This document shows positions 1 through 64,000 of a stretch of DNA of 64,000 bases, piece after piece. Within the stretch, counting starts at the first letter, position 1, and each line of letters opens with the position of its first letter. The position numbers and the translations under genes are program-made. The notes below the pieces were generated by a model that was not told the origin of the DNA, did not search any database, and saw only the letters and a list, made by a program, of their open reading frames with translations. The stretch is from Escherichia phage ECBP2: the sequence record NC_018859.1; one strand, given 5' to 3'.

Positions 1-557
1 CGCACTGCGTGCAACGCTGAAAAAGAAAGAACATAAAGAAAGTATTAAAAGAATAATAATAACATCAATTATCAATACCAATCTAATTAATACATACATC
101 ATTAATCCACCCATAATCATTACATTCAGAATCATTTACATTCAAACCGGGCCAACCTGCAAGGCAGTTGGTCAGAACTATGGGGCGTTGCAATGGTTGC
201 TTACTGGTATTAATAGCTTCGATATAATCAAGCCTTTACTAGTTCGTCATCAGGGCTGGCCTTTCATCCCTTCTCAACATGAGTAAGAGAAATACGGGTA
301 GGAAATCACTGGTTAGATATACATGGGTAAATAATGCATGTCTAATATCAATGGGTAGGGTATTTATGGGTAGGCATGCCACTGATAGCAGGTAGGGCAA
401 GGCTTAGAGCTTAAAGGCTGATTGATTTCCTAAAGACGATCACCAGCAGAATAACCCTTTTTTATTTGAGGACTCCCCCTTTTTAACAATTCGCCGCAGA
501 GCGCCTAGCCCCACTCGGTCAAATCAGAATTTTAAACAGATATATATAAGGTTGAAT

Positions 558-719
558 ATGAATCTAATTAAAGTATTTAGACGGATGAAGTGTAAGCACA
601 ATTACTATCCTCTTCGTAAAGCTTACGGGGATGAAAGAATACATGGTCTCTACCTATCAACATGGAAGTGTAAGGAATGTGGTAAGTTGAGATTCAGTAC
701 ATGGATGGATAGACCTTAA
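558..719 (+). CDS. small hypothetical protein (53 aa) with Cys/His pairs suggesting a zinc ribbon
   Basis: ATG at 558 preceded by AAGG; translation MNLIKVFRRMKCKHNYY...WKCKECGKLRFSTWMDRP; below the ORF-track length cutoff; stop overlaps the next tiny ORF (TAATG). Confidence 0.3.
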   Translation: MNLIKVFRRMKCKHNYYPLRKAYGDERIHGLYLSTWKCKECGKLRFSTWMDRP

Positions 720-946
720 TGGAAATAATCTTTTGGTTAGTAATAGTCTTCTGTTTATTCATCTGCTTCTCTATAGCAAGATGTATCAAGTATGACTAAT
801 GACATGGCCTTAACATGAGGGTGCCTTTATGACATGCCCTTTACTTGAACGTAGTGAACTACTTCAGCGTACACGGGTTTATACATGGGTGGGCCTTTAG
901 ATGAATACGCCTTTATGGGTTGACCCTTACTCAGAGGAGAACAAAT

Positions 947-1201
947 ATGTTTCTAGACTTTTTATCAGAGTTGATTCCTTACTTTCGCACTGAGACATGT
1001 GCATTCAAAGTTGAAGAAGATGGGGACTTTGAAGTAATAACTTGTTTGGGTAGATTGGTAGACCTAGACGACGATGAAGATTTTGATGTGACAATAGATT
1101 TGAGTTCATTGGGTTGGTTGTACATGAGATTTTGCATAACCTACAAACCCGAGACTTATAAAGATTATCGTTATACCACTGAAGGAGAGAATGATGAATA
1201 A
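947..1201 (+). CDS. hypothetical acidic protein
   Basis: ORF-track frame 920..1201 begins at a TTG; the internal ATG at 947 follows GGAGA; acidic composition. Confidence 0.5.
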   Translation: MFLDFLSELIPYFRTETCAFKVEEDGDFEVITCLGRLVDLDDDEDFDVTIDLSSLGWLYMRFCITYKPETYKDYRYTTEGENDE

Positions 1202-1850
1202 CAATATGACAGGAACTAATACACTGAATGCAATCTATGAGAACATGGGATGTAAAGGCGAGGTTGTTTACAATGGTAATCTCCGTCCTTTATCAGAGGA
1301 CACTCTCTATCTGAATCGTGTTCATGAAACCACTGGAGGTAAATCCCGAGTTGAGATGGTAAAACAATTGGCTCATGATTCTGTGTATGGGTATGCTCCT
1401 TCAACCCGTGAATTATGGGAAGGTTTGATTCCTCGTACAGAAGCTAAAGATGTGAAAGATTATTTCACTGTAGCAAAGGAAGTTAAACGTAAGCTTCCTT
1501 CCAATCTAGAAGTTGTTCCGTATGTATCTGACAAACATGCACACCTGCCGGATTATGCCCGTGAGATGATTGAGATGATTGAAGAAGCCGAGTATGAAGC
1601 TCTGAATAATTATCTCAATTCAAAAGACCAATGGTCTCGTAATGTAGTAATTGATGAAGAAGGTAATGAAGTAGTTACGTGGGTGCATGTTAGTGAACAA
1701 GCTCTGGACCCCGAGCTTGAAGAATACAAAAAATTTTTGGCGTCCTCTTCTTTTGATGTAGAGAATGACAAGTCCGTTCCAGTTACTTGGAAAGGTGAAA
1801 CGGTAGCTCTCCAGACTTTGTTCAACCTACACGTAGGTGATGTAGACTAA
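1191..1850 (+). CDS. hypothetical protein
   Basis: 219-aa ORF, GAAGGAGAG immediately upstream, overlaps the previous stop. Confidence 0.6.
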   Translation: MMNNNMTGTNTLNAIYENMGCKGEVVYNGNLRPLSEDTLYLNRVHETTGGKSRVEMVKQLAHDSVYGYAPSTRELWEGLIPRTEAKDVKDYFTVAKEVKRKLPSNLEVVPYVSDKHAHLPDYAREMIEMIEEAEYEALNNYLNSKDQWSRNVVIDEEGNEVVTWVHVSEQALDPELEEYKKFLASSSFDVENDKSVPVTWKGETVALQTLFNLHVGDVD

Positions 1851-1860
1851 TAAAGGTGTT

Positions 1861-1885
1861 GCCTCCTTCAGTGGGAGGCTTTTTG
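1861..1885 (+). terminator. rho-independent terminator candidate
   Basis: GCCTCC-ttcagt-GGGAGGC stem-loop followed by TTTTTG. Confidence 0.5.
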
Positions 1886-1914
1886 TTATAACGATAATGT
1901 AGAAGGAGTATACA

Positions 1915-2382
1915 ATGTTTGGAGAAAAAGGAGAACTCACGCCTACACAGGTAGCTGAGGTTACAGGAAGATTACCCGGTGTAACTGATGAATTGGAAAG
2001 CCGTGGTATGGAGCCAAGCACAGGGAAGTTCCAAAAGGGAAATAAGTTCGGACGACCCAAAGGTAGTAGAGGTAAGTTGACACAGCTCATGTTGGACCGA
2101 GTTGCTGCAAGTCATCTGTCCCCTGATGAAGTGCTGATTCAAATTTATGAAGACCCAAATATTCCACCTGATCTTAGATTCAAAGCTGCAAGTAAAGTTG
2201 CAGATCTGGTATATCCGAAGGCAGCTTCTGTTGAGATTAAGATTGAGGATGAGAATGTAATTAACGAGGATTCGTTGAACGCACAAATCAAGGACTTCTT
2301 GGCTGGAGCATTAGGTACAGATGTGCTACCTCCAGAGGACTCTGAGGACGCTGAAAAGGAGGAGGAAGCGGACGAGAGTTAA
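1915..2382 (+). CDS. putative terminase small subunit / DNA-binding protein
   Basis: Directly upstream of the large terminase gene; basic GNKFGRPKGSRGK segment and acidic C-terminus; RBS GAAGGAG. Confidence 0.4.
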   Translation: MFGEKGELTPTQVAEVTGRLPGVTDELESRGMEPSTGKFQKGNKFGRPKGSRGKLTQLMLDRVAASHLSPDEVLIQIYEDPNIPPDLRFKAASKVADLVYPKAASVEIKIEDENVINEDSLNAQIKDFLAGALGTDVLPPEDSEDAEKEEEADES

Positions 2383-2499
2383 TTAAAGGAAAGGGTTCCC
2401 CTTCTAGTAAAGCGCTAGGAGATTTGTTACCCTGTATGAAGAGGGGAGGGTTCTTTTCGCGAGGGATCTCTCCCTTTTTTATTTTCAATTGGAGGAAAC

Positions 2500-4041
2500 A
2501 TGTCATTAGATAAAGAAATATATGAAGCACTAACTGGAGACAAGCTTACGACAGAGGAGAAAAAGGCTCTGCTTGAAATGCTGAAGGATAGAGATCAATG
2601 GAGAAAGTATAATAGGATTCTAGCTTTCAAAGCATACCAGTTTCAGAAAGAGTTTTATGCAGCAGGATTGAAGCATCGCTTTAGATTCTTGTGTGCAGCG
2701 AACCGTGTTGGTAAATCTTACAGCGAGGCATACGAGTTTGCTTGTCATGTCACAGGTCGCTATCCAACGTGGTGGACAGGATATAGATTTAATCGACCCA
2801 TATTGGCTTGGGCAGTAGGGATTACAGGGGACTCTACAAGAAAGGTATTGCAAAAGGAATTGTTTGGTACACCAATCGGAAAGGACACCAACCTAATAGG
2901 AACAGGAGTTATTCCTCGTGATGCAATTGTCATAGACACAATTGAACGAGATGGTAATAAATTACAAATCGTACAAATCAAGCACCAAAACGCTAGAGGT
3001 GAATTCGATGGGCTGAGTACGTTAGAATTCCGTTCTACCCAACAGGGTGAACACACATTAATGGGTGCTACAGTGGACTATATTTGGCTGGACGAAGAAG
3101 ATCCTTACGAAAGTATGGCAATTTTCTCTCAGTGCGTTACACGTACACTTACTACTAAAGGTTTAGTTACTATTACAGCAACACCAGAGAACGGTTTAAC
3201 AGAGCTGGTGGACAAGTTTATGAAAGGTGAAGGGGACGAGAACACAGGTTCTCTGTATTTCCAGAACGCTTCTTGGTGGGATGCACATGTCGATATAGGT
3301 GGACACATCTCTGAACAAGATATTAAAGATATGACTGAAGGTATTCCAGCGTGGCAATTAGAAATGCGCTCTAAAGGTATGCCTCTGTTGGGTTCAGGTT
3401 TGATTTACGATGTATCTGATGATTCAATTAAGTGTGACCCGTTTGAAATTCCTGAGACATGGAAACGCGTATGTGCCATTGATATTGGTATTGATCACCC
3501 GACGGCAGCTGTATGGTCAGCATACGATGCGAACACCGATACAATCTACGTTTATGACTGCTATAAAGAAAGCGGCTTCACTCCAGTGTATCATGCTCCT
3601 GCAATTAACGGACGTGGACAGTGGATTCCAGTGATACTACCTCATGATGCGGACAATACCGAGAAGGGTAGTGGTGCTTCTGTAGCTCAATTCTATAAAA
3701 ATGCAGGTGTTAACGTACAAAGTGAGACCTTCCATAACAAGATCGGAATGGATGGTAAGAAGAACTTCTTTGTGGAGCCGGGAATTACTGATATTCGTGA
3801 ACGTATGATGTCAGGTCGATTCAAAATCTTTAATACTACCGCATGTGCTAAGCTCTTTGAAGAGAAAGCACGTTACCATCGAAAAGTTGGTAAGATTATT
3901 AAAGAACATGATGACCTTATGGATGCAATGCGATATTCAGCGTGTTCTGTTACACACAGAGGTCGGTCTAAGCATGACGCTAGCTATGGTAGCTCGTCGC
4001 TTTATCAAGAAAATATTAACAGATGGAATTCGAGTTACTAA
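2500..4041 (+). CDS. terminase large subunit
   Basis: 513 aa; Walker-A-like CAANRVGKS near the N-terminus, acidic motif WLDEEDP, C-terminal nuclease-like region; RBS GGAGG. Confidence 0.85.
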   Translation: MSLDKEIYEALTGDKLTTEEKKALLEMLKDRDQWRKYNRILAFKAYQFQKEFYAAGLKHRFRFLCAANRVGKSYSEAYEFACHVTGRYPTWWTGYRFNRPILAWAVGITGDSTRKVLQKELFGTPIGKDTNLIGTGVIPRDAIVIDTIERDGNKLQIVQIKHQNARGEFDGLSTLEFRSTQQGEHTLMGATVDYIWLDEEDPYESMAIFSQCVTRTLTTKGLVTITATPENGLTELVDKFMKGEGDENTGSLYFQNASWWDAHVDIGGHISEQDIKDMTEGIPAWQLEMRSKGMPLLGSGLIYDVSDDSIKCDPFEIPETWKRVCAIDIGIDHPTAAVWSAYDANTDTIYVYDCYKESGFTPVYHAPAINGRGQWIPVILPHDADNTEKGSGASVAQFYKNAGVNVQSETFHNKIGMDGKKNFFVEPGITDIRERMMSGRFKIFNTTACAKLFEEKARYHRKVGKIIKEHDDLMDAMRYSACSVTHRGRSKHDASYGSSSLYQENINRWNSSY

Positions 4042-4182
4042 ATACAAGTGTTTCTAGTGAGGGTTAAGTCAGTTATTGCCCTCATTAGCTTATGGTATCA
4101 GCATACTGACATGCTGACGTGAGGGGAGTGCAACGGCCCCTCTTAGTAACTCATTCCAAGCTATCACCGAGGGAGAGATTAG

Positions 4183-6426
4183 ATGGCTAAGAATAAATTT
4201 AGTGAAGATATTTTGGATGAACTGCGCGTTGACCTTCAACGTCGATTCTATTATGCTCAAGGTTATGTAGACATTGCTGTAAAAGGCTATGCTCGTGAAG
4301 CTTGGGAATACTTCTATGGTAACTTACCTGCTCCAGTTACAGATGGTAGCTCTAGTTGGGTAGACCGTACAGTATGGGAATCAGTAAACGGTACATTGCA
4401 AGATATCATTAACGTATTCTGTTCAGGCGATGAAGCGGTGACGTTTGTTGCGGACAACCAAGCAGATTCTGATGCAGCTGATGTAGCAACTAAGCTTGTC
4501 AACCAAATCATGCTTCGTGATAATCCGGGATATAACATCATTTCCTCAGCGGCTCAGGAATGTCTGGTTACACGTAACTCTTTTATCAAATACTATTGGG
4601 ATGAACAAACCTCAACTCAAACTGAAGAGGCAGAGGGCGTTCCACCGGAAGCTCTTGCTGCATATGTTCAAGGTATGGAAGCAGGTGGTTTACAAGATTT
4701 AGAAATCTTTACCACTGAAAATGAAGATGGTACGGTTGACGTCAAGGTCACGTACAAACAAACTGTTAAACGTGTTAAAGTTGAATATGTTCCTTCAGAG
4801 CAAATCTTTGTTGATGAACATGCAACCTCTTTTGCAGATGCTCAGTATTTCTGCCATCGCACACGTAAGTCTAAAGATGAATTACTTGCTCTTGGTTTCC
4901 CTAAAGACGAAATCGAAGCATTCAACGATTGGACTGACACAATGGATACCACTCAATCAACTGTTGCTTGGTCACGTACTGACTGGAGACAGGACATTGA
5001 TGCAGATATTGGTGTAGATACTGAAGATGTATCTTCTATGGTGTGGGTCTATGAACACTATATTCGTACTGGTGTACTAGATAAGAATAAAGAATCTAAA
5101 TTGTACCAAGTAATCCAAGCAGGCGAGCACATCCTTTCCTGTGAAGAAGTTACCAGTATTCCTTTTGTTACTTTCTGTCCTTATCCGATTCCGGGTTCCT
5201 TCTATGGTCAATCCGTGTATGACATTACTAAGGATATTCAAGACCTCCGTACAGCTTTAGTACGTGGTTATATTGATAACGTTAACAATGCCAACTATGG
5301 TCGCTATAAGGCGATAGCAGGCACGTACGACCGTCGTTCTTTGCTAGACAACCGTCCGGGTGGTGTAGTAGAAATGGAGCGTCAGGATGCGATTGATCTC
5401 TTCCCATACCACAATCTACCTCAGGGTATTGATGGTCTGTTGGGTATGTCTGATGAATTGAAAGAAACTCGTACAGGTGTTACTAAACTTGGCATGGGTA
5501 TTAACCCTGATGTATTTAAGAATGATAATGCGTATGCAACTGTTGGCTTAATGATGAATGCTGCACAGAACCGTCTCCGTATGGTGTGTCGTAACATTGC
5601 ACATAACGGTATGGTTGAGTTAATGCGTGGTATTTATAACCTTATCAGAGAAAATGGTGAAGTCCCTTTACAGGTACAGACCCCTCGTGGTATGGTAGAA
5701 GTTAATCCTAAACAATTACCAGCTCGTCACAATCTACAAGTTGTTGTAGCTATCTCTCCTAATGAGAAAGCAGAACGTGCACAGAAACTGATTAGTCTGA
5801 AGCAATTGATTGCTGCTGATGCTCAACTTGCACCTCTCTTTACTCTGGAACAAGACCGTTATATGACTGCTCAGATCTTTGAACTGATGGGAATTAAAGA
5901 TACTCATAAATACCTTATGCCTCTGGAACTGTATCAACCGCCTCAGCCTTCTCCGATGGAAATCCTCCAGCTCGAGATGACTAAAGCTCAGGTTGAGAAC
6001 GTACAGGCTTCTTCTCAGAAGATGATTGCTGATGCATTCGACCAGCGTGAACGTACTACATTCGAACAGCAGAAAGCTGCGGATGACTTTAGTTTACGTC
6101 AGGAAGAACTGCAATTCAAGCAAGAAAATGCAGCAGACCATATGACTCTTGAGAACCGTAAGGAAGACAACTCAGCTACTCTTGAACAAGCTAAGCATAA
6201 GTTAGCTCTGCTCCAGCAACAGGTTCGTCAGTACGAATCAGTATTGAAAGAACTACAGTTGACCATGAGTCATCAAGTTGATTTGGAGAAGATTGACCAG
6301 CAAGCTCACATTCAGGATAAAACTTTGGAACTCCAAAAGAAAGAAGCAAATGAAACTAAGAAAGAACAACAAAGTTCTCTCAAAGATTCACGTATTCCTA
6401 ATAGAAAGCTTGGTAGTAGAAAATAA
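4183..6426 (+). CDS. portal protein (putative)
   Basis: 747 aa immediately after the terminase; size, position and coiled-coil C-terminal extension fit a portal. Confidence 0.65.
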   Translation: MAKNKFSEDILDELRVDLQRRFYYAQGYVDIAVKGYAREAWEYFYGNLPAPVTDGSSSWVDRTVWESVNGTLQDIINVFCSGDEAVTFVADNQADSDAADVATKLVNQIMLRDNPGYNIISSAAQECLVTRNSFIKYYWDEQTSTQTEEAEGVPPEALAAYVQGMEAGGLQDLEIFTTENEDGTVDVKVTYKQTVKRVKVEYVPSEQIFVDEHATSFADAQYFCHRTRKSKDELLALGFPKDEIEAFNDWTDTMDTTQSTVAWSRTDWRQDIDADIGVDTEDVSSMVWVYEHYIRTGVLDKNKESKLYQVIQAGEHILSCEEVTSIPFVTFCPYPIPGSFYGQSVYDITKDIQDLRTALVRGYIDNVNNANYGRYKAIAGTYDRRSLLDNRPGGVVEMERQDAIDLFPYHNLPQGIDGLLGMSDELKETRTGVTKLGMGINPDVFKNDNAYATVGLMMNAAQNRLRMVCRNIAHNGMVELMRGIYNLIRENGEVPLQVQTPRGMVEVNPKQLPARHNLQVVVAISPNEKAERAQKLISLKQLIAADAQLAPLFTLEQDRYMTAQIFELMGIKDTHKYLMPLELYQPPQPSPMEILQLEMTKAQVENVQASSQKMIADAFDQRERTTFEQQKAADDFSLRQEELQFKQENAADHMTLENRKEDNSATLEQAKHKLALLQQQVRQYESVLKELQLTMSHQVDLEKIDQQAHIQDKTLELQKKEANETKKEQQSSLKDSRIPNRKLGSRK

Positions 6427-6435
6427 GGACACGGA

Positions 6436-6666
6436 ATGAATACTAGACATAAATTTAACGAAGAGCATGCCGCCGCTTTGGCGGCTCTCAATCATAACGG
6501 CATTCTTGACGCAGCATTAGAGGCATTAAAAGAAACACTTATGAGAGATATCGTACTTACCGACGTTCATGAGTCCAAGAAACGCGAAGAGTGTTATCAA
6601 AAGTATAAAATGGTTGGTAGCTTAAAAGAGGTCATAAAAGCTGCTATCAATAGTGCAGGAGAATAA
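6436..6666 (+). CDS. hypothetical protein
   Basis: 76-aa ORF with RBS AAGGA between portal and scaffold genes. Confidence 0.45.
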   Translation: MNTRHKFNEEHAAALAALNHNGILDAALEALKETLMRDIVLTDVHESKKREECYQKYKMVGSLKEVIKAAINSAGE

Positions 6667-6671
6667 TCCTA

Positions 6672-7751
6672 ATGGCAAATGAATTTATTGACCCAAACGA
6701 TTTCAAATCATTCCTTCAGTTAGATGACTTAAAAGGTTCCTTCAAAGAAGACCTTAGTCGATTAGAATCTGAACAAGAACCAGAAGTGGACATTGACGAT
6801 GAATTCCCGGAAGATGCCGGTGACCAGTTCGACATTGATTCTGACATTCTGGGCAAAGGCGATAGCCTAGCGTTCGAAGATGAAGACGGATGGGATGATT
6901 CGGAAGAGGAAGGTGAAGAAGACGAAGGTGATTCTGACAGCGACGCTGATGAAGTGGATGTGGAAGATGAGCCAAGTGATGCAGATCACGATGATGCTGC
7001 TGACAGTGACTACGAAGATGGCGATGCTTTCGATGTAGATTATGAAACTGTTATCACCCTTCCTGATGGTCGTGAGATGACTATTGAAGAGTTATCAAAT
7101 GGCTATGTTACTGGCTCTGATATGACTGAACGGGAATCTGTTCTTCAGCGTCATGTTGAAGCTTTTGAAGAGCGTGTAGGTGGTTTAGCGGATGTATTAG
7201 AATTAGCATCCTTAGAAGCAGACCGAGTGATTGAAGATTACAACGGTTTTGATTGGGACAAGCTAGCAGTTGAAGATCCACAAGCCTATGTTGAAAACAA
7301 ACGCTTTTTAGAGAAATACACTGCTCGTCGTCAACAGCTTGAACAGGCTCAGGTCAAAATTAAGCAAGATGCACAAGCAAAGGAACAACAAGCCTTCCAA
7401 GCCAAATGTACTGAGTGTGTTAATGTATTGAAACGTGAGATTCCTAATTGGGATGACAGCGTTTATCAGAATCTGATGCAATATGCAATTGATCTCGGTG
7501 CTACTGAAGAAGAAGTCTTGAAAGAGAACCGTCCGTCAATCTTCCTTGCTCTGCACAAAGCATACCAATTTGATAAAGGTAAGCAGCAGGTGATGGCTAA
7601 GATTAAACGTCCCGGTGCTCCACGTAAGGTTGTGAAGTCCGATGCTTCTAAGTCTCGTTCTTCCAATACGCCAGACAACGCTAAGGTTGCCAAGGCATTT
7701 TCAGAGGGTCGTATTCGTCACGAAGATGCATTTAAGTATCTCGTAGATTAA
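6672..7751 (+). CDS. scaffolding protein (putative)
   Basis: Highly acidic Asp/Glu tract plus coiled-coil region; sits between portal and capsid genes. Confidence 0.55.
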   Translation: MANEFIDPNDFKSFLQLDDLKGSFKEDLSRLESEQEPEVDIDDEFPEDAGDQFDIDSDILGKGDSLAFEDEDGWDDSEEEGEEDEGDSDSDADEVDVEDEPSDADHDDAADSDYEDGDAFDVDYETVITLPDGREMTIEELSNGYVTGSDMTERESVLQRHVEAFEERVGGLADVLELASLEADRVIEDYNGFDWDKLAVEDPQAYVENKRFLEKYTARRQQLEQAQVKIKQDAQAKEQQAFQAKCTECVNVLKREIPNWDDSVYQNLMQYAIDLGATEEEVLKENRPSIFLALHKAYQFDKGKQQVMAKIKRPGAPRKVVKSDASKSRSSNTPDNAKVAKAFSEGRIRHEDAFKYLVD

Positions 7752-7791
7752 TCGACAAATTATTTTTTAATAGTATAGGAGCTAACATAAC

Positions 7792-8850
7792 ATGGCAAAT
7801 CCAACTTTATTTGTATCTTACGACCAGAATGGTAAAAAACTTTCTTTTGCTAACTGGATTTCTGTTCTGTCCCCGCAGGATACCCCGTTTGTGTCTATGA
7901 CTGGTAAAGAGTCTATCAACCAGACTATTTTCAGCTGGCAGACCGATGCACTGGCAAGTGTTGATGCTAACAACGCACACGTTGAAGGCTCTCGCGCTGA
8001 AGACGGTGAAATGAAACCGACCGTTATCAAATCTAACGTTACTCAGATTCTGCGTAAAGTAGTTCGTGTATCTGATACCGCTAACACCACCGCTAACTAC
8101 GGTCGTGGTCGTGAACTGATGTATCAGCTGGAGAAGAAAGGTAAAGAGATTAAACGTGACCTCGAGAAAATCTTGCTGTCCGGTCAGGCTCGTACCGACG
8201 TTCTGGCTGACCAGTATCTGACTAACTCAGCAGCTGATCCTGCTCAGGGTGGCCTGAATGACACTCATGCAGCTCGTAAGACTGGTGCTTTCCAGTTCCT
8301 GTGTGCTCACGGCGGTCTGACTGGTACGAACGTTAACAAAACTGTTGATGGCCCGGCTGACCCGGATACTGGTGCAGTAACTGTTAAAGTTGCTAAGAAC
8401 GCATCTAACCCGGTTGCTAACATCGGCTTTGATGAAGCAGATATCTTTGATATGACCCTTCAGCTATATACCGCAGGTTCTGAAGCAGACATCATCATGA
8501 TTAACCCTGCTCATGCAGCAATCTTTGCTAAGCTGCAAGAAAACTCCGTTGGCTCTCGTCAGCGTATCTTCGAAAACACCAAGCAGTTCATCTACGAAGT
8601 AAATAGCATCACTGACCCGCTGGGCCAGAGCTATAAGATCGTAGTTAACCGTTGGATGCCTGCTGATGCAGTTTACTTCTTCCGCAGCTCTGACTGGACT
8701 CAGATGGTCCTTCGTGCTCCGAAGCGTACTGAACTGGCTAAAGATGGTTCTTACGAGAAGTGGATGATCGAGATGGAAGTTGGTCTGCGTCACCGCAACC
8801 CGTATGCTTCTGGCGTACTGTTCACCGCTGCGGGAAAGGCGGGAGCGTAA
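7792..8850 (+). CDS. major capsid protein
   Basis: 352 aa, strongly biased codon usage, RBS AGGAG, located after the scaffold gene. Confidence 0.75.
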   Translation: MANPTLFVSYDQNGKKLSFANWISVLSPQDTPFVSMTGKESINQTIFSWQTDALASVDANNAHVEGSRAEDGEMKPTVIKSNVTQILRKVVRVSDTANTTANYGRGRELMYQLEKKGKEIKRDLEKILLSGQARTDVLADQYLTNSAADPAQGGLNDTHAARKTGAFQFLCAHGGLTGTNVNKTVDGPADPDTGAVTVKVAKNASNPVANIGFDEADIFDMTLQLYTAGSEADIIMINPAHAAIFAKLQENSVGSRQRIFENTKQFIYEVNSITDPLGQSYKIVVNRWMPADAVYFFRSSDWTQMVLRAPKRTELAKDGSYEKWMIEMEVGLRHRNPYASGVLFTAAGKAGA

Positions 8851-9377
8851 CAGTTGACAGTGTAACTGTTAGTCCTGCGTCTGTTGCTAGTCTTCAGACG
8901 GGGGCTACTCGGCAGTTCACTGCAAGCGCGGAGAAAAGTGATGGTTCTACCGAAACAACTGGCTTTACTTGGTCAGTGACAGGAGGTGGTTCTATCACTC
9001 AGTCTGGTTTGTATACTGCTCCGAGTGCGGCTCAATCCACTGATGTGTCCATTACTGCAACATTAGAAGATGTTTCTGGTACAGCAACCATTTCTGAAAT
9101 TGTTGCTCCTGCCCCTACCATCGTATCTCGTGGTCCAATCGCAGATAAGGTAGGCGGTTCTACTACAGCTTTCACTACAATGTTTACCGTTACCAATTCA
9201 GCTGCTTCTAACTATACTTTCGTAGTAACTCCTCCGGGAGCTGGTTCTGTAAGTGCTGCCGGTCTTCTGACCTTGGCTGATGCTGCTTCTGGTGCTGTAA
9301 GTGTTAAAGCCACCCACTCTACGGTTTCGAGTGTTACGGCTACTTGTGAATTTACAGGTGTAACTCCAAAAGAGTAA
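8832..9377 (+). CDS. capsid C-terminal extension reached by -1 frameshift; Ig-like (Big_2-type) decoration domain
   Basis: Slippery heptamer G_GGA_AAG at 8832..8838, four codons before the capsid stop; the -1 frame reads GKGGSVTVDSVTVSPASVASLQTGATRQF... to a stop at 9377 and has no own start or RBS. Confidence 0.6.
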   Translation, partial: GKGGSVTVDSVTVSPASVASLQTGATRQFTASAEKSDGSTETTGFTWSVTGGGSITQSGLYTAPSAAQSTDVSITATLEDVSGTATISEIVAPAPTIVSRGPIADKVGGSTTAFTTMFTVTNSAASNYTFVVTPPGAGSVSAAGLLTLADAASGAVSVKATHSTVSSVTATCEFTGVTPKE

Positions 9378-9386
9378 AACTATAAA

Positions 9387-9417
9387 GGCTGCCTTCGGGT
9401 GGCCTTTTCTTGTTTTA
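9387..9417 (+). terminator. rho-independent terminator candidate
   Basis: GGCTGCC-TTCG-GGTGGCC hairpin followed by TTTTCTTGTTTT. Confidence 0.5.
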
Positions 9418-9438
9418 AGACCTATACAAGCCAGTGTG

Positions 9439-9447
9439 TAATGTATA
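9439..9447 (+). promoter_or_regulatory. TAATGTATA promoter-like motif
   Basis: Exact TAATGTATA about 34 nt upstream of the 9481 start; the same 9-mer recurs upstream of genes on both strands. Confidence 0.35.
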
Positions 9448-9480
9448 TTCTTTGTCTACATACAACTAGGAGGACAATCT

Positions 9481-10227
9481 ATGGCGATGCCAGACGTTCA
9501 AAACCCAATTAATACCTACGGATGGCTTAAGAAGGCTGTGTCCCTCTGGGCTGACCGTGATGACCCTGAATTTGTTAATCAAATTCCAAACTTTATTAAC
9601 TTTGCAGAAAAGGAAATCTATCGTAACTTACGTATTCCTTCTCTGGAAAAAGAAGTATATTTAGATATTAAAGATGGTGTGGCTTTTATCCCACCAGACT
9701 TCTTAGAAGCACAATGGATTATGAGAGCTTCGAATGGGATGATGTTCCGAGCAACCTCTCCTGAAGAACTTGATTGGATGAAAAGAAATAACTCTATTAA
9801 CCCATCCAACTGGAATCAAGGTGATGTGATGTTTGCTCGTTTAGGTAGTCGCTTTATGTTCTACCCACTCATTGATGCAGACACTCCTATTTATCCTGAT
9901 GATGGAGCACCTGAGATTCCTGCTGATAATGCTGTGGTTTTGAGTTATTATGCTGACCCTCCAGAATTCCATGAAGACGAAGATACAAGTGCTATTCTGA
10001 CTATTGCTCCTGAATTACTTCTCTATTTTACTCTACGTCATGCTTCTTTGTTTGTTCAAGATGATAATGGAGTGCAGAAGTGGTCTGCTCTTGGTAAAGC
10101 AATTCTAGATGAAATTGTTGAGCAGAGTAAGAAAGCAGAATACTCAGGGTCACCTCTTGTAATCCCTCGAACCATTAGCCGTCTTAATAGCTCTCGTGAA
10201 GTGTACGGCATTCGTAGAAACAGATAA
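9481..10227 (+). CDS. virion structural protein (possible head-tail adaptor or tail tube component)
   Basis: 248 aa, RBS AGGAGG, placed between capsid and tail fiber genes. Confidence 0.45.
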   Translation: MAMPDVQNPINTYGWLKKAVSLWADRDDPEFVNQIPNFINFAEKEIYRNLRIPSLEKEVYLDIKDGVAFIPPDFLEAQWIMRASNGMMFRATSPEELDWMKRNNSINPSNWNQGDVMFARLGSRFMFYPLIDADTPIYPDDGAPEIPADNAVVLSYYADPPEFHEDEDTSAILTIAPELLLYFTLRHASLFVQDDNGVQKWSALGKAILDEIVEQSKKAEYSGSPLVIPRTISRLNSSREVYGIRRNR

Positions 10228-10236
10228 GGAGAACCT

Positions 10237-12795
10237 ATGATCGTTTATAACAACCAAGAACCTAACGCAGTAAATAACGTAGGTCAATTTGGTGCAACAG
10301 AAGGCTCTATTGGAGCTTACAAACAAGCAGCTGAGTATGCTGCTGATGCTAAGTATTGGGCGCTCTTAGCTGAATCTAAATTTGGTACAGTTGATGACCT
10401 TATCGCTGAAGTAGAGAGGCTCTACAAGCAAGGTATCCTGTTACAGCAAGACATTGAAGACTTGAAGCAAGACTTTAAAGATCAAGATGCTCGACTGATG
10501 CAACTGATTGCACAGACTAACGCAGCAGTAGCTAACGCTAACAACTCCATTGCTTTGATTAACCAGAAACTGATTGAAGTTGATCAGCAGCTTGACATTC
10601 TGTTGGCTATGAAAGTTACAGTGACTACACTTCCTCCGGGTTCTGAAGCTACTGGCTCTTTCAACAACCAGACTGGCGAAATCAAGCTTGGGATTCCTGA
10701 AGGTGAGCCGGGTCGTGATGGCTCCGTTACTGATTTAAATACAGCACCATCTGGAACTCCTGTTCTTGGTGATATCGGTTTCTATGTAGATGCGGATGAC
10801 AATAAAGTTTACAAAACTACTCTTAGTGATATTGCTAACCTGATCCCTTCTGTCCGTTCTATCAAAGTTAATGATGGTCCAGAACAAACTGGAGATGTAG
10901 CTCTCACTCTTAATAAAAACACGGTTGGCTTAGGTAATGTTTTGAACGTTGCTCAATATAGTCGCCAAGAGATTAATGATAAGTTTGATAAAACAACTAA
11001 AACATACCAATCGAAAGCTGAAGCTGATTTAGATGCCCAATACCGACAGGTAGGAGAAAAGGTTTTGGTGTGGGACTCAACGAAGTATGAATTCTATACT
11101 GTTGCGGCTGATAAGACCCTTACTCCAGTTAAAACAGAAGGCCGTATCCTAACTGTTAACTCTCGTGCTCCTGATTCAACTGGTAACATTGACATTACCA
11201 TTCCAACAGGAAACCCTTCTCTATATCTTGGTGAGATGGTGATGTTCCCTTATGACCCAACGAAGAATGTCTCATATCCGGGAGTTCTTCCTGCTGATGG
11301 TCGTCTGGTATCAAAAGAGTCTGCTTCAGATTTAGGTCCATCCCTTGTCAGCGGACAACTCCCTGTTGTTTCTGAAACAGAGTGGCAATCTGGTTCTCGT
11401 CAATACTTCTCTTGGGGTAAATTGGCAGATGGTATAACTGATGCAGATTCCACTAACTTTATTAATATTCGTCTGCCAGATTGGACAGGAGGAGAAGCAA
11501 TACGTTCTCCAGATTCTGTAAAAGATAGTGCATATAAAGGTAATGTTCAAAGTCAGGTCCCTTATGTAGTCACTATAAATAACCAAGCTCCTGACGAAAT
11601 CACAGGTAACGTCAACCTCTCCAGATCTATCTTAGGTGCTGCTGCTTCTGGTGCAAACTCTGATATAACATCTCTCGCAGGGCTTACAACAGCGCTTTCT
11701 GTCACTCAGGGTGGAACAGGTGCAAAGAATCCCAATGATGCTAAGGTAAATTTAGATTTAGACAGAATAGAGCAAGGTTCTGGGGAGACTAAGATCTTAT
11801 CTCCAAATAAAGAAACCTACATGTTTGTTGATAATAACGGATGGGGTTGTTACCGTACCACGGCTGGGTTGGTCGGTACTGTAGCTTTGTCAGTTGAGAG
11901 AGGGGGCACTGGAGCAACAGATGTTGCTAGTGCAAGAGATAATCTAGGACTTAAATCTCTTTCTACATTAGATATTGTTCCAGTAGCAAAAGGCGGGACA
12001 GGTGCTAGTGATGCTGCGGAGGCTAGGTCTAACTTGGGTTTAGGTTCTGTTGCTACTCTTAGTAATGTACCAATCTCCAGTGGTGGTACAGGTGCTGGTG
12101 ATGCTGCTGGTGCCCGAAGCAACATTGGGGCGCTGAGTAACACTCCAGCAAACACAGGTACGGGCGGTACTGGTGCGCGAGTCCAACATGCCGCCGGAAG
12201 TGGTCTGTTTACTTTAGACATGTTTAACTGTTACTGGTATATGCAGCCAGAGGATACTAACTTCTGGGTTGCCCACGGTGTGTCATATGCAGGAGCTGGT
12301 GGAGAAGCCTCAGATTACGGTCGTGTATCTTACGCAATAAAGGTTGCAGATGGAACAACAAAATATGTCCATTGTCTTACAAACAAAAATACCATTATTG
12401 ATACAGGTGGATTTATCAAAGCGGCATCTCCGGTAGTTAATATTTATACCGATGGTCGATATGAAACGAATGATGAATCTGATGGGGTTAGTGTCATCCG
12501 GAAGGGTATTGGTGAATATCTGATTACTGGTTGCCTCGGTCTTAACTCTGATGCAAGATGGGGTGGGGTTGATGGGGGGTTTGAAATCCCAACAGATCGC
12601 AATAAGCAGCCTAGGATTTGGCTGGATTATGAGGTTAAAGAAGATGGTTCTATTTTAGTTAAAGCCTATCACAGAACCCATCCAACCTCTCCGGTTTTTG
12701 CTAGAAATGAGATAGAAGGGTTTTCTGATGGAGATCCTATTGACATACCTAAAGATGCATTCATCTCTGTTCGTGTTGAAATGCCGTCTAAGTAA
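10237..12795 (+). CDS. tail fiber protein with tandem GGTGA-x-ARxNLGL fiber repeats
   Basis: 852 aa; N-terminal coiled coil; four repeats of the GGTGA...A(E/S)ARxNLGL type. Confidence 0.7.
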   Translation: MIVYNNQEPNAVNNVGQFGATEGSIGAYKQAAEYAADAKYWALLAESKFGTVDDLIAEVERLYKQGILLQQDIEDLKQDFKDQDARLMQLIAQTNAAVANANNSIALINQKLIEVDQQLDILLAMKVTVTTLPPGSEATGSFNNQTGEIKLGIPEGEPGRDGSVTDLNTAPSGTPVLGDIGFYVDADDNKVYKTTLSDIANLIPSVRSIKVNDGPEQTGDVALTLNKNTVGLGNVLNVAQYSRQEINDKFDKTTKTYQSKAEADLDAQYRQVGEKVLVWDSTKYEFYTVAADKTLTPVKTEGRILTVNSRAPDSTGNIDITIPTGNPSLYLGEMVMFPYDPTKNVSYPGVLPADGRLVSKESASDLGPSLVSGQLPVVSETEWQSGSRQYFSWGKLADGITDADSTNFINIRLPDWTGGEAIRSPDSVKDSAYKGNVQSQVPYVVTINNQAPDEITGNVNLSRSILGAAASGANSDITSLAGLTTALSVTQGGTGAKNPNDAKVNLDLDRIEQGSGETKILSPNKETYMFVDNNGWGCYRTTAGLVGTVALSVERGGTGATDVASARDNLGLKSLSTLDIVPVAKGGTGASDAAEARSNLGLGSVATLSNVPISSGGTGAGDAAGARSNIGALSNTPANTGTGGTGARVQHAAGSGLFTLDMFNCYWYMQPEDTNFWVAHGVSYAGAGGEASDYGRVSYAIKVADGTTKYVHCLTNKNTIIDTGGFIKAASPVVNIYTDGRYETNDESDGVSVIRKGIGEYLITGCLGLNSDARWGGVDGGFEIPTDRNKQPRIWLDYEVKEDGSILVKAYHRTHPTSPVFARNEIEGFSDGDPIDIPKDAFISVRVEMPSK
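11700..12185 (+). repeat. in-frame tandem coding repeats within the tail fiber gene
   Basis: Repeated nucleotide blocks encoding (Q/R)GGTGA(K/T/S)...NLGL units; these also generate a spurious antisense ORF at 11850..12221. Confidence 0.6.
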
Positions 12796-12804
12796 ATTTA
12801 AGAA

Positions 12805-12826
12805 TGCCCTCTTCGGAGGGCTTTAT
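12805..12826 (+). terminator. terminator-like hairpin (UUCG loop)
   Basis: GCCCTC-TTCG-GAGGGC followed by TTTATGG; the T-tract is weak. Confidence 0.35.
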
Positions 12827-12838
12827 GGAGGATTATAA

Positions 12839-15031
12839 ATGTCTAGAGAATTAATGCCCAAATCTGGGATAATGATGCCTCATGTTGTTATTAACCGAGA
12901 TGCTGCTGTTGTAGGTGTTTCAACTGTTGATGGTGTAGTTGGTGCTGTCAACCTAACGAATAAGTATTTGCAGAAGACGGATGCTGAAAACACCTACATG
13001 ACTAAAGCTGATGGAGCTACTAAAGTTTATGTTGCAGATTCTATTGCTCCTATTATGGAAGGTGCTCTATTTAAAGCTGACCCATTCGTAGCTAATGATG
13101 TACCTTTCCGTGCTGCTGGTTCTAATGGTGTAGAATCTGTTGACATGATTAAAGTAACACCAGAGAATACTATCAAGATTGGCAGTTATGCTTCTTCTGT
13201 TCAAGGTGTAGAGGTCCACACTGCTGGTCGTCTTCAAGTTGTAGATTTGAATGATGGTGGTGTAGAAACTAAATACCCTATCTACTCTAAACGATATCGT
13301 CCTGAGATTGATGAACTTCCCTTTGCAGCGATTGGTTCTTATGTCAAGGACTCTAAGGGTCGCACCATTGGTGTAAATCGTACTGGTATCAACTCTGATA
13401 TCAAACAGCTCACTCAGAAAGTAACCTTTACACAACCTGTAACTGTTCCTGATGCAGTTGGAGATTATGATGCAGTAACTTTGAGACAGCTTCGTAATAG
13501 TGGTGGTGGTTCTGGTGGTCCTACCATGAGCGGTATCTCCAACTTTGGTATTGGTGATTTCCATCTTCGTGACAGTCGTGCTTTCATTCCTGCATTTGAA
13601 GTTGTGTCTGATGGGCAGCTTTTAAACCGCGCTGACTATCCAGATCTGTGGGCTTATGCACAATTATTGTCACCAATCGAGGACTCTTTGTGGCTTTCTG
13701 ACAAGTTCAAGCGTGGGAGATATAGTAAAGGGGATGGTTCTACTACCTTCCGTGTTCCTGATAGGAATGGCGTTCAGGCTGGTTCTATTCGTGCTTTATA
13801 TGCTCGCGGTGATGGTGGTTCTTCTTCTGCTAACGGAGATATTTTTGAATCAGCAGCACCAAACATTACAGCTGATGTGACCTCGTATTCTTCAACCTCA
13901 TACTCACAGGTATTTGGGATAACTCATGGTGCTATGTATGTAGACAACAGCACTTTCCCAACTGGTGATGGTGATGCTATCCCTTCAACTGGAAACATTG
14001 CCATCAAAGGTCGATTCAATACCTTACACCTAGACGCATCGCGATCAAACTCAATTTATGGTGCATCATCTGATGAAATCATGGGTCGTAACTTTGTTGG
14101 TGTTTGGACTATTCGTGCTCATGGTGGTTTTACTGCTGCTAATACTTCTTGGTCTGTTATTAACAGCGACTCGACAGAGCCTCCTAGCGGTACACCGATT
14201 ACTGGTGGTTTAGTTTCTTCTAAATACTTAGTTGGAGGTGTTGATAAGTATCGGTCTTCTTTCCAATTGCAAGGGTCTAATGAAGTTGATTTATCAACTA
14301 GAATTACCACCATAAATGATAAATATTCCATCGGAGCTGCAACTTGGGATTTTAAATTAGATGGTAAACTTCTTTTCAACAAGAGTCTAACTCCTAATGG
14401 AACAGGAAACGCTCCTGGAAATACCTACTTAACTCTAGCTAATACTTGGATGAGTTCTTCATACTCTGGATATGTAGGGTTTGTTGGTGGTGGGGCTGGG
14501 GTTTCTAATGGGGGTTGGAGAAACTTTATTTCTTTAGGGGCTCTAATCTTCCCAGACTCTAACCATCCATCCGCTGTTATTTCTCAAGTTTATGACTATG
14601 ACCTTCCTACAGGAAATCAACCTAATGGAGACATTGTCAGAAATACCTATTTCAGTGCTGAGAGCTACGACATTACCTTCGGGAACAACAGTGGGACTAC
14701 TAATTACATCTTCAGTAAATCTCCAGTCTCTGACGAACGACTCAAGCATAGCATTAAGGAAGAAGGGACAGCCACAGCTCTTTCTAACTTAAACAAGATG
14801 GAGTATAAAACCTTTATCTATAATTATGATGAGAAAGCAACTGTAAGGCGTGGGTTTATTGCCCAGCAACTTGAAGCTATTGACCCTCAATATGTTAGGA
14901 AGTATAAAACTTTCAAAGGGACTGATACCCTAGCTTTAGATGAGAATGTGTTGCTTTTAGATGCAATTGCTGCAATCCAAGAACTTACCAAAAAGGTTGA
15001 AGTTCTAGAAGCGAAGTTAGCAGAGAAGTAA
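12839..15031 (+). CDS. tail fiber / tailspike with C-terminal intramolecular chaperone (S74-type) domain
   Basis: 730 aa; the C-terminus SDERLKHSIKE...GFIAQQLEAIDPQYV...LEAKLAEK matches the self-cleaving chaperone domain of phage fibers. Confidence 0.75.
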   Translation: MSRELMPKSGIMMPHVVINRDAAVVGVSTVDGVVGAVNLTNKYLQKTDAENTYMTKADGATKVYVADSIAPIMEGALFKADPFVANDVPFRAAGSNGVESVDMIKVTPENTIKIGSYASSVQGVEVHTAGRLQVVDLNDGGVETKYPIYSKRYRPEIDELPFAAIGSYVKDSKGRTIGVNRTGINSDIKQLTQKVTFTQPVTVPDAVGDYDAVTLRQLRNSGGGSGGPTMSGISNFGIGDFHLRDSRAFIPAFEVVSDGQLLNRADYPDLWAYAQLLSPIEDSLWLSDKFKRGRYSKGDGSTTFRVPDRNGVQAGSIRALYARGDGGSSSANGDIFESAAPNITADVTSYSSTSYSQVFGITHGAMYVDNSTFPTGDGDAIPSTGNIAIKGRFNTLHLDASRSNSIYGASSDEIMGRNFVGVWTIRAHGGFTAANTSWSVINSDSTEPPSGTPITGGLVSSKYLVGGVDKYRSSFQLQGSNEVDLSTRITTINDKYSIGAATWDFKLDGKLLFNKSLTPNGTGNAPGNTYLTLANTWMSSSYSGYVGFVGGGAGVSNGGWRNFISLGALIFPDSNHPSAVISQVYDYDLPTGNQPNGDIVRNTYFSAESYDITFGNNSGTTNYIFSKSPVSDERLKHSIKEEGTATALSNLNKMEYKTFIYNYDEKATVRRGFIAQQLEAIDPQYVRKYKTFKGTDTLALDENVLLLDAIAAIQELTKKVEVLEAKLAEK

Positions 15032-15040
15032 TCTAATAGC

Positions 15041-15058
15041 CCCTTCGGGGGCTTTAGT
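15041..15058 (+). terminator. terminator-like hairpin (UUCG loop)
   Basis: AGCCCC-TTCG-GGGGCT followed by TT. Confidence 0.4.
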
Positions 15059-15125
15059 AGTAAGTCTGTTCAAGAAGTAATGAAACTACTATATCACAAA
15101 AGGAATACACATAGGAGATACGAAG

Positions 15126-15344
15126 ATGAAAATGATGAAACAAATCAGTTATGGGTTAGCTTGTGTTGCTACCGGTTTTGCTGTGTCAGTGGCTGTTCCT
15201 GTTAACGCAGTGCATCCTCTGGTAACACAACCTGCACCAGTTGAGAAATTGAGTGCATCATGTAAGCAGCGTACAATTCAGAATAATCTTGTGGTTATTT
15301 GTCCGGACTCTGATTCTAGTGCTCTGAGAAATATGCTTCAGTAA
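15126..15344 (+). CDS. small protein with a signal-peptide-like N-terminus
   Basis: 72 aa with a hydrophobic N-terminal stretch; RBS GGAGA; immediately upstream of the endolysin, so a lysis role is possible. Confidence 0.4.
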   Translation: MKMMKQISYGLACVATGFAVSVAVPVNAVHPLVTQPAPVEKLSASCKQRTIQNNLVVICPDSDSSALRNMLQ

Positions 15345-15374
15345 TTTAGGGCTGACTGGAAAAGGAGGTGAAAA

Positions 15375-15866
15375 ATGGATAATGTCGCATTGCCACCGAT
15401 ACAACTGAGCTTAAGCCCAGAAGGGATGGAATTCATCATGAAGCATGAAGGTATGAGAACTCGTGCTTACCAAGATTCCGCAGGTATCTGGACGATATGT
15501 GTTGGGGCTACGCGCGATATGAATGGGTATCCAGTTAGACAGGGATTAACGTATTCTATAGAGGATTGTCTAGCTCTGCTAGATAGAGACACACAAGACT
15601 CTGTTCGTGCCACTCAGAAAAATATTAGGGTTCCTTTGCTAACCCACGAGTTTGATGCTCTCACCTCTTTCAATTTTAATGTAGGAGGAACAGCTCTATC
15701 AACTTCTAAGCTAAGGAAAGTGATCAACGGAGATGCTAAGGGTGATGTTTACTCAGAGTTCTTACGTTGGGATAAGATAACAGTCAGAGGTGTAAAACAA
15801 CAGAGTCCGGGACTTCACAACCGAAGAGTTGCAGAAGCAGACCTATACACCATAGGTAAATATTAA
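15375..15866 (+). CDS. endolysin, GH24 (T4/lambda-type) lysozyme
   Basis: MEFIMKHEGMRTRAYQDSAGIWTICVGAT matches the lysozyme E...D...T signature; RBS AAAGGAGGTG. Confidence 0.8.
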   Translation: MDNVALPPIQLSLSPEGMEFIMKHEGMRTRAYQDSAGIWTICVGATRDMNGYPVRQGLTYSIEDCLALLDRDTQDSVRATQKNIRVPLLTHEFDALTSFNFNVGGTALSTSKLRKVINGDAKGDVYSEFLRWDKITVRGVKQQSPGLHNRRVAEADLYTIGKY

Positions 15867-15878
15867 TGGAGGTGCCTT

Positions 15879-16682
15879 TTGGCTATTGAAACTACAGCGG
15901 TAGTAACTACCGATTTAAATCCCCTGTACCCTCGTGACAGGGACTACATCTACGAAGGGGCGGCTCAACTCCGCCTCATTAAACAAGTGTTGATTAATAC
16001 ATTCCCTAATATCACTGAACCAGTGAACCTGTCCTCTGAATCCTTTAAGGCTTTGTCAGAGAAGATCACATTTACTGGCGATGCAATGGATGTTGGTAAT
16101 CTGATGATTAAGAACCTAACTCCGGGTACAGGTGATAAAGATGCTGTAACCAAAGGTCAGATGGAAGCTTTCATGTTGAATTGGATGCAGAATAAACTTT
16201 ATCGTATTGGTGCTTACTATATCACTGAAGAAGATATCAACCCCGGTGATTCTAGCTCTCTCGGCTTTGGCTCTTGGGCTAAAGTTACTGGTGTTGTTAT
16301 GGGTACTGGTGTTGTCAACCCCGATGGATCTGTTCCTAACGCCCAGCGTGTTGAGTTCCAAGCAGGCGGTACAGGTGGTCGTGTGTTCAATACAGTTCGT
16401 GCTGATAACATGCCTCTGACGACAATCAACGGTTCTAGTTTCCAAGTAAGTTCTTACTCTCACGCACACGGTATTACGATGGGTCGTGGTGATGCTAGTG
16501 GTCACAATAGCAACCCTAACTGGTATAGTCCGGGTGGTGGTTATACTCAGACAACTGATACAAATACTCACTCACACTCAATCTCTGGTTCTGTTAGTTT
16601 TGGTTATGATGATATCTCTCGTCAGCCTATTAACACTTTACCACCGTTCCGAGCAGCACACATTTGGAGACGTATTAGCTAA
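15879..16682 (+). CDS. virion/tail protein (hypothetical)
   Basis: 267 aa; apparent TTG start 5 nt after GGAGGTG; Gly/Ser/Thr-rich C-terminal half. Confidence 0.45.
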   Translation: MAIETTAVVTTDLNPLYPRDRDYIYEGAAQLRLIKQVLINTFPNITEPVNLSSESFKALSEKITFTGDAMDVGNLMIKNLTPGTGDKDAVTKGQMEAFMLNWMQNKLYRIGAYYITEEDINPGDSSSLGFGSWAKVTGVVMGTGVVNPDGSVPNAQRVEFQAGGTGGRVFNTVRADNMPLTTINGSSFQVSSYSHAHGITMGRGDASGHNSNPNWYSPGGGYTQTTDTNTHSHSISGSVSFGYDDISRQPINTLPPFRAAHIWRRIS

Positions 16683-16691
16683 GGAGGTAGC

Positions 16692-19600
16692 ATGGCTCTC
16701 TATCCGATTAAATCATTAGGCGCAGTTGGGGTTATCGCTGACCAAGCACCTACTGACTTAGCACCAAATGCTTTCACTAACGCTATTAATGCTCGGTTTG
16801 TTGAGCAGAGAGTCTTTAAGACGGGGGGTAATGCCCCTCTTTCTTATGTAGACGAAGATAAAGATCTGACTCCTCTCTCGTTCCTTTCAATGCCTTTCGA
16901 TTATTATAGCGCAGGTACTAGCTTCCTTGTGGTAGGTACAGATAAGAAACTGTATAAACTTACCGATGAAAGTTTAACTGATATCAGCCGTAAGGTTGCT
17001 ACAGCTACGAAGAAAGCATCAGCGACAATTAAGATTTATCCAGTGGTCTCTAGTATTTCCCCTAAAGAGACTTCTGTATCCATGAACTTTAACCAGACCA
17101 AGATTCTTGAAGTTGAAGTTAAACCAGTAGATGCACAGAATGCTAACCTAGTTTGGGAAGTGAGTAACTCTTCTTATGGTAGTATCGAGGTTGACCCTAC
17201 TGATTCTAAGAAAGCTACACTGACTTCTAAATCAGTTGAAGGTAATCTAGTTGTTACGGTCAGTACAGCTGACGATTCTATCTCAGCTCAGATTGCAGTT
17301 AACATCATCGATGGTGATTCTGGTATTTATCTGAGTCAAGATACACTGACTATGCGTAAAGGTGGTACTTCTACTCTTACAGCTATCACAGGTAAACCTT
17401 CTGTAACTTGGACTTCTTCTAACCCATCTTTGATTTCGGTTTCTCCTAATGCTAACACTAAGACGGTTGTTCTTACAGCTCTTGGAGAAGGACAGGCAAC
17501 TATCACCGCTGACAATGGGACAAAGACTGCATCTTGTGTAGTAACAGCGATTCCTCAGATTGATAGTATCTCATTAAGCCAGACAGATGTTCAAATGAGT
17601 CGTGGTACTCAGTATATCTTGACAGCAACTGTTAGCCCAGCTAATGCTCCTAACCAAGCAATCACTTGGACTTCTTCTAATACCAATATTGCTACAGTAA
17701 GTGGTACAGGTACAGAAGCTACCATCACTGGTTTGCTTGCAGGTTATACGGAGATTACAGCAGTGACAGCAGAGGGAAGTCGTTCAGCAGTTTGTACTGT
17801 TCGAGTTGACCTATCCTCTCGTTTGGCAAGTAGGGCTATGTCAGCAATGGCTATCACTACAGAAGCTCCTGTAGAAGAACCGGTTGTTGAGTCAGAAGAA
17901 GTTACTTATTTTGACACTGATACAATTGGTATTGATACGTCAGGGATGTCAGAAGGGAATAACTTCTACGACTACTCCAACGTTATGGACTTGGAAGGAT
18001 TTGGTAGAGCAGCAATGCTTGCTAATGATCCTCCTCTCACTGGAGTTACTCTTGATGTTATTGATGCTTCTCTTGATGTAGGTGAAGAAATTGTTATCAC
18101 AGCTACAGCATCTCCTACTGGAAGTTACACTTACAAGTGGACGGTTGATAAGAGTGGTTATGTTTCTACTACCTCTACAACTAACCCTACTTTGAAACTT
18201 ACTGCTATTCGTAAGGGTGAGATTAAGGTGACTTGTACTGTAAGCCAGATGGTCCAGAAAGACTATGATGCGTTTGAAGATTATCCTTGGTATCATGCGA
18301 TCATCTCTAACTGTGCAGTAGCAACTACTCACTACGAAACTCCTCAGGTTAAGGAATTCGATTCTGAATACTTCACTGATCTTCCGGGATGGGGTGAACA
18401 GACAGTTGTTGATGCAGATGGCAACCCTTCTGTTAAGAAGTATAACTGGAAGTGTGAACGAGTAAGGGCTTTTAATAATAGGTTGTTTGCTCTGAATATG
18501 AGAGAGTCTAACGCTTCTGGTGTTACTACTCATTATCCTCTTCGTTTACGTTGGTCTAACTTTGCAGAGGAAAACAAGGCTCCTGAGCTTTGGGATGATT
18601 ATGCATACGACCGAGCAGTAACTTCTGACCTAGCAGCTAACATCGTAGGACAGACAGAAGCTCTTGAGAATGGTTACGCAGGGTATATTGACTTGGCTGA
18701 CTCTAACGGTAGTTTGTTAGATGTTCTTCCTCTGAAAGATTACCTGTTCGTGTATACTGAGTTTGAAACCTACATTGGTTCTCCTACTAACAACACCTAT
18801 CAGCCTTTGATGTTTAAGAAGCTGTTTAACGATTCAGGTATCCTTGCTCCTGAATGTGTGGTGGAAGTTGAGGGTGGTCACTTTGTAGTAACTCAGAACG
18901 ACGTCATTCTACATAATGGTGCTTCTAAGAAATCTATTGCTTCTAACCGAGTGAAGAACATGCTCATTAATGAGATTTGTCTGGTGAACCCAATTGCTAC
19001 ACGAGTTCATCTTCATCAGGATAAGAAAGAAGTGTGGGTTCTTTATGTAGGTCCGGGTGAACCTAAAGAAAGTTTTGCTTGTACTAAGGCAGCTGTATGG
19101 AACTACGAGTTTGATACTTGGTCTTTCCGTACGATTCCTTACTCTTACTGTATCGGTCTGGTTGATCCTCCTGTTCTGGAACGTGGTCCTATCTGGGCTG
19201 ATTTCCAAGAGATCACTTGGGATGACCCTTCGATTGACAAACTGGTGTGGAGAAAAGATGCAACTAACTTCCGTCAGCGAGTTACAATCATAGGTTCTTT
19301 CTTGAAAGGATTTTACCAAGTTGATATAGGAGCTTTGGATTATATCTATGACAGAACAAATGATGTGGTTATAGAGAAGCCTCTGGAAATGAGACTAGAG
19401 AGAACGGGGATTGATTTTGATAACGTCACTAATGAATGGAATCAGAAACACATTAACCGATTTAGACCTCAAGTAACAGGAACAGGGACTTATACTTTTG
19501 AAGCAGGTGGTAGTCAATTCTCTAATGAGTATGGACACAACCACTCTACTAAAGAGTTTAGGGTTGGTGTAGATCGTCACGTAGCAGTCAGACTGAACCA

Positions 19601-19697
19601 TCCATACCTATTCTATAATGTTATAGATAATGATGTTAACAGTAATGCGTCTATGAATGGTTTAACCATAGAGTTTGCTGTTGGCGGTCGAAGATAA
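16692..19697 (+). CDS. large tail protein with tandem Ig-like (Big_2) domains
   Basis: 1001 aa; three to four Big_2-like repeats between residues about 100 and 370; RBS AAGGAGG. Confidence 0.6.
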   Translation: MALYPIKSLGAVGVIADQAPTDLAPNAFTNAINARFVEQRVFKTGGNAPLSYVDEDKDLTPLSFLSMPFDYYSAGTSFLVVGTDKKLYKLTDESLTDISRKVATATKKASATIKIYPVVSSISPKETSVSMNFNQTKILEVEVKPVDAQNANLVWEVSNSSYGSIEVDPTDSKKATLTSKSVEGNLVVTVSTADDSISAQIAVNIIDGDSGIYLSQDTLTMRKGGTSTLTAITGKPSVTWTSSNPSLISVSPNANTKTVVLTALGEGQATITADNGTKTASCVVTAIPQIDSISLSQTDVQMSRGTQYILTATVSPANAPNQAITWTSSNTNIATVSGTGTEATITGLLAGYTEITAVTAEGSRSAVCTVRVDLSSRLASRAMSAMAITTEAPVEEPVVESEEVTYFDTDTIGIDTSGMSEGNNFYDYSNVMDLEGFGRAAMLANDPPLTGVTLDVIDASLDVGEEIVITATASPTGSYTYKWTVDKSGYVSTTSTTNPTLKLTAIRKGEIKVTCTVSQMVQKDYDAFEDYPWYHAIISNCAVATTHYETPQVKEFDSEYFTDLPGWGEQTVVDADGNPSVKKYNWKCERVRAFNNRLFALNMRESNASGVTTHYPLRLRWSNFAEENKAPELWDDYAYDRAVTSDLAANIVGQTEALENGYAGYIDLADSNGSLLDVLPLKDYLFVYTEFETYIGSPTNNTYQPLMFKKLFNDSGILAPECVVEVEGGHFVVTQNDVILHNGASKKSIASNRVKNMLINEICLVNPIATRVHLHQDKKEVWVLYVGPGEPKESFACTKAAVWNYEFDTWSFRTIPYSYCIGLVDPPVLERGPIWADFQEITWDDPSIDKLVWRKDATNFRQRVTIIGSFLKGFYQVDIGALDYIYDRTNDVVIEKPLEMRLERTGIDFDNVTNEWNQKHINRFRPQVTGTGTYTFEAGGSQFSNEYGHNHSTKEFRVGVDRHVAVRLNHPYLFYNVIDNDVNSNASMNGLTIEFAVGGRR

Positions 19698-19706
19698 CAA
19701 CTAGGG

Positions 19707-19735
19707 AGCTTCGGCTCCCTTTTATTGTTTATAAT
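19707..19735 (+). terminator. rho-independent terminator
   Basis: GGGAGC-TTCG-GCTCCC followed by TTTTATTGTTT. Confidence 0.6.
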
Positions 19736-19746
19736 TGGAGGTATTT

Positions 19747-20757
19747 ATGGGTGCTGGAGGTTTTCGTAAGAATACTGGAAGAAACAACACCACACTTCCC
19801 TACAACGTTGGGTTTCTAAACAATGTAGAGGATACGGATAAATATAACGTTGCAGTTTATGATGAATTACAGAAAGTCAGTACAGCAACCAATCAAATGT
19901 TCCAAGCAATCGACGAGATTCATGATGAGATAGATGTTCGTATTAAAGCTCTTCATGCAATGAATCTACAGTTCGATGAACTTGAGAACCGAATTACTAC
20001 AGAGATTGAAACAGCAATTGCTGATATCCAAACACAGATGGGTAATCTATCCACTGAAGATATTTGGGATAGAAGCACTAATCCTCCTACTAAATTGGAT
20101 GGTACAGTTGCAGGTTTCAAAACTTCTATTGAAGGTAATGACTTAAAGATTCAGACAGTACAAGGGATTGTGAACGAACAGGGAGAGGAGATTGCTTTAG
20201 TTCAAACAGAACTTACTGCTCAGGGTACTCAGATTGCTGAAGTGGATGGTAAGGTTACTACCGTACAGAACTCTCTTTCTCAATACATGAGATTAGACAG
20301 CTATGAAGCTACATGGGGTGTCAACTCTTCTGTTAACGGTCAGTATGCTGGAGTTAAACTTACTAACAACGGTACGAATAGTCAATTCCAAGTAACAGCT
20401 AACAAGTTTATTGTCGGTGATGGTAACTCAGGTAACACACCTTTCGTATTTGAAGGCGGTAGGGCTAGGATGGAGTTCGCTGATATTAAGAACGTCAACA
20501 TTACCACAGCTCAGATTGCTAATGCTCGTATTCAGTTTGCTCAGATTGATAACGTGTGGATTACTGACGGTCAGATTGCTAACCTTACTGCTAACAAGAT
20601 TACTGCTGGTTCTATGAGTGGTTCTAATTGGAGACTTACAGTTGGTGGAGATTTTGTTATGGGTGGTACAGGTGGGGCACAGCTGTGGATGAATGGTAAC
20701 AGGATTGATTTCTACGATGGTGGTGGTGCTTTGAGAATTAGAATAGGGAGTTGGTAA
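19747..20757 (+). CDS. tail fiber-like protein (N-terminal coiled coil)
   Basis: ORF-track start at 19735 is a TTG; the ATG at 19747 sits 6 nt after GGAGG. Confidence 0.5.
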   Translation: MGAGGFRKNTGRNNTTLPYNVGFLNNVEDTDKYNVAVYDELQKVSTATNQMFQAIDEIHDEIDVRIKALHAMNLQFDELENRITTEIETAIADIQTQMGNLSTEDIWDRSTNPPTKLDGTVAGFKTSIEGNDLKIQTVQGIVNEQGEEIALVQTELTAQGTQIAEVDGKVTTVQNSLSQYMRLDSYEATWGVNSSVNGQYAGVKLTNNGTNSQFQVTANKFIVGDGNSGNTPFVFEGGRARMEFADIKNVNITTAQIANARIQFAQIDNVWITDGQIANLTANKITAGSMSGSNWRLTVGGDFVMGGTGGAQLWMNGNRIDFYDGGGALRIRIGSW

Positions 20758-20758
20758 T

Positions 20759-21778
20759 ATGGCGTATGGAATATGGTGTCAACCAGTGGGGCCGGGTCCA
20801 GCTACTCCGGCTGCTTTGTTTATAGATAGTAATTTAACATTTCCACAATATCTAGGGGCTTTTAGTATATCCCCTTCTTGGAGTGCAAGGAATGCCTCTT
20901 TTACTGTCGGTTCCTTTGACGGACAAGGTGAGTTGCTTATTGTTCCTACTAGTCGGTTGATTCAAGATTATTATGTTGGTACAGACCTGATGCCAAGCTT
21001 CAGCACTGTCACTGGCATAGGAACCTCTGGTCAGACTGTTAATATAAATATAGACCCAGCTGGTGCGAGTGGTAACAACAACCGTAACTTCCCCATGAGC
21101 TTTCAAGCCTATAAACTCTGGCCTAGAGGTAATAGGAGTTATGGTATCACTTTCTCTAACTCAGCTGACTTCTTCTCTATCTCTGATAGTGGAGTTGTTG
21201 GTCAATGCACTTGGGCATACAGAGGTGGTGTTGGTGACGGCTTCACTGTTCCTAATGCTGGACCTAATGCTCTGGTTTTTGCCAATTGGAGTCAGGGAGG
21301 TGTGTGTGTTGGTTATAATCCAAGTAATAGTCAAATGATTATTACTCACAATAGATCTAATCAATCTGGTAATAACAGAGGGGCTTCTGTTGGAGACATG
21401 CGAATAGCAGTATTTGCCAGTGGTGTAGGAGTTCCTGAGCACAATGGTGGCCTAAACATCTATTCACCGGGGACTACTTCTTGTGTCTTTTCTACCTACA
21501 GAACTCCTTTTGCCATAAACAGATTCTTCCCTTCTAGTGGAGGAGGTACTGGATTAGGTATTCCTATGATGTGCCTTAATACTACTAATGGAGCTATAAC
21601 TGGTCAAGGTGGGGGTTGGATGTGGGTTCATGAAAGAACACATACAATGGAGAATGGTACTGTTGGTACAGGTTTTGGACCTCTGGTTGCTAACTGGACA
21701 GATCAATATCCAATCAATGTAAATATAAATTTGAACTTCACATACCCAATGCTAGAAGGTTCTTTAATATACGCTTAA
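20759..21778 (+). CDS. tail/receptor-binding protein (hypothetical)
   Basis: 339 aa, Gly/Asn/Ser/Thr-rich beta-type composition; ATG adjacent to the previous stop. Confidence 0.45.
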   Translation: MAYGIWCQPVGPGPATPAALFIDSNLTFPQYLGAFSISPSWSARNASFTVGSFDGQGELLIVPTSRLIQDYYVGTDLMPSFSTVTGIGTSGQTVNINIDPAGASGNNNRNFPMSFQAYKLWPRGNRSYGITFSNSADFFSISDSGVVGQCTWAYRGGVGDGFTVPNAGPNALVFANWSQGGVCVGYNPSNSQMIITHNRSNQSGNNRGASVGDMRIAVFASGVGVPEHNGGLNIYSPGTTSCVFSTYRTPFAINRFFPSSGGGTGLGIPMMCLNTTNGAITGQGGGWMWVHERTHTMENGTVGTGFGPLVANWTDQYPINVNINLNFTYPMLEGSLIYA

Positions 21779-21787
21779 GGAGGATTT

Positions 21788-22582
21788 ATGACAATACGCA
21801 TGGGAGTGTCCGAGCTAGACCCTATGGTCCAGCAAGCTTCTAAAAAGTACGGCATTCCTGCTGCTCTTATCCATGCAGTTATTCAGAGGGAGTCTAGTGG
21901 TAGACCTTCTGTTGCATCAGGTACAGGGCCGGTAGGTTTAATGCAAATAAGTAAAGGGCTGGCTAAGGATTATGGCTACAAACTAGAAGATCGTCTAGAC
22001 CCTGCTAAGAATATTGATATGGGTGCTAGGTATATCAGAGACAACTTAAAAGCTTTTGATGGTGATGTGAAGAAAGCTATGGTGGGATATTCTGAAGGGA
22101 CTGGTGGAGCAAAACAAATGTTCGCTGGTAAGAAAGGATTCACACCTCAGGCTTTGGATTCTATGAACAATAAGAACTTTCTTCCTTTCTATACAGCTAA
22201 TGATGCTGCTGGTCAGGTTGCTAACCCGATGGGTGCTTTACAGTCAGTACAGCCAGTGAATCAGTTCTCTCCTGAATTGGTTACTAGAGAAGGTGCTGCT
22301 AATGCTCCTACTCAGGCTGAGATTGCTGCTGCTAAGACAGGTGCTCTTGGTGGCTCCCCTACTGAGTTCTATTCTGATGATGTAGAGGAAGCTGGAGAAG
22401 ATCAGAAGCCACAACAGAACTTTGGTAATGCTGCACTAGCTGCTGCTGCAATGTTAGCGGGTAAGGCTCCTAAGTCTCAAACAGTTCAGAGAGCACATGC
22501 ACCAACTCAAGCAGGTTCTCAATACAGCCCACATACACAAGCCGTTCTTAGACGTTTGGCAAGTGTTGGTGTTATTAAATAA
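21788..22582 (+). CDS. virion-associated lytic transglycosylase (SLT domain)
   Basis: ESSGRPSVASGTGPVGLMQIS resembles the SLT catalytic-Glu motif; RBS AAGGAGG. Confidence 0.7.
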   Translation: MTIRMGVSELDPMVQQASKKYGIPAALIHAVIQRESSGRPSVASGTGPVGLMQISKGLAKDYGYKLEDRLDPAKNIDMGARYIRDNLKAFDGDVKKAMVGYSEGTGGAKQMFAGKKGFTPQALDSMNNKNFLPFYTANDAAGQVANPMGALQSVQPVNQFSPELVTREGAANAPTQAEIAAAKTGALGGSPTEFYSDDVEEAGEDQKPQQNFGNAALAAAAMLAGKAPKSQTVQRAHAPTQAGSQYSPHTQAVLRRLASVGVIK

Positions 22583-22594
22583 TAAGGAGGACGT

Positions 22595-23644
22595 ATGTCT
22601 TTATTCGGGTCTGCTTCTAAGACTAAAACTACAGTGGCTCCATCTTCTCAGGTTGATGCTCTGTTAAAACAGATTGTAGCTAATGCTCAGAATATGAATA
22701 GCAATGATGCAGGTTTCATCTCTCAGCAATTGGCTGGTCTCAATCCTAATCAACAAGCTGCTCTTTCTAACCTAGCTAACTCCTCTACCCTGAACCAGTT
22801 GAGTGGTATGTATACTCCTCGTACACAGCAGGGCTTAGATCAGATGAATACTCTGGCTCAGAAGTATTCTGCTCTAGGTAACAACTCTATTGGTGCTGGT
22901 GATGTTAATAACTTCAGTTCTGGACTTAATAACTCAGCTCTTGCTCAGTCAACTGGTAAAGCAGCTTCTAATGTATCTCTCGGTAATGGCTCTGACTCAG
23001 GTTCTCTCCGTCGTGCTTCTGCTCAAGGTGCTGCTTTGAACTCTGCTAATACTAATCTGTCTCGTAGCATCTCTGGCAAGAATTTGGGTGTTAATGCGCT
23101 CCAGTCTAATAACTCTTTCCAACAAGGATTGCTTAATGCTCAGACTGGATTAGCTGGACAGAATTTGAATCTTGGTGCTCAAGGTACACAAGCTGCTCAA
23201 CAGGCTATTCAGAACCAACTTACTGCTGGTAATCTACAGCAACAGCAAGATCAAGCACAAGCTGACCTTAATTGGCAGAACGCTATTGGTAGTCAACAAT
23301 ATGGGTGGAATCAACTCAACAACCAACTGAATGTATTAAACTCAGTAAGTCCTATGGCTGGTTACACAATTACTAACAAAGGAGCCGCTCCTAATACAAC
23401 TCAACAGCTTCTTGGAGCTGGTGTCACTGGTCTAGGTATTGCAGGTCGGTTAGGTGCATTCACTCCTAGTCAACAAACTACGAATGCTTGGAACTCCTAC
23501 AATGCTTCTGGTGGTCAATCTGGTATGGCTGGTCCTATGATTGGTGGGTCTAACCTTTCCAACTCTTCTGGTCAGAGTAACTGGTTGTCTACAGCTGGGA
23601 GTAATATTTTAGGTGGTGTTCTCGGAGCCTTCGGGGCGAACTAA
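22595..23644 (+). CDS. low-complexity Q/N/S/G/A-rich virion protein
   Basis: 349 aa dominated by Gln/Asn/Ser/Gly/Ala/Leu; RBS AAGGAGG. Confidence 0.5.
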   Translation: MSLFGSASKTKTTVAPSSQVDALLKQIVANAQNMNSNDAGFISQQLAGLNPNQQAALSNLANSSTLNQLSGMYTPRTQQGLDQMNTLAQKYSALGNNSIGAGDVNNFSSGLNNSALAQSTGKAASNVSLGNGSDSGSLRRASAQGAALNSANTNLSRSISGKNLGVNALQSNNSFQQGLLNAQTGLAGQNLNLGAQGTQAAQQAIQNQLTAGNLQQQQDQAQADLNWQNAIGSQQYGWNQLNNQLNVLNSVSPMAGYTITNKGAAPNTTQQLLGAGVTGLGIAGRLGAFTPSQQTTNAWNSYNASGGQSGMAGPMIGGSNLSNSSGQSNWLSTAGSNILGGVLGAFGAN

Positions 23645-23653
23645 GGAGGAGTT

Positions 23654-24622
23654 ATGGGTTTATTTGGTGGAGGGGGTAGCACGTCTACTTCCAAAATGAC
23701 AAGACCTGAATATATTCAAAATTATATTGACCAACTAGTCAATCAGGTGAATAACACAAGTTCAGGCGATTATGTTTATAAAGACAATGTAGGTTTTAAT
23801 CAGAACCAAACTGAGGCTCTGAATAACCTTTCTCAATCAGGGGCACTAGGTGCTCTCTCTTCTCAGTACATGGGTGCTGCTCAATCTGGTCTAGGTTATC
23901 TTGACCAAGCTAATACTGGTTACAACAATCTGACTAATTCAGGTCAAATCACTGGAGAACAGATTGGTGCTTTGGCTGGTCAACTCTATGATGATGACGC
24001 TGTTCAGGCTGCTATTACAGCTAATAACGAACAGACCCAGCAAGACTTGGCTCGTAATGCTCTTCCTCAATTGGCTCAACAGTATGCTGGTCAGCAAGGT
24101 TCAGGTGCACGTATGGCTAAATCTTTTGCTCAGGGTGATGCTCTGAATCAGATGCAGAATACAGCAACCAATATTACTAACAGTGCTTATGACTCTGCTG
24201 TCAATCAGGCTCAGAGTATCCTGTCTGGTAATAGACAATCTCAGGCTTCCGCTCTAAGTGGTCTCTCTGGTATCGGTAACACTATGTCTAACCTTGGTAC
24301 TCAGGCAGGTCAACTTTCTCAACAGCAGATGCAGAATCAATGGGCAGCAGGTTTGCAACAGCAACAACAGCAACAGTCTGAATTGGACAATGCTTATACT
24401 AATGCTCAGAATGCAGCCAATTGGGGCTATCAAGACATTAATAACCAACTCGGTGCAGCAGGCGTACTCAATGGTGCTTTAGGGACAACGACTACTAATA
24501 AAGTTTCAGGTGGTGGAAGTGGTTTCTTAGGTGGTGCTATGAGTGGCGCAGCAGCAGGCTCTTCCTTTGGACCTTGGGGTGCGTTAGCAGGTGGGGTCAT
24601 TGGTGGGTTGGCTAGTTCTTAA
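23654..24622 (+). CDS. low-complexity Q/N/S/G/A-rich virion protein (paralog-like)
   Basis: 322 aa with composition similar to the preceding gene; RBS AAGGAGG. Confidence 0.5.
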   Translation: MGLFGGGGSTSTSKMTRPEYIQNYIDQLVNQVNNTSSGDYVYKDNVGFNQNQTEALNNLSQSGALGALSSQYMGAAQSGLGYLDQANTGYNNLTNSGQITGEQIGALAGQLYDDDAVQAAITANNEQTQQDLARNALPQLAQQYAGQQGSGARMAKSFAQGDALNQMQNTATNITNSAYDSAVNQAQSILSGNRQSQASALSGLSGIGNTMSNLGTQAGQLSQQQMQNQWAAGLQQQQQQQSELDNAYTNAQNAANWGYQDINNQLGAAGVLNGALGTTTTNKVSGGGSGFLGGAMSGAAAGSSFGPWGALAGGVIGGLASS

Positions 24623-24636
24623 TTAGGAGATTAATT

Positions 24637-26268
24637 ATGCAACAAACATCTTACGCGTATCTTCGTAGTCAAGACCCGCGCAATCAGATTTATGGTGATC
24701 GTCAGAGAGGGGTTACGGCCTCTCCTTACATGTCTAGACCTGCTGGTCCAGCTGCTGACCTTTCTATGTATCAGCGTCCTGCTGTACCTGCTGGTTTGGA
24801 TGAACAAGTACAACAAGCTCAGGCTGATCAACAGGCAATGGTCAATCCGGGATTCAAGCAACGTTTGTATGAACAGCAAGGCATTTCTGTCCCTACCAGT
24901 TTGGCTGGTATTGACGCTGGTATTAATCCGGGTGAAGAAGGCTCTATGATACCTCCTGATGTAGCTCCTGCTTCTAGTCCTCTTCCGGTTACTGCTCCTG
25001 CTAAACCAATTGAAGAGTCAGATAAAGAATTTGCCCCTGAACAAGTACAACAGGCACAAGGTGTGATGAATACTATCGCTTCTGGAGTTCCTCAGGGTGA
25101 AGGTATGAGCGGTGCTACTCGTGCTGCTGACCAAGAACGTGTTAACCAAGATATCCTTAAAGTTGCACAATCTAAGAACCCAGCAGAAGCTTGGAAGACT
25201 ATGCAGAAACAACCTTTCTATCAGAACTCTAGTTTCTATACTGGTTTGATGGGTGTAGGTCTTTCTATTATGTCTGGTAAGTCTCCGATTGAAGCATTCC
25301 AGATTGGTTCTGGTATGGCATCTCAGGATGAAGCTAAACAACAGTTGGAGTTGAACCGTGATAACCTGATTGAACAAGGTTACTCTCAAGATTCTGTAGC
25401 TGCTGCTATAGCTTCTGGTGATCCTTCGATGTTGAAGATGCGTCAGATTAGTCCTCAGGAGAAGATGGCTCTTGCTGCTCAGGATGAAGCTCGTGCTAAT
25501 CAAGAGTGGGATAGACGTCAACAGATTCAAGACCAGTCGGTTCGTGAACGTGCTGCTGAAACTCGTCGTGCTGCTGAAGAACGTGCCGATGCACAGTTTG
25601 CTAAACAGAAAGAGCTTATTGGCTATCGTGATCAGGTTAAAGCAGACCGTGCAGAACAAGCTGCTCAGAGCTTCAACTTCAGTACGAAAGAGCTTCGTAA
25701 CGTTCAGAATACTGCTGAAGGCTCTGTTGCTAAACAGTGGGCAGAAAAAGCAGCTCTGTTTAAACAGTCTCACAAAGACTTGGATTTGGCAGACAAAGCC
25801 ATTAAAGATGGTGATTATCAATCTGCTCGTACCGCTTACATGCAGGCTATCATGAACTCCGCAAGGGCTGAAATTGGTGCTAACCGCTCTCTGCAAGCAG
25901 ATGACTTATCCCACTTTGCAGAAGACCCGTCAATCTTTGTTAAGACTGGTAACACTTGGTCTCTCAAAGCTGGTTATCGTCCTTCTGATGCAGCTCTGTC
26001 TTATGCTCGTAAGCAGGCAACAGTTGGTGCTTCTTCCGCTGATAAGGGTGTTCTGGAATCTAAGAAAGCTACAATTGATGCTTATATTGGTTCTGGCATG
26101 GATAAGAAGCGTGCAACTGCTGTGGTTAACCGTGGTATCCCTTCTGGTGGTTTCTATGACCCATACAAGACTTTTGATGCAGAAGCTGATGAAGCTGTTG
26201 GTGGTGCAGCAACTAATCCCAAACTTAATGGTGCTCTGTCTTCTAATGTTGATTGGATGATTCAGTAA
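24637..26268 (+). CDS. internal virion protein (hypothetical)
   Basis: 543 aa, RBS AGGAG, lies in the run of probable ejection/internal proteins. Confidence 0.5.
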   Translation: MQQTSYAYLRSQDPRNQIYGDRQRGVTASPYMSRPAGPAADLSMYQRPAVPAGLDEQVQQAQADQQAMVNPGFKQRLYEQQGISVPTSLAGIDAGINPGEEGSMIPPDVAPASSPLPVTAPAKPIEESDKEFAPEQVQQAQGVMNTIASGVPQGEGMSGATRAADQERVNQDILKVAQSKNPAEAWKTMQKQPFYQNSSFYTGLMGVGLSIMSGKSPIEAFQIGSGMASQDEAKQQLELNRDNLIEQGYSQDSVAAAIASGDPSMLKMRQISPQEKMALAAQDEARANQEWDRRQQIQDQSVRERAAETRRAAEERADAQFAKQKELIGYRDQVKADRAEQAAQSFNFSTKELRNVQNTAEGSVAKQWAEKAALFKQSHKDLDLADKAIKDGDYQSARTAYMQAIMNSARAEIGANRSLQADDLSHFAEDPSIFVKTGNTWSLKAGYRPSDAALSYARKQATVGASSADKGVLESKKATIDAYIGSGMDKKRATAVVNRGIPSGGFYDPYKTFDAEADEAVGGAATNPKLNGALSSNVDWMIQ

Positions 26269-26288
26269 GACCTAAGTCCTATCTCTTA

Positions 26289-26297
26289 TAATGTATA
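26289..26297 (+). promoter_or_regulatory. TAATGTATA promoter-like motif
   Basis: Exact TAATGTATA about 37 nt upstream of the 26334 start. Confidence 0.35.
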
Positions 26298-26333
26298 TAG
26301 GAGGTAGGACATTTTTATTTATAAGGAGAAATT

Positions 26334-29300
26334 ATGGCTAACTTAAAACCGTGGGAAGAAGCTTCTAAAAGCCCTGCGTATTTGAACGCCTCCCCTGAGC
26401 AACAGTCTCAGATGCGAGAACAATATAAAGCAGCAGGTGGAACAATTCCTGAGGCGGCTCCAGCTCCGAAACAAGAAGAACAACCGGGATTAATTGGTGA
26501 CTTTGCTCAAGGTGTGTCCAATGCTATTCAATCAGGTGGTGCTAATATTGCAGCTAGTGCTGCTAGAGGTATTGGTGGATTAGTTGAGATTGGAGAGAAT
26601 CTAACTGGTTCACAGACAAGCTATGGTAAGCGTATTCAAGAGAACTCTAAGAATTTATTAGAAGAACGTCTCTCTAAGATTGAAGATGGTATTGGGAAGT
26701 CAGCTGGTCAGTATGCTGGTGTCGCTGCTGATATCGGTTTGACAGTTGCTAACCCTGCTATAGCTGCTGCTGTTATTGCAGCTCGTGAGACAGGCCGTGC
26801 TTATGCAGACCAAACTCCAGAAGAGGGTGAAGAGAAGTCTGTTCTTGATGCTGGTTTAGTTGGTGGTGCTAACTTTGCAGCTCAGAAGATTCTTCCGGGG
26901 ATGACAGGCACTGCTTCTACTACTCTAGGTCGTGTTGGTCAGAGTGTAGCATCTAATGCAGTGGCTGGTGCTAAAGGTGGTGCTCTTGTAGGTGCTGCTG
27001 AAGCACAGAACAAATATGGTGATGACACTACTCTTGCTAATATTATTGAAGGTGCTGTAGAAGAAGGTGCGATGGGCGCTGCTTATGGTGGGGCTATTGG
27101 TGGGGTTCATGGATTGATCAGTCGTCCTAGTCCTCAAGTATTTGACCGTACTCCAGAGCATGTTAAAACTGATATTGCCGCTGAAGATGAAGCGATACGT
27201 AGTGCTACTAATGCTGATGAATTACGTGAAGCGTATTCTAAAGCTGACAATGCTAACACTGCTTCTGCCCTTAACCTTCTGGACGAGAATGGTTTCCGTG
27301 TTACTGATGCTGTGGCTATGGATTCTCCTGCTGCTCAGCGTATCCTGAACACTGACCAAAGTCGTGCTGAGAAGGCTGCTACCATTCTGGAAGATCGTTC
27401 TAACGTTCCGGGTTTGAACCCTCTTGCTGCTCCTAACAAGCGTCAAGGTAAAGCGAACGCTGATAACGAACACAACCAGAAACAAGCCGTAGCAATGAAA
27501 GATGCGATGGCTGACTATACGAAAGACAACACTAAGTCTCTATCTGACGTACTGGACAATCTTGACCGTGAATTAACATCTGCTCGTGCTAGTGGTGACT
27601 TTACTGGTAGTGCTATGGATATTAAGAATCGTACTCAAGCTGACCGTGACTTCATTGATGCTTACAAAACTTTCTATAACGAAGCTAACCGATTCAAAGC
27701 TCGTGATGGTGAAGACTTCAACAACTTCATCGAGAAAGCAACTGAACTACAGAAGCTAGCTGATAATGTTTCTCCAGAGATGAAGACTGCTATTGGTGGT
27801 TTGAAGAAACTCAAAGGTATGCCTGAAGGTTTCAACCCAATCCAAGATGCTTTCACTCTGAATAACACAGCTAAGTTAATGAGTAACCAAGACCGTGGTT
27901 GGACCTCTCTAACTGCTGACGGTTTCAAAGAAGCTGCTCCTCCGGTTCTGATTAAGAATCCACTTGGTGCTGCTAAACATGTTCTCAACCGTTTCCGTTC
28001 TGACCGTGCTCGCTCTCAACGTGAAGGCCAACAGGCGGCTAACAGCGAAGCTATTCGTTCTCTTGCTCGTAGTGATATGGAAGTAACTCGTGCTCGTGCT
28101 CAGGCTGATGAAGCTCGTGCTGCGATGGAGAAAGAACCTGAAGTTGATGACATTAAATTTAGAACTCAAAATGACCCGGAAATCGAACCGGTTCGGGAGC
28201 CTTCTGCTACTACTGTGACGGAAGAAATTTCCTCTCCTCAAACCTCTCCTTTAACTGCTCGTGATTTGGTCGCACAAAGACGTGCTTTGAAGGAAGCTCA
28301 AGCTAGACGTCAGGAAGCCGAAGCTAGTAAGATTCAGGAAGAGCCAACTCCCGAGCCAGAGCCACAAGAACCAGTTACTACAGCGAGAGATTTAGTTGCT
28401 CAACGTCGTGCTGTTTCAGAAGCTCGTAAACGTCAAGAAGCAGAAGAGGCCAGCAAGGCTGCTGAGAGCGCCCCCGAGGAACCAACTGTTCAAGCAGAGC
28501 CATTGCCTACCCGTGCTCCTAAAGCTCCTGAGGTTGAGGCTGAGCCTGTTAAACCGGCTACTGGAATCGAACGTCTGGCTGCTATGTCAAGTGCTGCTCG
28601 TCAAGCTACTAAAGACCGTGCAGATCGCTTTGCTCGTTCTCTGTATACGGCAGGTGCGAAGGCTAAAGCTACAGCTGAAAACTTCCTTTCTTATAAAGGT
28701 GACCCGAAAGAGTTGATGCGTCGTATTCGTCAGGAAGACCAAGCGAACAACTCCGAACGTCATGCTGAGATGGCTCGTAACCAACTTGCTTCTCAACAGG
28801 GTATTGCTGCTGCTAAGTCACAACGTGTTCGTTCTTCGTTTGCTGATTGGGTTAAGGAACGTGGTCTGCCTTCTGATATTGCTACCAAGGCATTACGTGC
28901 TGAGGAGAAAGGTATTGGTGGGAACGTGACTAGTTTGGATTCACTGAAGCGTAGGTCTGAACGTCTGTATCAGAAACAACGTGATGATGAATTTAACAAA
29001 CTATATGAGGAAGCTCTTGCAGAGAATAAGAAGATTGACAAAGCTGATGCCCCTAAACTGGTTGACCAGAAGAAAGAGTTACACAGTGAAATCAATACAC
29101 TTCTTGATGCAGAGCCATTACGTCCAGCTCAGAAAGATGCTATGCGTAAGATGATGGAAGATTTTGTAGATGGGAAGTTTAAAGCTTCAGAGAGGGCTGG
29201 AAGGGAAGATGCTTTGGAAGTGGGACAGATGAAGGATATATGGGATGGCTTTATCAACACCTATAACCGTGAAGTTAACATGTTCAACAAAGCTAATAAG

Positions 29301-30752
29301 AACTCTCAGTACGAAGCAGCAGCTAAACACCTGCAAGCACGTCAGGAACGTCTTGATACGCTCCGTAACAGGGCTAAGGCTCGTAGTGATGCCAAGGCAG
29401 CGGTAGAGACAGAAAGGCAGTCTCTCGAAGCTATAGCGGCTCAGAAATCGGAGATGGAGAAACTGATGAAAGATCTGCCAGAGTCAGTACGTGAAGCTCA
29501 GGAAGGTCGTACGCTGAAACAGTTAGCAGCTCACCATGAGAAGAACTCTCCTGTACCACCAGAGCGTTTCCGTAGTATCATTGAACGTATCCACAACGCA
29601 GAGAGTGATTACATCGACCGTAAACGTCGACTCACTGAAGCGGAAGAAGATGCTCGTGAAGCTAAGTGGAATAAGATGTATGAGCAAGCGGAAGAGATGA
29701 ACCGTAAGTTCGATATTGACTCTCGTGTACAGCGTGATAAGAAGCTCAAAGAAGCTCAGGAAGCAGAGAATGACCGTATGGCAGTACAACGTCAACGTGA
29801 TGACATTCACAAGCGCCTGATGCGTTCTATGGAGGATAAGGGTATTCCTAAGGAAGATGCAGAAATCTTTGCAGGTTCTTATATGGATAACCGTTACTCT
29901 CTTCTGGAGAAACCTATGACTCCTACTGAGCACCAGAATGCTCGCTCTCGTATTGAATCTGATATCTCTAAGTTTGCTAAGGATTTTGAGAAGATGACAC
30001 CAATCGAGAAAGATATTGCTAAGGCAACTGGTGATATGGATGGGAAGGTAGAGGTGGATGCAGACACTTCGAAAGCTATCGAAGATGCGAAGAAGGTAGA
30101 TTCTGAGTTGAAGAAACTTCAGGATGAAGAGTTGGAAATGGAGAAAGTTCGTTCGGCGTTGCCGGAAGATGAAAGATCTCAAGCCTCCTCTGATATACTG
30201 GAAAGTATTAAGAAGCAGGAAGATGACTTTGCTAACAAAGCAGAGAAAGCTTTTATCGAAGGGAAAGACTTGCAGGAGCTGGCTAGTGTAGCGGAGGTTC
30301 TAGATAGGGTTCATGGTGCTGACAAAGCTGGTAATAACCGTCGCTTTGTGCGTGCTTTACAAACGGCTGCGGAGAACAAGAAACAATATGGAGATAATCC
30401 AGTGGCTTGGTTTAGTGCTGATGATTACTCTGCTATTGCGAAACTTGGTGCTGCTTCAGCGGGTGGTAACAAATCTAGAGCACTGGAGAAAATCTTTGGT
30501 TCTACTGCTGAACAAGCTAAAGGGAAACTTTTAGGGCGGGATGATGTAGCGAAGATTAGACATGTGATTGAAGAGAATCCTGATGTTAAGATTCCTTCTT
30601 ACAAGACAACTACTCGACAAGAGTATTTACAGTTCTTGGAGAAGTATAATGACGAGGGAGAGTTGAAAGTCAAACGTGGTTCTCTGTCTGACAAGTTGGA
30701 GAGAGGTAAGCGTCAAGCTAAACTCCGTGTTAGAGTTCGAGCTAAGGAGTAA
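26334..30752 (+). CDS. large internal virion / ejection protein (coiled-coil rich)
   Basis: 1472 aa; Ala/Glu/Lys/Arg-rich helical composition; internal tandem repeat TARDLVAQRRA(L/V)...EAEASK at about 28250..28480. Confidence 0.6.
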   Translation: MANLKPWEEASKSPAYLNASPEQQSQMREQYKAAGGTIPEAAPAPKQEEQPGLIGDFAQGVSNAIQSGGANIAASAARGIGGLVEIGENLTGSQTSYGKRIQENSKNLLEERLSKIEDGIGKSAGQYAGVAADIGLTVANPAIAAAVIAARETGRAYADQTPEEGEEKSVLDAGLVGGANFAAQKILPGMTGTASTTLGRVGQSVASNAVAGAKGGALVGAAEAQNKYGDDTTLANIIEGAVEEGAMGAAYGGAIGGVHGLISRPSPQVFDRTPEHVKTDIAAEDEAIRSATNADELREAYSKADNANTASALNLLDENGFRVTDAVAMDSPAAQRILNTDQSRAEKAATILEDRSNVPGLNPLAAPNKRQGKANADNEHNQKQAVAMKDAMADYTKDNTKSLSDVLDNLDRELTSARASGDFTGSAMDIKNRTQADRDFIDAYKTFYNEANRFKARDGEDFNNFIEKATELQKLADNVSPEMKTAIGGLKKLKGMPEGFNPIQDAFTLNNTAKLMSNQDRGWTSLTADGFKEAAPPVLIKNPLGAAKHVLNRFRSDRARSQREGQQAANSEAIRSLARSDMEVTRARAQADEARAAMEKEPEVDDIKFRTQNDPEIEPVREPSATTVTEEISSPQTSPLTARDLVAQRRALKEAQARRQEAEASKIQEEPTPEPEPQEPVTTARDLVAQRRAVSEARKRQEAEEASKAAESAPEEPTVQAEPLPTRAPKAPEVEAEPVKPATGIERLAAMSSAARQATKDRADRFARSLYTAGAKAKATAENFLSYKGDPKELMRRIRQEDQANNSERHAEMARNQLASQQGIAAAKSQRVRSSFADWVKERGLPSDIATKALRAEEKGIGGNVTSLDSLKRRSERLYQKQRDDEFNKLYEEALAENKKIDKADAPKLVDQKKELHSEINTLLDAEPLRPAQKDAMRKMMEDFVDGKFKASERAGREDALEVGQMKDIWDGFINTYNREVNMFNKANKNSQYEAAAKHLQARQERLDTLRNRAKARSDAKAAVETERQSLEAIAAQKSEMEKLMKDLPESVREAQEGRTLKQLAAHHEKNSPVPPERFRSIIERIHNAESDYIDRKRRLTEAEEDAREAKWNKMYEQAEEMNRKFDIDSRVQRDKKLKEAQEAENDRMAVQRQRDDIHKRLMRSMEDKGIPKEDAEIFAGSYMDNRYSLLEKPMTPTEHQNARSRIESDISKFAKDFEKMTPIEKDIAKATGDMDGKVEVDADTSKAIEDAKKVDSELKKLQDEELEMEKVRSALPEDERSQASSDILESIKKQEDDFANKAEKAFIEGKDLQELASVAEVLDRVHGADKAGNNRRFVRALQTAAENKKQYGDNPVAWFSADDYSAIAKLGAASAGGNKSRALEKIFGSTAEQAKGKLLGRDDVAKIRHVIEENPDVKIPSYKTTTRQEYLQFLEKYNDEGELKVKRGSLSDKLERGKRQAKLRVRVRAKE

Positions 30753-30762
30753 ACAAGAAAAG

Positions 30763-30800
30763 CCCCCAACCTGTAAAAAGGAAGGGGGCTTCTTTATTTC
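30763..30800 (+). terminator. terminator-like hairpin at the end of the + strand module
   Basis: AGCCCCC-(16 nt loop)-GGGGGCT followed by TCTTTATTTC. Confidence 0.4.
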
Positions 30801-30987
30801 TAGATATAGATTCGACATTTTGATATCAAACCTTTATCACTTCTCTTGCCATATCTACTATACAGTAGGGGTGTGTCCTTGCTCTTAATAGAAACCATTA
30901 GAACAAAGAGAAAACCCAAGGCTATTAGAATCCATCGAATTCATCATACATCCCAATTTTCTTCTTCGAAGTCAATCATAAGACCTC

Positions 30988-31290
30988 CTAGATTAGATCA
31001 TAATACTTAATAATATCAGAGAGCTTAAACTCTCGAATGTCATTCTTGTCATTGTCCCAAGCGGTCATTATCCAACAAGGTTTGCCCCCATTATGATAAC
31101 GGGAAGAAGCAACTGAGGTTCGTATAGGAACAACGGAGCGGTCTGCAATTTCACCTCTCCAATTACGATAGCTAAAGCGAAGAGTTTGTGTCGTAGATAC
31201 TTGATCATTTGTATTTTCCTTGTTCATAGATTCAAAGACTTCCTTCTCTTCAGGAGTCTCTAGATTTTTTAAATTCGCGTCTTGCATCAT
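30988..31290 (-). CDS. hypothetical protein (last gene of the - strand module)
   Basis: ORF 30988..31347; the internal ATG-ATG at 31290 is preceded by AAGGAAG, which limits overlap with the upstream HNH gene. Confidence 0.45.
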   Translation of the reverse strand: MMQDANLKNLETPEEKEVFESMNKENTNDQVSTTQTLRFSYRNWRGEIADRSVVPIRTSVASSRYHNGGKPCWIMTAWDNDKNDIREFKLSDIIKYYDLI

Positions 31291-31654
31291 TCTCTTCCTT
31301 AGTTTTAATCTTATGGCAAGGTTCTTTACACAAGACTTGAAAGCCATCTACCTCAACCAAAGCTCTCTCAATGATTTCATCCCAAGATGCTTCATGGTCC
31401 ACTGGAACAATAGGATTAATGTGGTCAACAGCTACTTCCTTAAGAGGAGAGTCATTACCACACATGGCACACTTGTAGTGCATTGCCAGCTTGCCAGTCT
31501 TAGGGTTGATCTTACGTTCTGTCTGAGCTTCTTTGAGAGCATCAAACATAGGCTTCCACTTTCTAGTCAGAGAACGAATCCCTGACTTGATGAAGGAATT
31601 ATAACGTGCTTCAGTCCACTGGTTTGAACATCTTGTTTTCTCAGCCTTCGCCAT
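31250..31654 (-). CDS. HNH endonuclease
   Basis: 134 aa with CAMCG...AVDHINPI...LCKEPCH, the HNH zinc-finger pattern. Confidence 0.6.
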   Translation of the reverse strand: MAKAEKTRCSNQWTEARYNSFIKSGIRSLTRKWKPMFDALKEAQTERKINPKTGKLAMHYKCAMCGNDSPLKEVAVDHINPIVPVDHEASWDEIIERALVEVDGFQVLCKEPCHKIKTKEENDARREFKKSRDS

Positions 31655-31832
31655 AACCTACATCCATATCAGCGTCTTCCCAAATACGTTTGTTAATACG
31701 ATGTGATTCTTTTTCAGCACGAGGGATACGTCCAGTACGACGATCAAATGCTTGATGTTTAATCTTCTGGTCTTTACGAGACTCACGATTAGAGGAATTT
31801 TCATCATACGAACGATAGTCAAATTTACCCAT
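31641..31832 (-). CDS. hypothetical basic protein
   Basis: 63-aa ORF rich in Arg/Lys/Asp. Confidence 0.3.
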   Translation of the reverse strand: MGKFDYRSYDENSSNRESRKDQKIKHQAFDRRTGRIPRAEKESHRINKRIWEDADMDVGYGEG

Positions 31833-31845
31833 TATAATATCCTTA

Positions 31846-32664
31846 TTACCAAGTTTTATCTAACCATGACCATTCAAAGAGGTCACCTTCAGCTTGTCCG
31901 ACGAAGAGCAATCGAGCATTTTCTAGCATCTTAGCTTCTGCTTCTTCCTCGAACCTCTTATAGTATTCCATTCGTATAATGTGATAAAGAGTACACTTAT
32001 CGAATACCTTCTCAATAAGTTTGATTGCAGCCTTGCTACCAATACCTTTACGACGCATAACTAGGTTGCCACCCCACATCATTTCAACTTTCTCACCACA
32101 TCCGGGGATGTTGTCTGTACTGTCCCCAATCAACATCTGATAGAAGAAGTTCTGCCATGCTACTTCCTCTGATACATAATGAGGAGGTACTTCTTTCTGT
32201 CGTTCACCACAAGCCCAGCGATAATGCCATCCGGGAGTGATTAACAAATCCTTATCACGAGTACAGATGATAGTGTTCTTCTCAATACGTTGTCGTTCAG
32301 CGAGTGCATCATCTGCTTCTCTACCAAACACCTCAACGTACTGATAATGTTCTTTGATGTAATCACTAACGTTCTGCCAATGATGTGGCCTTTCTCCCGG
32401 AGGTCGGTTAGCTTTGTAACCTTGTTGCTGAGCAATATCAAATCGGAAGTTACCACCTTCACTAAAATAGAAGACAGTTCTTTCACAACCAGCTCTTGAG
32501 ATGATTACATCAATCTTATGTTGGAGACGTTCAATCAAGAATCCATAATCAACTGGAACACGACCTGTGTCTAGAAAAGGATGCTCTTGTGTAAGAGCAC
32601 CAACCTCATACCGTAGAACATCTCCGTCCACAATCGCTACTTCTGGATAAGATATATCACTCAT
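31846..32664 (-). CDS. 5'-3' exonuclease / flap endonuclease (FEN, PIN-like)
   Basis: VAIVDGD, EADD, DKD and GDSTDNIPG motifs; ATG at 32664 follows GGAGGAA (ORF-track start at 32715 is further upstream). Confidence 0.8.
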   Translation of the reverse strand: MSDISYPEVAIVDGDVLRYEVGALTQEHPFLDTGRVPVDYGFLIERLQHKIDVIISRAGCERTVFYFSEGGNFRFDIAQQQGYKANRPPGERPHHWQNVSDYIKEHYQYVEVFGREADDALAERQRIEKNTIICTRDKDLLITPGWHYRWACGERQKEVPPHYVSEEVAWQNFFYQMLIGDSTDNIPGCGEKVEMMWGGNLVMRRKGIGSKAAIKLIEKVFDKCTLYHIIRMEYYKRFEEEAEAKMLENARLLFVGQAEGDLFEWSWLDKTW

Positions 32665-33100
32665 GATTTCCTCCATGGTGTCGGATAAGGTGACAATTAG
32701 CACAGAGCATGACATATTTATCTAACTCTGCCTTAAGTTTAGGCCAGTACCGATAGTATGAAGGGTTTTCGTCTTTTGTTTGTTCATCCAGATGATGGAA
32801 CTGCATAACACAAGGTGGGTATTCTTTTTTACAATCTAAGCAAACACCTCCCATGTATTCTATTGCTTTTATCTTAAGATCTCTATTTGCCTTATTAGCA
32901 ACCTCTTGCCGTCTTTTTCTATTGGCAGCATACCAAGCTCTTTTCTTTTCTGCGGTACAAATCTTACAAGTTCCAGTCACACCCTTAGTGCACACCTTAT
33001 TGGGGTGATATTCTGTTAGGGCTTTTTCAACCCCACAAACGTTACACACCTTAGTATCTGCATCCACAATTGCTACTTCAGGATAGATTACATCAGGCAT
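32657..33100 (-). CDS. HNH endonuclease (zinc-finger type) carrying a copy of the FEN N-terminus
   Basis: CNVCG...CKIC...FHHL...LCANCH; ATG at 33100 follows GGAGAG (ORF-track start at 33124 is TTG); first 15 codons mirror the FEN start. Confidence 0.6.
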   Translation of the reverse strand: MPDVIYPEVAIVDADTKVCNVCGVEKALTEYHPNKVCTKGVTGTCKICTAEKKRAWYAANRKRRQEVANKANRDLKIKAIEYMGGVCLDCKKEYPPCVMQFHHLDEQTKDENPSYYRYWPKLKAELDKYVMLCANCHLIRHHGGNHE

Positions 33101-33692
33101 AGAGATCTCTCCGTGTCTGTGCAATACTGTACTCTAAATACTCCACTGCCTCTTCTACAGAACCATCATTAAAGAGAAGATAGGTTGAAAGGTTCGTGCC
33201 TTCAATATAGGAACGAGAGTCTCCTTCAAAAGTACATCCATCCCGATAAATCTGAATTACTCGAACATCGAAATGCTTTTCCAGTTCTTCAACTTCTGCT
33301 TTGAATCCACCATCAGAGAAAACGATAACATCGTTCTGTCCTAGCAGTTGTTGTTGTTGAATGCTGCTAACAGCAAGTTTACCCATGCAGGTATCCCCAA
33401 ACATTGGCTTCAGATAGTTCTCACTAGTTGAAATCATCAAATCTCGAACTGACTTACCGCCCCATTCAGGACGGTTATGTTCTTTCCACTCACGGTCGTT
33501 GTACAGCTCCATGAACTCATGAAGAGGGAGACCTAATGCAGCAGCAGCCACTCGATACATAGGCTCCTTAAAAGCCTTTACATGAGGTCTAAACTCATCG
33601 TTACCGAGTGTCTTCTCTAACCAAGAATTAGCGATTGTATCTTTACCACAACCCGGTGGTCCATTCAGAATTACTACTAATGGTTTACTCAT
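33093..33692 (-). CDS. P-loop kinase (putative deoxynucleoside monophosphate kinase)
   Basis: Walker A GPPGCGKDT at residues 11-19; start overlaps the upstream stop (TAATGA). Confidence 0.5.
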   Translation of the reverse strand: MSKPLVVILNGPPGCGKDTIANSWLEKTLGNDEFRPHVKAFKEPMYRVAAAALGLPLHEFMELYNDREWKEHNRPEWGGKSVRDLMISTSENYLKPMFGDTCMGKLAVSSIQQQQLLGQNDVIVFSDGGFKAEVEELEKHFDVRVIQIYRDGCTFEGDSRSYIEGTNLSTYLLFNDGSVEEAVEYLEYSIAQTRRDLYA

Positions 33693-34342
33693 TATTGAAT
33701 CATCCCTTGAAGATCTTCTTTATCAAAGTGCTTCTCTACTACCGCTTCATACAGATCACGATTCTCTGCATAACGGCGATAGAAAGTTCCGTGTGAAATT
33801 CCCAGCTCCTGCTGGATGTGATCATGAGGTATTCCAAGGAAGAGCATAGAGAACATGCTTGCCATTTTCTTGGTATCCATAATATCACTTAAGTCTTGGA
33901 AGAAGAAAAAGATTCTAGATTCCAAGAATGGGTCTCCAGTAGAGTCATGCTTATCCATCGCAATCTCTAAAGGACTTTCCCACGAGTTCATCTCAGGAGG
34001 TCTAAACATATCAGCCTCTGGAATAGAGTAGATACGTCGGTCTCCAACTGTCTGACGGTTAGAACGAATTGACCAGATGATATTCTTAACACGATAAGTC
34101 ATGTGCTCAATATCTTTTTCATCAGTGAGCAGAAGTTCTTCTTGCTTTGCAAACACAAAACGCCAAGCGTTCAGTAACACTTCCTGAGCAACATCCTCTG
34201 CTTCGTGATAATCTTTAATGTCATACATAAAATACTTATGCACAACTTTCCAGTTCTCCCGATAGAATTCATCGAAGGTTGGATAATACTTAATAGGAAT
34301 GCCATGAATACGATAGCGTGTAGGTGTTGTCTTTTTCTTCAT
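33692..34342 (-). CDS. sigma-70 family (ECF-like) sigma factor
   Basis: Region-2-like [14 protein letters not shown] and region-4 HTH-like [23 protein letters not shown]; RBS AAGGACGA. Confidence 0.6.
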
Positions 34343-34366
34343 AAGTCGTCCTTAACTTACTTTACA

Positions 34367-34591
34367 TTAAACTACGCAGAATAAATACATAGCCGTTTCA
34401 GGGCAAGGGATGGCTGTCTGAATGCCACTCACTTTAATCCACATATCCTCTTCAGAGTCATAATAGGCCCAATAGGATTGATCTCCATCTACAAAGAACT
34501 TAAAGGTTCGTCCCCAAATCTGGTTGTTATACTCCCATACTGCATGAAATTGAGTAACACCTTCTGGTATTGTAAGTTCCGCTCTGATCAT
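34367..34591 (-). CDS. hypothetical protein
   Basis: 74-aa ORF. Confidence 0.4.
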   Translation of the reverse strand: MIRAELTIPEGVTQFHAVWEYNNQIWGRTFKFFVDGDQSYWAYYDSEEDMWIKVSGIQTAIPCPETAMYLFCVV

Positions 34592-34848
34592 TGTATCCCT
34601 CTCTTCTTGAGAGCTTTCAGTAAACCATTATGGTTAGCAGCACAGGTTGTGTAGTTGTCCTGATACCACTCTAATGTTGTTGCAAATGCCACTCCCTGTG
34701 CACTCTGAAGCAAAGGGAGATCAACATCACATTCAGCTTTTAGGTTTGTTGGTAAGGGCACTAGCTGCCTGCTGTTGTCGCTCGTTGAACAAGCTGACAA
34801 ATTCATCGCTAGCACACACATTGTAAAAAACTGGCTTAGTCTTTTCAT
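34588..34848 (-). CDS. o-spanin (outer-membrane lipoprotein, Rz1-like)
   Basis: Signal peptide ending in lipobox LSAC; begins inside the 3' end of the i-spanin gene in another frame. Confidence 0.55.
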   Translation of the reverse strand: MKRLSQFFTMCVLAMNLSACSTSDNSRQLVPLPTNLKAECDVDLPLLQSAQGVAFATTLEWYQDNYTTCAANHNGLLKALKKRGIQ

Positions 34849-35080
34849 AATGCATCTCTTTGTAAATAGTTTCTGTGTTCTTCTTCCAGTTTGATAAACC
34901 AGTTAGAACTTTCTGAGCTACTTCATCAGCAGCCTTAGCTCTCTCTATCTCTATCTCTTGCTGTTTCTTCTCTTGGTCAAGAGCATTACTATCATTTCGA
35001 TATTGCTCAAACTTCATACCACCAAAGAAAACCAGAGCTGTAAAGATTAAGAAGCCGATATTATTTTGAAGCTTTTCCAT
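34733..35080 (-). CDS. i-spanin (Rz-like)
   Basis: N-terminal TM helix IGFLIFTALVFFGG followed by a coiled-coil region; ATG at 35080 follows GGAG (ORF-track GTG start at 35104 lies inside a terminator hairpin). Confidence 0.55.
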   Translation of the reverse strand: MEKLQNNIGFLIFTALVFFGGMKFEQYRNDSNALDQEKKQQEIEIERAKAADEVAQKVLTGLSNWKKNTETIYKEMHYEKTKPVFYNVCASDEFVSLFNERQQQAASALTNKPKS

Positions 35081-35093
35081 TTTAACTCCAACG

Positions 35094-35115
35094 AAAAAAG
35101 CCACCCGAAGGTGGC
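35094..35115 (-). terminator. rho-independent terminator (UUCG loop)
   Basis: On the - strand: GCCACC-TTCG-GGTGGC followed by TTTTTT. Confidence 0.55.
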
Positions 35116-35139
35116 TAAGCTATTACAAGGAGAGATTCA

Positions 35140-35880
35140 TTAGAAAGGGCTGTCATCTTCTTCAAAGGTAGATTGCGGCTCTTCATTAATAGTAGGGATA
35201 CTTGGAGTCGCGTCTTTCTGTTCAGTGTCAGAAGCGCGAGTAACTTCACGACCGGCCAGAGGAATGTTTTTAGCATCGTTAGCTTGAGTCAGAAGGTTAC
35301 GTTGGAATGGAAACATAGCTTGATAAGCAGCCAAGTTGGCGTCAGTTTCAGCGTACGGTTCGAAGAAGATAAGGTCGCTACGAGGAGCACCTACTGCATC
35401 ACGATACTTGGTCGGGATTGGAGTGATGCTCTTGATGGAGTTTTTCTTCTCACCAGCTTTGTTGGTGTAAGAGTTAACTAGAATGTTGACAGGCTGACCA
35501 AGCAGCATATCTTTGAACCAACCCAAATCACCTTTCAGTGCTTGAACACTTGGGTCGATCATTTTAATTAGGTTCAGAATACCAGAGTTCTTAGCTCGTG
35601 GGTTTACATCGAAGGATTTAAACTGACAAGCAGGACGTGGGTCCAATGCCTTACCATCACTATCTGTACCAGTTGCGTCAACACCAATCAGTTCAAATGC
35701 CAAGTCCATACGGAAAGCTGGGTTCTTAGGAGTAACTGCTTTGGTCTTAGGGTCAATCCAAGGGTCACGATTGTGAACACCTAAACCTACTACACGAACA
35801 ATTCGTGCTTCGTACTCGCCATCAGGGATTACATCGTAGTTGGATTTACGGGATACAGACAGTTCAGGGATCATAGACAT
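35140..35880 (-). CDS. single-stranded DNA-binding protein (T7 gp2.5-like, putative)
   Basis: 246 aa ending in the acidic tail STFEEDDSPF with C-terminal Phe; RBS AAGGAA. Confidence 0.45.
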   Translation of the reverse strand: MSMIPELSVSRKSNYDVIPDGEYEARIVRVVGLGVHNRDPWIDPKTKAVTPKNPAFRMDLAFELIGVDATGTDSDGKALDPRPACQFKSFDVNPRAKNSGILNLIKMIDPSVQALKGDLGWFKDMLLGQPVNILVNSYTNKAGEKKNSIKSITPIPTKYRDAVGAPRSDLIFFEPYAETDANLAAYQAMFPFQRNLLTQANDAKNIPLAGREVTRASDTEQKDATPSIPTINEEPQSTFEEDDSPF

Positions 35881-35939
35881 ATTAATATTTCCTTATATAA
35901 ATTTAAGATTGTTGCTCTCTTTGAGCGGTTGGTATACTA

Positions 35940-35948
35940 TATACATTA
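35940..35948 (-). promoter_or_regulatory. TAATGTATA promoter-like motif
   Basis: Exact motif on the - strand about 60 nt upstream of the SSB start, inside a 350-nt ORF-free region. Confidence 0.35.
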
Positions 35949-36010
35949 CACCTATACAGATAAGGTTCTATTATACTATAACCTTTTTGGTAGTAGATAA
36001 CAGTAAGTAG

Positions 36011-36019
36011 TAATGTATA
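36011..36019 (+). promoter_or_regulatory. orphan TAATGTATA motif on the + strand (possible ncRNA or antisense promoter)
   Basis: Exact motif with no + strand ORF downstream before 36229. Confidence 0.25.
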
Positions 36020-36228
36020 TATGGTATAGTTAGTAAAACTATTGCACGGGACCGACGACTATAAGGCGCGGACAACCACCTCTCATAAGTTTGTTAGAAA
36101 TTGAGAGACTACCGGAAGGGCAGGAGACACCTGCGAGATAAAAATAGAGAATTAAGGAAATCCTTGATTTAGGTTGAGGACTCCTAGGACTTTGATTCTC
36201 TATTAAAATCAAAAGAAAACTAATTAAC

Positions 36229-36825
36229 TTACCATTCAATAAACTGATTTAGATTAGTATACTTAACTTCTCTCTGAAACTGAAGATTAGATTCTCTCTG
36301 TTTAGTAAGAAGATTAAGTTCATCTTCCTTTCTTTTATCAAACTCTTTTCTAATCTCTTGCAGAGACACAGCTCTGTAATCAATTTGTTCCATAGAAGTA
36401 CAAAAGTATCTCCAATCTTTGATAGTAGAGTTATGAGTATGAGCATAGATATTATACTTTCCTCTCATTTCATCAGAGTGAATAGGAATATGAGTTACCC
36501 AAAACTCTTTGTACTTATAATCACCACTGATGTGTCTAAAGACTTTCATCATATCAGGGAGAAGTTCTAATCTGTCATGATTTCCTAAGACAAGATGTTT
36601 CTCTCCTTTTACTTCAGCGATGATATCAAGGGCATACTTTTCAAACACCCAATCACCGGTAAAGAAAGTTTTATCACGTTTAGTAACATGGTCAAACGCT
36701 GCTAAGATAGCTTTGTCGTGTTCTTCAATACTACTAAACCTCTTCCTAAAGCTACAGATGTTACGATGGCCTAGGTGACCATCACCTGCAAAATAAACTT
36801 CAGCCATTCTCGTATGTGTCCTCAT
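36229..36825 (-). CDS. calcineurin-like metallophosphoesterase
   Basis: GDGHLGH, GNHD and HTH motifs; start uncertain (MRTHTR at 36825 or MAEVYF at 36807). Confidence 0.65.
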   Translation of the reverse strand: MRTHTRMAEVYFAGDGHLGHRNICSFRKRFSSIEEHDKAILAAFDHVTKRDKTFFTGDWVFEKYALDIIAEVKGEKHLVLGNHDRLELLPDMMKVFRHISGDYKYKEFWVTHIPIHSDEMRGKYNIYAHTHNSTIKDWRYFCTSMEQIDYRAVSLQEIRKEFDKRKEDELNLLTKQRESNLQFQREVKYTNLNQFIEW

Positions 36826-37057
36826 AATATGAGTAGTTGAAGGATTCAGCTTTCGTTTCAGCCTCCTCCATATCGTCTGTTTCCAGAATCACTCTCCAGC
36901 CAGAACCGTTAGGATATTCAGCTCCCTCATCTAGCCAGACTTTGTATCGTTTAGATTGTGCAACCATCGCAGATGTAATCTCCACTAAGAGACTCTTGTA
37001 GGAGTCGAGATTGCTCATCGGCATACAGAGCATCAATTTCTTCCTTGAGCTTTGCAA
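36800..37057 (-). CDS. small hypothetical protein, paralog of 37535..37735
   Basis: Shares KYxVW..E...GW..IL.TDD.EEAE...NYS.YYE with 37535..37735; true start probably internal. Confidence 0.4.
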   Translation of the reverse strand: MQSSRKKLMLCMPMSNLDSYKSLLVEITSAMVAQSKRYKVWLDEGAEYPNGSGWRVILETDDMEEAETKAESFNYSYYEDTYENG

Positions 37058-37154
37058 GTTCTACGAAGTTTATCAATTGACCATAATCCGTCGCATCAGT
37101 GACGAATTGAAACAAACCTTTACCTTCAGCTTTAACAATATACTCTTTAGACAT
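36951..37154 (-). CDS. hypothetical protein
   Basis: 67-aa ORF. Confidence 0.35.
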   Translation of the reverse strand: MSKEYIVKAEGKGLFQFVTDATDYGQLINFVELAKLKEEIDALYADEQSRLLQESLSGDYICDGCTI

Positions 37155-37378
37155 TATAAGATCTCCCTTTGTTTGCTGTTAATGACCGTCATCGCTGTGA
37201 CTGGATTGTTTGTTCCAAGATATTCCAGAACAGGGACACCCTTAGTCGGTTTATCAGCCTCTGTGTAATTCTTAACCTTGCCACCAAGAACCGCTAGAGA
37301 AGCCTGAGCTTCCGCTTCATCATAGTGAATTCGGTCAACTGTTTTCTTTCCAATCCTATAAGTGTGAACGTAAATCAT
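37154..37378 (-). CDS. hypothetical protein
   Basis: 74-aa ORF. Confidence 0.4.
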   Translation of the reverse strand: MIYVHTYRIGKKTVDRIHYDEAEAQASLAVLGGKVKNYTEADKPTKGVPVLEYLGTNNPVTAMTVINSKQREIL

Positions 37379-37581
37379 TTAACTTCCTCAATATCAACTA
37401 ATTCAAAACTTCCTATTTCTTCAAGCTTAATAATCTCTTTAACCTTCTCAACAGCTTTAATAGGGTTTTCTTCTTCTACAACTTTACACCCTGATACTTC
37501 AAGACTGCCTGTTCCACGAAGGTATAAATTCAACTTATAAACTACTTTGTAGTATTTCATCGTGCTCCCAATTTCTTTCAT
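37375..37581 (-). CDS. hypothetical protein
   Basis: 68-aa ORF; start uncertain. Confidence 0.35.
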   Translation of the reverse strand: MKEIGSTMKYYKVVYKLNLYLRGTGSLEVSGCKVVEEENPIKAVEKVKEIIKLEEIGSFELVDIEEVK

Positions 37582-37735
37582 AATATCCAGAGTTGTAGTT
37601 TAGGGCGCATTTCTCGGCCTCTTCTATGTCATCTGTGTTTAGGATATTAACCCAACCACCAACTTCATCAAAACCCTCTTCTTCTTCATTAAACCATACG
37701 CTGTATTTCTTCATCTTGATAAGACTCTCCCCCAA
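37535..37735 (-). CDS. small hypothetical protein, paralog of 36800..37057
   Basis: 66 aa; shared motif with 36800..37057. Confidence 0.4.
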   Translation of the reverse strand: MGESLIKMKKYSVWFNEEEEGFDEVGGWVNILNTDDIEEAEKCALNYNSGYYERNWEHDEILQSSL

Positions 37736-37886
37736 TCCTTGATGTAACAGCGACCGTCAACCCACTTTGTATCTGACTTAAATTCTTGAGACAGTCTCAC
37801 TTCACAATCTTCTCTACTGGCATCCCCTCCGATATCAATCAGATACAGGAATAGGGCTATACCTAAAGCCCAAAGAATTAACTTCT

Positions 37887-38279
37887 TCATCGTATCACCA
37901 GAGGCTCTTCAGAGTATACAGGAGAGGCTATTTCTACCGGAGGTGCTGCTCTAAGGTCATTAAGCCTTACGCCCTTCAGCATACCATCTAGGTGGTCCAT
38001 TTTAGGGATACCTACAGGGAAGTCATCAATCCAAACATCCACAAAGAAACCCAAGCTCTGGGTGACGGAATCCTTCTGAACACCGTTGCAAAAGATAACA
38101 GGAATATCTAGACTTGCTGCATCTGCTAGAAGCTCCTCATTTGAATACCCATTGGGTTGAGCAAAACGATAGGTGACAATACGTACATCATGTCCACGAG
38201 ATTTCATAAGACCTACAATGTGGGTCCACATCTCTTTGTCCACTGTAAAAGTATCATCATAATCTAAACCAATATTCAT
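37887..38279 (-). CDS. HAD-like phosphatase/nucleotidase (putative)
   Basis: N-terminal IGLDYDDT resembles the HAD motif I DxDxT. Confidence 0.4.
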   Translation of the reverse strand: MNIGLDYDDTFTVDKEMWTHIVGLMKSRGHDVRIVTYRFAQPNGYSNEELLADAASLDIPVIFCNGVQKDSVTQSLGFFVDVWIDDFPVGIPKMDHLDGMLKGVRLNDLRAAPPVEIASPVYSEEPLVIR

Positions 38280-38300
38280 ATTAGCCTCTTAGACAAGAAA

Positions 38301-38317
38301 AGCCACCCGAAGGTAGC
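38301..38317 (-). terminator. terminator-like hairpin (UUCG loop)
   Basis: On the - strand: AGCTACC-TTCG-GGTGGCT followed by TTTCTTGTCT. Confidence 0.4.
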
Positions 38318-38560
38318 TTATTTATTTTGTGTTTCCAGCTCGATAATACGAACCTTCAATCCATTGATTTCTGCATCAGCAGCTTCTAACTTAATCAAAC
38401 TTTCTTCAGCGTTAGCTTCAATCTGGATAACAGCAGTAGTCAGTTCATACAAAGCTTGACGTAAGGTATCCTTACCCATAGAGTGAATCTGTGCAAGGAG
38501 GTGTTGTTTACCTTCAGATGTTTCCAGAGTTTCTTTTAATTCTTTAGAGGTTAGAGTCAC
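38318..38560 (-). CDS. hypothetical coiled-coil protein
   Basis: 80-aa ORF. Confidence 0.45.
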   Translation of the reverse strand: MTLTSKELKETLETSEGKQHLLAQIHSMGKDTLRQALYELTTAVIQIEANAEESLIKLEAADAEINGLKVRIIELETQNK

Positions 38561-38562
38561 TA

Positions 38563-38757
38563 TTAATTCCTTTCGTAGATTTTGAGAACTGTACCACCAT
38601 CTTCTTCAATCTGAGCAACGACTTCATCGCGTTCTTCATCAGAATAAACTAGTTGGTTATGAAATTTACCAGTGGAGTCTTGATAATAGATATTCCACTT
38701 TGGAGCAGGTTTACGAATCAGGTCCATCATTTGGCTTTCTCCTCTCGTTCTACCCAT
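38563..38757 (-). CDS. hypothetical protein
   Basis: 64-aa ORF. Confidence 0.4.
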   Translation of the reverse strand: MGRTRGESQMMDLIRKPAPKWNIYYQDSTGKFHNQLVYSDEERDEVVAQIEEDGGTVLKIYERN

Positions 38758-38942
38758 GTTTGAAATAATTCACCGTAATCTTTGGCGTCTTCAAAACGCC
38801 CTTCATCCTGTGCGAGCTTCTGTTGATTCAAGCACCATTCAGAACTTTTTACTTCTTCCACTTCCTTGTCTCCTTAAAAAGAACTAATCAATAAGACTAG
38901 TTCATTTCGTAATACCATTCAACTCTTCCACTGAACTAATCA

Positions 38943-39254
38943 CTACTTCTCCACCACAAAGAGGTTAACTTCAATGAAAGTTTCGTATTGTGTTGACTCC
39001 TGCTTACGGGTGTAGTAGAAATGACGACCTTCTAATGCACCTCCGTACTGAGTGGCACATCTTTTAACCATCTCTTTTATCACATCTATAACTGATACGC
39101 CTTTCCACGGACGTAACCCATGAGTAGGAATTTCTGCTGTGCAGGTTACTTGTGTATAACCTACATCTTGTAGAGGTGTCTCAAGAATCAGCTTTGCCCA
39201 AGCATCAAAATTAAGCTTGGGGTTATATTTAACTTCAGTTTTGATATCAATCAT
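38943..39254 (-). CDS. hypothetical protein
   Basis: 103 aa; start overlaps the polymerase exon-2 stop (TAATG). Confidence 0.45.
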   Translation of the reverse strand: MIDIKTEVKYNPKLNFDAWAKLILETPLQDVGYTQVTCTAEIPTHGLRPWKGVSVIDVIKEMVKRCATQYGGALEGRHFYYTRKQESTQYETFIEVNLFVVEK

Positions 39255-39408
39255 TAGTGAGTATGATTCCAGTTTAATCCAATCTTACAATCAGATGCAA
39301 GAGGACATTCCATCTTGAGATATTCCCCTGCTTTACGGACACACTCTTCAGTGAGAGTGCGCAGAATATTAACATCATCACGATGTACAGTGAACTGGCC
39401 TTCATCCA
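39254..39408 (-). CDS. DNA polymerase (family A, T7-like) C-terminal segment (exon 2)
   Basis: Translation DEGQFTVHRDDVNIL...KIGLNWNHTH carries the motif-C Asp-Glu and the G.NW..H terminus; not part of any ORF-track entry. Confidence 0.6.
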
Positions 39409-40013
39409 TTCAGTTATTCCCAAATTACTTCGGGTGTCGGACTATATCATAACAGCATAGCTAATTTGCTGTTGTTGGCGCTTCGAGGGTTTCCCTGTTA
39501 ACCCCCTACTCCCTTAGGATAGTCTCTACACTTTCCACTTCCGAATCCATCTACAACCGATTCCGAAGCTCACACCAAACTTCTCTGCAAGATGTACACC
39601 AGAGCATTCTGTTTCTAGCCAATAGAGCCTTGCAGCCTCTTGCCTATCTCCATTTCTTCCAGTGTTTGATTCTATTGCATGTTCTGAACCTTCAAGCATT
39701 TCTAAGTGCTCAAGATTGGAACAAGCTCTATTCTTGCATTTGTGATTTATTTCATAACCGTCAGGAATAGAACCAAAAGATTCTTCCCAAACATGCCTGT
39801 GATACATGACCCATTTGCCATCTATTACTTTTCTGAAATAACCATTTTTATTAAGTTTGTGTGAGATAGGGATGATACACCCTGTTTCGGTTGTTTCCAA
39901 AACAAGAGTTTTCTTAGCCATATCATCTCCTAATAGCTTAGCTCGGTATTGCCCTCAACTTAATGGTAGGGTTTCACCGAGTTCACCAACTTTTACATGC
40001 ACAATGAAAGTTT
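39409..40013 (-). mobile_element. putative group I intron (about 605 nt) carrying an HNH homing endonuclease ORF, inserted at polymerase motif C
   Basis: Joining the His codon ending at 40014 to GAT at 39408 gives VIDMH|DEGQF (motif C). Exon 1 ends in U and the insert ends in G, as group I splice sites require. Confidence 0.45.
39526..39921 (-). CDS. HNH homing endonuclease (intron-encoded)
   Basis: 131 aa; KWVMYHRHVWEESFG...EINHKCKNRACSNLEHLE (HNH_3-type); RBS GGAG. Confidence 0.7.
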   Translation of the reverse strand: MAKKTLVLETTETGCIIPISHKLNKNGYFRKVIDGKWVMYHRHVWEESFGSIPDGYEINHKCKNRACSNLEHLEMLEGSEHAIESNTGRNGDRQEAARLYWLETECSGVHLAEKFGVSFGIGCRWIRKWKV

Positions 40014-41705
40014 ATGCATGTCGATAACCTTCGCACAACGAACACCATCACGCTCAATCCATTTATTGAGGAATAGCATTGCATACTTCATAACAATCGC
40101 CCCAGCGCTCTGTAAGAGCGTATTTAAGGCTTTATGGACCATAACCTTTCCAGTTGCATCTCTTCTCATTGTAATACGACGTCCATCCACACCGTAGATG
40201 TATCCACTTTGTGCTTTCTCGGTCATACGTTCAATAAGGATTGCAATACAAGGATTCTCTGCTAAGAATCTTGCTCTCATAATAGCCCCTTCGTCAGAGC
40301 CACCACCTACGATACTTCCTAGTTTAGCGTCACCTGCCCCATAGTTAAAGGCATATATAAACGTCTTAGCGTTATCGCGAGTAGGAAGACCAGCAAGTTT
40401 TTGGTTATGTGAGTGAATATCTCCTTCTAAAAGAATATCTCTGTACATAACAGCAGAAGCTAGACCACGTTCAGCTTCTCGTTTCTTAGCTGGGTTGTTT
40501 TCTCGCTCTGCTTCAGCGAGCATCTCACGACATTCTTTAATAAGGTAGTGAGCTAGCATCCTCAGCTCAAGACCAGAGCCATCGTAACCTAAGAAGATTT
40601 CACGACCAGCAGGTACATAGAACTTATAGGCACCTACAGGTTTGTCTTTCTTGCCCGGTTTTCCCACTTCGTAGATAATGTTAGTACCTTTTCGTACGTA
40701 ACACCCATCAGGGATATGGTTGGTAATGATGAAAGGATAGTTATGACTATCGTCTGAGGAATAGTCAGATTGAAAAAGACTGCGGCACTCGTGACCAAAC
40801 AAACCGCGAGAAGGAATATTAACAACAATACGGTGTTTAAAACGAAATGTCGGAGTAGCGCAGCTATTAGCTTCGGCGGACAACTTACCATCTTCTCGTT
40901 CCTTGTCTATAAGACCATTAATCAAGCCAAGCCTGTGAGCCGCTACAACACGTCTCTTAAGCAAACCTCCCACACCCCCTAGCTCACCCCCAAGACCTTC
41001 TTCAAGCGTCTCCTCGAGGTTTGTAGGAGCTGTAGGCCACTTGTTTGACATGGCTAAAGCTTTCTTAATTTCATCAAAGGTTACAGGCTTCTTCCTGTTC
41101 GGATTCAAGCCTAAACCACTGACGTAGGCTTTCATGTAGTTGACAGTGTGATAACGGAAGTGTTTATCCAAGAACCGACGAATGTCAGCATCAATCATCT
41201 CAGCTGTCTGTTTTTCTTTAGCGTTTCCTCGCATCCAAGCAGAATACCAAGCAGCATATGTGCCATACTTCTTCATCGCTTTACGGATTTCGTAAGTATT
41301 CCAAGGTTTCTTGGATGTGTTCCACTCTGGAGGAATGAAGCCTTCATCCATCAAGGCTTCTTTGATACGTGCATCTTTCGATGGGTCGAAGTCTACATAC
41401 TCAACGCAAGTAAACGCCCCACCGATATCTTCTCTTTTAAGACCAACTCTGTCACAATAAAGCTGAGGCCACTTCTGTAAAGCACCTGACTTCTTAAAAG
41501 GTTTCGAATAAGTTGAACCATCCACCCGCATTTTGGGGAGGAGAGGAATCAGTTCTTTATCAATATTGACAATAATCTCTTTGAGAAGGTGAACAAACCA
41601 CCGAGCGTTTCTTCTGTGGAAGTTGACGCCATGCTTCGCCTGCTTTGAGATTATATCAGCGACTGTCATCTCCGTTATGAAAGGTAACTTATCAGGGTTA
41701 TCCAT
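40014..41705 (-). CDS. DNA polymerase (family A, T7-like) polymerase domain, exon 1
   Basis: DGSGLELRMLAHY (motif A), LPTRDNAKTFIYAFNYGAGDAKLG (motif B), HKALNTLLQSAGAIVMKY; ATG at 41705 follows AAGGAG; the uninterrupted ORF instead ends KLSLCM at 39993, losing motif C. Confidence 0.8.
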
Positions 41706-41721
41706 CACCCACTCCTTATAG

Positions 41722-42075
41722 TTATTGATATATTAAATCAGTGAACGCTTGGTTATCCTCAACGATATCTAACTGTTCGTAGGATTCCGTTAGTTCATCC
41801 ACATAAAAGACTGCTGGAATATCTTCTGCTCGCTGTCTACGAGCTTCTCTTCGTTCGTTACTGTTCCTCTGAACCTGTGCAAGTTTCATACCCCACACCT
41901 GCTCATACAACTCAGGATACTTATCACTAACCACTACAAAGTTTCGAGCTGGTTGGTTTCGGTTAATCTTCGCTGTTAATTCAATAAACTGACGAAACTC
42001 TTGAATGGAGAGGTTGTCATGAATATTGTCCCATTTGAGAACGCAGTGACGTTCTAGGCGTTGAGGTACTGGCAT
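41722..42075 (-). CDS. hypothetical protein
   Basis: 117-aa ORF. Confidence 0.45.
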   Translation of the reverse strand: MPVPQRLERHCVLKWDNIHDNLSIQEFRQFIELTAKINRNQPARNFVVVSDKYPELYEQVWGMKLAQVQRNSNERREARRQRAEDIPAVFYVDELTESYEQLDIVEDNQAFTDLIYQ

Positions 42076-42078
42076 AAC

Positions 42079-42348
42079 TTACTCCACTGTCGGGAAAGGT
42101 TTCAGATTGTTCATAGCTGTACGAACATCATCACAGATTTCAGGGTCACGATAAGAGAGGAATTTACCATCCTTACCACGAATCATTACATTCGTCCGTG
42201 CTGTTTTATTAGGCAATAAAGAAATCCCTCCAATAAGATGGTTGGTAGGGTGTTGTCCTTGATTAACCTTGTAGTCATGAGTCTGAGCGTCACCATTAAA
42301 GAGATGATCACGAATTTGGATTAAGCTAATCTTCATATTATGCACCAA
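42079..42348 (-). CDS. small hypothetical protein, tandem paralog
   Basis: Shares RTNV..RG.DGKF.S.RD...LKPFP with the adjacent 42338..42589 ORF. Confidence 0.5.
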   Translation of the reverse strand: MVHNMKISLIQIRDHLFNGDAQTHDYKVNQGQHPTNHLIGGISLLPNKTARTNVMIRGKDGKFLSYRDPEICDDVRTAMNNLKPFPTVE

Positions 42349-42589
42349 AGTTAGGGAAAGGTTTCAGATTTTCAATAGACTCAGCAATACGCTTAGGAAC
42401 AGCCTTATCACGGAAGGAGATGAACTTGCCATCAGGACCACGAAGGGCTACATTAGTACGAGCTGTTGTTTTGTTAAACTGAATCATCTCAACAGAGCTT
42501 GTAACATTTTCTACAGGAAAAGTATAGCTCTCAGTTGTGTTCAGAGAAGGGAGGAAATCAGTTACAGTGATGTAAGTTACTTTAGACAT
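42338..42589 (-). CDS. small hypothetical protein, tandem paralog
   Basis: Paralog of 42079..42348. Confidence 0.5.
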   Translation of the reverse strand: MSKVTYITVTDFLPSLNTTESYTFPVENVTSSVEMIQFNKTTARTNVALRGPDGKFISFRDKAVPKRIAESIENLKPFPNFGA

Positions 42590-42615
42590 ATTTATTACCT
42601 TAGGTTACATAAAAG

Positions 42616-42640
42616 AAAAGGCCACCCGAAATGGGTAGCC
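42616..42640 (-). terminator. terminator-like hairpin
   Basis: On the - strand: GGCTACCC-ATTTC-GGGTGGCC followed by TTTTCTTTT. Confidence 0.4.
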
Positions 42641-42645
42641 TTATA

Positions 42646-42972
42646 TTAACTTGAGCTTAAAGCTCCTTTTCTAGACTTGACTCCGCCTGCTGATTTTCCA
42701 GCACGATCTCCACTTTTGCCGCCGTTCGAGCGATTTCCAGAGATTGATTCAACACGTAAGTTACTTGACGCATTAGAACCTCCCGACTTGATTGATCGTT
42801 TATGTCCAACGTCTTTACCTCGGACAGCAGCTTTTCCATCGCGCTTTTCAACGATGCGACGTGCACGGTGGCGCTGAGCATCTCCGCTCTTGCTACCAAC
42901 ACCTGTCTCCCCACGTTTGATTGCAGTTCTTCGTTCTTGTGCATAATCACGTTTCGCCTTATCGGTCATCAT
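42646..42972 (-). CDS. basic Lys/Arg/Gly/Ser-rich protein (possible nucleic-acid binding)
   Basis: AAGGAG then ATGATG at 42972; preferred over the overlapping frame 42657..42950, which lacks an RBS. Confidence 0.5.
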   Translation of the reverse strand: MMTDKAKRDYAQERRTAIKRGETGVGSKSGDAQRHRARRIVEKRDGKAAVRGKDVGHKRSIKSGGSNASSNLRVESISGNRSNGGKSGDRAGKSAGGVKSRKGALSSS

Positions 42973-43004
42973 AACTCCTTAATATATCAGTGTACACTAA
43001 GGAG

Positions 43005-43013
43005 TATACATTA
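43005..43013 (-). promoter_or_regulatory. TAATGTATA promoter-like motif
   Basis: aTAATGTATAct on the - strand about 33 nt upstream of the 42972 start. Confidence 0.3.
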
Positions 43014-43016
43014 TGT

Positions 43017-43754
43017 TTATGATTTTTCAGATTCCATTGCTTTAACAATAGCTTTACAGAAACCTGAACGAACAATATCATCCGATTCGCCATCTACTAG
43101 AGCGGCAAATTCAAATAACTGGTGACGGTAGATGAAATCAGTAGCCCAATCAAGACCACTCTCACCACGCATGTCGTGCTGGTTAGTGTCCCCCATGCAG
43201 AACATCTGAGAGGTTTCACCAAGACGTGTCATGATTGAATATGCTTCATCAGGAGTAGTGTTCTGGAACTCATCAACAATCACGATAGCATCGTTGAACG
43301 AGCGACCACGTAGATATTCCAGAGGTACGAACTCAATATTACCATTACCTACTTGACATTCGTAGAAACCTTTACCGTAGCGCTGAGTAATAACATCAAC
43401 GATTGGCATTAGGTATGGTTCAAACTTCTCACGAAGCCCACCGGGAAGTAATCCAAGACTATTACCCATACCAACAGCAGGTCGGCTTAGGATAATCTTC
43501 TCAATCTTCCCACTCTTCAGAGCATCAATCACTGTAGAAGTGATTACGAAGGTCTTACCACAACCAGCAGGAGCATCTGTGAATACAACCTGTTTGGTTT
43601 TAATTGCATCAAGCAGCTCACTCTGGAATTGGTTCTGAGGTACTACCGGCTTAGCAAGAACTACTTCTTCAAATTCCCGCTTTCCTTTCTTGGTGACGAG
43701 AGCTTCACGACGTAATTCTCTCCGTGACGCTTTCCGAGATTCTCTACGACTCAT
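43017..43754 (-). CDS. phoH: PhoH-like ATPase
   Basis: Walker A APAGCGKTF and overall PhoH-like architecture. Confidence 0.75.
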   Translation of the reverse strand: MSRRESRKASRRELRREALVTKKGKREFEEVVLAKPVVPQNQFQSELLDAIKTKQVVFTDAPAGCGKTFVITSTVIDALKSGKIEKIILSRPAVGMGNSLGLLPGGLREKFEPYLMPIVDVITQRYGKGFYECQVGNGNIEFVPLEYLRGRSFNDAIVIVDEFQNTTPDEAYSIMTRLGETSQMFCMGDTNQHDMRGESGLDWATDFIYRHQLFEFAALVDGESDDIVRSGFCKAIVKAMESEKS

Positions 43755-43932
43755 TTCCTACCTCCGTGTTCTTCATATAAGAAGCTACAGGATTTACACT
43801 CTGAGCAATGGATACCTATAACCTTAATTTCGACAAACTTCTTATTCTTCCCTTTAGTCGGGGAGCCTTTGGCAAGCTCCCGTATTACTTTCGAGTTCAA
43901 ATGGAGAAGAGTTGATTCACATTTAAAACATT

Positions 43933-44253
43933 TCAGATTGATTTGTCCTTATGTAAACGGTATACTTCAGTAGCCATACAAGCAATACGCTCGTCATGTG
44001 GGAGATGCATACCAGTAGAGCCGTTCCATCCTTCGAACTCTGAATCAAAGAATCCAACAGGCTCGGGATACATCTCTTGCAAAGTGGTTAAGTCATCAGC
44101 CACTTGTTGCCATTTGTCATCAGACCAGATTGGGTCATCCAACCAATAATACAGATAGGAATGGATAAGCATCTGCGTTCTGTGTCGTTTAATCACTTCA
44201 GCAGGACTAATCTCGTTTCCGTTAACAGTCCTAAATGTATTATCATTAATCAT
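43933..44253 (-). CDS. small protein resembling the N-terminal domain Ia of NAD-dependent DNA ligase
   Basis: LIHSYLYYWLDDPIWSDDKWQQVADDLTTLQEMYPE parallels the LigA H.YLYY.LD.P.ISD.EYD.L...L..LE..YPE signature. Confidence 0.35.
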   Translation of the reverse strand: MINDNTFRTVNGNEISPAEVIKRHRTQMLIHSYLYYWLDDPIWSDDKWQQVADDLTTLQEMYPEPVGFFDSEFEGWNGSTGMHLPHDERIACMATEVYRLHKDKSI

Positions 44254-44729
44254 TCCAAAACCCTTTCTTCTAAATCGTAAAAGATTTGATTTGTCCCATT
44301 ATTCTCAACAAGCACTGTTCCATTATCTAACAGGGTAGCAACTTGGGAATAAGGAATGTTCTTTAACATCAGAGCATTAATGGTCGGCTTATTTTTGAAG
44401 TAAGCGACAGGCTCAACATAGAAGGAAATCCCACGACTTCCTTTAATTGGAGTGCTAGAAGATAGAACCCAAATTGTTTCTGGCTTGTCTATTTCCTTTT
44501 CAACACCAACCTCAACAAGTGAGTCAGCAGCGAAACCTACAGGACGACTAGAAGAGCCAAGTGCCCGAATAAATCCTGGCAATTTTGACATGTTAGACCA
44601 ACTACCAGTGTTTTCATTAAACACAGGTCTTACGTCTCCATATGCCCAAACCAGATTATCATAGTCACGGGCTATGTATTTAACCCAATCAGGAACATCA
44701 TACTCCCTTCCTTCAAAAATAACTTTCAT
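44250..44729 (-). CDS. hypothetical protein
   Basis: 159-aa ORF. Confidence 0.45.
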   Translation of the reverse strand: MKVIFEGREYDVPDWVKYIARDYDNLVWAYGDVRPVFNENTGSWSNMSKLPGFIRALGSSSRPVGFAADSLVEVGVEKEIDKPETIWVLSSSTPIKGSRGISFYVEPVAYFKNKPTINALMLKNIPYSQVATLLDNGTVLVENNGTNQIFYDLEERVLE

Positions 44730-44999
44730 TTAGATAACCTTGTGCTTATAGATGTTAGGGTTGAAGTAGTGCAACCAGTTTATATATTGTTTCTGTTCGA
44801 GGTAGTGCCTGCAATCATGACAAAAAGCATGACCCAAACCTGTTTCCTCATTCAGTTTGAAATTGATAAGAAGCTTCTGCTTTCGACAGAAGCTACATGC
44901 TTTAGTGGGCTTCACGTAATGCATCCCAAGAGATTGGATATATTTTACGAAGCTCTTCATCAATTGTTGATGCGAACACTCGTACTTCGTACTGAGCAT
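44730..44999 (-). CDS. small Cys-rich (zinc-finger-like) protein; start uncertain
   Basis: CSFC...CHDCRH pairs; the 5' end overlaps the ThyX gene, so the true start is probably internal. Confidence 0.35.
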   Translation of the reverse strand: MLSTKYECSHQQLMKSFVKYIQSLGMHYVKPTKACSFCRKQKLLINFKLNEETGLGHAFCHDCRHYLEQKQYINWLHYFNPNIYKHKVI

Positions 45000-45552
45000 G
45001 GTCTGACAGTCGCTGACGACACAACTCTGACCAACCGTATAGAGAACCAGTCCATACCCACTCAGTGATCATACCCTGAGGTAATACGAATCGAGCTTGT
45101 TCTGGAGCAATGAACTTAATCAATTCATCGTACGACTCAAGAGCTGTTTCATATGCTCGGTTAATCAGAACTAGTGCAGAGTTTTGTGCTCCTGTGGTGA
45201 GGAGATTCCCTGCACCTGCATGGAGGTCCGAAGGTCTTTCAAAAATCTCTTTAGGGATGAAGAGTTCAACTGCTCCATCTTTATACCGCCGGGACATTTC
45301 GTTCCACGAGAATCCAACTTGGTGTTTATTGAGTTGTCTAGCAATTGCAATGGGAGCCTTACACCGAAAGGTGATTTGAGGGTGTCGAAAAGGAGTCACA
45401 TGACGTTCCCGAGCTAAGAATTTAATCAACCGCTCGTCACGTTCGTTCAGATCACCATCTCGTGTCACACCAAAGGAAACCCTTGCTGCATTGACCACAG
45501 ATTTGTCGGAACCCATGTGCTCTACCAGTGTTGCTTTTAAAAAATCAGACAT
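44902..45552 (-). CDS. thyX: FAD-dependent thymidylate synthase
   Basis: Region HQVGFSWNEMSRRY resembles the ThyX RHR...S...S.RY signature. Confidence 0.75.
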   Translation of the reverse strand: MSDFLKATLVEHMGSDKSVVNAARVSFGVTRDGDLNERDERLIKFLARERHVTPFRHPQITFRCKAPIAIARQLNKHQVGFSWNEMSRRYKDGAVELFIPKEIFERPSDLHAGAGNLLTTGAQNSALVLINRAYETALESYDELIKFIAPEQARFVLPQGMITEWVWTGSLYGWSELCRQRLSDHAQYEVRVFASTIDEELRKIYPISWDALREAH

Positions 45553-46012
45553 ACTTCAACTTCTCCTTGTTGTAAATTTCTTCTGCCTCTTCGCAAGAAG
45601 CAAAAGTTCCTAAATGTATATTCTTACCTTTGACGCCGATAATGGCTCGATATTTATCACCAGAAGCTGTCTTACGAAGATACACACCTCTAGGAAGATT
45701 TCCTATCTTGTTATCAACATCGTACTGCCTTCTGTTATGACAGTTAGTAGATGGATTCACATCTCTTAGGTTATCAATTGAGTCATTAAGTTTGTTCTGG
45801 TCAATGTGGTCAATTTCAAACTCAGGGAATTTTCCATGAACAAAGAACCAAGCAAGACGGCAAGCTCTGTAGCTTTTCCCTTCATGCTCAATGTAACGAT
45901 AACCTAGAGAAGATACATACCCAGCTTGATTTCCTTTAACCCTTCGACCTTTTGTGTTCTTCCAGAAGAAGTCTCCAGTCTTAGGGTTGTATTCCAAGTC
46001 GTCTTGTATCAT
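45545..46012 (-). CDS. HNH homing endonuclease with AP2-like DNA-binding domain
   Basis: EIDHIDQNKLNDSIDNLRDV (HNH) plus YRAIIGVKGKNIHLGTFASCEEAEEIY (AP2-like). Confidence 0.7.
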   Translation of the reverse strand: MIQDDLEYNPKTGDFFWKNTKGRRVKGNQAGYVSSLGYRYIEHEGKSYRACRLAWFFVHGKFPEFEIDHIDQNKLNDSIDNLRDVNPSTNCHNRRQYDVDNKIGNLPRGVYLRKTASGDKYRAIIGVKGKNIHLGTFASCEEAEEIYNKEKLKYV

Positions 46013-46019
46013 TTCTTAC

Positions 46020-46235
46020 TTAATAGTGAATCTTTTTATAAATCAGGTTGCTTCCACTTTCTGTTTCAATCCCTTTCTGGATTGTAACTTTAGAAGCACC
46101 GGTATTAGCAATTTTTAAAGCTCGCTTAAACCGGCGAGCCTCTTTCCGTGTGGAGTATGTTGAGAAGCTAGGGATTGTGCTATCAAAATTAAACCACTTA
46201 ACTACCCAAAAAGTAATCCAAGGTTTCTTTTCCAT
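46020..46235 (-). CDS. small protein, member of a three-copy paralog family
   Basis: Shares W...F.TR.EAR..K......KV.I......SG...I..K.HY with 48100..48315 and 48315..48527. Confidence 0.45.
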   Translation of the reverse strand: MEKKPWITFWVVKWFNFDSTIPSFSTYSTRKEARRFKRALKIANTGASKVTIQKGIETESGSNLIYKKIHY

Positions 46236-46236
46236 A

Positions 46237-46512
46237 TTAAATACCTTTCAGAGCCGTGTCTAAAAATGCACGGAGATTAGATTCAGTTTGCATACCTGAT
46301 AAACTATAATGAGCACCACTATTCTTATCAGGGACGACAAAGGCTGGGATACTGCGAACACCGTATTCAATGGCTCGCTCTCGACCATTACCTTCAGAGA
46401 TATTTACTTCTTCAACTTCTACACTGTAGTCAGCCACAACCTTCTTAAACACAGGAGCCATAGCTGCACATGGAGCACATGAATTACTATAAAACTTAAT
46501 TACTTTACTCAT
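46237..46512 (-). CDS. thioredoxin/glutaredoxin-like protein
   Basis: CAPC active-site motif in a thioredoxin-fold context; ATG at 46512 follows AAGGAA. Confidence 0.6.
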   Translation of the reverse strand: MSKVIKFYSNSCAPCAAMAPVFKKVVADYSVEVEEVNISEGNGRERAIEYGVRSIPAFVVPDKNSGAHYSLSGMQTESNLRAFLDTALKGI

Positions 46513-46702
46513 TCTATTCCTTGTTAATAAACAGGTTGATATGACGCTGGGTAGCAGGAACAACAATAAAAGATTTATACTGACCTTTTGCTAAGTCATG
46601 AGCAATCTTCTTTGTCTGACCAAGACCCATCACACAGCCACTAACGATAATGGCATGTGCTTGTAATTCTTCAGGTAGGTTTAGTTTCACTCTTTAGATT
46701 CC

Positions 46703-46888
46703 TTATAGCATACAAAGAATAATAACAAGAGGTAGTGTTATAGCAAAATGTACCAGAACAACACTACCTAGCTTGATAGCTTTAACATCCTCTTCTGCTG
46801 GGTTTTCTTTAATTGCTAAATTTCGAGCTTTATATATAACAGTACCAACTATTAACGACCACACGGCCCACACAATCAGTGAAATCAT
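46703..46888 (-). CDS. small two-TM membrane protein (paralog pair)
   Basis: 61 aa with two hydrophobic segments; similar to 46898..47119. Confidence 0.45.
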   Translation of the reverse strand: MISLIVWAVWSLIVGTVIYKARNLAIKENPAEEDVKAIKLGSVVLVHFAITLPLVIILCML

Positions 46889-46897
46889 ATCAAACCC

Positions 46898-47119
46898 TTA
46901 TGCAGTCAACAGGTGGAGAAGGAAAGGAATGACAACAGAGAAAATTACCAGAGCAATGCTGCCATGTTTAATGGGTTTAGCATCATTCGGATTTTCTTTA
47001 AGCATCTGTTTCTGAGCCAGATAAACGATACCACCAACAAGAATTGCCCACACAGACCATACGATTGCTGAAAACATATTCACATCCTTATAAAGAAGTT
47101 CGCCCCACCTCTTAAACAA
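46898..47119 (-). CDS. small two-TM membrane protein (paralog pair)
   Basis: 73 aa; IVWSVWAILVGGIVY...KENP...K.GS.ALV.F shared with the neighbour. Confidence 0.45.
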   Translation of the reverse strand: MFKRWGELLYKDVNMFSAIVWSVWAILVGGIVYLAQKQMLKENPNDAKPIKHGSIALVIFSVVIPFLLHLLTA

Positions 47120-47140
47120 AGAGACAGGGCGGAGGTTTGA

Positions 47141-47707
47141 TTAGTAAGACACGTCACCACTAGAGTGGGACATGTTGCTCTTGACGAAGTAACAGAACTT
47201 GCCAAGACCTTCATTAATTTCTTGAAGCATACTCTGGTCTACTGGATAGGTGCACAAGTCTGAATCAAACTCGTCCATCTTTTCAATGATACACATCAGA
47301 GTCATGCACATGTCGGAAAGCATACCGTCCATGTCGAGATCAGCACTACCTTCTCTGAACCAAGCACAACTAAGATAGCTACTAGCTGTTGCATCCACTT
47401 TGATACAGTGATAACGCATTCGCTCAGCTACTCGGTCTCCTGTTTCACGAGCATAGTCTTCTAATTCATCGAACATACCATGAACACCTTGGAAACCAGC
47501 TCCAGAGACGTTCCAGTGGTAATTCTTTGCTTTGATGTGTAGAAGCTCAAGGTTAGCCTGCACACCGCATAGGATGTGCTCTAGACTGTTACCGCTGATC
47601 AGTTTATTCATTCCCTCAAGACGAGAGATAGAGGAGTCAGTTGTAGAGAATGGGTTACTAGAACCCACTCGTGTTAGTTCAGGTAAGTCGAAGACATTAT
47701 TATGCAT
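47141..47707 (-). CDS. Dps/ferritin-like protein (putative)
   Basis: HWNVSGAGFQGVHGMFDELEDYARETGDRVAERM parallels the Dps ferroxidase-site motif; RBS GGAGAG. Confidence 0.5.
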   Translation of the reverse strand: MHNNVFDLPELTRVGSSNPFSTTDSSISRLEGMNKLISGNSLEHILCGVQANLELLHIKAKNYHWNVSGAGFQGVHGMFDELEDYARETGDRVAERMRYHCIKVDATASSYLSCAWFREGSADLDMDGMLSDMCMTLMCIIEKMDEFDSDLCTYPVDQSMLQEINEGLGKFCYFVKSNMSHSSGDVSY

Positions 47708-48047
47708 TAGGAGTCTCTCCTTCTAAGTTGGTTGAATTGGCTACGTTACGAGCAATGTTGTCCATGACCTGCTGGGTAATAACAATGCAATTCTGTGGGT
47801 CTACAGACTTAGAACGCCCCATTTCAGGGTCATAAACCTTAACACGTTTGGCTGTTGAGCCAGTAACTTGCAACACTTTGAGAAGATAACCTTGATTTCC
47901 AATAGACCATGCAACAACATCACGATTCTTGATATAACGACCAAGCATATCACGATGATAGAACTGCTGCATAACTTTAGCTTTGCTAATCTCTTCAGAT
48001 GGCGGGGCCACTTTACTCAAATCTAACATAACTCTCTCCTGTTTCAT
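47700..48047 (-). CDS. hypothetical protein
   Basis: 115-aa ORF. Confidence 0.45.
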   Translation of the reverse strand: MKQERVMLDLSKVAPPSEEISKAKVMQQFYHRDMLGRYIKNRDVVAWSIGNQGYLLKVLQVTGSTAKRVKVYDPEMGRSKSVDPQNCIVITQQVMDNIARNVANSTNLEGETPNA

Positions 48048-48066
48048 ACAATATTCTTATACTGTA

Positions 48067-48075
48067 TATACATTT
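48067..48075 (-). promoter_or_regulatory. AAATGTATA promoter-like motif
   Basis: 8/9 match to TAATGTATA on the - strand just upstream of the 48047 start. Confidence 0.25.
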
Positions 48076-48099
48076 GAGAGTTATCATATCTACTACCAA

Positions 48100-48315
48100 C
48101 TAGTAATAAACCTTGCTGGATATGAATCCAGCACTGTTCTGGATATTTTCAATCCAACGATGAATCTCCACCTTTTCAGCGATTCCTAAAGCTTTTGTAG
48201 CTTTTATAGTTTTCTTAGCAAGACGAGCCTCTTGTCTTGTGTTGAATAATTGAATACAATCACCACCAAGAGCTTTGTTAGCCCATTTAGTACGAACTGC
48301 CCATAATTTATCCAT
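48100..48315 (-). CDS. small protein, paralog family member
   Basis: 71 aa; see 46020..46235. Confidence 0.45.
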   Translation of the reverse strand: MDKLWAVRTKWANKALGGDCIQLFNTRQEARLAKKTIKATKALGIAEKVEIHRWIENIQNSAGFISSKVYY

Positions 48316-48527
48316 TAGTAATGTACCTTTCCGCTGATATAGAAACGACCTGATTTAAAGTCTTGAGCTTTGTGGATAGTGATCTTATTAATTGTGCTTT
48401 CACAACTTAACAAGAACTTCTTATGAGCGCGAGCTTCTTGACGGGTATTCCTAATACCCATTGACTCTGTACCACTGCTCCAGTGAATACGAACTACCCA
48501 ACGTCTTTTCATTGTTCCAAACTCCAT
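48315..48527 (-). CDS. small protein, paralog family member
   Basis: 70 aa; see 46020..46235. Confidence 0.45.
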   Translation of the reverse strand: MEFGTMKRRWVVRIHWSSGTESMGIRNTRQEARAHKKFLLSCESTINKITIHKAQDFKSGRFYISGKVHY

Positions 48528-48718
48528 TATCTGTCAACCGATTTAGGGACAAACTGCATTACACAGACCTGATTACGAGGGAGATTTATTTCACAAGCGG
48601 CTCTTCTCGTCTCAATCTTAACGCTAGAATCTGGACCAACGTTAGATATAAATACTCCCATAGCAAATGCCCCAACTACAAAACCAATAGCTAAGTAAGT
48701 AGCTTTTTCTTCTTTCAT
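48527..48718 (-). CDS. small membrane protein
   Basis: 63 aa with one hydrophobic helix. Confidence 0.35.
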   Translation of the reverse strand: MKEEKATYLAIGFVVGAFAMGVFISNVGPDSSVKIETRRAACEINLPRNQVCVMQFVPKSVDR

Positions 48719-48723
48719 CTTGG

Positions 48724-49257
48724 TTATACACCTTTAGATGCAACTACACCTTCAGAGTTATTATAACGACCCTTCACTGCATAGGAGTGTTCCCCTGCAT
48801 GAGAGTGCTCAAACATCACCATCTGACCAACACGCATACCAGCACGAACTCGTAAGCTGTGGTTGTGAGTAACGTTATGGAATTCAAAGGTTAGCTTACT
48901 GCTATTAAACCCTGCATCAGCCCAACCAGCATGAAGGTGGTTCAAACCACAACGAGCCATTGAGGAGCGGAGTACAAACAGGCTTGAGATATTATCTGGA
49001 AGGTTAAACTCTTCCATCGAGTGAGCTAAGAAGAACTGTCCCGGAGTGATAACGATACCATCTTCAGGGATTTTTACTTCTTTCCACTTGAGGTTTTCTT
49101 TAGCATCAATGTCAACAATGCCGTCAGCCTGTTCTTCAACAAGGATAGTATCACCAATACGGATATCCACGCTAGCAGCGTTAACATATTTATGCTCCGC
49201 ATCTAAAAAGCCATTATCAATAACGCTGTGTAATTCTTGAGAACCTAAAAGACTCAT
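48724..49257 (-). CDS. dcd: dCTP deaminase / dUTPase-family protein
   Basis: SVDIRIG and RSSMARCG segments typical of the dCTP deaminase family. Confidence 0.75.
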   Translation of the reverse strand: MSLLGSQELHSVIDNGFLDAEHKYVNAASVDIRIGDTILVEEQADGIVDIDAKENLKWKEVKIPEDGIVITPGQFFLAHSMEEFNLPDNISSLFVLRSSMARCGLNHLHAGWADAGFNSSKLTFEFHNVTHNHSLRVRAGMRVGQMVMFEHSHAGEHSYAVKGRYNNSEGVVASKGV

Positions 49258-50702
49258 GAGTTTCTATTTCCTTGTACAGATGATGCCAAATTGTTAATCA
49301 TGTTGCGAGCTGTTTCACGAGATAGTGTAACACCTGCTAAGTTGTTATGAAGCTCACCAGATAGTTCACGAGCAGCAGCTCGAAGTTCTGCACCAAGTGC
49401 AGTGTCAGAGTGAGCCAGACCGTTACGACGACCGACAGGTCGAGGAGTATTGTTAGCATCATTAGCTAAAGATGGAAAATCAATACGAGCAGCTTCACGA
49501 GCCGCTATCGCTGCTACTCGATCTTCCGTAGGGGTTGGCAAATCACCAACTTCTACACGTTCTATATCACCAGCACATAGACCCTGAACAACTGAGCTTA
49601 CTGTTTCCCATGAACGATGAGAACGCTGTAAATCACCCATTGACGGAGAAGGAATAGGACGAGCAGTTCCCCCTTGAACATGCCATGTACGGTTGTGGGT
49701 GTCCGTCCCAGAAGAACGTGCACTACCAAAACTACCATTAAAAGTATTACGAGGGTCCATTGTAGAAGGGGCTGCGAATCTTGGGACTTCCTGTTGCCAA
49801 GAGTCACGTCTGTTGGTTCCCGGAGTCCAAGGTTGTGTGATTGCTTCAGCACCGATAGTGGTTAATCCACTAGACCATTCTGTCTGTAGGTTAACTTCCT
49901 CGTCCAGATAACTACGACCCCTTTCCTGAGGAATGTTTAATATAGTTTCCATCATCTTCAGGGTATAATGACGACGCTGATTCTGATATAAATTTACACC
50001 AGCCATAGGTCCAACTAAATCACTAATCAGGTGAACTTCTGGCTCACCGAAAGCTCCCATTGCAAGGTGCATATATTCGGTAGAACTGCTATAAACTGCA
50101 ACAGTTGCTTCAGGCCACTTCTTGTGAACGTACTTCATTTCACGACTAGATACCACAGGAATGTCACGAGTGTATGACATTGCAAACAAACCTTCGTTTG
50201 ACACATACAGATTACCAAGAGTCATAAACCCTTGACAGATCATAGGGAAGCGACGGCTTAAAGTATCCATATCCAAAGGTAGATTAATCATCATCTGGAT
50301 TTTAACTTGATCAATCTCAATTTCCAGAATCTCTTGGAAAGTGAAAAGCGCTTCAGCATAGGTTGTCCCGTTAACAGGCTGAATTAGTCGAGATGTAACT
50401 TGAAGCCCCTTACTCTCTGTCCAAGACAAGAAGTTGTCAAGGAACAGTGCAGCATTACTTACGTTAGCAGGGCTGTTTTCCTGACGAGTGTTCCAACGGA
50501 ATCCCCCTTGAACTAGGAAGATATCAACATCATTCGGAGTTCGATTTTGGAAGAACGTATCACGGATAGCACCACCTGCAATGACAGGATAGATACCATC
50601 AGGGACTACGTTATCTCTGATCAAATTACGAATTAGGTCAAGCCCTACACTGAGGGCTTCTCCTTCTTGAAGGTTCAATTCAGACAATGGAATCTTAATC
50701 AT
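49254..50702 (-). CDS. nucleotidyltransferase with CCA-adding/poly(A)-polymerase-type head motif and disordered C-terminal half
   Basis: GGAIRDTFFQNRTPNDVDIFL matches the GGxVRD...D.D head motif; the C-terminal ~200 aa are Ser/Arg/Gly/Thr/Ala-rich. Confidence 0.5.
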   Translation of the reverse strand: MIKIPLSELNLQEGEALSVGLDLIRNLIRDNVVPDGIYPVIAGGAIRDTFFQNRTPNDVDIFLVQGGFRWNTRQENSPANVSNAALFLDNFLSWTESKGLQVTSRLIQPVNGTTYAEALFTFQEILEIEIDQVKIQMMINLPLDMDTLSRRFPMICQGFMTLGNLYVSNEGLFAMSYTRDIPVVSSREMKYVHKKWPEATVAVYSSSTEYMHLAMGAFGEPEVHLISDLVGPMAGVNLYQNQRRHYTLKMMETILNIPQERGRSYLDEEVNLQTEWSSGLTTIGAEAITQPWTPGTNRRDSWQQEVPRFAAPSTMDPRNTFNGSFGSARSSGTDTHNRTWHVQGGTARPIPSPSMGDLQRSHRSWETVSSVVQGLCAGDIERVEVGDLPTPTEDRVAAIAAREAARIDFPSLANDANNTPRPVGRRNGLAHSDTALGAELRAAARELSGELHNNLAGVTLSRETARNMINNLASSVQGNRNS

Positions 50703-50704
50703 TT

Positions 50705-51253
50705 CTACATTTTCCAGTTGAGAGATGGGGGATTCTTATAATCAAATCCTGCCATTTGGCAAAGACACATATAAACCTTAACTGTTAAGTTAACGTCTTG
50801 CTCACAATATGTGAACATGTCTTCAGTGAATGCATCCCATGCTTCTTCCTGCTCACCATAATCACCCTTCAGCTCACCCAGAAATTCGCCCCATTGCTTG
50901 AGGCCGTGACCACGAGGGCCATGTCTTGGGTCGCCTTTGGGATATTCTGGATTGTCTCCAATACGGTCAGGCTTGAGATAACGACTCAGGCAAAGTGTAT
51001 CGAAAACATTGAAGTGGAAAGGTATTACATGAGAGTAGAATTTAAAGAGAGCTGGAAGGTCGAAGTCGATAATGTTATGACCTACAACTACATCAGCTTC
51101 TTTCAGTTTGTGAAGAGCTTCTTCAATTTGGTGAGGGCGATACCCCCACCGTTCACCTGTAAGAGCATCAAATATCCAGATACACCAGACATTTTGGATG
51201 CCCTCATAGAGATTATCACCCTCGATATCGAAGGCGAATATTTTCTTTACCAA
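50705..51253 (-). CDS. 3'-5' proofreading exonuclease (T7 DNA polymerase exo-domain-like), separate gene
   Basis: [10 protein letters not shown] (Exo I), [12 protein letters not shown] (Exo II), YCEQD (Exo III); TTG start 7 nt after GGGGAGG, overlapping the helicase stop. Confidence 0.7.
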
Positions 51254-53037
51254 GGTCGTGCCTCCCCGTCTTGTGTGAGCAGAGAAGCTGCATCCTCACC
51301 ATTGGTCAAGACAAACGGATTAGCTTCATCAACTTCATGATCTTCTCGTTCTACAAGTCGACCTGTTTCATTGATGTACTTGGTGTAGCAAACACCTGTC
51401 TGACCATAGTTACGCTCTTTGAGGAGTCGTATGATTGACAAGTTCTTGCCTAACCCATCAGCTTGCTTATCTCGTTCAAAACCAATGATGCACTGACACC
51501 AACGCATTAGTGAACGTGAACCAGTGAACTGAACCTCTTTCACCTGTCCACCTTCTTCGTGAGGAGCACCACCTGCCGGAGCATTCAAGTGAGATAATAC
51601 AAAAGCAGTGAAGTCTAATTCCTTACACATACCAGCAAGCTCTGAGGCAATCTTACTGATTTCTGTATTCACTTCAGATGGGGTTAGGTGAGAGACTAGC
51701 GCAGTGATGTTATCAAGAATGATAAACTTACACTGATTCTCGACTACCCAGAAGCGAATACACTGCTTAATATCATCCCACTCATTCTGACCGAAGTTAT
51801 CATACAAGAAGAATTTATCAGCATAACGAAGTGCTTCATCACGTAGCTGAGATTCCTCATATTCAACATCAGGTCGGTGGAAAGGTACAGATGCTGACTT
51901 ACCTGCAATGTTTTTAACAGACATGCCTACCTTCTCTTCCAAGAAGAAGCCACCACCATTAAACCCATGTTCAAGGCAAAGCCATGCTACCAGTTCGTGT
52001 GCGATCAGGGTTTTACCTGAACCAACACCACCACCGATTGCAACCATCTCTCCCCAACGAATACCGAAGGTCATTTCATTCAGAGTTTTCCACGGATAAG
52101 GAATACCCCACTCCGCTTTCTTCAGAGCATCTTCTAAACAATCAAAGACAGTAACAGCACCAGCAGGTGATTCCCGCTTCGCTGAATATTTCAGATTGTT
52201 GAATAACTCTTGACCTCGACCAGCGAGTAACATGTCATTTGCATCTTTGATTTCCTTCTCTTGACCATTGTAAGTGAAGGTTCCTTTCGGAATACGAGCA
52301 AATTTAACATGGGGGTATAATGCACGACCTTTAGTTAATGCAATCTCACCTGCATCATCATTGTCCATGCAGAGCACAATCTCCTCAAAACCATTCAAGA
52401 AGTCACGGTTACGTGAGAGAACGGAAGAGATTGAACCTGCACCAAACGGTAGAGATACACACGCAGGTTTGATGTTTGTAGCGTTCGTAAACGCAGTGAG
52501 CACATGGAAGCCAGACATACAAGAGAGTGGGTCTTCAAAGATGAAGAGCTTCTTGTTGTACACGTCACCACGTTGTGCTTGAGCCATACCGAATAGGTCA
52601 GCTTCTTTAACACTGCCGATGTAATAGAATTTCTTGCTGTCCAGAAGCTTAACTTCATAACCAACAATGTTTCCATCACGTTCACGAGGGAAGAAATAAC
52701 TATCAGGAGTTTGCCCATCCGTCTGACTTAAACCGATACGACATTCATATCGTTCAGAGACAGCTTTAGGAATCAAACGACGAGTAAGCTCGCCCTGAGG
52801 TAGCTCTAAGCAATCGTCTAAGATCTCTCGGAGTTCTTCAGGGGATAGTTCTTTCTTCTCATTCGGTGTAGGAGTTGTTCCCTTTTCGAAAACTTCATAA
52901 CTGCCACAACGATTACAACTGCCCCACTCTTCACCGGACTCTTCGTTTCGGAAGAGAATCATGTGATTGTGGGTCTTATCACGACCATGAGAGATACATT
53001 CCTTACAACCTGTATCTCCTAGGATGATCTTTGACAT
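51247..53037 (-). CDS. primase-helicase (T7 gp4-like)
   Basis: N-terminal zinc ribbon CKEC...CNRC, central TOPRIM-like region, Walker [10 protein letters not shown]; RBS AGGAGG. Confidence 0.85.
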
Positions 53038-53073
53038 GCTCTATCCTCCTTGGAATTCCTTGAGCAGACTTCT

Positions 53074-53379
53074 TCAATAAAACGAACGTATTTCTTCCCA
53101 CACATCATCTTGAAGACTTTTAAAACCCTGTAAAGCTGATTGGGTTCTCATGATAAAATCTTCAGAATGTTTATTGCGGTCAAGCATACTGACAAACTTA
53201 TCATAACGGTTAATCTTCCACCGTAACTTTAAGTAATCAGACTCAAGCTTTCTCAGCTTCTGTCGCTCAATTACTGTCATCCTGTTCACCTGCCAGATAC
53301 GCTGTCCAATCACCAGATTCAACCAGAACATCTTGTTCTTCGTCGATATGATAAATCCACGCTTCCACAGTTTCACCAC
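53074..53379 (-). CDS. hypothetical protein; start probably internal
   Basis: 101-aa ORF whose 5' end overlaps the upstream gene. Confidence 0.35.
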   Translation of the reverse strand: MVKLWKRGFIISTKNKMFWLNLVIGQRIWQVNRMTVIERQKLRKLESDYLKLRWKINRYDKFVSMLDRNKHSEDFIMRTQSALQGFKSLQDDVWEEIRSFY

Positions 53380-53698
53380 TATCCAGCACTACTGGAATTA
53401 GTGTACGATTATAGAAGGTATATGGGTTGTCTTTACCACGATAACCTTCCAGACCGTCATATGGACCTTCCAGACCAGCTTGAGTTGTTTCAAACACTTC
53501 CACACGAACAGGCTTACCATTACTGTCATGTTCCAGAGATACACTTGGGAAGTATGCTGTGCAATACTGATACAGGTTACAGTTGTTTACTGTCCACCCT
53601 TCACCAATAGACACACCACCTGCACGAGCGTTGATAGCGTGGTTGTGTTGACCTTTACGAAGAGAACCATACGTTGCAACTAATACTTTATCAGACAT
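53267..53698 (-). CDS. gamma-glutamyl cyclotransferase-like (AIG2/GGCT fold) protein
   Basis: N-terminal VATYGSLRKG (YGSL motif) and downstream LEGYRG; RBS AAAGGT. Confidence 0.5.
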   Translation of the reverse strand: MSDKVLVATYGSLRKGQHNHAINARAGGVSIGEGWTVNNCNLYQYCTAYFPSVSLEHDSNGKPVRVEVFETTQAGLEGPYDGLEGYRGKDNPYTFYNRTLIPVVLDSGETVEAWIYHIDEEQDVLVESGDWTAYLAGEQDDSN

Positions 53699-53702
53699 TA
53701 CA

Positions 53703-53900
53703 TTACCTTTTGTTTAGAATTTCTTTTGTACAAGAAGTCCCGTTACACACGAGAATTGTTTGAGTTACAGAATCGACAACCGTTACATGGCTGCCACATT
53801 GAGTTATAATTTGACCTCTCCCTGAATCTTTAGAGATGCATTCATCAGCGGCGATTGCTGATACGCTGAATAAGGAGAGGAGGAGTAAAATCTTTTTCAT
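53703..53900 (-). CDS. small secreted Cys-rich protein
   Basis: Signal peptide MKKILLLLSLFSVSAIA followed by six Cys in 45 aa. Confidence 0.4.
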   Translation of the reverse strand: MKKILLLLSLFSVSAIAADECISKDSGRGQIITQCGSHVTVVDSVTQTILVCNGTSCTKEILNKR

Positions 53901-53906
53901 GACTGT

Positions 53907-54323
53907 TTACCAATCGTATAGGAAACCAGAATATCCGGAGAAAATGATTGATCGAACATCTTTTTCAGAGATTAGTTCAAAACTCTTCTTAACAGCTTCC
54001 ACAAGATCACTGTTCGACAATTCTTTTTCCTTGAACCAATACTCTTCAAAAATATCAGAGAAGGTGTAGGTTCGATATCTCTCCAAGTCATAATAATGGT
54101 CTACTGCATAGTTAATAACTCTGCTGATAGAGCTAGAAGCCACAGGGAAAAGGGAGCTGTGCTCCATAAACAGGCACCAGCGATTAAAGAGTGGTATGTC
54201 TTCATCTTTCAGAAGACTCTCTAGCTCTTCCTTTGCCTCTTTCTTATGCTTCTCAAAGAGGTTTTTGGAATACTCTACGTCTAAGATACGACTTTTAAAC
54301 ATATCCAGTTTATTATCAACCAT
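53907..54323 (-). CDS. hypothetical protein
   Basis: 138-aa ORF. Confidence 0.45.
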   Translation of the reverse strand: MVDNKLDMFKSRILDVEYSKNLFEKHKKEAKEELESLLKDEDIPLFNRWCLFMEHSSLFPVASSSISRVINYAVDHYYDLERYRTYTFSDIFEEYWFKEKELSNSDLVEAVKKSFELISEKDVRSIIFSGYSGFLYDW

Positions 54324-54379
54324 TTACAACCTCCAGTTAAATTCGAACTAGCCTCCTCTTTCGAAGAGGCTAAAGCAAA

Positions 54380-54565
54380 TTATTCTACTTCGAAGTGTTT
54401 GATCACACCAGTCAACACATCAGATTGGAATGTACCTACCAACTCCACTCCTCGGAAGAAGTTAACACTTGTTCCAAGCGATTCAAAACGCTCTGCTTGA
54501 ATATCTAGAGATTGAATATTACCTTCTGAGTTTACTGTACGAAACATGATTGTGTATTTATTCAC
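54380..54565 (-). CDS. hypothetical protein
   Basis: 61-aa ORF. Confidence 0.35.
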   Translation of the reverse strand: MNKYTIMFRTVNSEGNIQSLDIQAERFESLGTSVNFFRGVELVGTFQSDVLTGVIKHFEVE

Positions 54566-54804
54566 AGAGTTGTTACTCCCTTATCTTCTTGTGCAATTGC
54601 GATGATACGCTCAACACATTCCATTGAATATTTATCACCTCGTTTAAGGAAGGTGACAATTGCAGAGAACTGATTACCAATCATTCTCTTGTTTGTGATT
54701 CCAAACTCTTCACAGAGTTGGTTAATAGCTTTACGAGAACCAACAATCAGAGGTTCTTTTTGTTCGGTCATTCCACGACTGATCAAATCTTCGATAGACA
54801 ACAT
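54562..54804 (-). CDS. hypothetical protein
   Basis: 80-aa ORF. Confidence 0.35.
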   Translation of the reverse strand: MLSIEDLISRGMTEQKEPLIVGSRKAINQLCEEFGITNKRMIGNQFSAIVTFLKRGDKYSMECVERIIAIAQEDKGVTTL

Positions 54805-54829
54805 TACAAATTCCTTTTGTTTTTTTTAA

Positions 54830-56077
54830 TTACAGAGTTACTGCTACTTCACTACCTTCAACAGTTACAGACTCTAACTTACGAGGGTTATTAATCTGTG
54901 CTGGATGGACTGGAACGTTCCAACCACTGCGGTAGAAGTTACGACCATCGCAGAACAGAATGACATTGGCAGACATTGCATTAGGTTGCAGGTTGTTGTA
55001 AACATGACGAATATTTGCAATCCAGTAACCACGAGACAAAGTATAACCAGTAGGTGCATTACGAATAGTTTGAGTATTCATCTGACCTTCCAGTTGCATT
55101 TCTTCAGGAACCACATCAACTGAATCAACCGGTTGTGCTACTTGGCCTTCCAGTGCAAAGTTTTCATCGTCAGCACTTTCACTGTCAGCAACCAACTCAC
55201 CGTCTCCGTCTTCGATTGGAGCTTCAACAGGAGTCTGGTAAACTACTTTATACTGAGGAGTATAGAGAGGGTTTTGAGCTTTAACAAACTCAAGGATGTT
55301 GTGACGGTAGATATCCAGAGTTGTGCCAGTTAGGCCCGGTGCTGTATTAACTTCCAGTACCCATGCTTCTTGACCTTTGGTGATGATATCAACTGCACCG
55401 AAATCTAGACCCATTGATTCAACAGCTTTCACTGCGTTGATCAGAGAGGCATCGTTCGGAACGTCTGTGAAGGAACTTGAGTAAACCCAACCAGTGTGAT
55501 GGTTACGAACATCTTCACGATAGTTAGGGTCTTCACGATAACCGTTACGACGAATCTTTTTCTGAACATAGGTGATAGCACCTTTGAACACATGGACACG
55601 CCATTCACGACGTGGGCCTTGAATGCCTTTAGTGTACAGTTCAGCTCGACCAAGACCATCACCCGGTTCTACAACAACAATGCCCGAACCAGAGTGACCA
55701 GTCAGCTCATGGCGCTCATACACAATATTACCAGTGTTTGACCACTCTTGAGCAGTCTCTTGAACATCTGTGTATTCCACAGTTTTAACACCTGCTTGGC
55801 CCATCACGCTGAAAGCACGACGTTTGTTCGCTGCCATATGTAAGGCTGCGGTACGGTTAAGGACGGTTGCAGAACCAAAGAATGATTCAGGATAGCGACG
55901 GTTCCCGTAGTTAACAACCACATCACCTTCACGAGAACGCCAGCGGCTATTCTCTGAAAGAAGACCCATCACGTTAGCATTGATGCGTTCATCACGGATA
56001 GTATCACTGATAGCAGATACCAGAGCGTTAACAGAATCAGACGGGCCATACGGAAGAACACGGATACGAGTAGTCAT
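54830..56077 (-). CDS. ATP-grasp ligase (RimK/GshB-like)
   Basis: GHSGSGIVVVEPGDG and WVLEVNTAPGL segments typical of ATP-grasp enzymes; RBS AGGTA. Confidence 0.65.
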   Translation of the reverse strand: MTTRIRVLPYGPSDSVNALVSAISDTIRDERINANVMGLLSENSRWRSREGDVVVNYGNRRYPESFFGSATVLNRTAALHMAANKRRAFSVMGQAGVKTVEYTDVQETAQEWSNTGNIVYERHELTGHSGSGIVVVEPGDGLGRAELYTKGIQGPRREWRVHVFKGAITYVQKKIRRNGYREDPNYREDVRNHHTGWVYSSSFTDVPNDASLINAVKAVESMGLDFGAVDIITKGQEAWVLEVNTAPGLTGTTLDIYRHNILEFVKAQNPLYTPQYKVVYQTPVEAPIEDGDGELVADSESADDENFALEGQVAQPVDSVDVVPEEMQLEGQMNTQTIRNAPTGYTLSRGYWIANIRHVYNNLQPNAMSANVILFCDGRNFYRSGWNVPVHPAQINNPRKLESVTVEGSEVAVTL

Positions 56078-56078
56078 T

Positions 56079-56309
56079 TTAGATACCTTTTAGTTTAAGA
56101 ATTTCGTTACGACAGGATTGAATTTTAACTTCGATTGCCCAATACTCGGCGAACATTTCGTCTTCTTGGTCATCGTTTGGTGAATCAATTAGGTTGAAAG
56201 CAAACGGATACAGCTTTCGCTGCTCCGTCACCATTTGTTGAAGTCGGAGCTGTTGATACTCCAGCATTGTCAGGTGAGGCTTAGCTCCCTTGCTTGACAT
56301 GAGGCTCAA
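56079..56309 (-). CDS. hypothetical protein
   Basis: 76-aa ORF. Confidence 0.35.
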   Translation of the reverse strand: MSLMSSKGAKPHLTMLEYQQLRLQQMVTEQRKLYPFAFNLIDSPNDDQEDEMFAEYWAIEVKIQSCRNEILKLKGI

Positions 56310-56514
56310 CTTTAATCCCCTTCATTTTCACGTAGTCAGCCAACACGTTGTTAATAACGGTTGGAAAAGGGATTTCAACTGGAGAGTCAACCAGCTTCCC
56401 AATACCTTCTTGCATCCACTTCTGAATGGCTCGAAGGTTATCACATCCTGTGCTTGTCATTGGGATACGTCGAGTAGTTACAACGTTATCCAACATCAAT
56501 TTACGAACTTCCAT
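56281..56514 (-). CDS. hypothetical protein
   Basis: 77-aa ORF. Confidence 0.35.
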   Translation of the reverse strand: MEVRKLMLDNVVTTRRIPMTSTGCDNLRAIQKWMQEGIGKLVDSPVEIPFPTVINNVLADYVKMKGIKVEPHVKQGS

Positions 56515-56525
56515 AACTTCACCTC

Positions 56526-58559
56526 TTAATGTTTACCTTTACAGTAATCTGAATTACAGATCACCCTGTTTTCTTTGTTTAGTGAGCAAATTTCTGCATC
56601 ACGCCACGGAATTTGTTTATAACAGACTGCACAAAACCCAATTGAAGTCCAGAGGGCTTTTGTGAACTCAGCTGTTCGTTGTCCGTCGTAACTGACAACT
56701 GTTTTTCGGAGAGTTGTTTGCTTTTCTGGAAATGTCTCCGCTTTCTCAGCGGGCACCTCCTTTGGGGCATTCTTTGGACCATAAACAGAGATGGCATAGG
56801 TATCGCCACCACGTTTTTCCAAATAAGAGTTTGGAACATCAGACAATTCAATGTCACCAGAACGTTTAGCTGAGCTGACCATTACAATCATCCGGCTAAG
56901 CATACGCTGATCAACACGAACTGCTACTTCAGGGCGGCGTGGGTTAGTTGTGTCAACTGCTTTAGTCCAAATGTAACCTTCAGACAATGTAGTGTTAGTC
57001 ACTTTGTCTTTGATTTCTTTGGCACAGACATAACAAATGTCTTCACCACGCAGTTTACTCATTTCATTATCAAACTCGAAATCAGTTTTAACATTACCAC
57101 ACACAGCACAGACACCCAAAGGAATGTCTTCATCTTCTTCAGATGGTTTGGAGAGTGCTTCGAAACAGGCCGGATGCCAATATGCTTGGTAAGCGAACAC
57201 AGCTTTCTTAGCATCTTTCCAATCAATGTGCTTATCACAACCACCACAATCACCGTGAGAATGTGATTCCCAGAACTTACGAGTGACTTCTACACCATTC
57301 TTAGTGATGAAGGAGTCTTCTAAGTCAAAAGGGATATCATCATCAAAATCAGCGGTGGTGCTTTGAGGCTCCTTATCGGTAGCGTCAACAAACAGCCCTG
57401 AAGTTAGTACGAGGCGAATCATACTGTCCACTTCGGAGATACAAGCAACTGTCCCGCGATACACTACCTTTGGGTTTTCGAGAGCCTTCAAGTACTCACT
57501 CTTGGCTACATTATGAACATCACCCTCAACATATTCTTGAGCAGCATCATCATAAATATAACCAACCATCTTACCACGGTCAGTGTTGTTGTAAGCATGG
57601 AACTCGTGAGGGATGATATCCACACGACCATCACGACGATATGGAAGACCACGATCGGCAGCCAGTTTATTCTGATCTTCAATCGCTTTACGACGGCGAA
57701 TGTCTCCGCTTGTCACGCCGGGCTTGTCGTCTTTGTTTCCGTAAATGTCGCTTGTGCTGCTGCTTGATTTGTTTGTCTGTTGGCTCTGATATAGTGAGGA
57801 GTTCGAGTAATAGCCGCCCCAGCGACTCGTTACCGTAAAAACCGGAAGCTTGTGCTCCACCTCTTGAGTCAGAGTCATACGGTTGCCAGACAAATCAAAG
57901 ATGTATTCAGTTCCCACTTTACACTCAAAGTGATCATTGATACGGTTCTTGTGTGACTTGGAACGATTAAGAATCCACATCAACATATCTTCTTCAGAAG
58001 CACCAAACCAATCCAGACCACAACGGGCCAGATGGAAAGGACGTTCATCGTTACGAATGATATGCAGAGTATTGTCTTTGGCGTCATGCCAGATTAAAGT
58101 GAACGCACCATCCAACTTCTGGATAGTCTCTGCTGCACCAATGGTGTTGATTGAATGACAGATGTTTTCGCTATCAACTTCGAAGTTCTTATGGTCAGGT
58201 AACAGCTCTTGGTCCATCAATGTACCATTGTGAACCAGAGTAATGTCACCATGAGAGAACGGGTGAGCATTTCGAGCATTGACAGCGCCACGAGTGGCAT
58301 GTCGGCTATGACCAACAATCCACGCTGGAGGAACTACATAGTTCGTAAGCCCCTTAGTAATATTCGTGTACTCTGTCTGAAGCATGAAAGCATAAGAAGG
58401 AAGTGCTTCTTTATAAGAAAACACTCTTGCATCACTTTTACGCTGACCGAACACACCAGTTGAGTGCTGACCACGGAAGACTCCGGCATACAGAAGCTGG
58501 TTGAATACGTCTAAGTCTGTGGAGGTCATGTTGCCCCCAGCTAATACGATACCACAAAT
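56526..58559 (-). CDS. class II (Ntn-type) glutamine amidotransferase with Cys-rich zinc-ribbon C-terminal region; probable non-ATG (ATT) start
   Basis: FRGQHSTGVF, GHSRHATRGAVNARNAHPF and VHNGTL match class II motifs. The frame upstream of the first ATG (58529) reads K-I-C-G-I-V-L-A-G-G-N after a TAG, giving the canonical CGIV N-terminus with AGGTGG 8 nt upstream of ATT. Confidence 0.65.
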   Translation of the reverse strand: MCGIVLAGGNMTSTDLDVFNQLLYAGVFRGQHSTGVFGQRKSDARVFSYKEALPSYAFMLQTEYTNITKGLTNYVVPPAWIVGHSRHATRGAVNARNAHPFSHGDITLVHNGTLMDQELLPDHKNFEVDSENICHSINTIGAAETIQKLDGAFTLIWHDAKDNTLHIIRNDERPFHLARCGLDWFGASEEDMLMWILNRSKSHKNRINDHFECKVGTEYIFDLSGNRMTLTQEVEHKLPVFTVTSRWGGYYSNSSLYQSQQTNKSSSSTSDIYGNKDDKPGVTSGDIRRRKAIEDQNKLAADRGLPYRRDGRVDIIPHEFHAYNNTDRGKMVGYIYDDAAQEYVEGDVHNVAKSEYLKALENPKVVYRGTVACISEVDSMIRLVLTSGLFVDATDKEPQSTTADFDDDIPFDLEDSFITKNGVEVTRKFWESHSHGDCGGCDKHIDWKDAKKAVFAYQAYWHPACFEALSKPSEEDEDIPLGVCAVCGNVKTDFEFDNEMSKLRGEDICYVCAKEIKDKVTNTTLSEGYIWTKAVDTTNPRRPEVAVRVDQRMLSRMIVMVSSAKRSGDIELSDVPNSYLEKRGGDTYAISVYGPKNAPKEVPAEKAETFPEKQTTLRKTVVSYDGQRTAEFTKALWTSIGFCAVCYKQIPWRDAEICSLNKENRVICNSDYCKGKH

Positions 58560-58636
58560 TTTCTAATCCACCTGAAGGGTAAACCCTTTCATCTAATTAA
58601 CCTTTAAATGCGCCCTTTATCAGAGCGCCCATTGTA

Positions 58637-59737
58637 TTACAGCAGTCGTTCTAATTGCATTTCCAGATGGTCTGGAATATAACCAGTGACGTTATCATCA
58701 CTGCTACCCGATTCACGCATCAATGCAAACATGTGACGAATTTCACGAACCGTTGCGATTCGAGTGCTTTCAATCTGAGGGGTGTAATAGGTCATGATCT
58801 CTTCATAGACAGCGTTGGCATTACCACGAACATATCCCAAGAAACCATAGAAGTCACCCATATCACGCAAGTTGATAAGGACTTCACCATCAGGGCCAGT
58901 CTGTTGTACACGAACACGACCAACCAGAGTAACAGAATGTTCACGACAGAACAGAATATCACGAGCCAAACGATAACCACCAGTCAGGTCATCATCATTA
59001 GGTGTGTAGTCCAGAGGCAGATACTGAATCATAGGAGCGAAGCGTAGCTCATTCAGTTTCTCAACATATGCTTCATTGTCCAAATCTGCATACTCAACAG
59101 CCAGTTTCTTAAGAACCAAGAAGCGGTTGACCAGATTAAGGAGTTGGCTTTTCTTCCACTTTGGCTCTGAGATACGAAATTCAACAGAACCAAACTGAGC
59201 CAGAGGTAATAGGTTAAGGGAGGTGTACTTGTCCCAGCTATTAACAAGAGTATTGAAGAAGGCTTCACCATCTCGGTTGAACGCTGAGGAAGCATTCATT
59301 ACCTGTGCTTGAACAACAGCAAAGGCAGGACAGAAGTTGCTACGATAACGATGATATCCAGAACATTTGAACATCATCTTTTCATAGAACGTCCATCCAA
59401 GAATTACTTTCTTCAGGATATTACTATCAGCGTCACGCATATCCATATGAACGTGAGTAGAGCAGCGCCAAGTCCCTTCAGCTTCAGAGTCTTGTACTGC
59501 TTCACTCAGATTGTTAATAGCACTAAGCAATTCTACACCGTTGTAAGGCCGTGCACAAACCATCTCACAGCCATCACGAAGTGAACCATCTTCAGTACAG
59601 ACCCAAAGATCTGCATCAATTTCAGAGGTTCCTTCAACTTCCAGCTCGATGCCAATACCACACTGAAAAGCGATGCTTGGGTGCGGCTCAGCCAGACGAG
59701 CATTACGGTATCCAAAAACTTGTGCTACGGTTGTCAT
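58637..59737 (-). CDS. carboxylate-amine ligase (glutamine-synthetase-like, Amidoligase_2-type)
   Basis: CGIGIELEVEG, TEDGSL and CSTHVHMDMRD resemble the Glu/His ligand pattern of putative amidoligases. Confidence 0.55.
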   Translation of the reverse strand: MTTVAQVFGYRNARLAEPHPSIAFQCGIGIELEVEGTSEIDADLWVCTEDGSLRDGCEMVCARPYNGVELLSAINNLSEAVQDSEAEGTWRCSTHVHMDMRDADSNILKKVILGWTFYEKMMFKCSGYHRYRSNFCPAFAVVQAQVMNASSAFNRDGEAFFNTLVNSWDKYTSLNLLPLAQFGSVEFRISEPKWKKSQLLNLVNRFLVLKKLAVEYADLDNEAYVEKLNELRFAPMIQYLPLDYTPNDDDLTGGYRLARDILFCREHSVTLVGRVRVQQTGPDGEVLINLRDMGDFYGFLGYVRGNANAVYEEIMTYYTPQIESTRIATVREIRHMFALMRESGSSDDNVTGYIPDHLEMQLERLL

Positions 59738-60360
59738 AACGTTTCCACCAACTCTACATTATATGATGACAGATCTGAAGAAATATGCTTGAACTTCTCC
59801 AGAAGGTTTAAAGATTGACGACCATTGTCGCCGTTACCAGCAGAAAGATCAACTTGACCTACAAAAGCCCCTTTGTAGTAAACTTTACCATCAACAGGGT
59901 TAATATAGATGAAGCGAGTAACCAGACCTTCAAAGTCAGGGTTGAACAGGTTATACACCAGCTCTCCTGGAATCGAACGTCCCATTGAAGGAGGTGCACC
60001 ACGCAGCTTGTTCCCCATCAGACCCTTAGCTCGCTGACGAACAGGGTTGATATGAGTCCAGCTTACCATGTTGTTACCATGTTGCAGATAGCCCACATCT
60101 GGAGATTCCAGAATCAGGCTCTGATCAAACACAGGAATACCCTGAACAACCTGTCGCTCAAACTGCCCTTCGGAGTTCTTAGACCAGCGTTCAACTTCAA
60201 AGGTTAAGGCCATTTCGGCTTCGTGAGAGAAGTCGTCTTCCCCAAAGCGGTTTGGTTGGGTTACGTTAAGCACATACAGAGGGAGATTAATCCCTCGTTC
60301 TGCGCGTTGGGCAATCCATGTTCCGCAATAATAATGCTGAAAATCTCTTAACAGGCTCAC
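59734..60360 (-). CDS. hypothetical protein
   Basis: 208 aa; apparent GTG start after AGGTG. Confidence 0.4.
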   Translation of the reverse strand: MSLLRDFQHYYCGTWIAQRAERGINLPLYVLNVTQPNRFGEDDFSHEAEMALTFEVERWSKNSEGQFERQVVQGIPVFDQSLILESPDVGYLQHGNNMVSWTHINPVRQRAKGLMGNKLRGAPPSMGRSIPGELVYNLFNPDFEGLVTRFIYINPVDGKVYYKGAFVGQVDLSAGNGDNGRQSLNLLEKFKHISSDLSSYNVELVETL

Positions 60361-60369
60361 GATAACACC

Positions 60370-61176
60370 TTAGATAATCTGAAGTTGAGAGGAGAACTTA
60401 TCCGCTTCTTTAACATCATTGCTGTTAATGATGTTGTGAAGCTTTTCGATAGGCAAACGGGAGTGCAGAGACATGAGGATTTCCATGTCACAGCCCTGAA
60501 TAACCTTATCAACTTGATCGTAAACAAACTTACGAGTGGACTGTTCACCAATCCAGAAGTTCGACAGAGAACGATATTCAATACCGTAATCTTTATAACG
60601 AATCGCCGATGCCTTACCGTAAAGTTCTTTACGACGAGTGTCCTTGTCCATCACAACCGCTGGAAGTGACAGGAAGTAATCGCACAGCACACCCAGCATC
60701 ATCTGAGTCTGACGACTAATTTCCAGTGTACCAGTAACACCGAGGTGAACGTGACCTCCAGCGGTACGCAGACCTTTGTCTGTCGCTACCGGAGATGGGT
60801 TTTTCTGACCAGTGAAGGCGTTGAAATCAGGAGTACAGCCAAATACGAAGGCTGACGGGTGGAATGATTCCAGCTCTTCAGCAGTATACACATGAGAGCT
60901 AATCCCAAGCGCAGCTTCCATACCACGTTCATGGAGAACTTTGTTGGTCAGATCAATACCACGCTGGATGTTATCATCAAACGCTTCAAACCCTTTCTGT
61001 GGGTTAATATCAAATTCAGCCAGAACGTTGTCTTCTTGAAGACGAACATCAGGGGCCAGATCGATTTTGTTATCTTTAGAACAGCCCAGCTTACCAGCCA
61101 CAGAGGTGATAACACCAGAAGCAGTACGAACAAACATTTCAGGGTCAGAACCAATAAGGAAAGCACGCTTAGTCAT
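60370..61176 (-). CDS. second carboxylate-amine ligase-like protein (COOH-NH2 ligase-type, putative)
   Basis: FLIGSDPEMFV and AGGHVHLG echo the G.E.E ... H.H pattern of the neighbouring ligase; ATG at 61176 overlaps the upstream stop (ORF-track start at 61221 is a GTG). Confidence 0.45.
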   Translation of the reverse strand: MTKRAFLIGSDPEMFVRTASGVITSVAGKLGCSKDNKIDLAPDVRLQEDNVLAEFDINPQKGFEAFDDNIQRGIDLTNKVLHERGMEAALGISSHVYTAEELESFHPSAFVFGCTPDFNAFTGQKNPSPVATDKGLRTAGGHVHLGVTGTLEISRQTQMMLGVLCDYFLSLPAVVMDKDTRRKELYGKASAIRYKDYGIEYRSLSNFWIGEQSTRKFVYDQVDKVIQGCDMEILMSLHSRLPIEKLHNIINSNDVKEADKFSSQLQII

Positions 61177-62119
61177 TGTAATACTCCACAAGTTCATCAA
61201 AAAGGGAAACAACACGGGCACCAGCTTCTTCTGGTGTCATTGAGGAAGGTACTGCTTGCATCAAGCGTTCAATAAAACTGCGAACAGTAATTCTGTCCAT
61301 ACGCTGATCTAATACTTCACGTTTATGGCCTGCACACATTGACCAGAGACGTAACCACTCACTCATACTTTCATAATAGTCAGGGTCTTGGTCACGACGA
61401 CGGGCCATACTACGAAGAACTCCGTCATTATGGTTTCGTACATAACCATCTCTGTTAGCGTCAATACCAAATATATTCTGAACCCATACGTTTTCAGAAA
61501 ATTCATCAGTTGAACAGACCAGTGGCAAAAATGCGATTGCACTCATTTCACCGGTAAAATAGGTCGCTGCTGATTCATCATCAGTATCCACATCATGTGA
61601 ATAATCCCAACGACCAAAGAAGTTACGACTTAAACCAGCTAAGCGTAAAGCTAAGCCGATTCGTTGTCGCTTGAGTAACTCTTCCTTGTCTTGAACGCCT
61701 TCCTGAAGGAACTCCATTCCCATAAAATCCCCATCCAGATAACTCCGGAGGGTCATTAATCCAGTAAACACCTTGTCTGCTGGATGGTCTCGAAGGTTCA
61801 CGGCAACTGAGTTCACCGAAGTGACAGAGAACATGTTTTTATAACAAGACATTGAGTTAAAAATGTCTGTTGCTTCAACTAAAGCTCTTTCGATATCTTT
61901 AGCTGGTGTGCTATAAAAGTTGTGAGGCCAGAAGTTAATAACTCCAATTTCTGAAGTTCTATCACGAAGGCTTGAGAGATTGATACTGTCGCCATTAATG
62001 TCTGTAACAGAATACATATGCTGACAGTTGAAAGTACCAAAACAAGCTCGCCCTCTGAACACTGACTCACCAAAGTCCTCTGATGGTGTTACCGGAGCAG
62101 TCGATGCGGAGATTGACAT
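61169..62119 (-). CDS. hypothetical protein
   Basis: 316 aa; RBS GAGG. Confidence 0.45.
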   Translation of the reverse strand: MSISASTAPVTPSEDFGESVFRGRACFGTFNCQHMYSVTDINGDSINLSSLRDRTSEIGVINFWPHNFYSTPAKDIERALVEATDIFNSMSCYKNMFSVTSVNSVAVNLRDHPADKVFTGLMTLRSYLDGDFMGMEFLQEGVQDKEELLKRQRIGLALRLAGLSRNFFGRWDYSHDVDTDDESAATYFTGEMSAIAFLPLVCSTDEFSENVWVQNIFGIDANRDGYVRNHNDGVLRSMARRRDQDPDYYESMSEWLRLWSMCAGHKREVLDQRMDRITVRSFIERLMQAVPSSMTPEEAGARVVSLFDELVEYYND

Positions 62120-62127
62120 ATTCGCCT

Positions 62128-63348
62128 CTATTTATTGAAGAATAATTTTTCCAAAATGTTTTCCCACTCTTCTGAGGGACGTACTGTATAATTACTACCT
62201 GTCAGTCCATTGGACATACTACTGATAATGTTATACATGTTGTAGCTTCGAGCTGAAGCTGTTTCATTGTTCCAGTTATAACCGAACACAATTTTAGCAA
62301 AAGATGTTTCAGATTCAGCCACCTCTCGGATAAATTCAACCAAGAGTGACTTTTCTGTGATGATTGGGCGGGTATCTTCCGACAGATGGCAATATTGAGG
62401 CAAAAGGATTGGCAAGAACATCGAGTTGTTCACTCGACAATCACGAACACCTTCACTGCGATAGATCAGACTGGAGAAGTCTTCATCACGCAGGTGGCCT
62501 TCACCTTCAGTGTATTCACACTGTCGCCATTTGGTCTGGCGAGGCTCAATCATCGTACTACCAACACCCACTGTATACAGAGATGCTTGGAAGATACAGG
62601 AATCGTAATCATTCCCTGTTAAAGCAACACGTTCGTTACCGAATACATTCACTGAAGAGTTGATCAGTCGGCTGAATGCAAGAGAGGCTAAAGGAGACCA
62701 GCCCTTCTTATACATCTTGTTCAACATTTCATACACAGCAGATTTTTCATCATCTGTATAGAATGTGCGATTCAACATCAGATAGAACAGAGCACGATCA
62801 GCGGGACAGCCATCAGTGCAAACACCCATGAACCCCACTTCATGCCACACCAGACATGAGTCAGAGTCTTTGTCCATAAATGCTGCAAAGGTTTCCATAA
62901 CAACACGATCAGTGATGTCAGGACGGTTGTTTTCTTCTGCCCATGTTTCCACATGAGAAGGAGGACGAGGGTCTTCATTTTCTAACCCTTCACGGAAATA
63001 CTGAGTAGCGATATATTCAGTATCACCATAACGTCTTACACCGTGAGCTGGAAGATGTGTTCCGGAGTTCCAGATATACTTGATTTCAGACATAGGCAAC
63101 ATATTCTCAAGAACGTTCTCTTCAGCAGTGCCTTGACGAACCATCATATTTTTACTCCACACCTTGATGCGGATATTCCAGCCGTAGTTGCTGTCATACG
63201 TGTTGTAGTAGTCAGGATCATCGTCTTCATCATCTTCATCATAATCACCACCCTGATAGTAACCTGCTTTAAGGAAACCATAACAAGGAGGCCAGACGGT
63301 TACAACATCTTCTGATTCTTTCCAGCTTTGAAGTGTTACAGGGAACAT
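62128..63348 (-). CDS. hypothetical protein
   Basis: 406 aa; RBS AAGAGGT. Confidence 0.45.
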   Translation of the reverse strand: MFPVTLQSWKESEDVVTVWPPCYGFLKAGYYQGGDYDEDDEDDDPDYYNTYDSNYGWNIRIKVWSKNMMVRQGTAEENVLENMLPMSEIKYIWNSGTHLPAHGVRRYGDTEYIATQYFREGLENEDPRPPSHVETWAEENNRPDITDRVVMETFAAFMDKDSDSCLVWHEVGFMGVCTDGCPADRALFYLMLNRTFYTDDEKSAVYEMLNKMYKKGWSPLASLAFSRLINSSVNVFGNERVALTGNDYDSCIFQASLYTVGVGSTMIEPRQTKWRQCEYTEGEGHLRDEDFSSLIYRSEGVRDCRVNNSMFLPILLPQYCHLSEDTRPIITEKSLLVEFIREVAESETSFAKIVFGYNWNNETASARSYNMYNIISSMSNGLTGSNYTVRPSEEWENILEKLFFNK

Positions 63349-63359
63349 CTTTTACCTCT

Positions 63360-63722
63360 TTACTCTGCTACCAGAAGGCCCAGAGATTTGCGAATGTAGG
63401 CAATGCTACGGAAGTTTCGGTAGTTTTCTTGGAAGCGCATTTTTTCGAATTCTGCTTCCTGAAGTTCTACCTCTGCTGCATTGTATCCTGCCACAGCCAA
63501 ACTCACCACATCCTGAGGTAAGGTATTACGACGACGAATAAGATATTTATTCGCCTTTAACTTGCTTTGTGCACGAGCCATTTTGGCCTTTGCCGCCTTG
63601 ATGCCATGAGCAATCCAGAGCAATTGCTGCTCCAAATCATTCTCGTCCATGCCACCCAAATCATTTGCTACTTTATGCAGCGTAGACAGGTTCACATGGC
63701 CTTTGATGGGGCGTAGGTTCAT
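63360..63722 (-). CDS. hypothetical protein
   Basis: 120 aa; RBS AGGAG. Confidence 0.45.
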   Translation of the reverse strand: MNLRPIKGHVNLSTLHKVANDLGGMDENDLEQQLLWIAHGIKAAKAKMARAQSKLKANKYLIRRRNTLPQDVVSLAVAGYNAAEVELQEAEFEKMRFQENYRNFRSIAYIRKSLGLLVAE

Positions 63723-63886
63723 AACTTCTCCTGTTTATCACATTGATTGGTAAGCCAGTTATAAGACCCTCTGTTGTTCTTGCTTAATTCACAAGATACA
63801 AAGGAAGTCACACGGGCAAACCCCACGGTGGCTAAGCAAATAAAGATTGCTGCCAATAAGAACTTAACTTTCAACTTATTATCCAT
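63719..63886 (-). CDS. small membrane/secreted protein (55 aa)
   Basis: ATG at 63886 follows GAAGAGG; hydrophobic KFLLAAIFICLATVGFA; stop overlaps the next start (TTATGA); below the ORF-track cutoff. Confidence 0.3.
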   Translation of the reverse strand: MDNKLKVKFLLAAIFICLATVGFARVTSFVSCELSKNNRGSYNWLTNQCDKQEKL

Positions 63887-63905
63887 ACAACCTCTTCTTT
63901 GAACT

Positions 63906-63930
63906 TAAAAAAGGACTCTCCTAAGAGAGC
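63906..63930 (-). terminator. terminator-like hairpin for - strand transcripts entering from the right
   Basis: On the - strand: imperfect hairpin GGCTCTC-TTAGG-AGAGTCC followed by TTTTTT. Confidence 0.3.
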
Positions 63931-64000
63931 CAAGCTTTAAGGCCAATTAAATAGATATCACCCAATATCTGTGGATAACCTGCTCTTAAAATATTCTATC

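What the first reader, a model, noticed from the sequence alone, without database searches (positions are those of the whole stretch)
47141..47707. Dps/ferritin-like protein encoded by a phage
The segment HWNVSGAGFQGVHGMFDELEDYARETGDRVAERM parallels the Dps ferroxidase-centre region (HWN..G..F...H......E...D...ER). A phage Dps could protect replicating DNA from oxidative damage or sequester iron during infection.
Basis: partly seen in the sequence, partly recalled or inferred. Interest (0 to 1): 0.45.

Follow-up and report, generated by a model that had tools for sequence, protein, structure and literature searches.

The report
Phage-encoded Dps mini-ferritin gene
This is a genuine Dps-type mini-ferritin gene, of the kind that detoxifies iron and peroxide, carried by a phiEco32-like coliphage; it has been annotated as such since 2008 and its role in infection has never been tested.

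Summary
A 188-aa ORF on the minus strand (47707..47141) contains the quoted segment. It belongs to the Dps branch of the ferritin superfamily: Pfam Ferritin is above its cut-off, the family profile matches only Dps chains in the PDB, and the AlphaFold model is a Dps four-helix bundle. All canonical ferroxidase residues (K61, H64, W65, H76, D80, D91, E95) are invariant across the phage clade, and dN/dS is about 0.05.

The window is a phiEco32-like Gordonclarkvirinae coliphage. The protein is 100% identical to Bas88_0058. Its phiEco32 orthologue gp67 was deposited in 2008 as "member of the Dps family", so this is already known at annotation level.

New detail found here:
- The protein is strongly acidic (pI 4.7) with no basic tail, so the "DNA-binding protein" label (and "integrase" in some records) is unsupported.
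- It forms a conserved pair with a small basic SH3-like protein of unknown function. The two genes open the middle transcription unit and are followed by a conserved hairpin.
- The pair sits in the dNTP-synthesis module in all prolate podophage lineages examined.

Most likely it is an iron- and peroxide-detoxifying dodecamer that acts during phage DNA replication. Two reports of the protein in virion preparations remain unresolved.

The parts
47141..47707 (-). Dps-family mini-ferritin CDS, 188 aa. It is the orthologue of phiEco32 gp67 and SU10 gp67, and 100% identical to Bas88_0058.
   Evidence: ORF. Pfam Ferritin above cut-off. phrog_3636 E 5e-53. PDB profile hits are all Dps. Dps fold. Identity to deposited phage proteins. 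dN/dS 0.05.
47423..47527 (-). Ferroxidase-centre segment, residues 61-95, on helices A and B: K61, H64, W65, H76, D80, D91, E95.
   Evidence: All seven residues are invariant in the 21-sequence clade alignment. They are in register with E. coli K48/H51/W52/H63/D67/D78/E82. Ligand identities are taken from PMC6150300 and PMC6675082.
47579..47707 (-). N-terminal extension, residues 1-43. It is clade-specific, net charge -2, has no lysine cluster, and carries a conserved S-x-x-R-[LM]-[DE]-x-M motif (R29 and M33 nearly invariant). It evolves faster than the core.
   Evidence: Alignment. Charge. Low model confidence, with a possible helix at 26-37. pN 0.28 against 0.07 for the core.
47717..47723 (-). 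Shine-Dalgarno sequence GAAGGAG, 9 nt upstream of the Dps ATG and inside the 3' end of the partner gene.
   Evidence: Read from the sequence.
47700..48029 (-). Partner gene: 109 aa from ATG 48029 (the mechanical ORF extends to 48047). It belongs to phrog_10984 (function unknown), is basic (pI 9.3), and has a predicted SH3/Tudor-like small beta-barrel. Its stop overlaps the Dps ATG by 8 nt. It is the orthologue of phiEco32 gp68.
   Evidence: phrog match and no Pfam hit. pI. Homologues start at this ATG. Model pLDDT 66, and no significant PDB fold match. It is adjacent to Dps in Lahexavirus, Privateervirus and 100-kb metagenomic relatives.
48067..48074 (-). AATGTATA core of the phage-sigma promoter motif (AAATGTATATA in context), in the roughly 70-nt gap upstream of the partner gene. 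This marks the first middle promoter.
   Evidence: Motif positions. Sequence conserved in SU7 and phiEco32. The SU7 record annotates a promoter here. The SU10 paper places a sigma70 promoter plus the tAATGTATAtA motif upstream of CDS68, the first middle gene.
47101..47131 (-). 13-bp GC-rich hairpin starting 10 nt after the Dps stop codon and followed by a moderately T-rich tail. It could be a terminator, an attenuator or an RNA-stabilising element.
   Evidence: Terminator-like scan. Fold energy -20.3 kcal/mol, z -2.4. The stem is invariant and the loop differs in phiEco32, while adjacent synonymous sites are near saturation.

Best explanation
The gene encodes a Dps-type mini-ferritin with a canonical ferroxidase centre formed between subunits.

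Shown here: Dps sequence membership, the Dps fold, invariant ferroxidase residues, strong purifying selection, and a position as the second gene of the middle transcription unit.

Inferred by analogy with characterised Dps proteins:
- It assembles into a hollow dodecamer.
- It binds Fe2+ at the dimer-interface sites, using H64/H76/D80 from one subunit and D91/E95 from the neighbour.
- It oxidises the iron, preferentially with H2O2, and stores Fe3+ as a mineral core.

Inferred role in infection: it lowers free Fe2+ and H2O2 in the infected cell while phage dNTP synthesis and DNA replication run. That limits Fenton damage to replicating phage DNA and to the redox-sensitive enzymes encoded beside it (ThyX flavoenzyme, thioredoxin, and anaerobic RNR in relatives).

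The protein is strongly acidic and lacks a basic tail, so it probably acts chemically, like the non-DNA-binding Dps proteins (Listeria Dps, B. anthracis Dlp-1/2), rather than by coating DNA. Any DNA contact would need another factor. The conserved, translationally coupled basic partner is a speculative candidate for that.
For: - Family and fold: Pfam Ferritin 31.4 bits against a cut-off of 24.5. The clade profile matches only Dps chains in the PDB, over the full length, best Dlp-2 at E 6.6e-19. The AF2 core has pLDDT above 90 with helices A, B, BC, C and D. The top 50 Foldseek PDB hits are all Dps.
- Catalytic residues: K61, H64, W65, H76, D80, D91 and E95 are invariant in 21 clade members down to 40% identity and in register with E. 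coli K48/H51/W52/H63/D67/D78/E82. The roles of those residues are described in PMC6150300 and PMC6675082.
- Selection and expression: dN/dS is 0.05. The SU10 orthologue was detected by MS at full-length mass, with the most peptides among the middle-gene products shown in the retrieved part of the table.
- Timing: the phage-sigma/sigma70 middle promoter lies upstream of the partner-Dps pair.
- Context: the gene lies among dCTP deaminase, ThyX, thioredoxin, PhoH, NrdD/NrdG and DNA polymerase in Kuravirus, Suseptimavirus, Moazamivirus, Privateervirus, Lahexavirus and 100-kb metagenomic relatives.
- Charge: pI 4.71, net -14; N-tail -2, C-tail -1. E. coli Dps binds DNA through its lysine-rich N-terminal tails.
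Against: - No biochemical or genetic data exist for any phage Dps. The literature found is annotation-level only.
- Dodecamer assembly, iron oxidation and oxidant preference were not testable here.
- NCBIfam Dps equivalog models score far below their cut-offs (34.8 against 114), so the protein is not an equivalog of any cellular Dps those models were built for.
- Pfam aligns only helices A and B (residues 56-99). The C-terminal half is diverged.
- A low-confidence N-terminal helix (26-37) exists. Per the title of a 2005 paper listed in a reference list, an N-terminal helix is required for DNA binding in Lactococcus Dps, so DNA binding is not excluded.
- Detection of the protein in doubly CsCl-purified Privateer virions is not explained by a purely cytoplasmic role.
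Confidence: 0.6

Rival explanations
1. Iron buffer or donor for nucleotide metabolism. The Dps cage mainly stores and releases iron for iron-dependent dNTP-synthesis enzymes (the host class Ia RNR di-iron centre, or phage NrdG/NrdD Fe-S and glycyl-radical systems in relatives) rather than protecting DNA.
For: The gene is embedded in the dNTP-synthesis module in every lineage examined. It directly abuts ThyX in SE131, an ATP-cone/NrdD fragment in P59, and lies between NrdG and an ATP-cone protein in LAh_9. NrdD is nearby in metagenomic relatives. Thioredoxin is co-conserved in all C3 phages.
Against: No RNR gene was seen near the Dps gene in the window or in the phiEco32 and Bas88 records, yet these phages keep the gene. 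As far as I know, Dps proteins are not established iron donors. Gene context fits protection of oxygen- or peroxide-sensitive enzymes equally well.
Confidence: 0.15
2. Virion-associated Dps. The protein is packaged in, or bound to, the prolate capsid. There it could accompany or protect the packed genome, or be delivered into the next host.
For: It was detected by whole-particle LC-MS/MS in Privateer virions purified by a CsCl step gradient and then equilibrium centrifugation; that paper verified ten virion-associated proteins and separately reports Dps detection. It was also detected in SU10 preparations. It is a core gene of the prolate C3 podophages. The viral structure library contains Dps-like folds inside proteins named 'prohead protease'.
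Against: It is a middle gene in the replication module, not a late gene. The SU10 preparation also contained DNA polymerase, thioredoxin, PhoH, the sigma factor, gp68 and early enzymes, so it was not pure. A term search of the SU10 cryo-EM paper found no mention of Dps, gp67 or ferritin. Iron-loaded cages are dense and may co-band with phage in CsCl (my inference). No capsid-targeting signal was identified.
Confidence: 0.1
3. DNA-binding, nucleoid-compacting protein, as the deposited label 'DNA-binding protein' implies. On this reading it coats or condenses phage or host DNA as E. coli Dps does.
For: The family name and database labels. A possible N-terminal helix with R29 and K35. A basic partner protein encoded in an overlapping reading frame could bridge to DNA.
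Against: pI 4.7 and net charge -14. Both tails are acidic or neutral with no lysine cluster, and clade members have a net charge of -3 to -15. E. coli Dps needs its lysine-rich tails for DNA binding. The closest solved relatives by profile are Dlp-2, S. aureus Dps and MsDps2; from my own knowledge, Dlp-1/2 and Listeria Dps do not bind DNA.
Confidence: 0.1
4. A decayed or non-catalytic remnant of a captured host gene, or the 'integrase' that some records call it.
For: Pfam aligns only 44 residues. NCBIfam equivalogs fall below their cut-offs. Several GenBank records carry the label 'integrase'.
Against: The match to the phage family and to solved Dps chains covers the full length. The ligands are invariant. 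dN/dS is 0.05. The protein is expressed. No integrase domain was found. It is only about 20% identical to E. coli Dps in the structure-based (Foldseek) alignment, so it is not a recent host capture.
Confidence: 0.02

Closest known systems
phiEco32 gp67 (ABY52868) and SU10 gp67, the Kuravirus Dps-family protein
   Same: These are orthologues at 81-82% identity, with the same length, N-terminal extension, gene neighbours and position after gp68. The protein is 100% identical to Bas88_0058 and to the TH43 gene.
   Different: There is nothing substantive. The window's copy differs mainly in the fast-evolving N-terminal 43 residues.
Bacillus anthracis Dlp-2 (1jig) and Dlp-1, S. aureus Dps (2d5k), Listeria innocua Dps: tail-less mini-ferritins
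   Same: These are the best sequence-profile matches (E 6.6e-19) and close fold matches (TM 0.91, rmsd 1.6 A). They share the canonical ferroxidase residues and have no basic DNA-binding tail.
   Different: Identity is only about 22-24%. The phage protein has a 43-residue acidic N-terminal extension with its own conserved motif, seven cysteines, and a diverged C-terminal half.
Mycobacterium smegmatis Dps2 (2z90, 4m35)
   Same: It is the best single-sequence match (E 1e-9) and the top Foldseek hit. Helices A and B are very similar (HWNV.G..F..LH...DEL.D.AR...D..AERMR).
   Different: From my own knowledge, MsDps2 is associated with the nucleoid. The phage protein has no comparable basic region.
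Escherichia coli Dps, the host's own protein
   Same: It has the same fold and the same ferroxidase residues in register. The C-terminal helix ends similarly (KFLWFIESN against KFCYFVKSN, read directly from the sequences).
   Different: Identity is about 20%. NCBIfam's Dps equivalog scores 34.8 against a cut-off of 114. The host protein has a lysine-rich N-tail (+3) that binds DNA; the phage tail is acidic. This is not a recent host capture.
Dps genes in other phages: Lactobacillus myophages, gut 'Gratiaviridae', Bacillus phage G gp346, cyanophage S-SRM01
   Same: They share the fold and the proposed antioxidant or iron-sequestering role during infection.
   Different: They are separate, distant lineages at 15-30% identity. 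They were not checked for the partner gene.

Membership tests
[quoted passage not shown] | Significant sequence match to ferritin-like/Dps profiles | tested here: met
   Pfam PF00210 31.4 bits against a cut-off of 24.5. The clade profile against PDB sequences hits 57 Dps sequences, best E 6.6e-19, over the full length. An exhaustive search finds 5,179 representatives at E <= 1e-3.
[quoted passage not shown] | Four-helix bundle with a short BC helix in the long crossover loop and no fifth E helix | tested here: met
   AF2 helices at 42-66, 72-99, 108-113 (BC), 126-146 and 155-178, core pLDDT above 90. The top 50 Foldseek PDB hits are all Dps, TM up to 0.91.
[quoted passage not shown] | [quoted passage not shown] | tested here: met
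   H64, H76, D80, D91 and E95 (plus W65 and K61) are invariant in the clade and in register with E. coli H51/H63/D67/D78/E82. The definition comes from PMC6675082 and PMC6150300. The geometry across the dimer interface was not modelled.
[quoted passage not shown] | Assembly into a hollow dodecamer with 23 symmetry | not testable with these tools
   Only monomer prediction was available. It needs multimer modelling, SEC-MALS or cryo-EM.
[quoted passage not shown] | Fe2+ oxidation (H2O2 preferred) and formation of an iron core | not testable with these tools
   This is a biochemical assay. No published data on any phage Dps were found.
Equivalog of a specific cellular Dps (NCBIfam NF006975 Dps, NF041388 and NF052461 DpsA) | Score above the curated equivalog cut-off | tested here: not met
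   34.8 against 114, 28 against 170, and 17.8 against 300 bits. The protein belongs to a separate phage clade with only 7 representatives at E <= 1e-30.
DNA-binding Dps of the E. coli type (the 'DNA-binding protein' label) | Flexible basic (Lys/Arg-rich) N- or C-terminal tail, or a positively charged surface | tested here: not met
   N-tail net -2, C-tail net -1, whole protein pI 4.71 and net -14. The tail requirement in E. coli is described in PMC6150300. This counts against the label, not against Dps membership.
Classical 24-mer ferritin or bacterioferritin | Intra-subunit di-iron site and a fifth C-terminal helix; closest relatives would be ferritin or Bfr | tested here: not met
   Every significant PDB sequence and fold match is a Dps, apart from engineered Dps-scaffold chimeras. 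The model has a BC helix and no E helix.
Integrase (the label in IME267, E20-1, ES17 and other records) | A tyrosine or serine recombinase domain | tested here: not met
   Ferritin is the only Pfam family matched, and the fold is Dps. The label is a propagated misannotation.

The most novel reading that the evidence does not exclude
The Dps does not act alone. Together with the overlapping, translationally coupled basic SH3-like protein (phrog_10984), it forms a conserved two-gene module that opens the middle operon of prolate (C3) podophages. The partner would tether the acidic iron cage to DNA or to the procapsid. That would explain why Dps turns up in purified virions of two distantly related phages, and would make it a packaged or genome-associated protectant of the tightly packed genome in an extremely elongated head. 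No such role has been described for any ferritin-like protein in a tailed phage.
Probability: 0.1. Interest if true: 0.6.

Novelty: already known. Interest (0 to 1): 0.2.

Why it matters
As an annotation this adds nothing. The orthologue has been called a Dps-family member since 2008, and an identical protein is already deposited.

The open questions are functional. Why do all the prolate-podophage lineages examined here keep a catalytically intact mini-ferritin, under strong purifying selection, at the head of the middle operon? Does it control iron and peroxide chemistry during replication? What does its conserved partner do?

Because BASEL phage Bas88 carries the identical gene and grows on an engineered E. 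coli K-12, these questions can be tested directly.

There is also a practical point. The current database labels, "DNA-binding protein" and especially "integrase", are misleading. "Integrase" could wrongly flag these strictly lytic therapeutic candidates as temperate.

Tried and rejected
- NCBIfam Dps equivalogs all scored far below their cut-offs, so the protein cannot be called an equivalog of a cellular Dps.
- The generic sigma70 promoter scan showed no enrichment: 9 sites found against 14.9 expected. The promoter assignment rests instead on the phage-sigma motif, its conservation and published mapping.
It was repeated with database hits only.
- The partner's fold search gave only generic SH3/Tudor/PWWP/integrase-CTD barrels, with best E 5e-3 and TM about 0.4. 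A profile search of PDB sequences gave nothing significant. No function can be assigned.
- Long Dps-domain proteins from the exhaustive search were scanned for capsid-maturation domains, to test the idea that Dps can be capsid cargo. Only Ferritin, DUF6321 and unknown PHROGs were found, which is uninformative.
- P0063 (1,156 aa, 20 matched stretches) is a 57-residue tandem-repeat translation and not a Dps.
- The most distant metagenomic relative (L009, Dps 43% identical) has no partner gene within the part of its 11-kb contig that was fetched, so the pair is not universal.
- Hetero-oligomerisation with host Dps as a dominant-negative was considered and set aside. About 20% identity makes co-assembly unlikely, and it was not testable here.

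Full report
**1. The observation**

The coordinates 47141-47707 delimit a 188-aa ORF on the minus strand, with ATG at 47707 and the stop codon at 47143-47141. The plus-strand reading is full of stops. The quoted segment is residues 64-97.

The start codon is credible. A GAAGGAG Shine-Dalgarno sequence lies 9 nt upstream, and the ATG overlaps the stop of the upstream gene by 8 nt. The alternative Met33 has poor spacing to any SD-like sequence. The SU10 orthologue was observed at 21.2 kDa, which matches the full-length mass of 21.1 kDa computed here.

The underlying claim still holds once the register is fixed by profile alignment.

**2. What it is**

Sequence evidence:
- Pfam Ferritin (PF00210) scores 31.4 bits against a gathering score of 24.5, but aligns only residues 56-99.
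- The phage family phrog_3636, labelled "DNA binding protein", matches end to end at E 5e-53.
- A single-sequence search of PDB sequences gives M. smegmatis Dps2 at E 1e-9.
- A profile built from 21 clade members matches only Dps chains, over the full length. The best is B. anthracis Dlp-2 at E 6.6e-19. The only other entries are engineered Dps-scaffold chimeras.
- NCBIfam's Dps equivalogs are hit far below their cut-offs. The protein is therefore a Dps-family member but not an equivalog of a cellular Dps those models were built for.

Fold evidence:
- The AlphaFold2 model has mean pLDDT 81.6, above 90 for residues 42-178. It shows helices A (42-66), B (72-99), a short BC helix (108-113), C (126-146) and D (155-178).
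- All 50 top Foldseek PDB matches are Dps proteins. Target-normalised TM scores are 0.8-0.9 and rmsd is 1.2-2.2 A for the best.

**3. Catalytic residues**

[quoted passage not shown] In E. coli these are H51/H63/E82 (site A) and K48/D67/D78 (site B) (PMC6675082 and PMC6150300).

Profile alignment puts window K61, H64, W65, H76, D80, D91 and E95 on E. coli K48, H51, W52, H63, D67, D78 and E82. All seven positions are invariant in the clade down to 40% identity.

The gene is under strong purifying selection. dN/dS is 0.055 against SU7 and 0.048 against phiEco32, although synonymous sites are near saturation in the phiEco32 comparison. This is a maintained gene that looks catalytically competent.

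**4. Whose gene it is, and what was already known**

The region is 95% identical to Gordonclarkvirinae coliphages such as Bas87, IME267 and SU7. The protein is 100% identical to Bas88_0058 and to the TH43 gene, and 82% identical to phiEco32 gp67.

phiEco32 gp67 was deposited in 2008 as "DNA-binding protein; member of the Dps family". The 2014 SU10 paper lists CDS67 ("contains a DPS domain") among the few genes shared by all five C3 phages sequenced at that time, together with thioredoxin and CDS68. It also detected the protein by MS, with 6 peptides and 35.8% coverage. The Privateer paper likewise notes a Dps-family protein whose function is "not verified".

Other phage Dps genes have been noted in Lactobacillus myophages and gut "Gratiaviridae". 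An antioxidant or iron-sequestering role was proposed for them, and no experiments were reported. The finding is therefore correct but already known at annotation level.

Other records label the gene "integrase", "ferric iron binding protein" or "hypothetical". The "integrase" label has no support.

**5. How far the clade reaches**

An exhaustive profile search of 1.84 billion representatives finds 5,179 Dps-family proteins at E <= 1e-3. Only 7 reach E <= 1e-30. The clade is small and tight, and it grades into the general family.

In the phage collection the gene is found in 134 records: 91 Escherichia and 3 Shigella phages at 80-100% identity, then 30-42% relatives in Salmonella (Moazamivirus), Cronobacter, Proteus (Privateervirus) and Aeromonas (Lahexavirus) phages. 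These are prolate C3 podophage lineages. Distant hits occur in Streptomyces and Synechococcus phages.

Identity to E. coli Dps is only about 20% in the Foldseek alignment, so this is not a recent capture from the host.

**6. Anatomy beyond the core**

- *Charge.* The protein has pI 4.71 and net charge -14. The 43-residue N-terminal extension is net -2 and the C-terminal tail is net -1, and neither has a lysine cluster. Clade members range from -3 to -15. E. coli Dps, whose surface is also negative, binds DNA through lysine-rich N-terminal tails. The "DNA-binding" label is therefore inherited from the family name and not supported by the sequence. It is not excluded either, because a low-confidence N-terminal helix (26-37) carries a conserved S-x-x-R-[LM]-[DE]-x-M motif. 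An N-terminal helix is required for DNA binding in Lactococcus Dps, according to the title of Stillman et al. 2005, seen only in a reference list.
- *Rate of change.* The extension evolves about four times faster than the core at nonsynonymous sites, with pN 0.28 against 0.07.
- *Cysteines.* The protein has seven cysteines, none of them invariant.

**7. A conserved partner and the transcription unit**

The upstream gene is 109 aa from ATG 48029. It belongs to phrog_10984 (function unknown), has no Pfam hit and is basic, with pI 9.3. Its stop overlaps the Dps start.

Homologues sit immediately upstream of Dps, abutting or overlapping its start:
- Lahexavirus LAh_9: 36% identity, E 5e-18.
- Privateervirus P59: 38% identity, E 3e-16.
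- Two 100-kb metagenomic phage contigs: partner 70% identical, Dps 50% identical.

In Moazamivirus SE131 the partner lies 1.3 kb upstream, after thioredoxin, and Dps follows ThyX directly. It was not found in the fetched part of the most distant metagenomic contig.

The partner's model has moderate confidence (pLDDT 66). It shows an SH3/Tudor-like five-stranded barrel with no significant structural match, so its function is open.

Upstream of the partner, a roughly 70-nt gap carries AAATGTATATA at 48067-48074 on the minus strand. It is conserved in SU7 and phiEco32, and the SU7 record annotates a promoter there. The SU10 paper places a good sigma70 promoter plus the phage-sigma motif tAATGTATAtA upstream of CDS68, and defines CDS68 as the first middle gene. 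The partner and Dps are therefore the two promoter-proximal middle genes.

Ten nucleotides after the Dps stop lies a 13-bp hairpin with energy -20.3 kcal/mol and z -2.4. Its stem is invariant between the window and phiEco32 while its loop differs. This contrasts with near-saturated synonymous change next door. It looks like a maintained terminator, attenuator or RNA-stabilising element.

**8. Context**

In every lineage examined the gene lies inside the dNTP-synthesis and replication block. Its neighbours are dCTP deaminase, ThyX, thioredoxin, PhoH, DnaB or primase-helicase, DNA polymerase and, in relatives, NrdD, NrdG and ATP-cone proteins. Within the window, late structural genes occupy the plus strand (about 1-31 kb) and early and middle genes occupy the minus strand.

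**9. Mechanism**

*Best-supported reading (confidence 0.6).* The protein is a dodecameric mini-ferritin that oxidises Fe2+ at dimer-interface ferroxidase centres, using H2O2, and stores Fe3+. That would suppress Fenton chemistry during the replication phase. The shown steps are family, fold, ligands, selection, expression and timing. The inferred steps are oligomeric state, activity and physiological role.

*Rivals.*
- An iron buffer or donor for nucleotide-metabolism enzymes. Gene context supports this, but no RNR gene was seen near the Dps gene in the Kuravirus-type records examined.
- A virion-associated protein. It was detected in Privateer virions purified by a CsCl step gradient and equilibrium centrifugation and in SU10 preparations. 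However, the SU10 sample also held DNA polymerase, thioredoxin, PhoH, the sigma factor, gp68 and early enzymes. A term search of the SU10 cryo-EM paper found no mention of Dps. Dense, iron-loaded cages might co-band with phage (my inference).
- A true DNA-coating protein, which the charge data argue against.
- A decayed remnant or an integrase, which is refuted.

**10. Verdict**

The feature is already known at annotation level. Interest is low (0.2).

The residual value lies in three places: the conserved partner-Dps gene pair at the head of the middle operon, the unexplained virion detections, and the correction of misleading database labels.

Noticed in passing
window 45545-46012 (-): An HNH homing-endonuclease gene (phrog_99 E 5.6e-52; Pfam HNH_3) sits immediately upstream of the ThyX gene (minus strand), and its stop overlaps the ThyX start by 8 nt. 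DNA similarity to Bas87, Bas88 and IME267 begins only at about 46013-46020. Bas88 has no gene of this size there, so this looks like a strain-specific mobile insertion.
   Followed up: partly
window 46020-46235, 48100-48315, 48315-48527 (all -): Three paralogous proteins of about 70 aa (phrog_4939, function unknown) are scattered around the Dps gene. They share a T-R-[QK]-E-A-R motif and a C-terminal K-[VI]-[HY]-Y.
   Followed up: no
window 46703-46888 and 46898-47119 (-): Two tandem paralogues of a small, hydrophobic, apparently membrane-spanning protein (phrog_9296, function unknown) lie directly downstream of the Dps hairpin. phiEco32 has one such gene at the corresponding position.
   Followed up: no
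GenBank records IME267, E20-1, ES17, PAS59, MLP3 and others: Many deposited genomes label the Dps orthologue 'integrase'. There is no recombinase domain and the fold is Dps. The label is a propagated misannotation that could wrongly suggest these phages are temperate.
   Followed up: yes
BFVD hits A0A6J7XDU5, A0A6J7WPK9, A0A6J7WIS1; P0082, P0084: Dps-like folds occur inside much longer proteins of uncultured phages. Some are named 'prohead protease' (333-763 aa). One has two tandem Ferritin domains (777 aa), and one is fused to DUF6321 (406 aa). This hints that some phages may target ferritin-like domains to capsids, as encapsulins do. It was not resolved.
   Followed up: partly
window 48724-49257 and 49254-50702 (-): A dCTP deaminase gene is followed by an overlapping 482-aa ORF with no Pfam hit, annotated 'nucleotidyltransferase' in the BASEL records. 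The BASEL paper suggests this pair may underlie a DNA modification that explains the resistance of these phages to restriction.
   Followed up: no
window 47141-47707 (-) and 46237-46566 (-): The Dps has seven cysteines; E. coli Dps has none in the sequence recalled from memory. A thioredoxin gene is co-conserved with it in all C3 phages. None of the cysteines is invariant. A possible redox link was not explored.
   Followed up: no
P0063: A 1,156-aa database 'protein' made of about 20 copies of a 57-residue repeat scores 107 bits against the Dps profile because weak hits add up. It is an artefact and not a Dps.
   Followed up: yes

Follow-up and report, generated by a model that had tools for sequence, protein, structure and literature searches.

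What does a nucleotidyltransferase (NTase) gene do in the middle of a phage replication block, where it lies between an exonuclease gene and a dCTP deaminase (DCD) gene? We addressed this question in Escherichia phage ECBP2 (NC_018859.1), an SU7-type (Suseptimavirus, phiEco32-like) coliphage, using a 64,000-nt stretch of its genome (hereafter, the window). The gene has been annotated since 2014 (SU10 paper 2014, RefSeq, PHROG 12715) and is discussed in the 2025 BASEL paper; GenBank proteins 85–99% identical to the ECBP2 protein are already named 'nucleotidyltransferase', and the SU10 orthologue has been seen by mass spectrometry (PMC4281155). The ORF was confirmed with an ATG start, and it belongs to a conserved block of four genes:

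51247..53037, minus strand: T7 gp4-type primase/helicase, first gene of the conserved four-gene block
50705..51253, minus strand: stand-alone 3'-5' exonuclease subunit of Pol A type, always directly upstream of the NTase
49254..50702, minus strand: NTase ORF, 482 aa plus stop codon, with a full-length match to phrog_12715
48724..49257, minus strand: DCD (PF22769, E 1.5e-34), always directly downstream of the NTase

The match to phrog_12715 (E 1.6e-177) places aa 1–475 on profile positions 1–456 of 457. All lineages, including those whose NTase is only 27% identical, have the order helicase > exonuclease > NTase > DCD, with little space between the genes: the NTase start codon lies 2 nt past the exonuclease stop, and the NTase stop overlaps the DCD start (ATGA, 49254–49257). 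The NTase is translationally coupled to the replication genes and was found in essentially all relatives (96 phage records) at a fixed position. Such near-universal presence, fixed site and coupling to replication resemble a core function more than an accessory anti-defence gene, and in this respect speak against a role in phage-host conflict. The idea that the NTase is the missing replicase beside an orphan exonuclease subunit was rejected, given that a separate Pol A polymerase subunit is present (Bas88_0041; window ~39257–41705). A simple promoter and terminator scan gave nothing notable inside the NTase gene, and no Rfam families were found in the 64-kb window.

AlphaFold predicted a confident Pol-beta-type NTase core (aa 1–283, pLDDT mostly 84–96), of which aa 1–215 are the part conserved across the family alignment. 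The AF2 model of the core places a strand at residues 37–42, a helix at 44–51, a strand at 58–65, and mixed alpha/beta elements at 145–283. Hundreds of NTase-fold matches were returned by a structure search with this model, the best solved structures being class II CCA-adding enzymes and poly(A) polymerase, with overall TM-scores of only 0.19–0.31. The hallmarks of the Pol-beta superfamily (alpha/beta NTase fold, GG at a helix N-terminus and DxD on the adjacent strand) were all found, and the elements of the core are as follows:

49854..50702, minus strand: folded catalytic core, aa 1–283 (predicted Pol-beta-type NTase head plus small alpha/beta C-terminal subdomain), based on AlphaFold pLDDT and fold matches
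50523..50576, minus strand: motif A, aa 43–60, with the GGAIRD helix N-cap and the DVD catalytic carboxylates, aligned to class II motif A
50331..50333, minus strand: E124, candidate third metal-binding carboxylate on predicted strand 122–130, D or E in 25/25 members
50295..50297, minus strand: Q136, invariant, on the IQxM strand, matching I[NQ]xI in phrog_1614-type NTases and IQ[LM]I in Gad2
50235..50249, minus strand: FPMIC segment, aa 152–156, with invariant P153, aligned to FDxxICQ (phrog_1614-type) and FDFTVC (Gad2)
50112..50144, minus strand: RE..Y..KKWP helix, aa 187–197, with Y191 and K195 invariant and position 188 always D/E in the family alignment

The GGxVRD...D.D motif claimed in the initial annotation reads VIAGGAIRDTFFQNRTPNDVDIFL at aa 43–63. 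Its general form, GGx[VIL]RD-x6-16-DxD, has a single match in all six translated frames of the 64-kb window, versus 0.005 matches per shuffled window. Among 25 family members of 21–37% identity, 14 residues are invariant, including G43, G44, R47, D48, D58, and D60, and positions 96, 124, and 188 are acidic in all 25. That the protein is a nucleotidyltransferase, as proposed earlier, is borne out by the NTase fold of the AlphaFold model, with its invariant GG and DxD, and by the catalytic carboxylates D58 and D60, which are kept in 25/25 members. In a HMMER alignment, Q101 stands opposite a Glu on strand IEVTTFR of PDB 6ibp, a class II CCA-adding enzyme; by analogy with E79 of the Bacillus stearothermophilus enzyme, this Glu is probably the third catalytic carboxylate.

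To what extent is this a CCA-adding enzyme or poly(A) polymerase, as the initial annotation had it? Motif A (GGxVRD-x(n)-DxD; aa 43–60) is common to class II enzymes (PF01743 + PF12627) and the ECBP2 protein, and sequence similarity ends past it (23–29 columns). The proposed PolyA_pol head (PF01743) scored 12.2 bits with the N-terminal 300 aa against a cut-off of 23 and had no match at E ≤1 in the full-length protein; 18 of the 25 family members match it weakly (best E 2.5e-4, 21.8 bits). Searches with the query protein alone found nothing in Pfam, NCBIfam, PADLOC, or PDB (phmmer), PADLOC being a set of models for defence systems and not for anti-defence proteins, and membership in the cGAS/DncV-like enzymes (CD-NTases), families named for comparison in the initial annotation, found no backing in fold or HMM comparisons (PADLOC or Pfam). 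When the family profile was compared with E. coli Cca or PcnB singly, either motif A alone was aligned or no alignment was obtained.

Beyond motif A, the differences from class II enzymes are extensive. Motif B (RRD) has no conserved counterpart in the family, and its Asp position is occupied by the invariant P153, because FPMIC, FDxxICQ/FDFTVC, and class II motif B (RRDLTINA) align in a chain. This assignment is indirect (ECBP2 family to phrog_1614-type to Cca/PcnB profile), and the class II profile (A7) is shallow because the homologue search gave only sequences >70% identical to E. coli Cca. In class II enzymes, the motif B Asp is the sensor of the ribose 2'-OH. The RE..Y..KKWP helix is the counterpart of the motif D helix, without the EDxxR signature that serves as the C/A selection template; it carries R/D..Y191..K195..P instead. 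Class II enzymes, with ~350–470 folded aa in total, grip tRNA by helical neck, body, and tail domains; the ECBP2 protein, with its conserved core of ~215 aa, has none of the three. Judged by these alignments, the NTase cannot be a canonical CCA-adding enzyme.

The window lacks tRNA genes, as claimed earlier (ARAGORN, 64 kb), partly as an edge effect, because the single tRNA-Arg(UCU) of the close relative Bas88 lies ~16 kb further along and would map near window position ~66.6 kb. The tRNA-Arg(UCU) gene of Bas88 encodes its own ACCA end, and a phage tRNA that needs CCA synthesis was rejected as a candidate substrate on this ground. The proposed CCA-adding or tRNA-repair role was thus not supported: the protein has neither the Asp of motif B nor the signature of motif D, it lacks the domains for tRNA binding, and the tRNA of the lineage comes with an encoded CCA.

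The relatives of the NTase were found elsewhere. A first word-indexed homologue search gave relatives at ≥85% identity only, and an exhaustive search gave 30 cluster representatives, from which P0046, a 3044-aa repeat protein matching aa 102–167 in 15 stretches, was excluded as a presumed compositional or repeat artefact. In IMG/VR, scanning detected the family at only 3 loci and P0058 at none. Using hhalign, the family was aligned with phrog_1614-type NTases (98%, E 1.8e-13, 173 columns) and with authentic Gad2 (90.8%, E 1.2e-6, 103 columns; Gad2 sequences from Yirmiya et al., Suppl. Table 10), and the phrog_1614-type NTases were in turn aligned with Gad2 (96.4%) and with Cca/PcnB (97.1%). 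Three family members matched the phrog_1614 HMM at 1e-7 to 5e-9 over ~100–120 aa, and the ECBP2 protein did so at 4.5e-6 over aa 32–74 only. One member (P0033) has a weak precomputed match to Pfam Gad2 (PF26128); P0058 also has a precomputed PF26128 match and, against a Pfam copy without PF26128, matched PF01743 only. By these profile alignments, the NTase belongs to a superfamily of head-only NTases specific to phages, of which authentic Gad2, the Gabija anti-defence protein 2, is also a member.

We next consider how the gene varies between phages, for which three further features are needed:

49225..50517, minus strand: hypervariable segment, where alignment to Kuravirus SU10 and to two metagenomic relatives breaks off at the nucleotide level
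49257..49853, minus strand: C-terminal tail, aa 284–482, predicted disordered, R/S/A/G/T-rich and lineage-specific
49278..49400, minus strand: predicted helices 435–454 and 462–475 at the tail end, from the structure model and the SU7-type alignment

The NTase is by far the most divergent element of a replication block that is otherwise 76–96% conserved. It is 27–35% identical to every other allele, where the helicase is 80–94% and DCD 76–96% identical; the exonuclease subunit shows 55–80% identity between lineages. Pairwise core identities are all 30–43%, even where DCD is 92–96% identical. Nucleotide homology with SU10 and the two metagenomic relatives ends at ~50518, just past the DxD, and returns at ~49224 within the DCD gene, the RE..Y..KKWP helix being the sole island of Kuravirus nucleotide homology inside the variable segment. 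Because the core dN within the SU7 type is only ~3x that of DCD, the gap between alleles is read as the retention or exchange of old alleles and not as steady drift. Average dN/dS is <1 everywhere, and the averages show no sign of positive selection, an observation that tells against a gene engaged in conflict.

The initial annotation had described a tail of low complexity and probable disorder. Disorder was supported (low confidence in AlphaFold over aa 284–482, with pLDDT <50 over residues 284–440), and low complexity was not: composition is biased (A12 R11 S10 G9 T8 N8 P7 %; GRAVY −0.69), and the entropy is 3.9 bits, with no repeats. The tail holds four predicted helices, its indels are concentrated at aa 300–345, and it cannot be aligned with Kuravirus tails; it is missing from the ~280-aa family members, those of 274–300 aa stopping after the core. 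In the SU7-type comparison, dN/dS was 0.33 for the tail, 0.095 for the core, and 0.03 for the neighbouring genes, and within the tail 0.20 for the terminal helices and 0.37 for the mid-tail. The tail is therefore under purifying selection (dN/dS 0.33). Because its last ~25 residues are invariant among SU7-type relatives, the terminal helices may constitute a partner-binding element.

What kind of activity would such a protein have in the replication block? It may act as a replisome accessory, docked onto the replisome by its tail: a terminal (deoxy)nucleotidyltransferase partnered with the primase/helicase and with a Pol A split into exonuclease and polymerase subunits, which would, e.g., add untemplated nucleotides onto DNA 3' ends or primers in replication or in linear-genome end processing. 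We regard this as doubtful, although it is the leading alternative. It accords with the universal, tightly packed gene order, with the presence of the gene in essentially all relatives, and with the head-only NTases of unrelated phages, which likewise lie beside primase/helicase, Pol I, or exonuclease genes. The exonuclease is also more diverged (55–80%) than the helicase (80–94%) and DCD (76–96%), which could reflect co-evolution; however, within the SU7 type its dN/dS is as low as that of the helicase (0.03). With replisome partners so highly conserved (helicase 94%), one would hardly expect a docking protein to fall to 32% identity and to have tails that share no homology. Moreover, many T7-type phages replicate without such a gene, and anti-defence genes too reside in T7 replication modules (e.g., T7 gp5.9). 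Transfer to the 3' ends of tRNAs or other RNAs by a CCA-adding, A-adding, or poly(A)-like enzyme, which would tail RNAs or repair tRNA ends damaged by host nucleases that cut the anticodon or the acceptor end, is unlikely: the motif B Asp is an invariant Pro, neither RRD nor EDxxR is conserved, the neck, body, and tail domains are absent, the tRNA-Arg of the lineage encodes ACCA, and E. coli already has Cca. The substrate would be invariant, yet identity is 30–43% between phages with flanking genes at 92–96%, and the site of the gene is constantly within a block for DNA replication and dNTPs.

The BASEL authors proposed that the NTase and the adjacent DCD produce a covalent modification of phage DNA (e.g., dU for dT) that gives resistance to restriction-modification (RM), a role that we consider quite improbable here. 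Gordonclarkvirinae are strongly RM-resistant without known modification or anti-restriction genes, and the conserved locus of DCD and NTase was named in this context (PMC11990801); the adjacency of the two genes is strict, with the ATGA overlap in the window. Loss of the ribose-sensing motif B Asp could, in addition, permit the use of dNTPs. However, because the window also encodes ThyX, dNMP kinase, and thioredoxin, DCD is simply explained as dTTP supply for a genome of 42% GC. ThyX in particular weakens the dU-DNA idea, since dU-DNA phages destroy dT nucleotides instead, and a Pol-beta NTase occurs in 0/3 characterised dU-DNA pathways (PMC12697855); none was found among the characterised DNA-modification pathways that we looked at. 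An invariant nucleotide or DNA substrate predicts DCD-like conservation (95%), not 32%, and genomes of Gordonclarkvirinae type get sequenced routinely. Far less probable still is an inactive protein that retains the NTase fold for scaffolding or binding. In favour of this, the location of the third carboxylate is insecure (Q101 stands where HMMER aligns the IEVTTFR Glu of 6ibp), and the invariant Q136 and P153 stand where relatives have polar or acidic residues; on the other hand, GG, R47, D48, D58, and D60 are strictly invariant at 21–37% identity together with three always-acidic positions, and conservation at the nucleotide level lies precisely over the motif A segment.

The most likely explanation, to which we give a probability of roughly 40%, is that the protein is an active NTase used in phage-host conflict, either for counter-defence or for escape from recognition. 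The divergence of the gene amid well-conserved neighbours is read as the signature of such a conflict. It would be a stand-alone, catalytically competent Pol-beta NTase with a head from the class II (CCA-adding enzyme/poly(A) polymerase) lineage, one of the phage-restricted head-only NTases that reside in T7-type replication modules and whose superfamily includes Gad2. Its presumed reaction is untemplated transfer of NMP onto a hydroxyl group, with an NTP or dNTP as donor and most plausibly a nucleic-acid 3' end as acceptor, and its role would be counter-defence or evasion rather than tRNA CCA repair or nucleotide supply. A tether to some partner may be provided by the disordered tail, which is specific to the lineage and ends in conserved helices. 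Counter-defence had been suggested in the initial annotation by way of tRNA repair; the idea is still viable, by way of the kinship with Gad2 and not of tRNA repair. A more specific version of the conflict role is a long shot: within the Gad2 superfamily, the family would be diversifying for counter-defence and, having lost the ribose-sensing Asp of motif B, would work as a template-independent, dNTP-using terminal transferase on the 3' ends of linear phage DNA. Ends of phage DNA or of replication intermediates would be capped or extended and thereby hidden from end-sensing or nicking defences such as Gabija, with each allele and tail fitted to escape or engage a different host factor. Were this true, it would be the first mechanism for Gad2-like proteins and might be one factor in the so far unexplained resistance to DNA-targeting immunity seen in Gordonclarkvirinae.

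New in this analysis are the test that rules out a canonical CCA-adding enzyme, the formal homology link to head-only NTases of T7-type replication modules and via them to Gad2, and the finding that the NTase is the most divergent part of a 76–96% conserved replication block, with the break point directly past the catalytic DxD. If the counter-defence role holds, Bas86–88 and SU7 would provide a genetically tractable E. coli model in which many natural alleles occur against an isogenic background and which could reveal what Gad2-like NTases do; the same system could also test the BASEL authors' DNA-modification idea for RM resistance.

Among known systems, the phrog_1614-type NTases (e.g., Caulobacter phage Percy gp13, Pseudomonas phage tf gp45, and Mesorhizobium phage Lo5R7ANS gp33) are the nearest viral structures, and some of their relatives carry the annotation 'Gabija anti-defense Gad2 family' (Pfam PF26128). 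They resemble the ECBP2 protein in homology over the whole core, in a core of ~200–280 aa, in their site inside T7-type replication modules, and in a common series of motifs (GGxxRD / DxD / I[QN]xI strand / F[DP]xxC / K.P helix). They differ in an invariant Asp (FD; D166 in the alignment) where the ECBP2 family has Pro (P153) in 25/25 members, and in aligning with class II motifs B–D (97%), whereas the ECBP2 protein aligns with motif A only. Unlike them, the ECBP2 family has an extra long helix (aa 78–98) after the DxD strand, ahead of the next strands of the sheet, and its members from lineages of E. coli phages bear a disordered tail of 80–199 aa. A further NTase, Emajogi gp22, adjoins a primase/helicase gene and is toxic at high induction, and its homologues are annotated as Gad2 family in some phages.

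Gad2 itself, known from ORF_159 of Bacillus phage SPbetaL7 and from a verified homologue of a Brevibacillus laterosporus prophage (Yirmiya et al.), is likewise a phage-encoded NTase fold with an N-terminal NTase followed by ~200 further residues, and its profile match to the ECBP2 family spans motif A/DxD, the IQxI strand, and the FDFTVC/FPMIC segment. However, Gad2 has GG[AT]ITS where the ECBP2 protein has GGAIRD, and it keeps the FDFT Asp (D107) that is Pro in the latter. The C-terminal half of Gad2 is folded and that of the ECBP2 protein is predicted to be disordered, and the Gad2 gene belongs to an anti-defence island in SPbeta-like phages, whereas the ECBP2 gene lies in a replication operon. 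These departures at conserved positions, with a direct hhalign of only 103 columns (91%), count against the conflict role, as does the fact that likeness to Gad2 gives a phenotype and no mechanism (PMC12904381). Anti-Gabija activity has been shown experimentally for Gad2; the SPbetaL7 protein is toxic when expressed and is required against Gabija (bioRxiv 10.1101/2023.05.01.538930). The MenT/AbiEii-type minimal NTase toxins, which recall the toxicity of overexpressed relatives such as Emajogi gp22, are a further parallel, being likewise small Pol-beta-fold NTases that act without dedicated tRNA-binding domains.

The phage, an SU7-type, phiEco32-like E. coli podophage (Gordonclarkvirinae, Suseptimavirus-like) with 90–95% nucleotide identity to TH43, Bas88, and SU7 in the region examined, encodes a 482-aa nucleotidyltransferase (NTase) in the following minus-strand gene order:

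51247–53037 (−), primase/helicase
50705–51253 (−), stand-alone Pol A 3'-5' exonuclease subunit, 182 aa
49254–50702 (−), NTase, 482 aa
48724–49257 (−), dCTP deaminase (DCD)
47141–47707 (−), ferritin/Dps-like protein (PF00210, E 2e-7; phrog_3636 'DNA binding protein')

From primase/helicase to DCD, the junctions are gaps or overlaps of 7, 2, and 4 nt. The NTase stop overlaps the DCD start (ATGA at 49254–49257) and the exonuclease stop lies 2 nt from the NTase start, which suggests that these three genes are translationally coupled. The NTase gene was found in 96 phage records (tblastn), and the four-gene order from primase/helicase to DCD is identical in all family members with readable contigs, down to 27% NTase identity. 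Every relative examined also has the ferritin/Dps-like gene in this module.

Two separate genes encode the family A DNA polymerase: one for the exonuclease subunit (50705–51253) and, about 9 kb from it, one for the polymerase subunit. Because this separate subunit exists, the NTase was ruled out as a replicase. The polymerase-subunit gene is itself interrupted (39257–41705, minus strand): residues 1–564 of the Bas88 orthologue map to 41705–40014 and residues 565–614 to 39406–39257, and the intervening ~600-bp insert, absent from the Bas88 gene, holds an HNH-type endonuclease ORF (39526–39921, 131 aa). The break falls between VIDMH and DEGQF, in an HDE sequence that by eye looks like a putative Pol A catalytic motif C. 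The insert resembles a group I intron or an insertion by a homing endonuclease, and Rfam returned no intron model in the window at the gathering threshold.

The NTase-type catalytic motif that the initial annotation placed near the N-terminus is present at aa 41–64 (VIAGGAIRDTFFQNRTPNDVDIFL); the pattern GGx[VIL]RD-x6-16-DxD has a single match when the window is translated in all six frames, compared to 0.005 matches per shuffled window. Single-sequence searches of Pfam, NCBIfam, PADLOC, and PDB with the NTase gave no match, and phrog_12715 ('nucleotidyltransferase') matched it over its full length (E 1.6e-177). An exhaustive HMMER search with aa 1–300 against 1.84 billion cluster representatives recovered only 30 proteins, of which 25 share a conserved core (aa 1–215; 21–37% identity to the query). 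Invariant family residues are G43, G44, R47, D48, D58, D60, F62, Y115, I125, Q136, P153, Y191, and K195, and positions 96, 124, and 188 are acidic in every member aligned. In an AlphaFold2 model built from a 33-sequence alignment, the core (aa 1–283) is confident (pLDDT mostly 84–96), and class II enzymes (CCA-adding enzymes and poly(A) polymerase) rank first among Foldseek matches in the PDB (E about 1e-4). Thus, both the predicted NTase fold and the DxD carboxylates stand. One of the 30, a 3044-aa metagenomic protein with about 30 tandem ~66-aa Cys-containing repeats (P0046), matched aa 102–167 of the NTase over 15 separate stretches (E 6e-9), a match that probably reflects composition or repeats and has nothing to do with the NTase fold.

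The superfamily assignment and catalytic motif of the initial annotation hold, but its suggestion of CCA-type tRNA repair is unsupported or wrong: the NTase does not look like a CCA-adding enzyme. In sequence, the family resembles class II enzymes at motif A only. Its profile matched a PDB class II CCA enzyme with E 0.002 (mostly from motif A), E. coli Cca over 23 columns, and a Cca/PcnB profile over 29 columns (20% probability). The PolyA_pol head domain (PF01743) matched weakly in 18 of 25 members and reached its gathering score in none, and neither RRD (motif B) nor EDxxR (motif D) occurs among the invariant columns. Profile alignments point to an intermediate family between the NTase and class II enzymes, the small head-only phrog_1614-type phage NTases (P0058, Percy gp13, AchV4 gp39, tf gp45, Lo5R7ANS gp33, and Aeromonas phage 1233), which align with the NTase core over 173 columns (98%, E 1.8e-13) and with Cca/PcnB over 138 columns including motif B and the motif D helix (97.1%, E 5.4e-11). 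Through this alignment chain, the invariant P153 (FPMIC) falls at the place of the class II RRD Asp, and the Y191/K195 helix at that of EDxxR.

The reported lack of tRNA genes is correct within the window (none by ARAGORN, and no RNA families by Rfam), but it is partly an edge effect, because the Bas88 tRNA-Arg(UCU) (19050–19126 of its locus) would map to about 66.6 kb, about 2.6 kb past the window end. Relatives carry this single tRNA-Arg(UCU), and its ACCA 3' end is genome-encoded.

Residues 284–482 form a tail with low AlphaFold2 confidence and four predicted helices. This is consistent with the disorder proposed initially, but the tail is not truly low-complexity: it is hydrophilic, A/R/S/G/T/N/P-rich, net neutral, and non-repetitive. 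Tails of 80–199 aa occur only in seven alleles from E. coli-phage-like lineages, and members of ~280 aa lack them. Among close relatives, indels fall at aa 300–345 and the final ~25 residues are invariant. The tail is real, translated, and constrained, and most likely serves as a flexible tether that ends in a binding element.

The NTase is far more diverged than its neighbors. Between the window phage and Kuravirus SU10, protein identity is 94% for primase/helicase, 80% for the exonuclease subunit, 95% for DCD, and 81% and 93% for two further downstream genes, compared to 32% over 283 aa for the NTase, whose tails are unalignable. Eight other lineages are alike (helicase 80–94%, DCD 76–96%, NTase 27–35%), with the exonuclease subunit (55–80% between lineages) more diverged than helicase or DCD. 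All-against-all, NTase cores are 30–43% identical in every pair, including those with DCD at 92–96%. At the nucleotide level, SU10 is homologous from the helicase across the exonuclease gene and up to ~185 nt into the NTase (spanning motif A and DxD); beyond that point only a 45-nt stretch at the KKWP helix still matches, until homology resumes about 30 nt into the DCD gene. Within nine SU7-type genomes, dN/dS was 0.03 for helicase, exonuclease, and DCD, 0.095 for the NTase core, and 0.33 for the whole tail (middle: 0.37; end: 0.20). Because core dN is just about 3x that of DCD within this type, whereas the excess divergence between types is >20-fold, long-lived or exchanged alleles explain the pattern better than steady drift.

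This pattern is that of host-interaction genes. We favor, tentatively (probability about 0.4), an active head-only class II-derived enzyme of a Gad2-like phage superfamily that acts in phage-host conflict. The gene's position next to the primase/helicase and exonuclease genes could instead indicate a replisome-associated terminal transferase, which we regard as unlikely, and RNA or tRNA tailing is slightly less likely still; hypervariability fits poorly with service to an unchanging substrate (tRNA, dNTPs, or the replisome, for example). A pseudo-enzyme is very improbable, and the DxD carboxylates are invariant.

A role in DNA modification has a slim chance. The RM resistance of these phages is unexplained (PMC11990801), but a dU version is unlikely because the window encodes ThyX, dNMP kinase, and thioredoxin, and characterized dU-DNA phages destroy thymidine nucleotides and use no NTase (PMC12697855). 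A conserved minus-strand cluster at 53270–61176 (96–98% identical to Bas88), with genes for gamma-glutamyl cyclotransferase, an ATP-grasp enzyme, a GFAT-like glutamine amidotransferase, an amidoligase, and a COOH-NH2 ligase, resembles a system for peptide or amide ligation and, given the RM resistance, may be a better modification-pathway candidate than the NTase.

The favored conflict-related reading draws on Gad2, a Gabija anti-defence protein. One family member (P0033) has a weak precomputed match to PF26128 ('Gad2'), and P0058, a PF26128 protein, was also pulled out by the NTase family profile. Authentic Gad2 sequences (Supplementary Table 10 of Yirmiya et al., bioRxiv 10.1101/2023.05.01.538930), including the experimentally verified Brevibacillus laterosporus homologue, gave the following profile-profile matches:

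NTase vs Gad2: 90.8%, E 1.2e-6, 103 columns
phrog_1614-type vs Gad2: 96.4%, E 1.1e-9, 117 columns
Gad2 vs Cca/PcnB: 48.8%, E 1.8e-4, 168 columns (Gad2 FDFTVC pairs with RRDLTINA)

After the Kuravirus orthologue, the nearest viral predicted structures are head-only NTases of 167–254 aa, mostly from T7-like phages. These profile and structural matches make the family a diverged offshoot within a superfamily of head-only NTases that is phage-specific and derived from class II. In unrelated phages (Percy, AchV4, tf, Lo5R7ANS, and Aeromonas phage 1233; Autographiviridae, Casjensviridae, and Krylovvirus), small head-only class II-like NTases recur as neighbors of genes for primase/helicase, Pol I, 5'-3' exonuclease, endonuclease I, or dUTPase, an association with replication genes of which we found no discussion in the literature searched. 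RefSeq and Pharokka-style records already label the gene 'nucleotidyltransferase', and it has also been discussed in print. Its hypervariability and link to Gad2 make it a reasonable experimental target.

Class II enzymes position tRNA with helical neck, body, and tail domains, whereas the NTase is without these, and many family members (274–300 aa) stop directly past the core. Emajogi gp22 is an NTase adjoining a primase/helicase gene; it is toxic on high induction, and its homologues are annotated as Gad2 family in some phages. Gad2 is the sole superfamily member with a known phenotype, its mechanism being still unknown (PMC12904381): SPbetaL7 needs it to overcome Gabija, and its expression is toxic (bioRxiv 10.1101/2023.05.01.538930).

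Follow-up and report, generated by a model that had tools for sequence, protein, structure and literature searches.

Separate genes for the exonuclease and polymerase parts of a T7-type DNA polymerase in Escherichia phage ECBP2 and related phages

The DNA polymerase of phage T7, gp5, is a single 704-aa polypeptide with an exonuclease and a polymerase domain, and its processivity factor is thioredoxin borrowed from the host. In the Pol III core of E. coli, the alpha polymerase is proofread in trans by the DEDD exonuclease epsilon (DnaQ), which is encoded by a separate, unlinked gene.

Separate genes for the two functions have also been described in phages. According to PMC9965538 (2023), all Kuravirus-like phages have "separately encoded" polymerase, 5'-3' exonuclease and 3'-5' exonuclease subunits. 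Exonuclease and polymerase also lie on separate genes in the LUZ24 group and in phiEco32 (PMC3517423; where it deals with phiEco32, this source cites the original paper, Savalia 2008, for the split). In phiEco32-like phages (Kuravirus, Suseptimavirus) the pairs are gp72 and gp51/49 of SU7, Bas88_0065 and Bas88_0041 of Bas88, and gp70 and gp49 of YF01. In LUZ24-like phages (Bruynoghevirus; LUZ24, tf, PaP3), gp25 of LUZ24 is the exonuclease subunit and gp34/gp36 the polymerase.

The DNA analysed here, referred to as the window, is a stretch of 64,000 nt from Escherichia phage ECBP2 (NC_018859.1). A 14-kb region of it is 91-94% identical (~93%) at the nucleotide level to Bas87, Bas88, IME267, SU7, EK010 and others. 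On its sequence, the window phage is a phiEco32-like podophage of the Gordonclarkvirinae, near Suseptimavirus, the genus of which SU7 is the type. It has the same two genes as the phiEco32-like phages, in the same order and with the same gap of ~9 kb; a TTG or GTG start lying over the helicase stop is common to them, and the differences are at strain level only.

With LUZ24, the window has in common a stand-alone exonuclease gene that overlaps the primase-helicase stop, a polymerase that lacks the exonuclease and starts at the same position, and the same amidoligase/GATase/ATP-grasp genes upstream. Identity between LUZ24 and the window is only 33% for the exonuclease (gp25) and 37% for the polymerase (gp34). 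The gap between the genes is however 2.3 kb with 8 genes in LUZ24, compared with 9 kb and ~23 in the window, and the LUZ24 intron lies in motif B and carries another endonuclease, whereas that of the window lies in motif C.

The likeness to T7 gene 5 covers domain content, domain order and catalytic residues (in T7, D5/E7/D65/Y170/D174; D475; R518/K522/Y526; H653-D654-E655; H704), and both halves find their best PDB match in T7 gp5. As in T7, the upstream gene encodes a helicase with an acidic tail and an aromatic residue at its end. In contrast to the single polypeptide of T7, the window has two genes 9 kb apart, its polymerase half contains ~100 extra residues in insertions, and its thioredoxin is phage-encoded rather than the host's. 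The likeness to Pol III would be in proofreading in trans from a separate gene, as proposed here for the window. The two polymerases are unrelated (family C in Pol III, family A in the window), and epsilon is of the DEDDh type, whereas the window exonuclease is of the DEDDy type and related specifically to the family A editing domain.

The split into exonuclease and polymerase genes is real in the window phage, yet it is a clade-wide, published feature of phiEco32-like and LUZ24-like phages. It was already known, since it is annotated in related records and stated in PMC9965538 and PMC3517423. The exonuclease gene is labelled "DNA polymerase exonuclease subunit" in the BASEL records and "DNA polymerase" in others; as the former label already exists in related records, the value for annotation is small. 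What is added here is the breadth of the arrangement (35 exonuclease and 120 polymerase homologues), the helicase-exonuclease synteny, the range of the gap, the break point shared with LUZ24, the co-divergence of the two proteins, and the background rate of fusion.

The two genes and their products

An earlier note, made from the letters of this DNA, had described a 182-aa ORF that carries the three exonuclease motifs of the T7 polymerase, abuts the primase-helicase gene and starts at a TTG with a strong Shine-Dalgarno sequence. All of this was borne out. The features are as follows.

50705..51253, minus strand: predicted stand-alone 3'-5' proofreading exonuclease gene, 182 aa, TTG start; corresponds to T7 gp5 residues 1 to ~195
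51261..51267, minus strand: Shine-Dalgarno sequence GGGGAGG, 7 nt before the exonuclease TTG, within the 3' end of the primase-helicase gene
51247..53037, minus strand: primase-helicase gene, 596 aa; Pfam DnaB_C and Toprim_2
51232..51218, minus strand: Exo I (FDIEG), aa 8-12; D9 and E11 align with T7 gp5 D5 and E7
51082..51047, minus strand: Exo II, aa 58-69; H59-N60-I-I-D-F-D65 aligns with T7 gp5 H59-N60..D65
50809..50795, minus strand: Exo III (YCEQD), aa 149-153; Y149 and D153 align with T7 gp5 Y170 and D174
49254..50702, minus strand: nucleotidyltransferase-like ORF, 482 aa; PHROG nucleotidyltransferase (E=1.6e-177), no Pfam match

The TTG (51253-51251, as read from the sequence) is the only plausible start of the exonuclease, since the first internal Met is residue 146. 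The stop codon of the primase-helicase gene (TAA, 51249-51247) falls within the first exonuclease codons, and the two genes overlap by 7 nt. Both the start and the Shine-Dalgarno sequence are kept in relatives, with TTG in Bas88 and GTG in SU7 at the same position. The exonuclease ORF ends with TAG, and 3 bases on the 482-aa nucleotidyltransferase-like gene starts. This neighbour has an N-terminal GGxxRD...DVD motif and a long, low-complexity C-terminal half rich in Ser, Arg, Gly and Asn; the distant relative L007 has a shorter, unassigned ORF of 280 aa in its place, and L006 and LUZ24 lack this gene.

All five DEDDy catalytic residues of the exonuclease match those of T7 gp5 (D5, E7, D65, Y170, D174) in a pairwise alignment, and the 25 stand-alone homologues compared, at 37-80% identity, all have D9, E11, H59, N60, D65, Y149 and D153. 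The protein belongs to PHROGs families named "DNA polymerase exonuclease subunit". Pfam DNA_pol_A_exo1 (PF01612) scores 29.3 bits against a curated cutoff of 23.6, the best homologue has E=7e-125, and 1662 phage records are matched; thus, the assignment is not a chance match. When the PDB was searched by sequence, the matches with E<1 were T7 gp5 chains only, the best-scoring stretch covering T7 residues 3-142 and the BLASTP alignment residues 1-178.

An AlphaFold2 model built on the homologue alignment has a pLDDT of 93.3. In a Foldseek comparison of this model with the PDB, the first 27 matches all belong to T7 gp5, with E between 1.8e-10 and 4.4e-8 and a query-normalised TM-score of 0.60-0.74 (0.72 at E=1.8e-10). 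The next class, comprising diDNase, NrnC and family B editing domains, begins at ~7e-5, which places T7 gp5 ahead by five orders of magnitude. Near the C-terminus a conserved segment, FDxxNPP or F..NPP (F170, P175, P176), aligns with the interdomain linker of T7, FPPEIDF. Judged by alignment and predicted fold, the 182-aa protein is a DEDDy 3'-5' exonuclease of the family A polymerase type, with a DnaQ-like/RNase H fold. Membership of an unrelated DnaQ-type family was considered and ruled out, T7 gp5 being closest both by PDB sequence search and by Foldseek.

The polymerase is encoded in two exons.

40014..41705, minus strand: DNA polymerase exon 1, aa 1-564; thumb, palm and fingers; ends at the motif C His
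39254..39406, minus strand: DNA polymerase exon 2, aa 565-614; starts DEGQF (the rest of motif C) and ends at the conserved C-terminal His

The spliced product is predicted to have 614 aa. The ORF at 39993..41708 (571 aa) has a Pfam DNA_pol_A match in its C-terminal part only (PF00476, 51.7 bits against a cutoff of 34.3), and the best PDB matches of the polymerase are T7 gp5 (E=3e-30). The spliced polymerase is collinear with T7 gp5 over residues ~196-704, up to the C-terminal His, and motifs A, B and C are intact. Their residues (D375/E380 in motif A, R443/K447/Y451/Y455-G456 in motif B, H564-D565-E566 in motif C), together with the C-terminal H614, are invariant in 50 homologues and aligned with the T7 residues. 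A model of an intron-less homologue (P0036, 98% identical) has a pLDDT of 90.5 and T7 gp5 as its best match; the N-terminus consists of long thumb-type helices, with no RNase H-like sheet.

An HMM of the exonuclease family gave no match on the spliced polymerase (score -2.0). In a six-frame translation of the whole window the same HMM found only 50705..51253 (E=6e-90), the next best having E>1. The polymerase (41705..39254), which begins at about T7 residue 196, is therefore free of exonuclease motifs, as the earlier note had held. An exonuclease domain hidden in the N-terminal 360 aa of the polymerase, where Pfam has no match, was rejected on the basis of the negative HMM result, the collinearity with T7 and the helical model. 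In the PHROG_17 polymerase profile, the exonuclease matches positions 670-826 and the polymerase positions 837-1233, adjacent and without overlap. The alignment against T7 gene 5 that had been proposed as a check gave the same outcome, with the exonuclease ORF and the polymerase covering adjacent parts of gp5. By alignment, then, the two proteins are adjacent, non-overlapping parts of T7 gp5 in which the catalytic residues of both are conserved, and the genes are parted precisely where the exonuclease domain meets the polymerase domain.

The gap between the genes, from 41706 to 50704, comprises 8,999 nt and ~23 tiled minus-strand ORFs, close to the 9 kb and 20 genes first estimated. The ORFs include PhoH, ThyX, thioredoxin, a DNA-binding protein, dCTP deaminase and the nucleotidyltransferase. 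Features in and beyond the gap are listed here.

47131..47101, minus strand: terminator-like hairpin, 13-bp stem, T-rich tail; between the exonuclease and polymerase genes
46237..46512, minus strand: phage thioredoxin gene, between the exonuclease and polymerase genes; found by tblastn with Bas88_0054, 97.8% identity
42642..42618, minus strand: terminator-like hairpin, 10-bp stem, T-rich tail; upstream of the polymerase gene
31846..32664, minus strand: 5'-3' exonuclease (T7 gp6 / FEN type); found by tblastn with Bas88_0024, 97% identity

With these two strong hairpins on the coding strand between them, the exonuclease and polymerase genes probably do not share a transcript; in the SU7 record, too, a terminator is annotated upstream of the polymerase gene. 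A promoter scan carried no information, as it found 19 sites, compared with 29 expected by chance. The 5'-3' exonuclease, the third Pol I-like activity, is also on a gene of its own.

Distribution of the split arrangement

Among 5.8 billion proteins, the exonuclease homologues, with identity down to 33%, are unfused in 35 of 35 cases. Their length is 105-195 aa, and 163-195 aa for all except one truncated entry. None of the best 120 polymerase homologues (identity down to 36%) is fused, and none exceeds 618 aa; intact members cover ~97% of the query. The exonuclease protein is 95-98% identical to those of TH42, Bas86-88, EK010 and SU7. The split arrangement is fixed across a large clade.

The gene order is also conserved. 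The exonuclease gene follows the helicase gene, with an overlap or abutment of -8 to +29 nt, in Bas88, SU7, LUZ24 and the metagenomic relatives L005, L006 and L007. The distance from exonuclease to polymerase is 1.7 kb in L005, 2.3 kb in LUZ24, 3.2 kb in L006, 9.0 kb in the window, 9.6 kb in L010 and more than 10 kb in L007. Helicase, exonuclease and polymerase stand in the order of T7 genes 4 and 5; this order and the variable gaps would fit a single, old break at the domain boundary followed by the accretion of small genes. The LUZ24 and window polymerases align from their extreme N-termini, so that the break point is identical. Exonuclease and polymerase have diverged to similar degrees, with identities to the window proteins of 97/96% in Bas88, 46/48% in L006, 33/38% in L005 and 33/37% in LUZ24.

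The earlier note had called the split unusual. This is correct for T7-type polymerases overall: a search of IMG/VR with the exonuclease profile gave, among its 80 best loci (34-50% identity, for the most part T7-like contigs from the environment), ~60 in which the two are fused in an ORF of ~570-660 aa, and ~10 with separate exonuclease and polymerase ORFs or an exonuclease alone. It is not correct for the clade of the window phage, in which the split is universal.

In two of the IMG/VR loci (L012:2427-4479 and L084:7720-9527), an exonuclease ORF (~160-200 aa) and a polymerase ORF (~450 aa) are adjacent in different frames, ~200 nt apart or overlapping. Either they arose by independent fission events at this domain boundary, or they are frameshifts or sequencing errors.

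The most divergent stand-alone exonuclease, at 33% identity, is that of L005 (L005:920-1507, Logan contig ERR5976724_690128). It keeps a T7-like insertion, KARLGDKYQEGMEWWEF, which may be compared with FKRMLEEQGEEYVDGMEWWNF in T7; the polymerase of the same contig is 546 aa long and 1.7 kb from the exonuclease. L005 may be an intermediate between the T7-like and phiEco32-like arrangements.

Upstream of the primase-helicase gene, from ~53.2 kb on the minus strand, the window carries genes for a COOH-NH2 ligase, an amidoligase, a glutamine amidotransferase, an ATP-grasp (RimK-like) protein and a gamma-glutamyl cyclotransferase. This amidoligase-type cluster is kept from the window phage to LUZ24 (compare L001:4698-11987 and L089:1-5076), which indicates that the phiEco32-like and LUZ24 groups share a whole module beyond the split replicase.

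Assembly in trans and alternative readings

We suggest that the window phage makes a T7-type replicase as a 182-aa exonuclease and a 614-aa polymerase, the latter split by an intron, from two genes whose products are reassembled in trans, and we regard this as probable. The exonuclease would dock non-covalently on the polymerase, in the manner of the N-terminal domain in T7 gp5, and the two together would rebuild a gp5-like holoenzyme in which a mismatched primer end is handed to the exonuclease site for editing. The phage thioredoxin would probably act as the processivity factor and the acidic C-terminal tail of the helicase, probably, as a tether. Assembly in trans can reasonably be inferred. 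It is favoured by the fit of the two proteins to T7 gp5, the fixation of the split in the clade, the conserved gene order and the co-divergence, and a partnership of the two proteins is further suggested by a Rosetta-stone argument, since related environmental T7-like contigs mostly have both fused in one ORF. The F..NPP linker-like segment, the thioredoxin gene between the two genes and the acidic helicase tail are compatible with docking. Against a tight unit count the distance of 9 kb, the hairpins in between, and the coupling of the exonuclease gene to the helicase gene and not to the polymerase gene.

By analogy with T7, the phage thioredoxin is a candidate processivity partner of the polymerase, a segment of which aligns with T7 residues 289-356, inside the thioredoxin-binding region of T7. 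The thioredoxin gene is also present in the distant relative L007. For phage Privateer, a processivity role of a phage-encoded thioredoxin has been stated as a hypothesis (PMC7881722).

The C-terminus of the primase-helicase (51247..51366, minus strand) is acidic and its last residue is W. The tails of relatives are acidic too and end in Y, F or I, while the T7 gp4 tail reads ...DWSNDTDF. An acidic tail with an aromatic end resembles the polymerase-binding tail of the T7 helicase; PDB entry 6P7E is described as the T7 helicase tail bound to gp5.

The exonuclease might instead be an autonomous nuclease with no polymerase partner, which could serve in host DNA degradation, recombination, or nick or primer processing, and the polymerase would then copy without dedicated proofreading. 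The two genes are indeed unlinked, with terminator-like hairpins between them, their distance has been free to vary from 1.7 kb to more than 10 kb, isolated DEDD nucleases (diDNase, NrnC) are among the weaker fold matches, and the literature searched yielded no interaction data for exonuclease and polymerase. We nevertheless consider this reading unlikely: by sequence and fold the nearest relative is the proofreading domain of T7 gp5 and not a free exonuclease, the break lies exactly at the domain junction with the linker-like FDxxNPP retained, the two proteins co-occur and co-diverge in every genome examined, and the window has no other exonuclease-like domain able to proofread. An artefact of frameshift or misassembly, or a decaying pseudogene remnant in the case of the exonuclease, is extremely improbable. 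Nothing in the window points to it, although the adjacent ORFs in different frames of L012 and L084 could be sequencing frameshifts; the genes of the window are separated by ~23 ORFs (8,999 nt), and the same arrangement occurs in dozens of independently sequenced phages. For the exonuclease itself, artefact and pseudogene are refuted by the invariant catalytic residues, the pLDDT of 93 and the recurrence in dozens of phages.

A further reading concerns the way in which the exonuclease reaches the replisome. Its gene is translationally coupled to the helicase gene in all relatives examined (33-97% identity), while the distance to the polymerase gene drifts, and it may therefore be delivered by the helicase. 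The exonuclease would then not be a fixed polymerase subunit but helicase-loaded, or exchangeable between polymerases, which we think doubtful. In its specific form, in which the primase-helicase brings the exonuclease to the replisome as a trans-acting proofreader shared by leading- and lagging-strand polymerases, the proposal is quite unlikely. In its favour, all relatives examined, from 97% down to 33% identity, have the exonuclease start within or next to the end of the helicase gene, and the polymerase gene lies at no fixed distance. However, the order of helicase, exonuclease and polymerase mirrors that of T7 gene 4 and then gene 5, so the adjacency of helicase and exonuclease can be a relic of a split of gene 5 with later insertions; tight overlaps are general in the operon; and the structures give no hint of a helicase-binding surface. 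If true, a shared exonuclease delivered by the helicase would be a type of replisome that has not been described for family A replicases.

The phages of this clade represent a natural experiment, in which a T7-type replicase has persisted long in evolution with its editing domain on a separate polypeptide. The biochemistry of exonuclease and polymerase would show what the covalent link is worth in T7 gp5 and Klenow-type enzymes, and could yield a polymerase to which proofreading is added or from which it is left out at will. A search of the literature for the biochemistry of split phage family A polymerases returned genome descriptions only; it also turned up the OM43 phages, which have another split, inside the polymerase domain.

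A putative group I intron in polymerase motif C

The two polymerase exons are separated by an insertion of 607 nt that contains an ORF of its own.

39407..40013, minus strand: predicted group I intron with HNH ORF, 607 nt, between H564 and D565 of motif C
39526..39921, minus strand: HNH homing endonuclease ORF in the intron, 131 aa; Pfam HNH_3 (E=2e-13), PHROG HNH endonuclease

The edges of the insertion were set by comparison with the uninterrupted 614-aa polymerase of Bas88, and are in frame and exact. Rfam RF00028 covers the insertion with its full model at 27.2 bits (E=1e-4), the gathering score being 50. A predicted P1 forms between CAUGCAU in the exon and GUGCAUG and places a U.G pair at the 5' splice site; the terminal G of the intron is at 39407. 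Alternatively, the 51-aa ORF at 39254..39409 might be an independently translated fragment of the polymerase, as it is annotated in SU7, where it has a ribosome-binding site of its own. The exact boundaries defined by Bas88, the Rfam match, and P1 with the terminal G favour an intron, and the group I intron is the better supported of the two readings.

The intron is present in the window and SU7 and not in Bas88. The window intron with its HNH ORF shares 98% identity with its SU7 counterpart and ~85% with those of some other Gordonclarkvirinae. It also has ~66% nucleotide identity, over nearly its full length, to the gene 5 intron with HNH ORF of T7-like phages (13a, Bas102-104 and Yersinia phages), and to Vp_R1. 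This similarity points to one mobile intron family that occupies the same site in fused and in split polymerases.

Many polymerase homologues (P0046, P0050-P0052, P0096, P0099 and others) are only 437-460 aa long and cover 77-80% of the query. In LUZ24 (L089:10000-12306) the polymerase is interrupted behind motif B (KTFI) by a gap that holds an endonuclease VII gene. The short homologues and the LUZ24 break suggest two or more different intron or endonuclease insertion sites in the polymerase clade, one in motif B and one in motif C.
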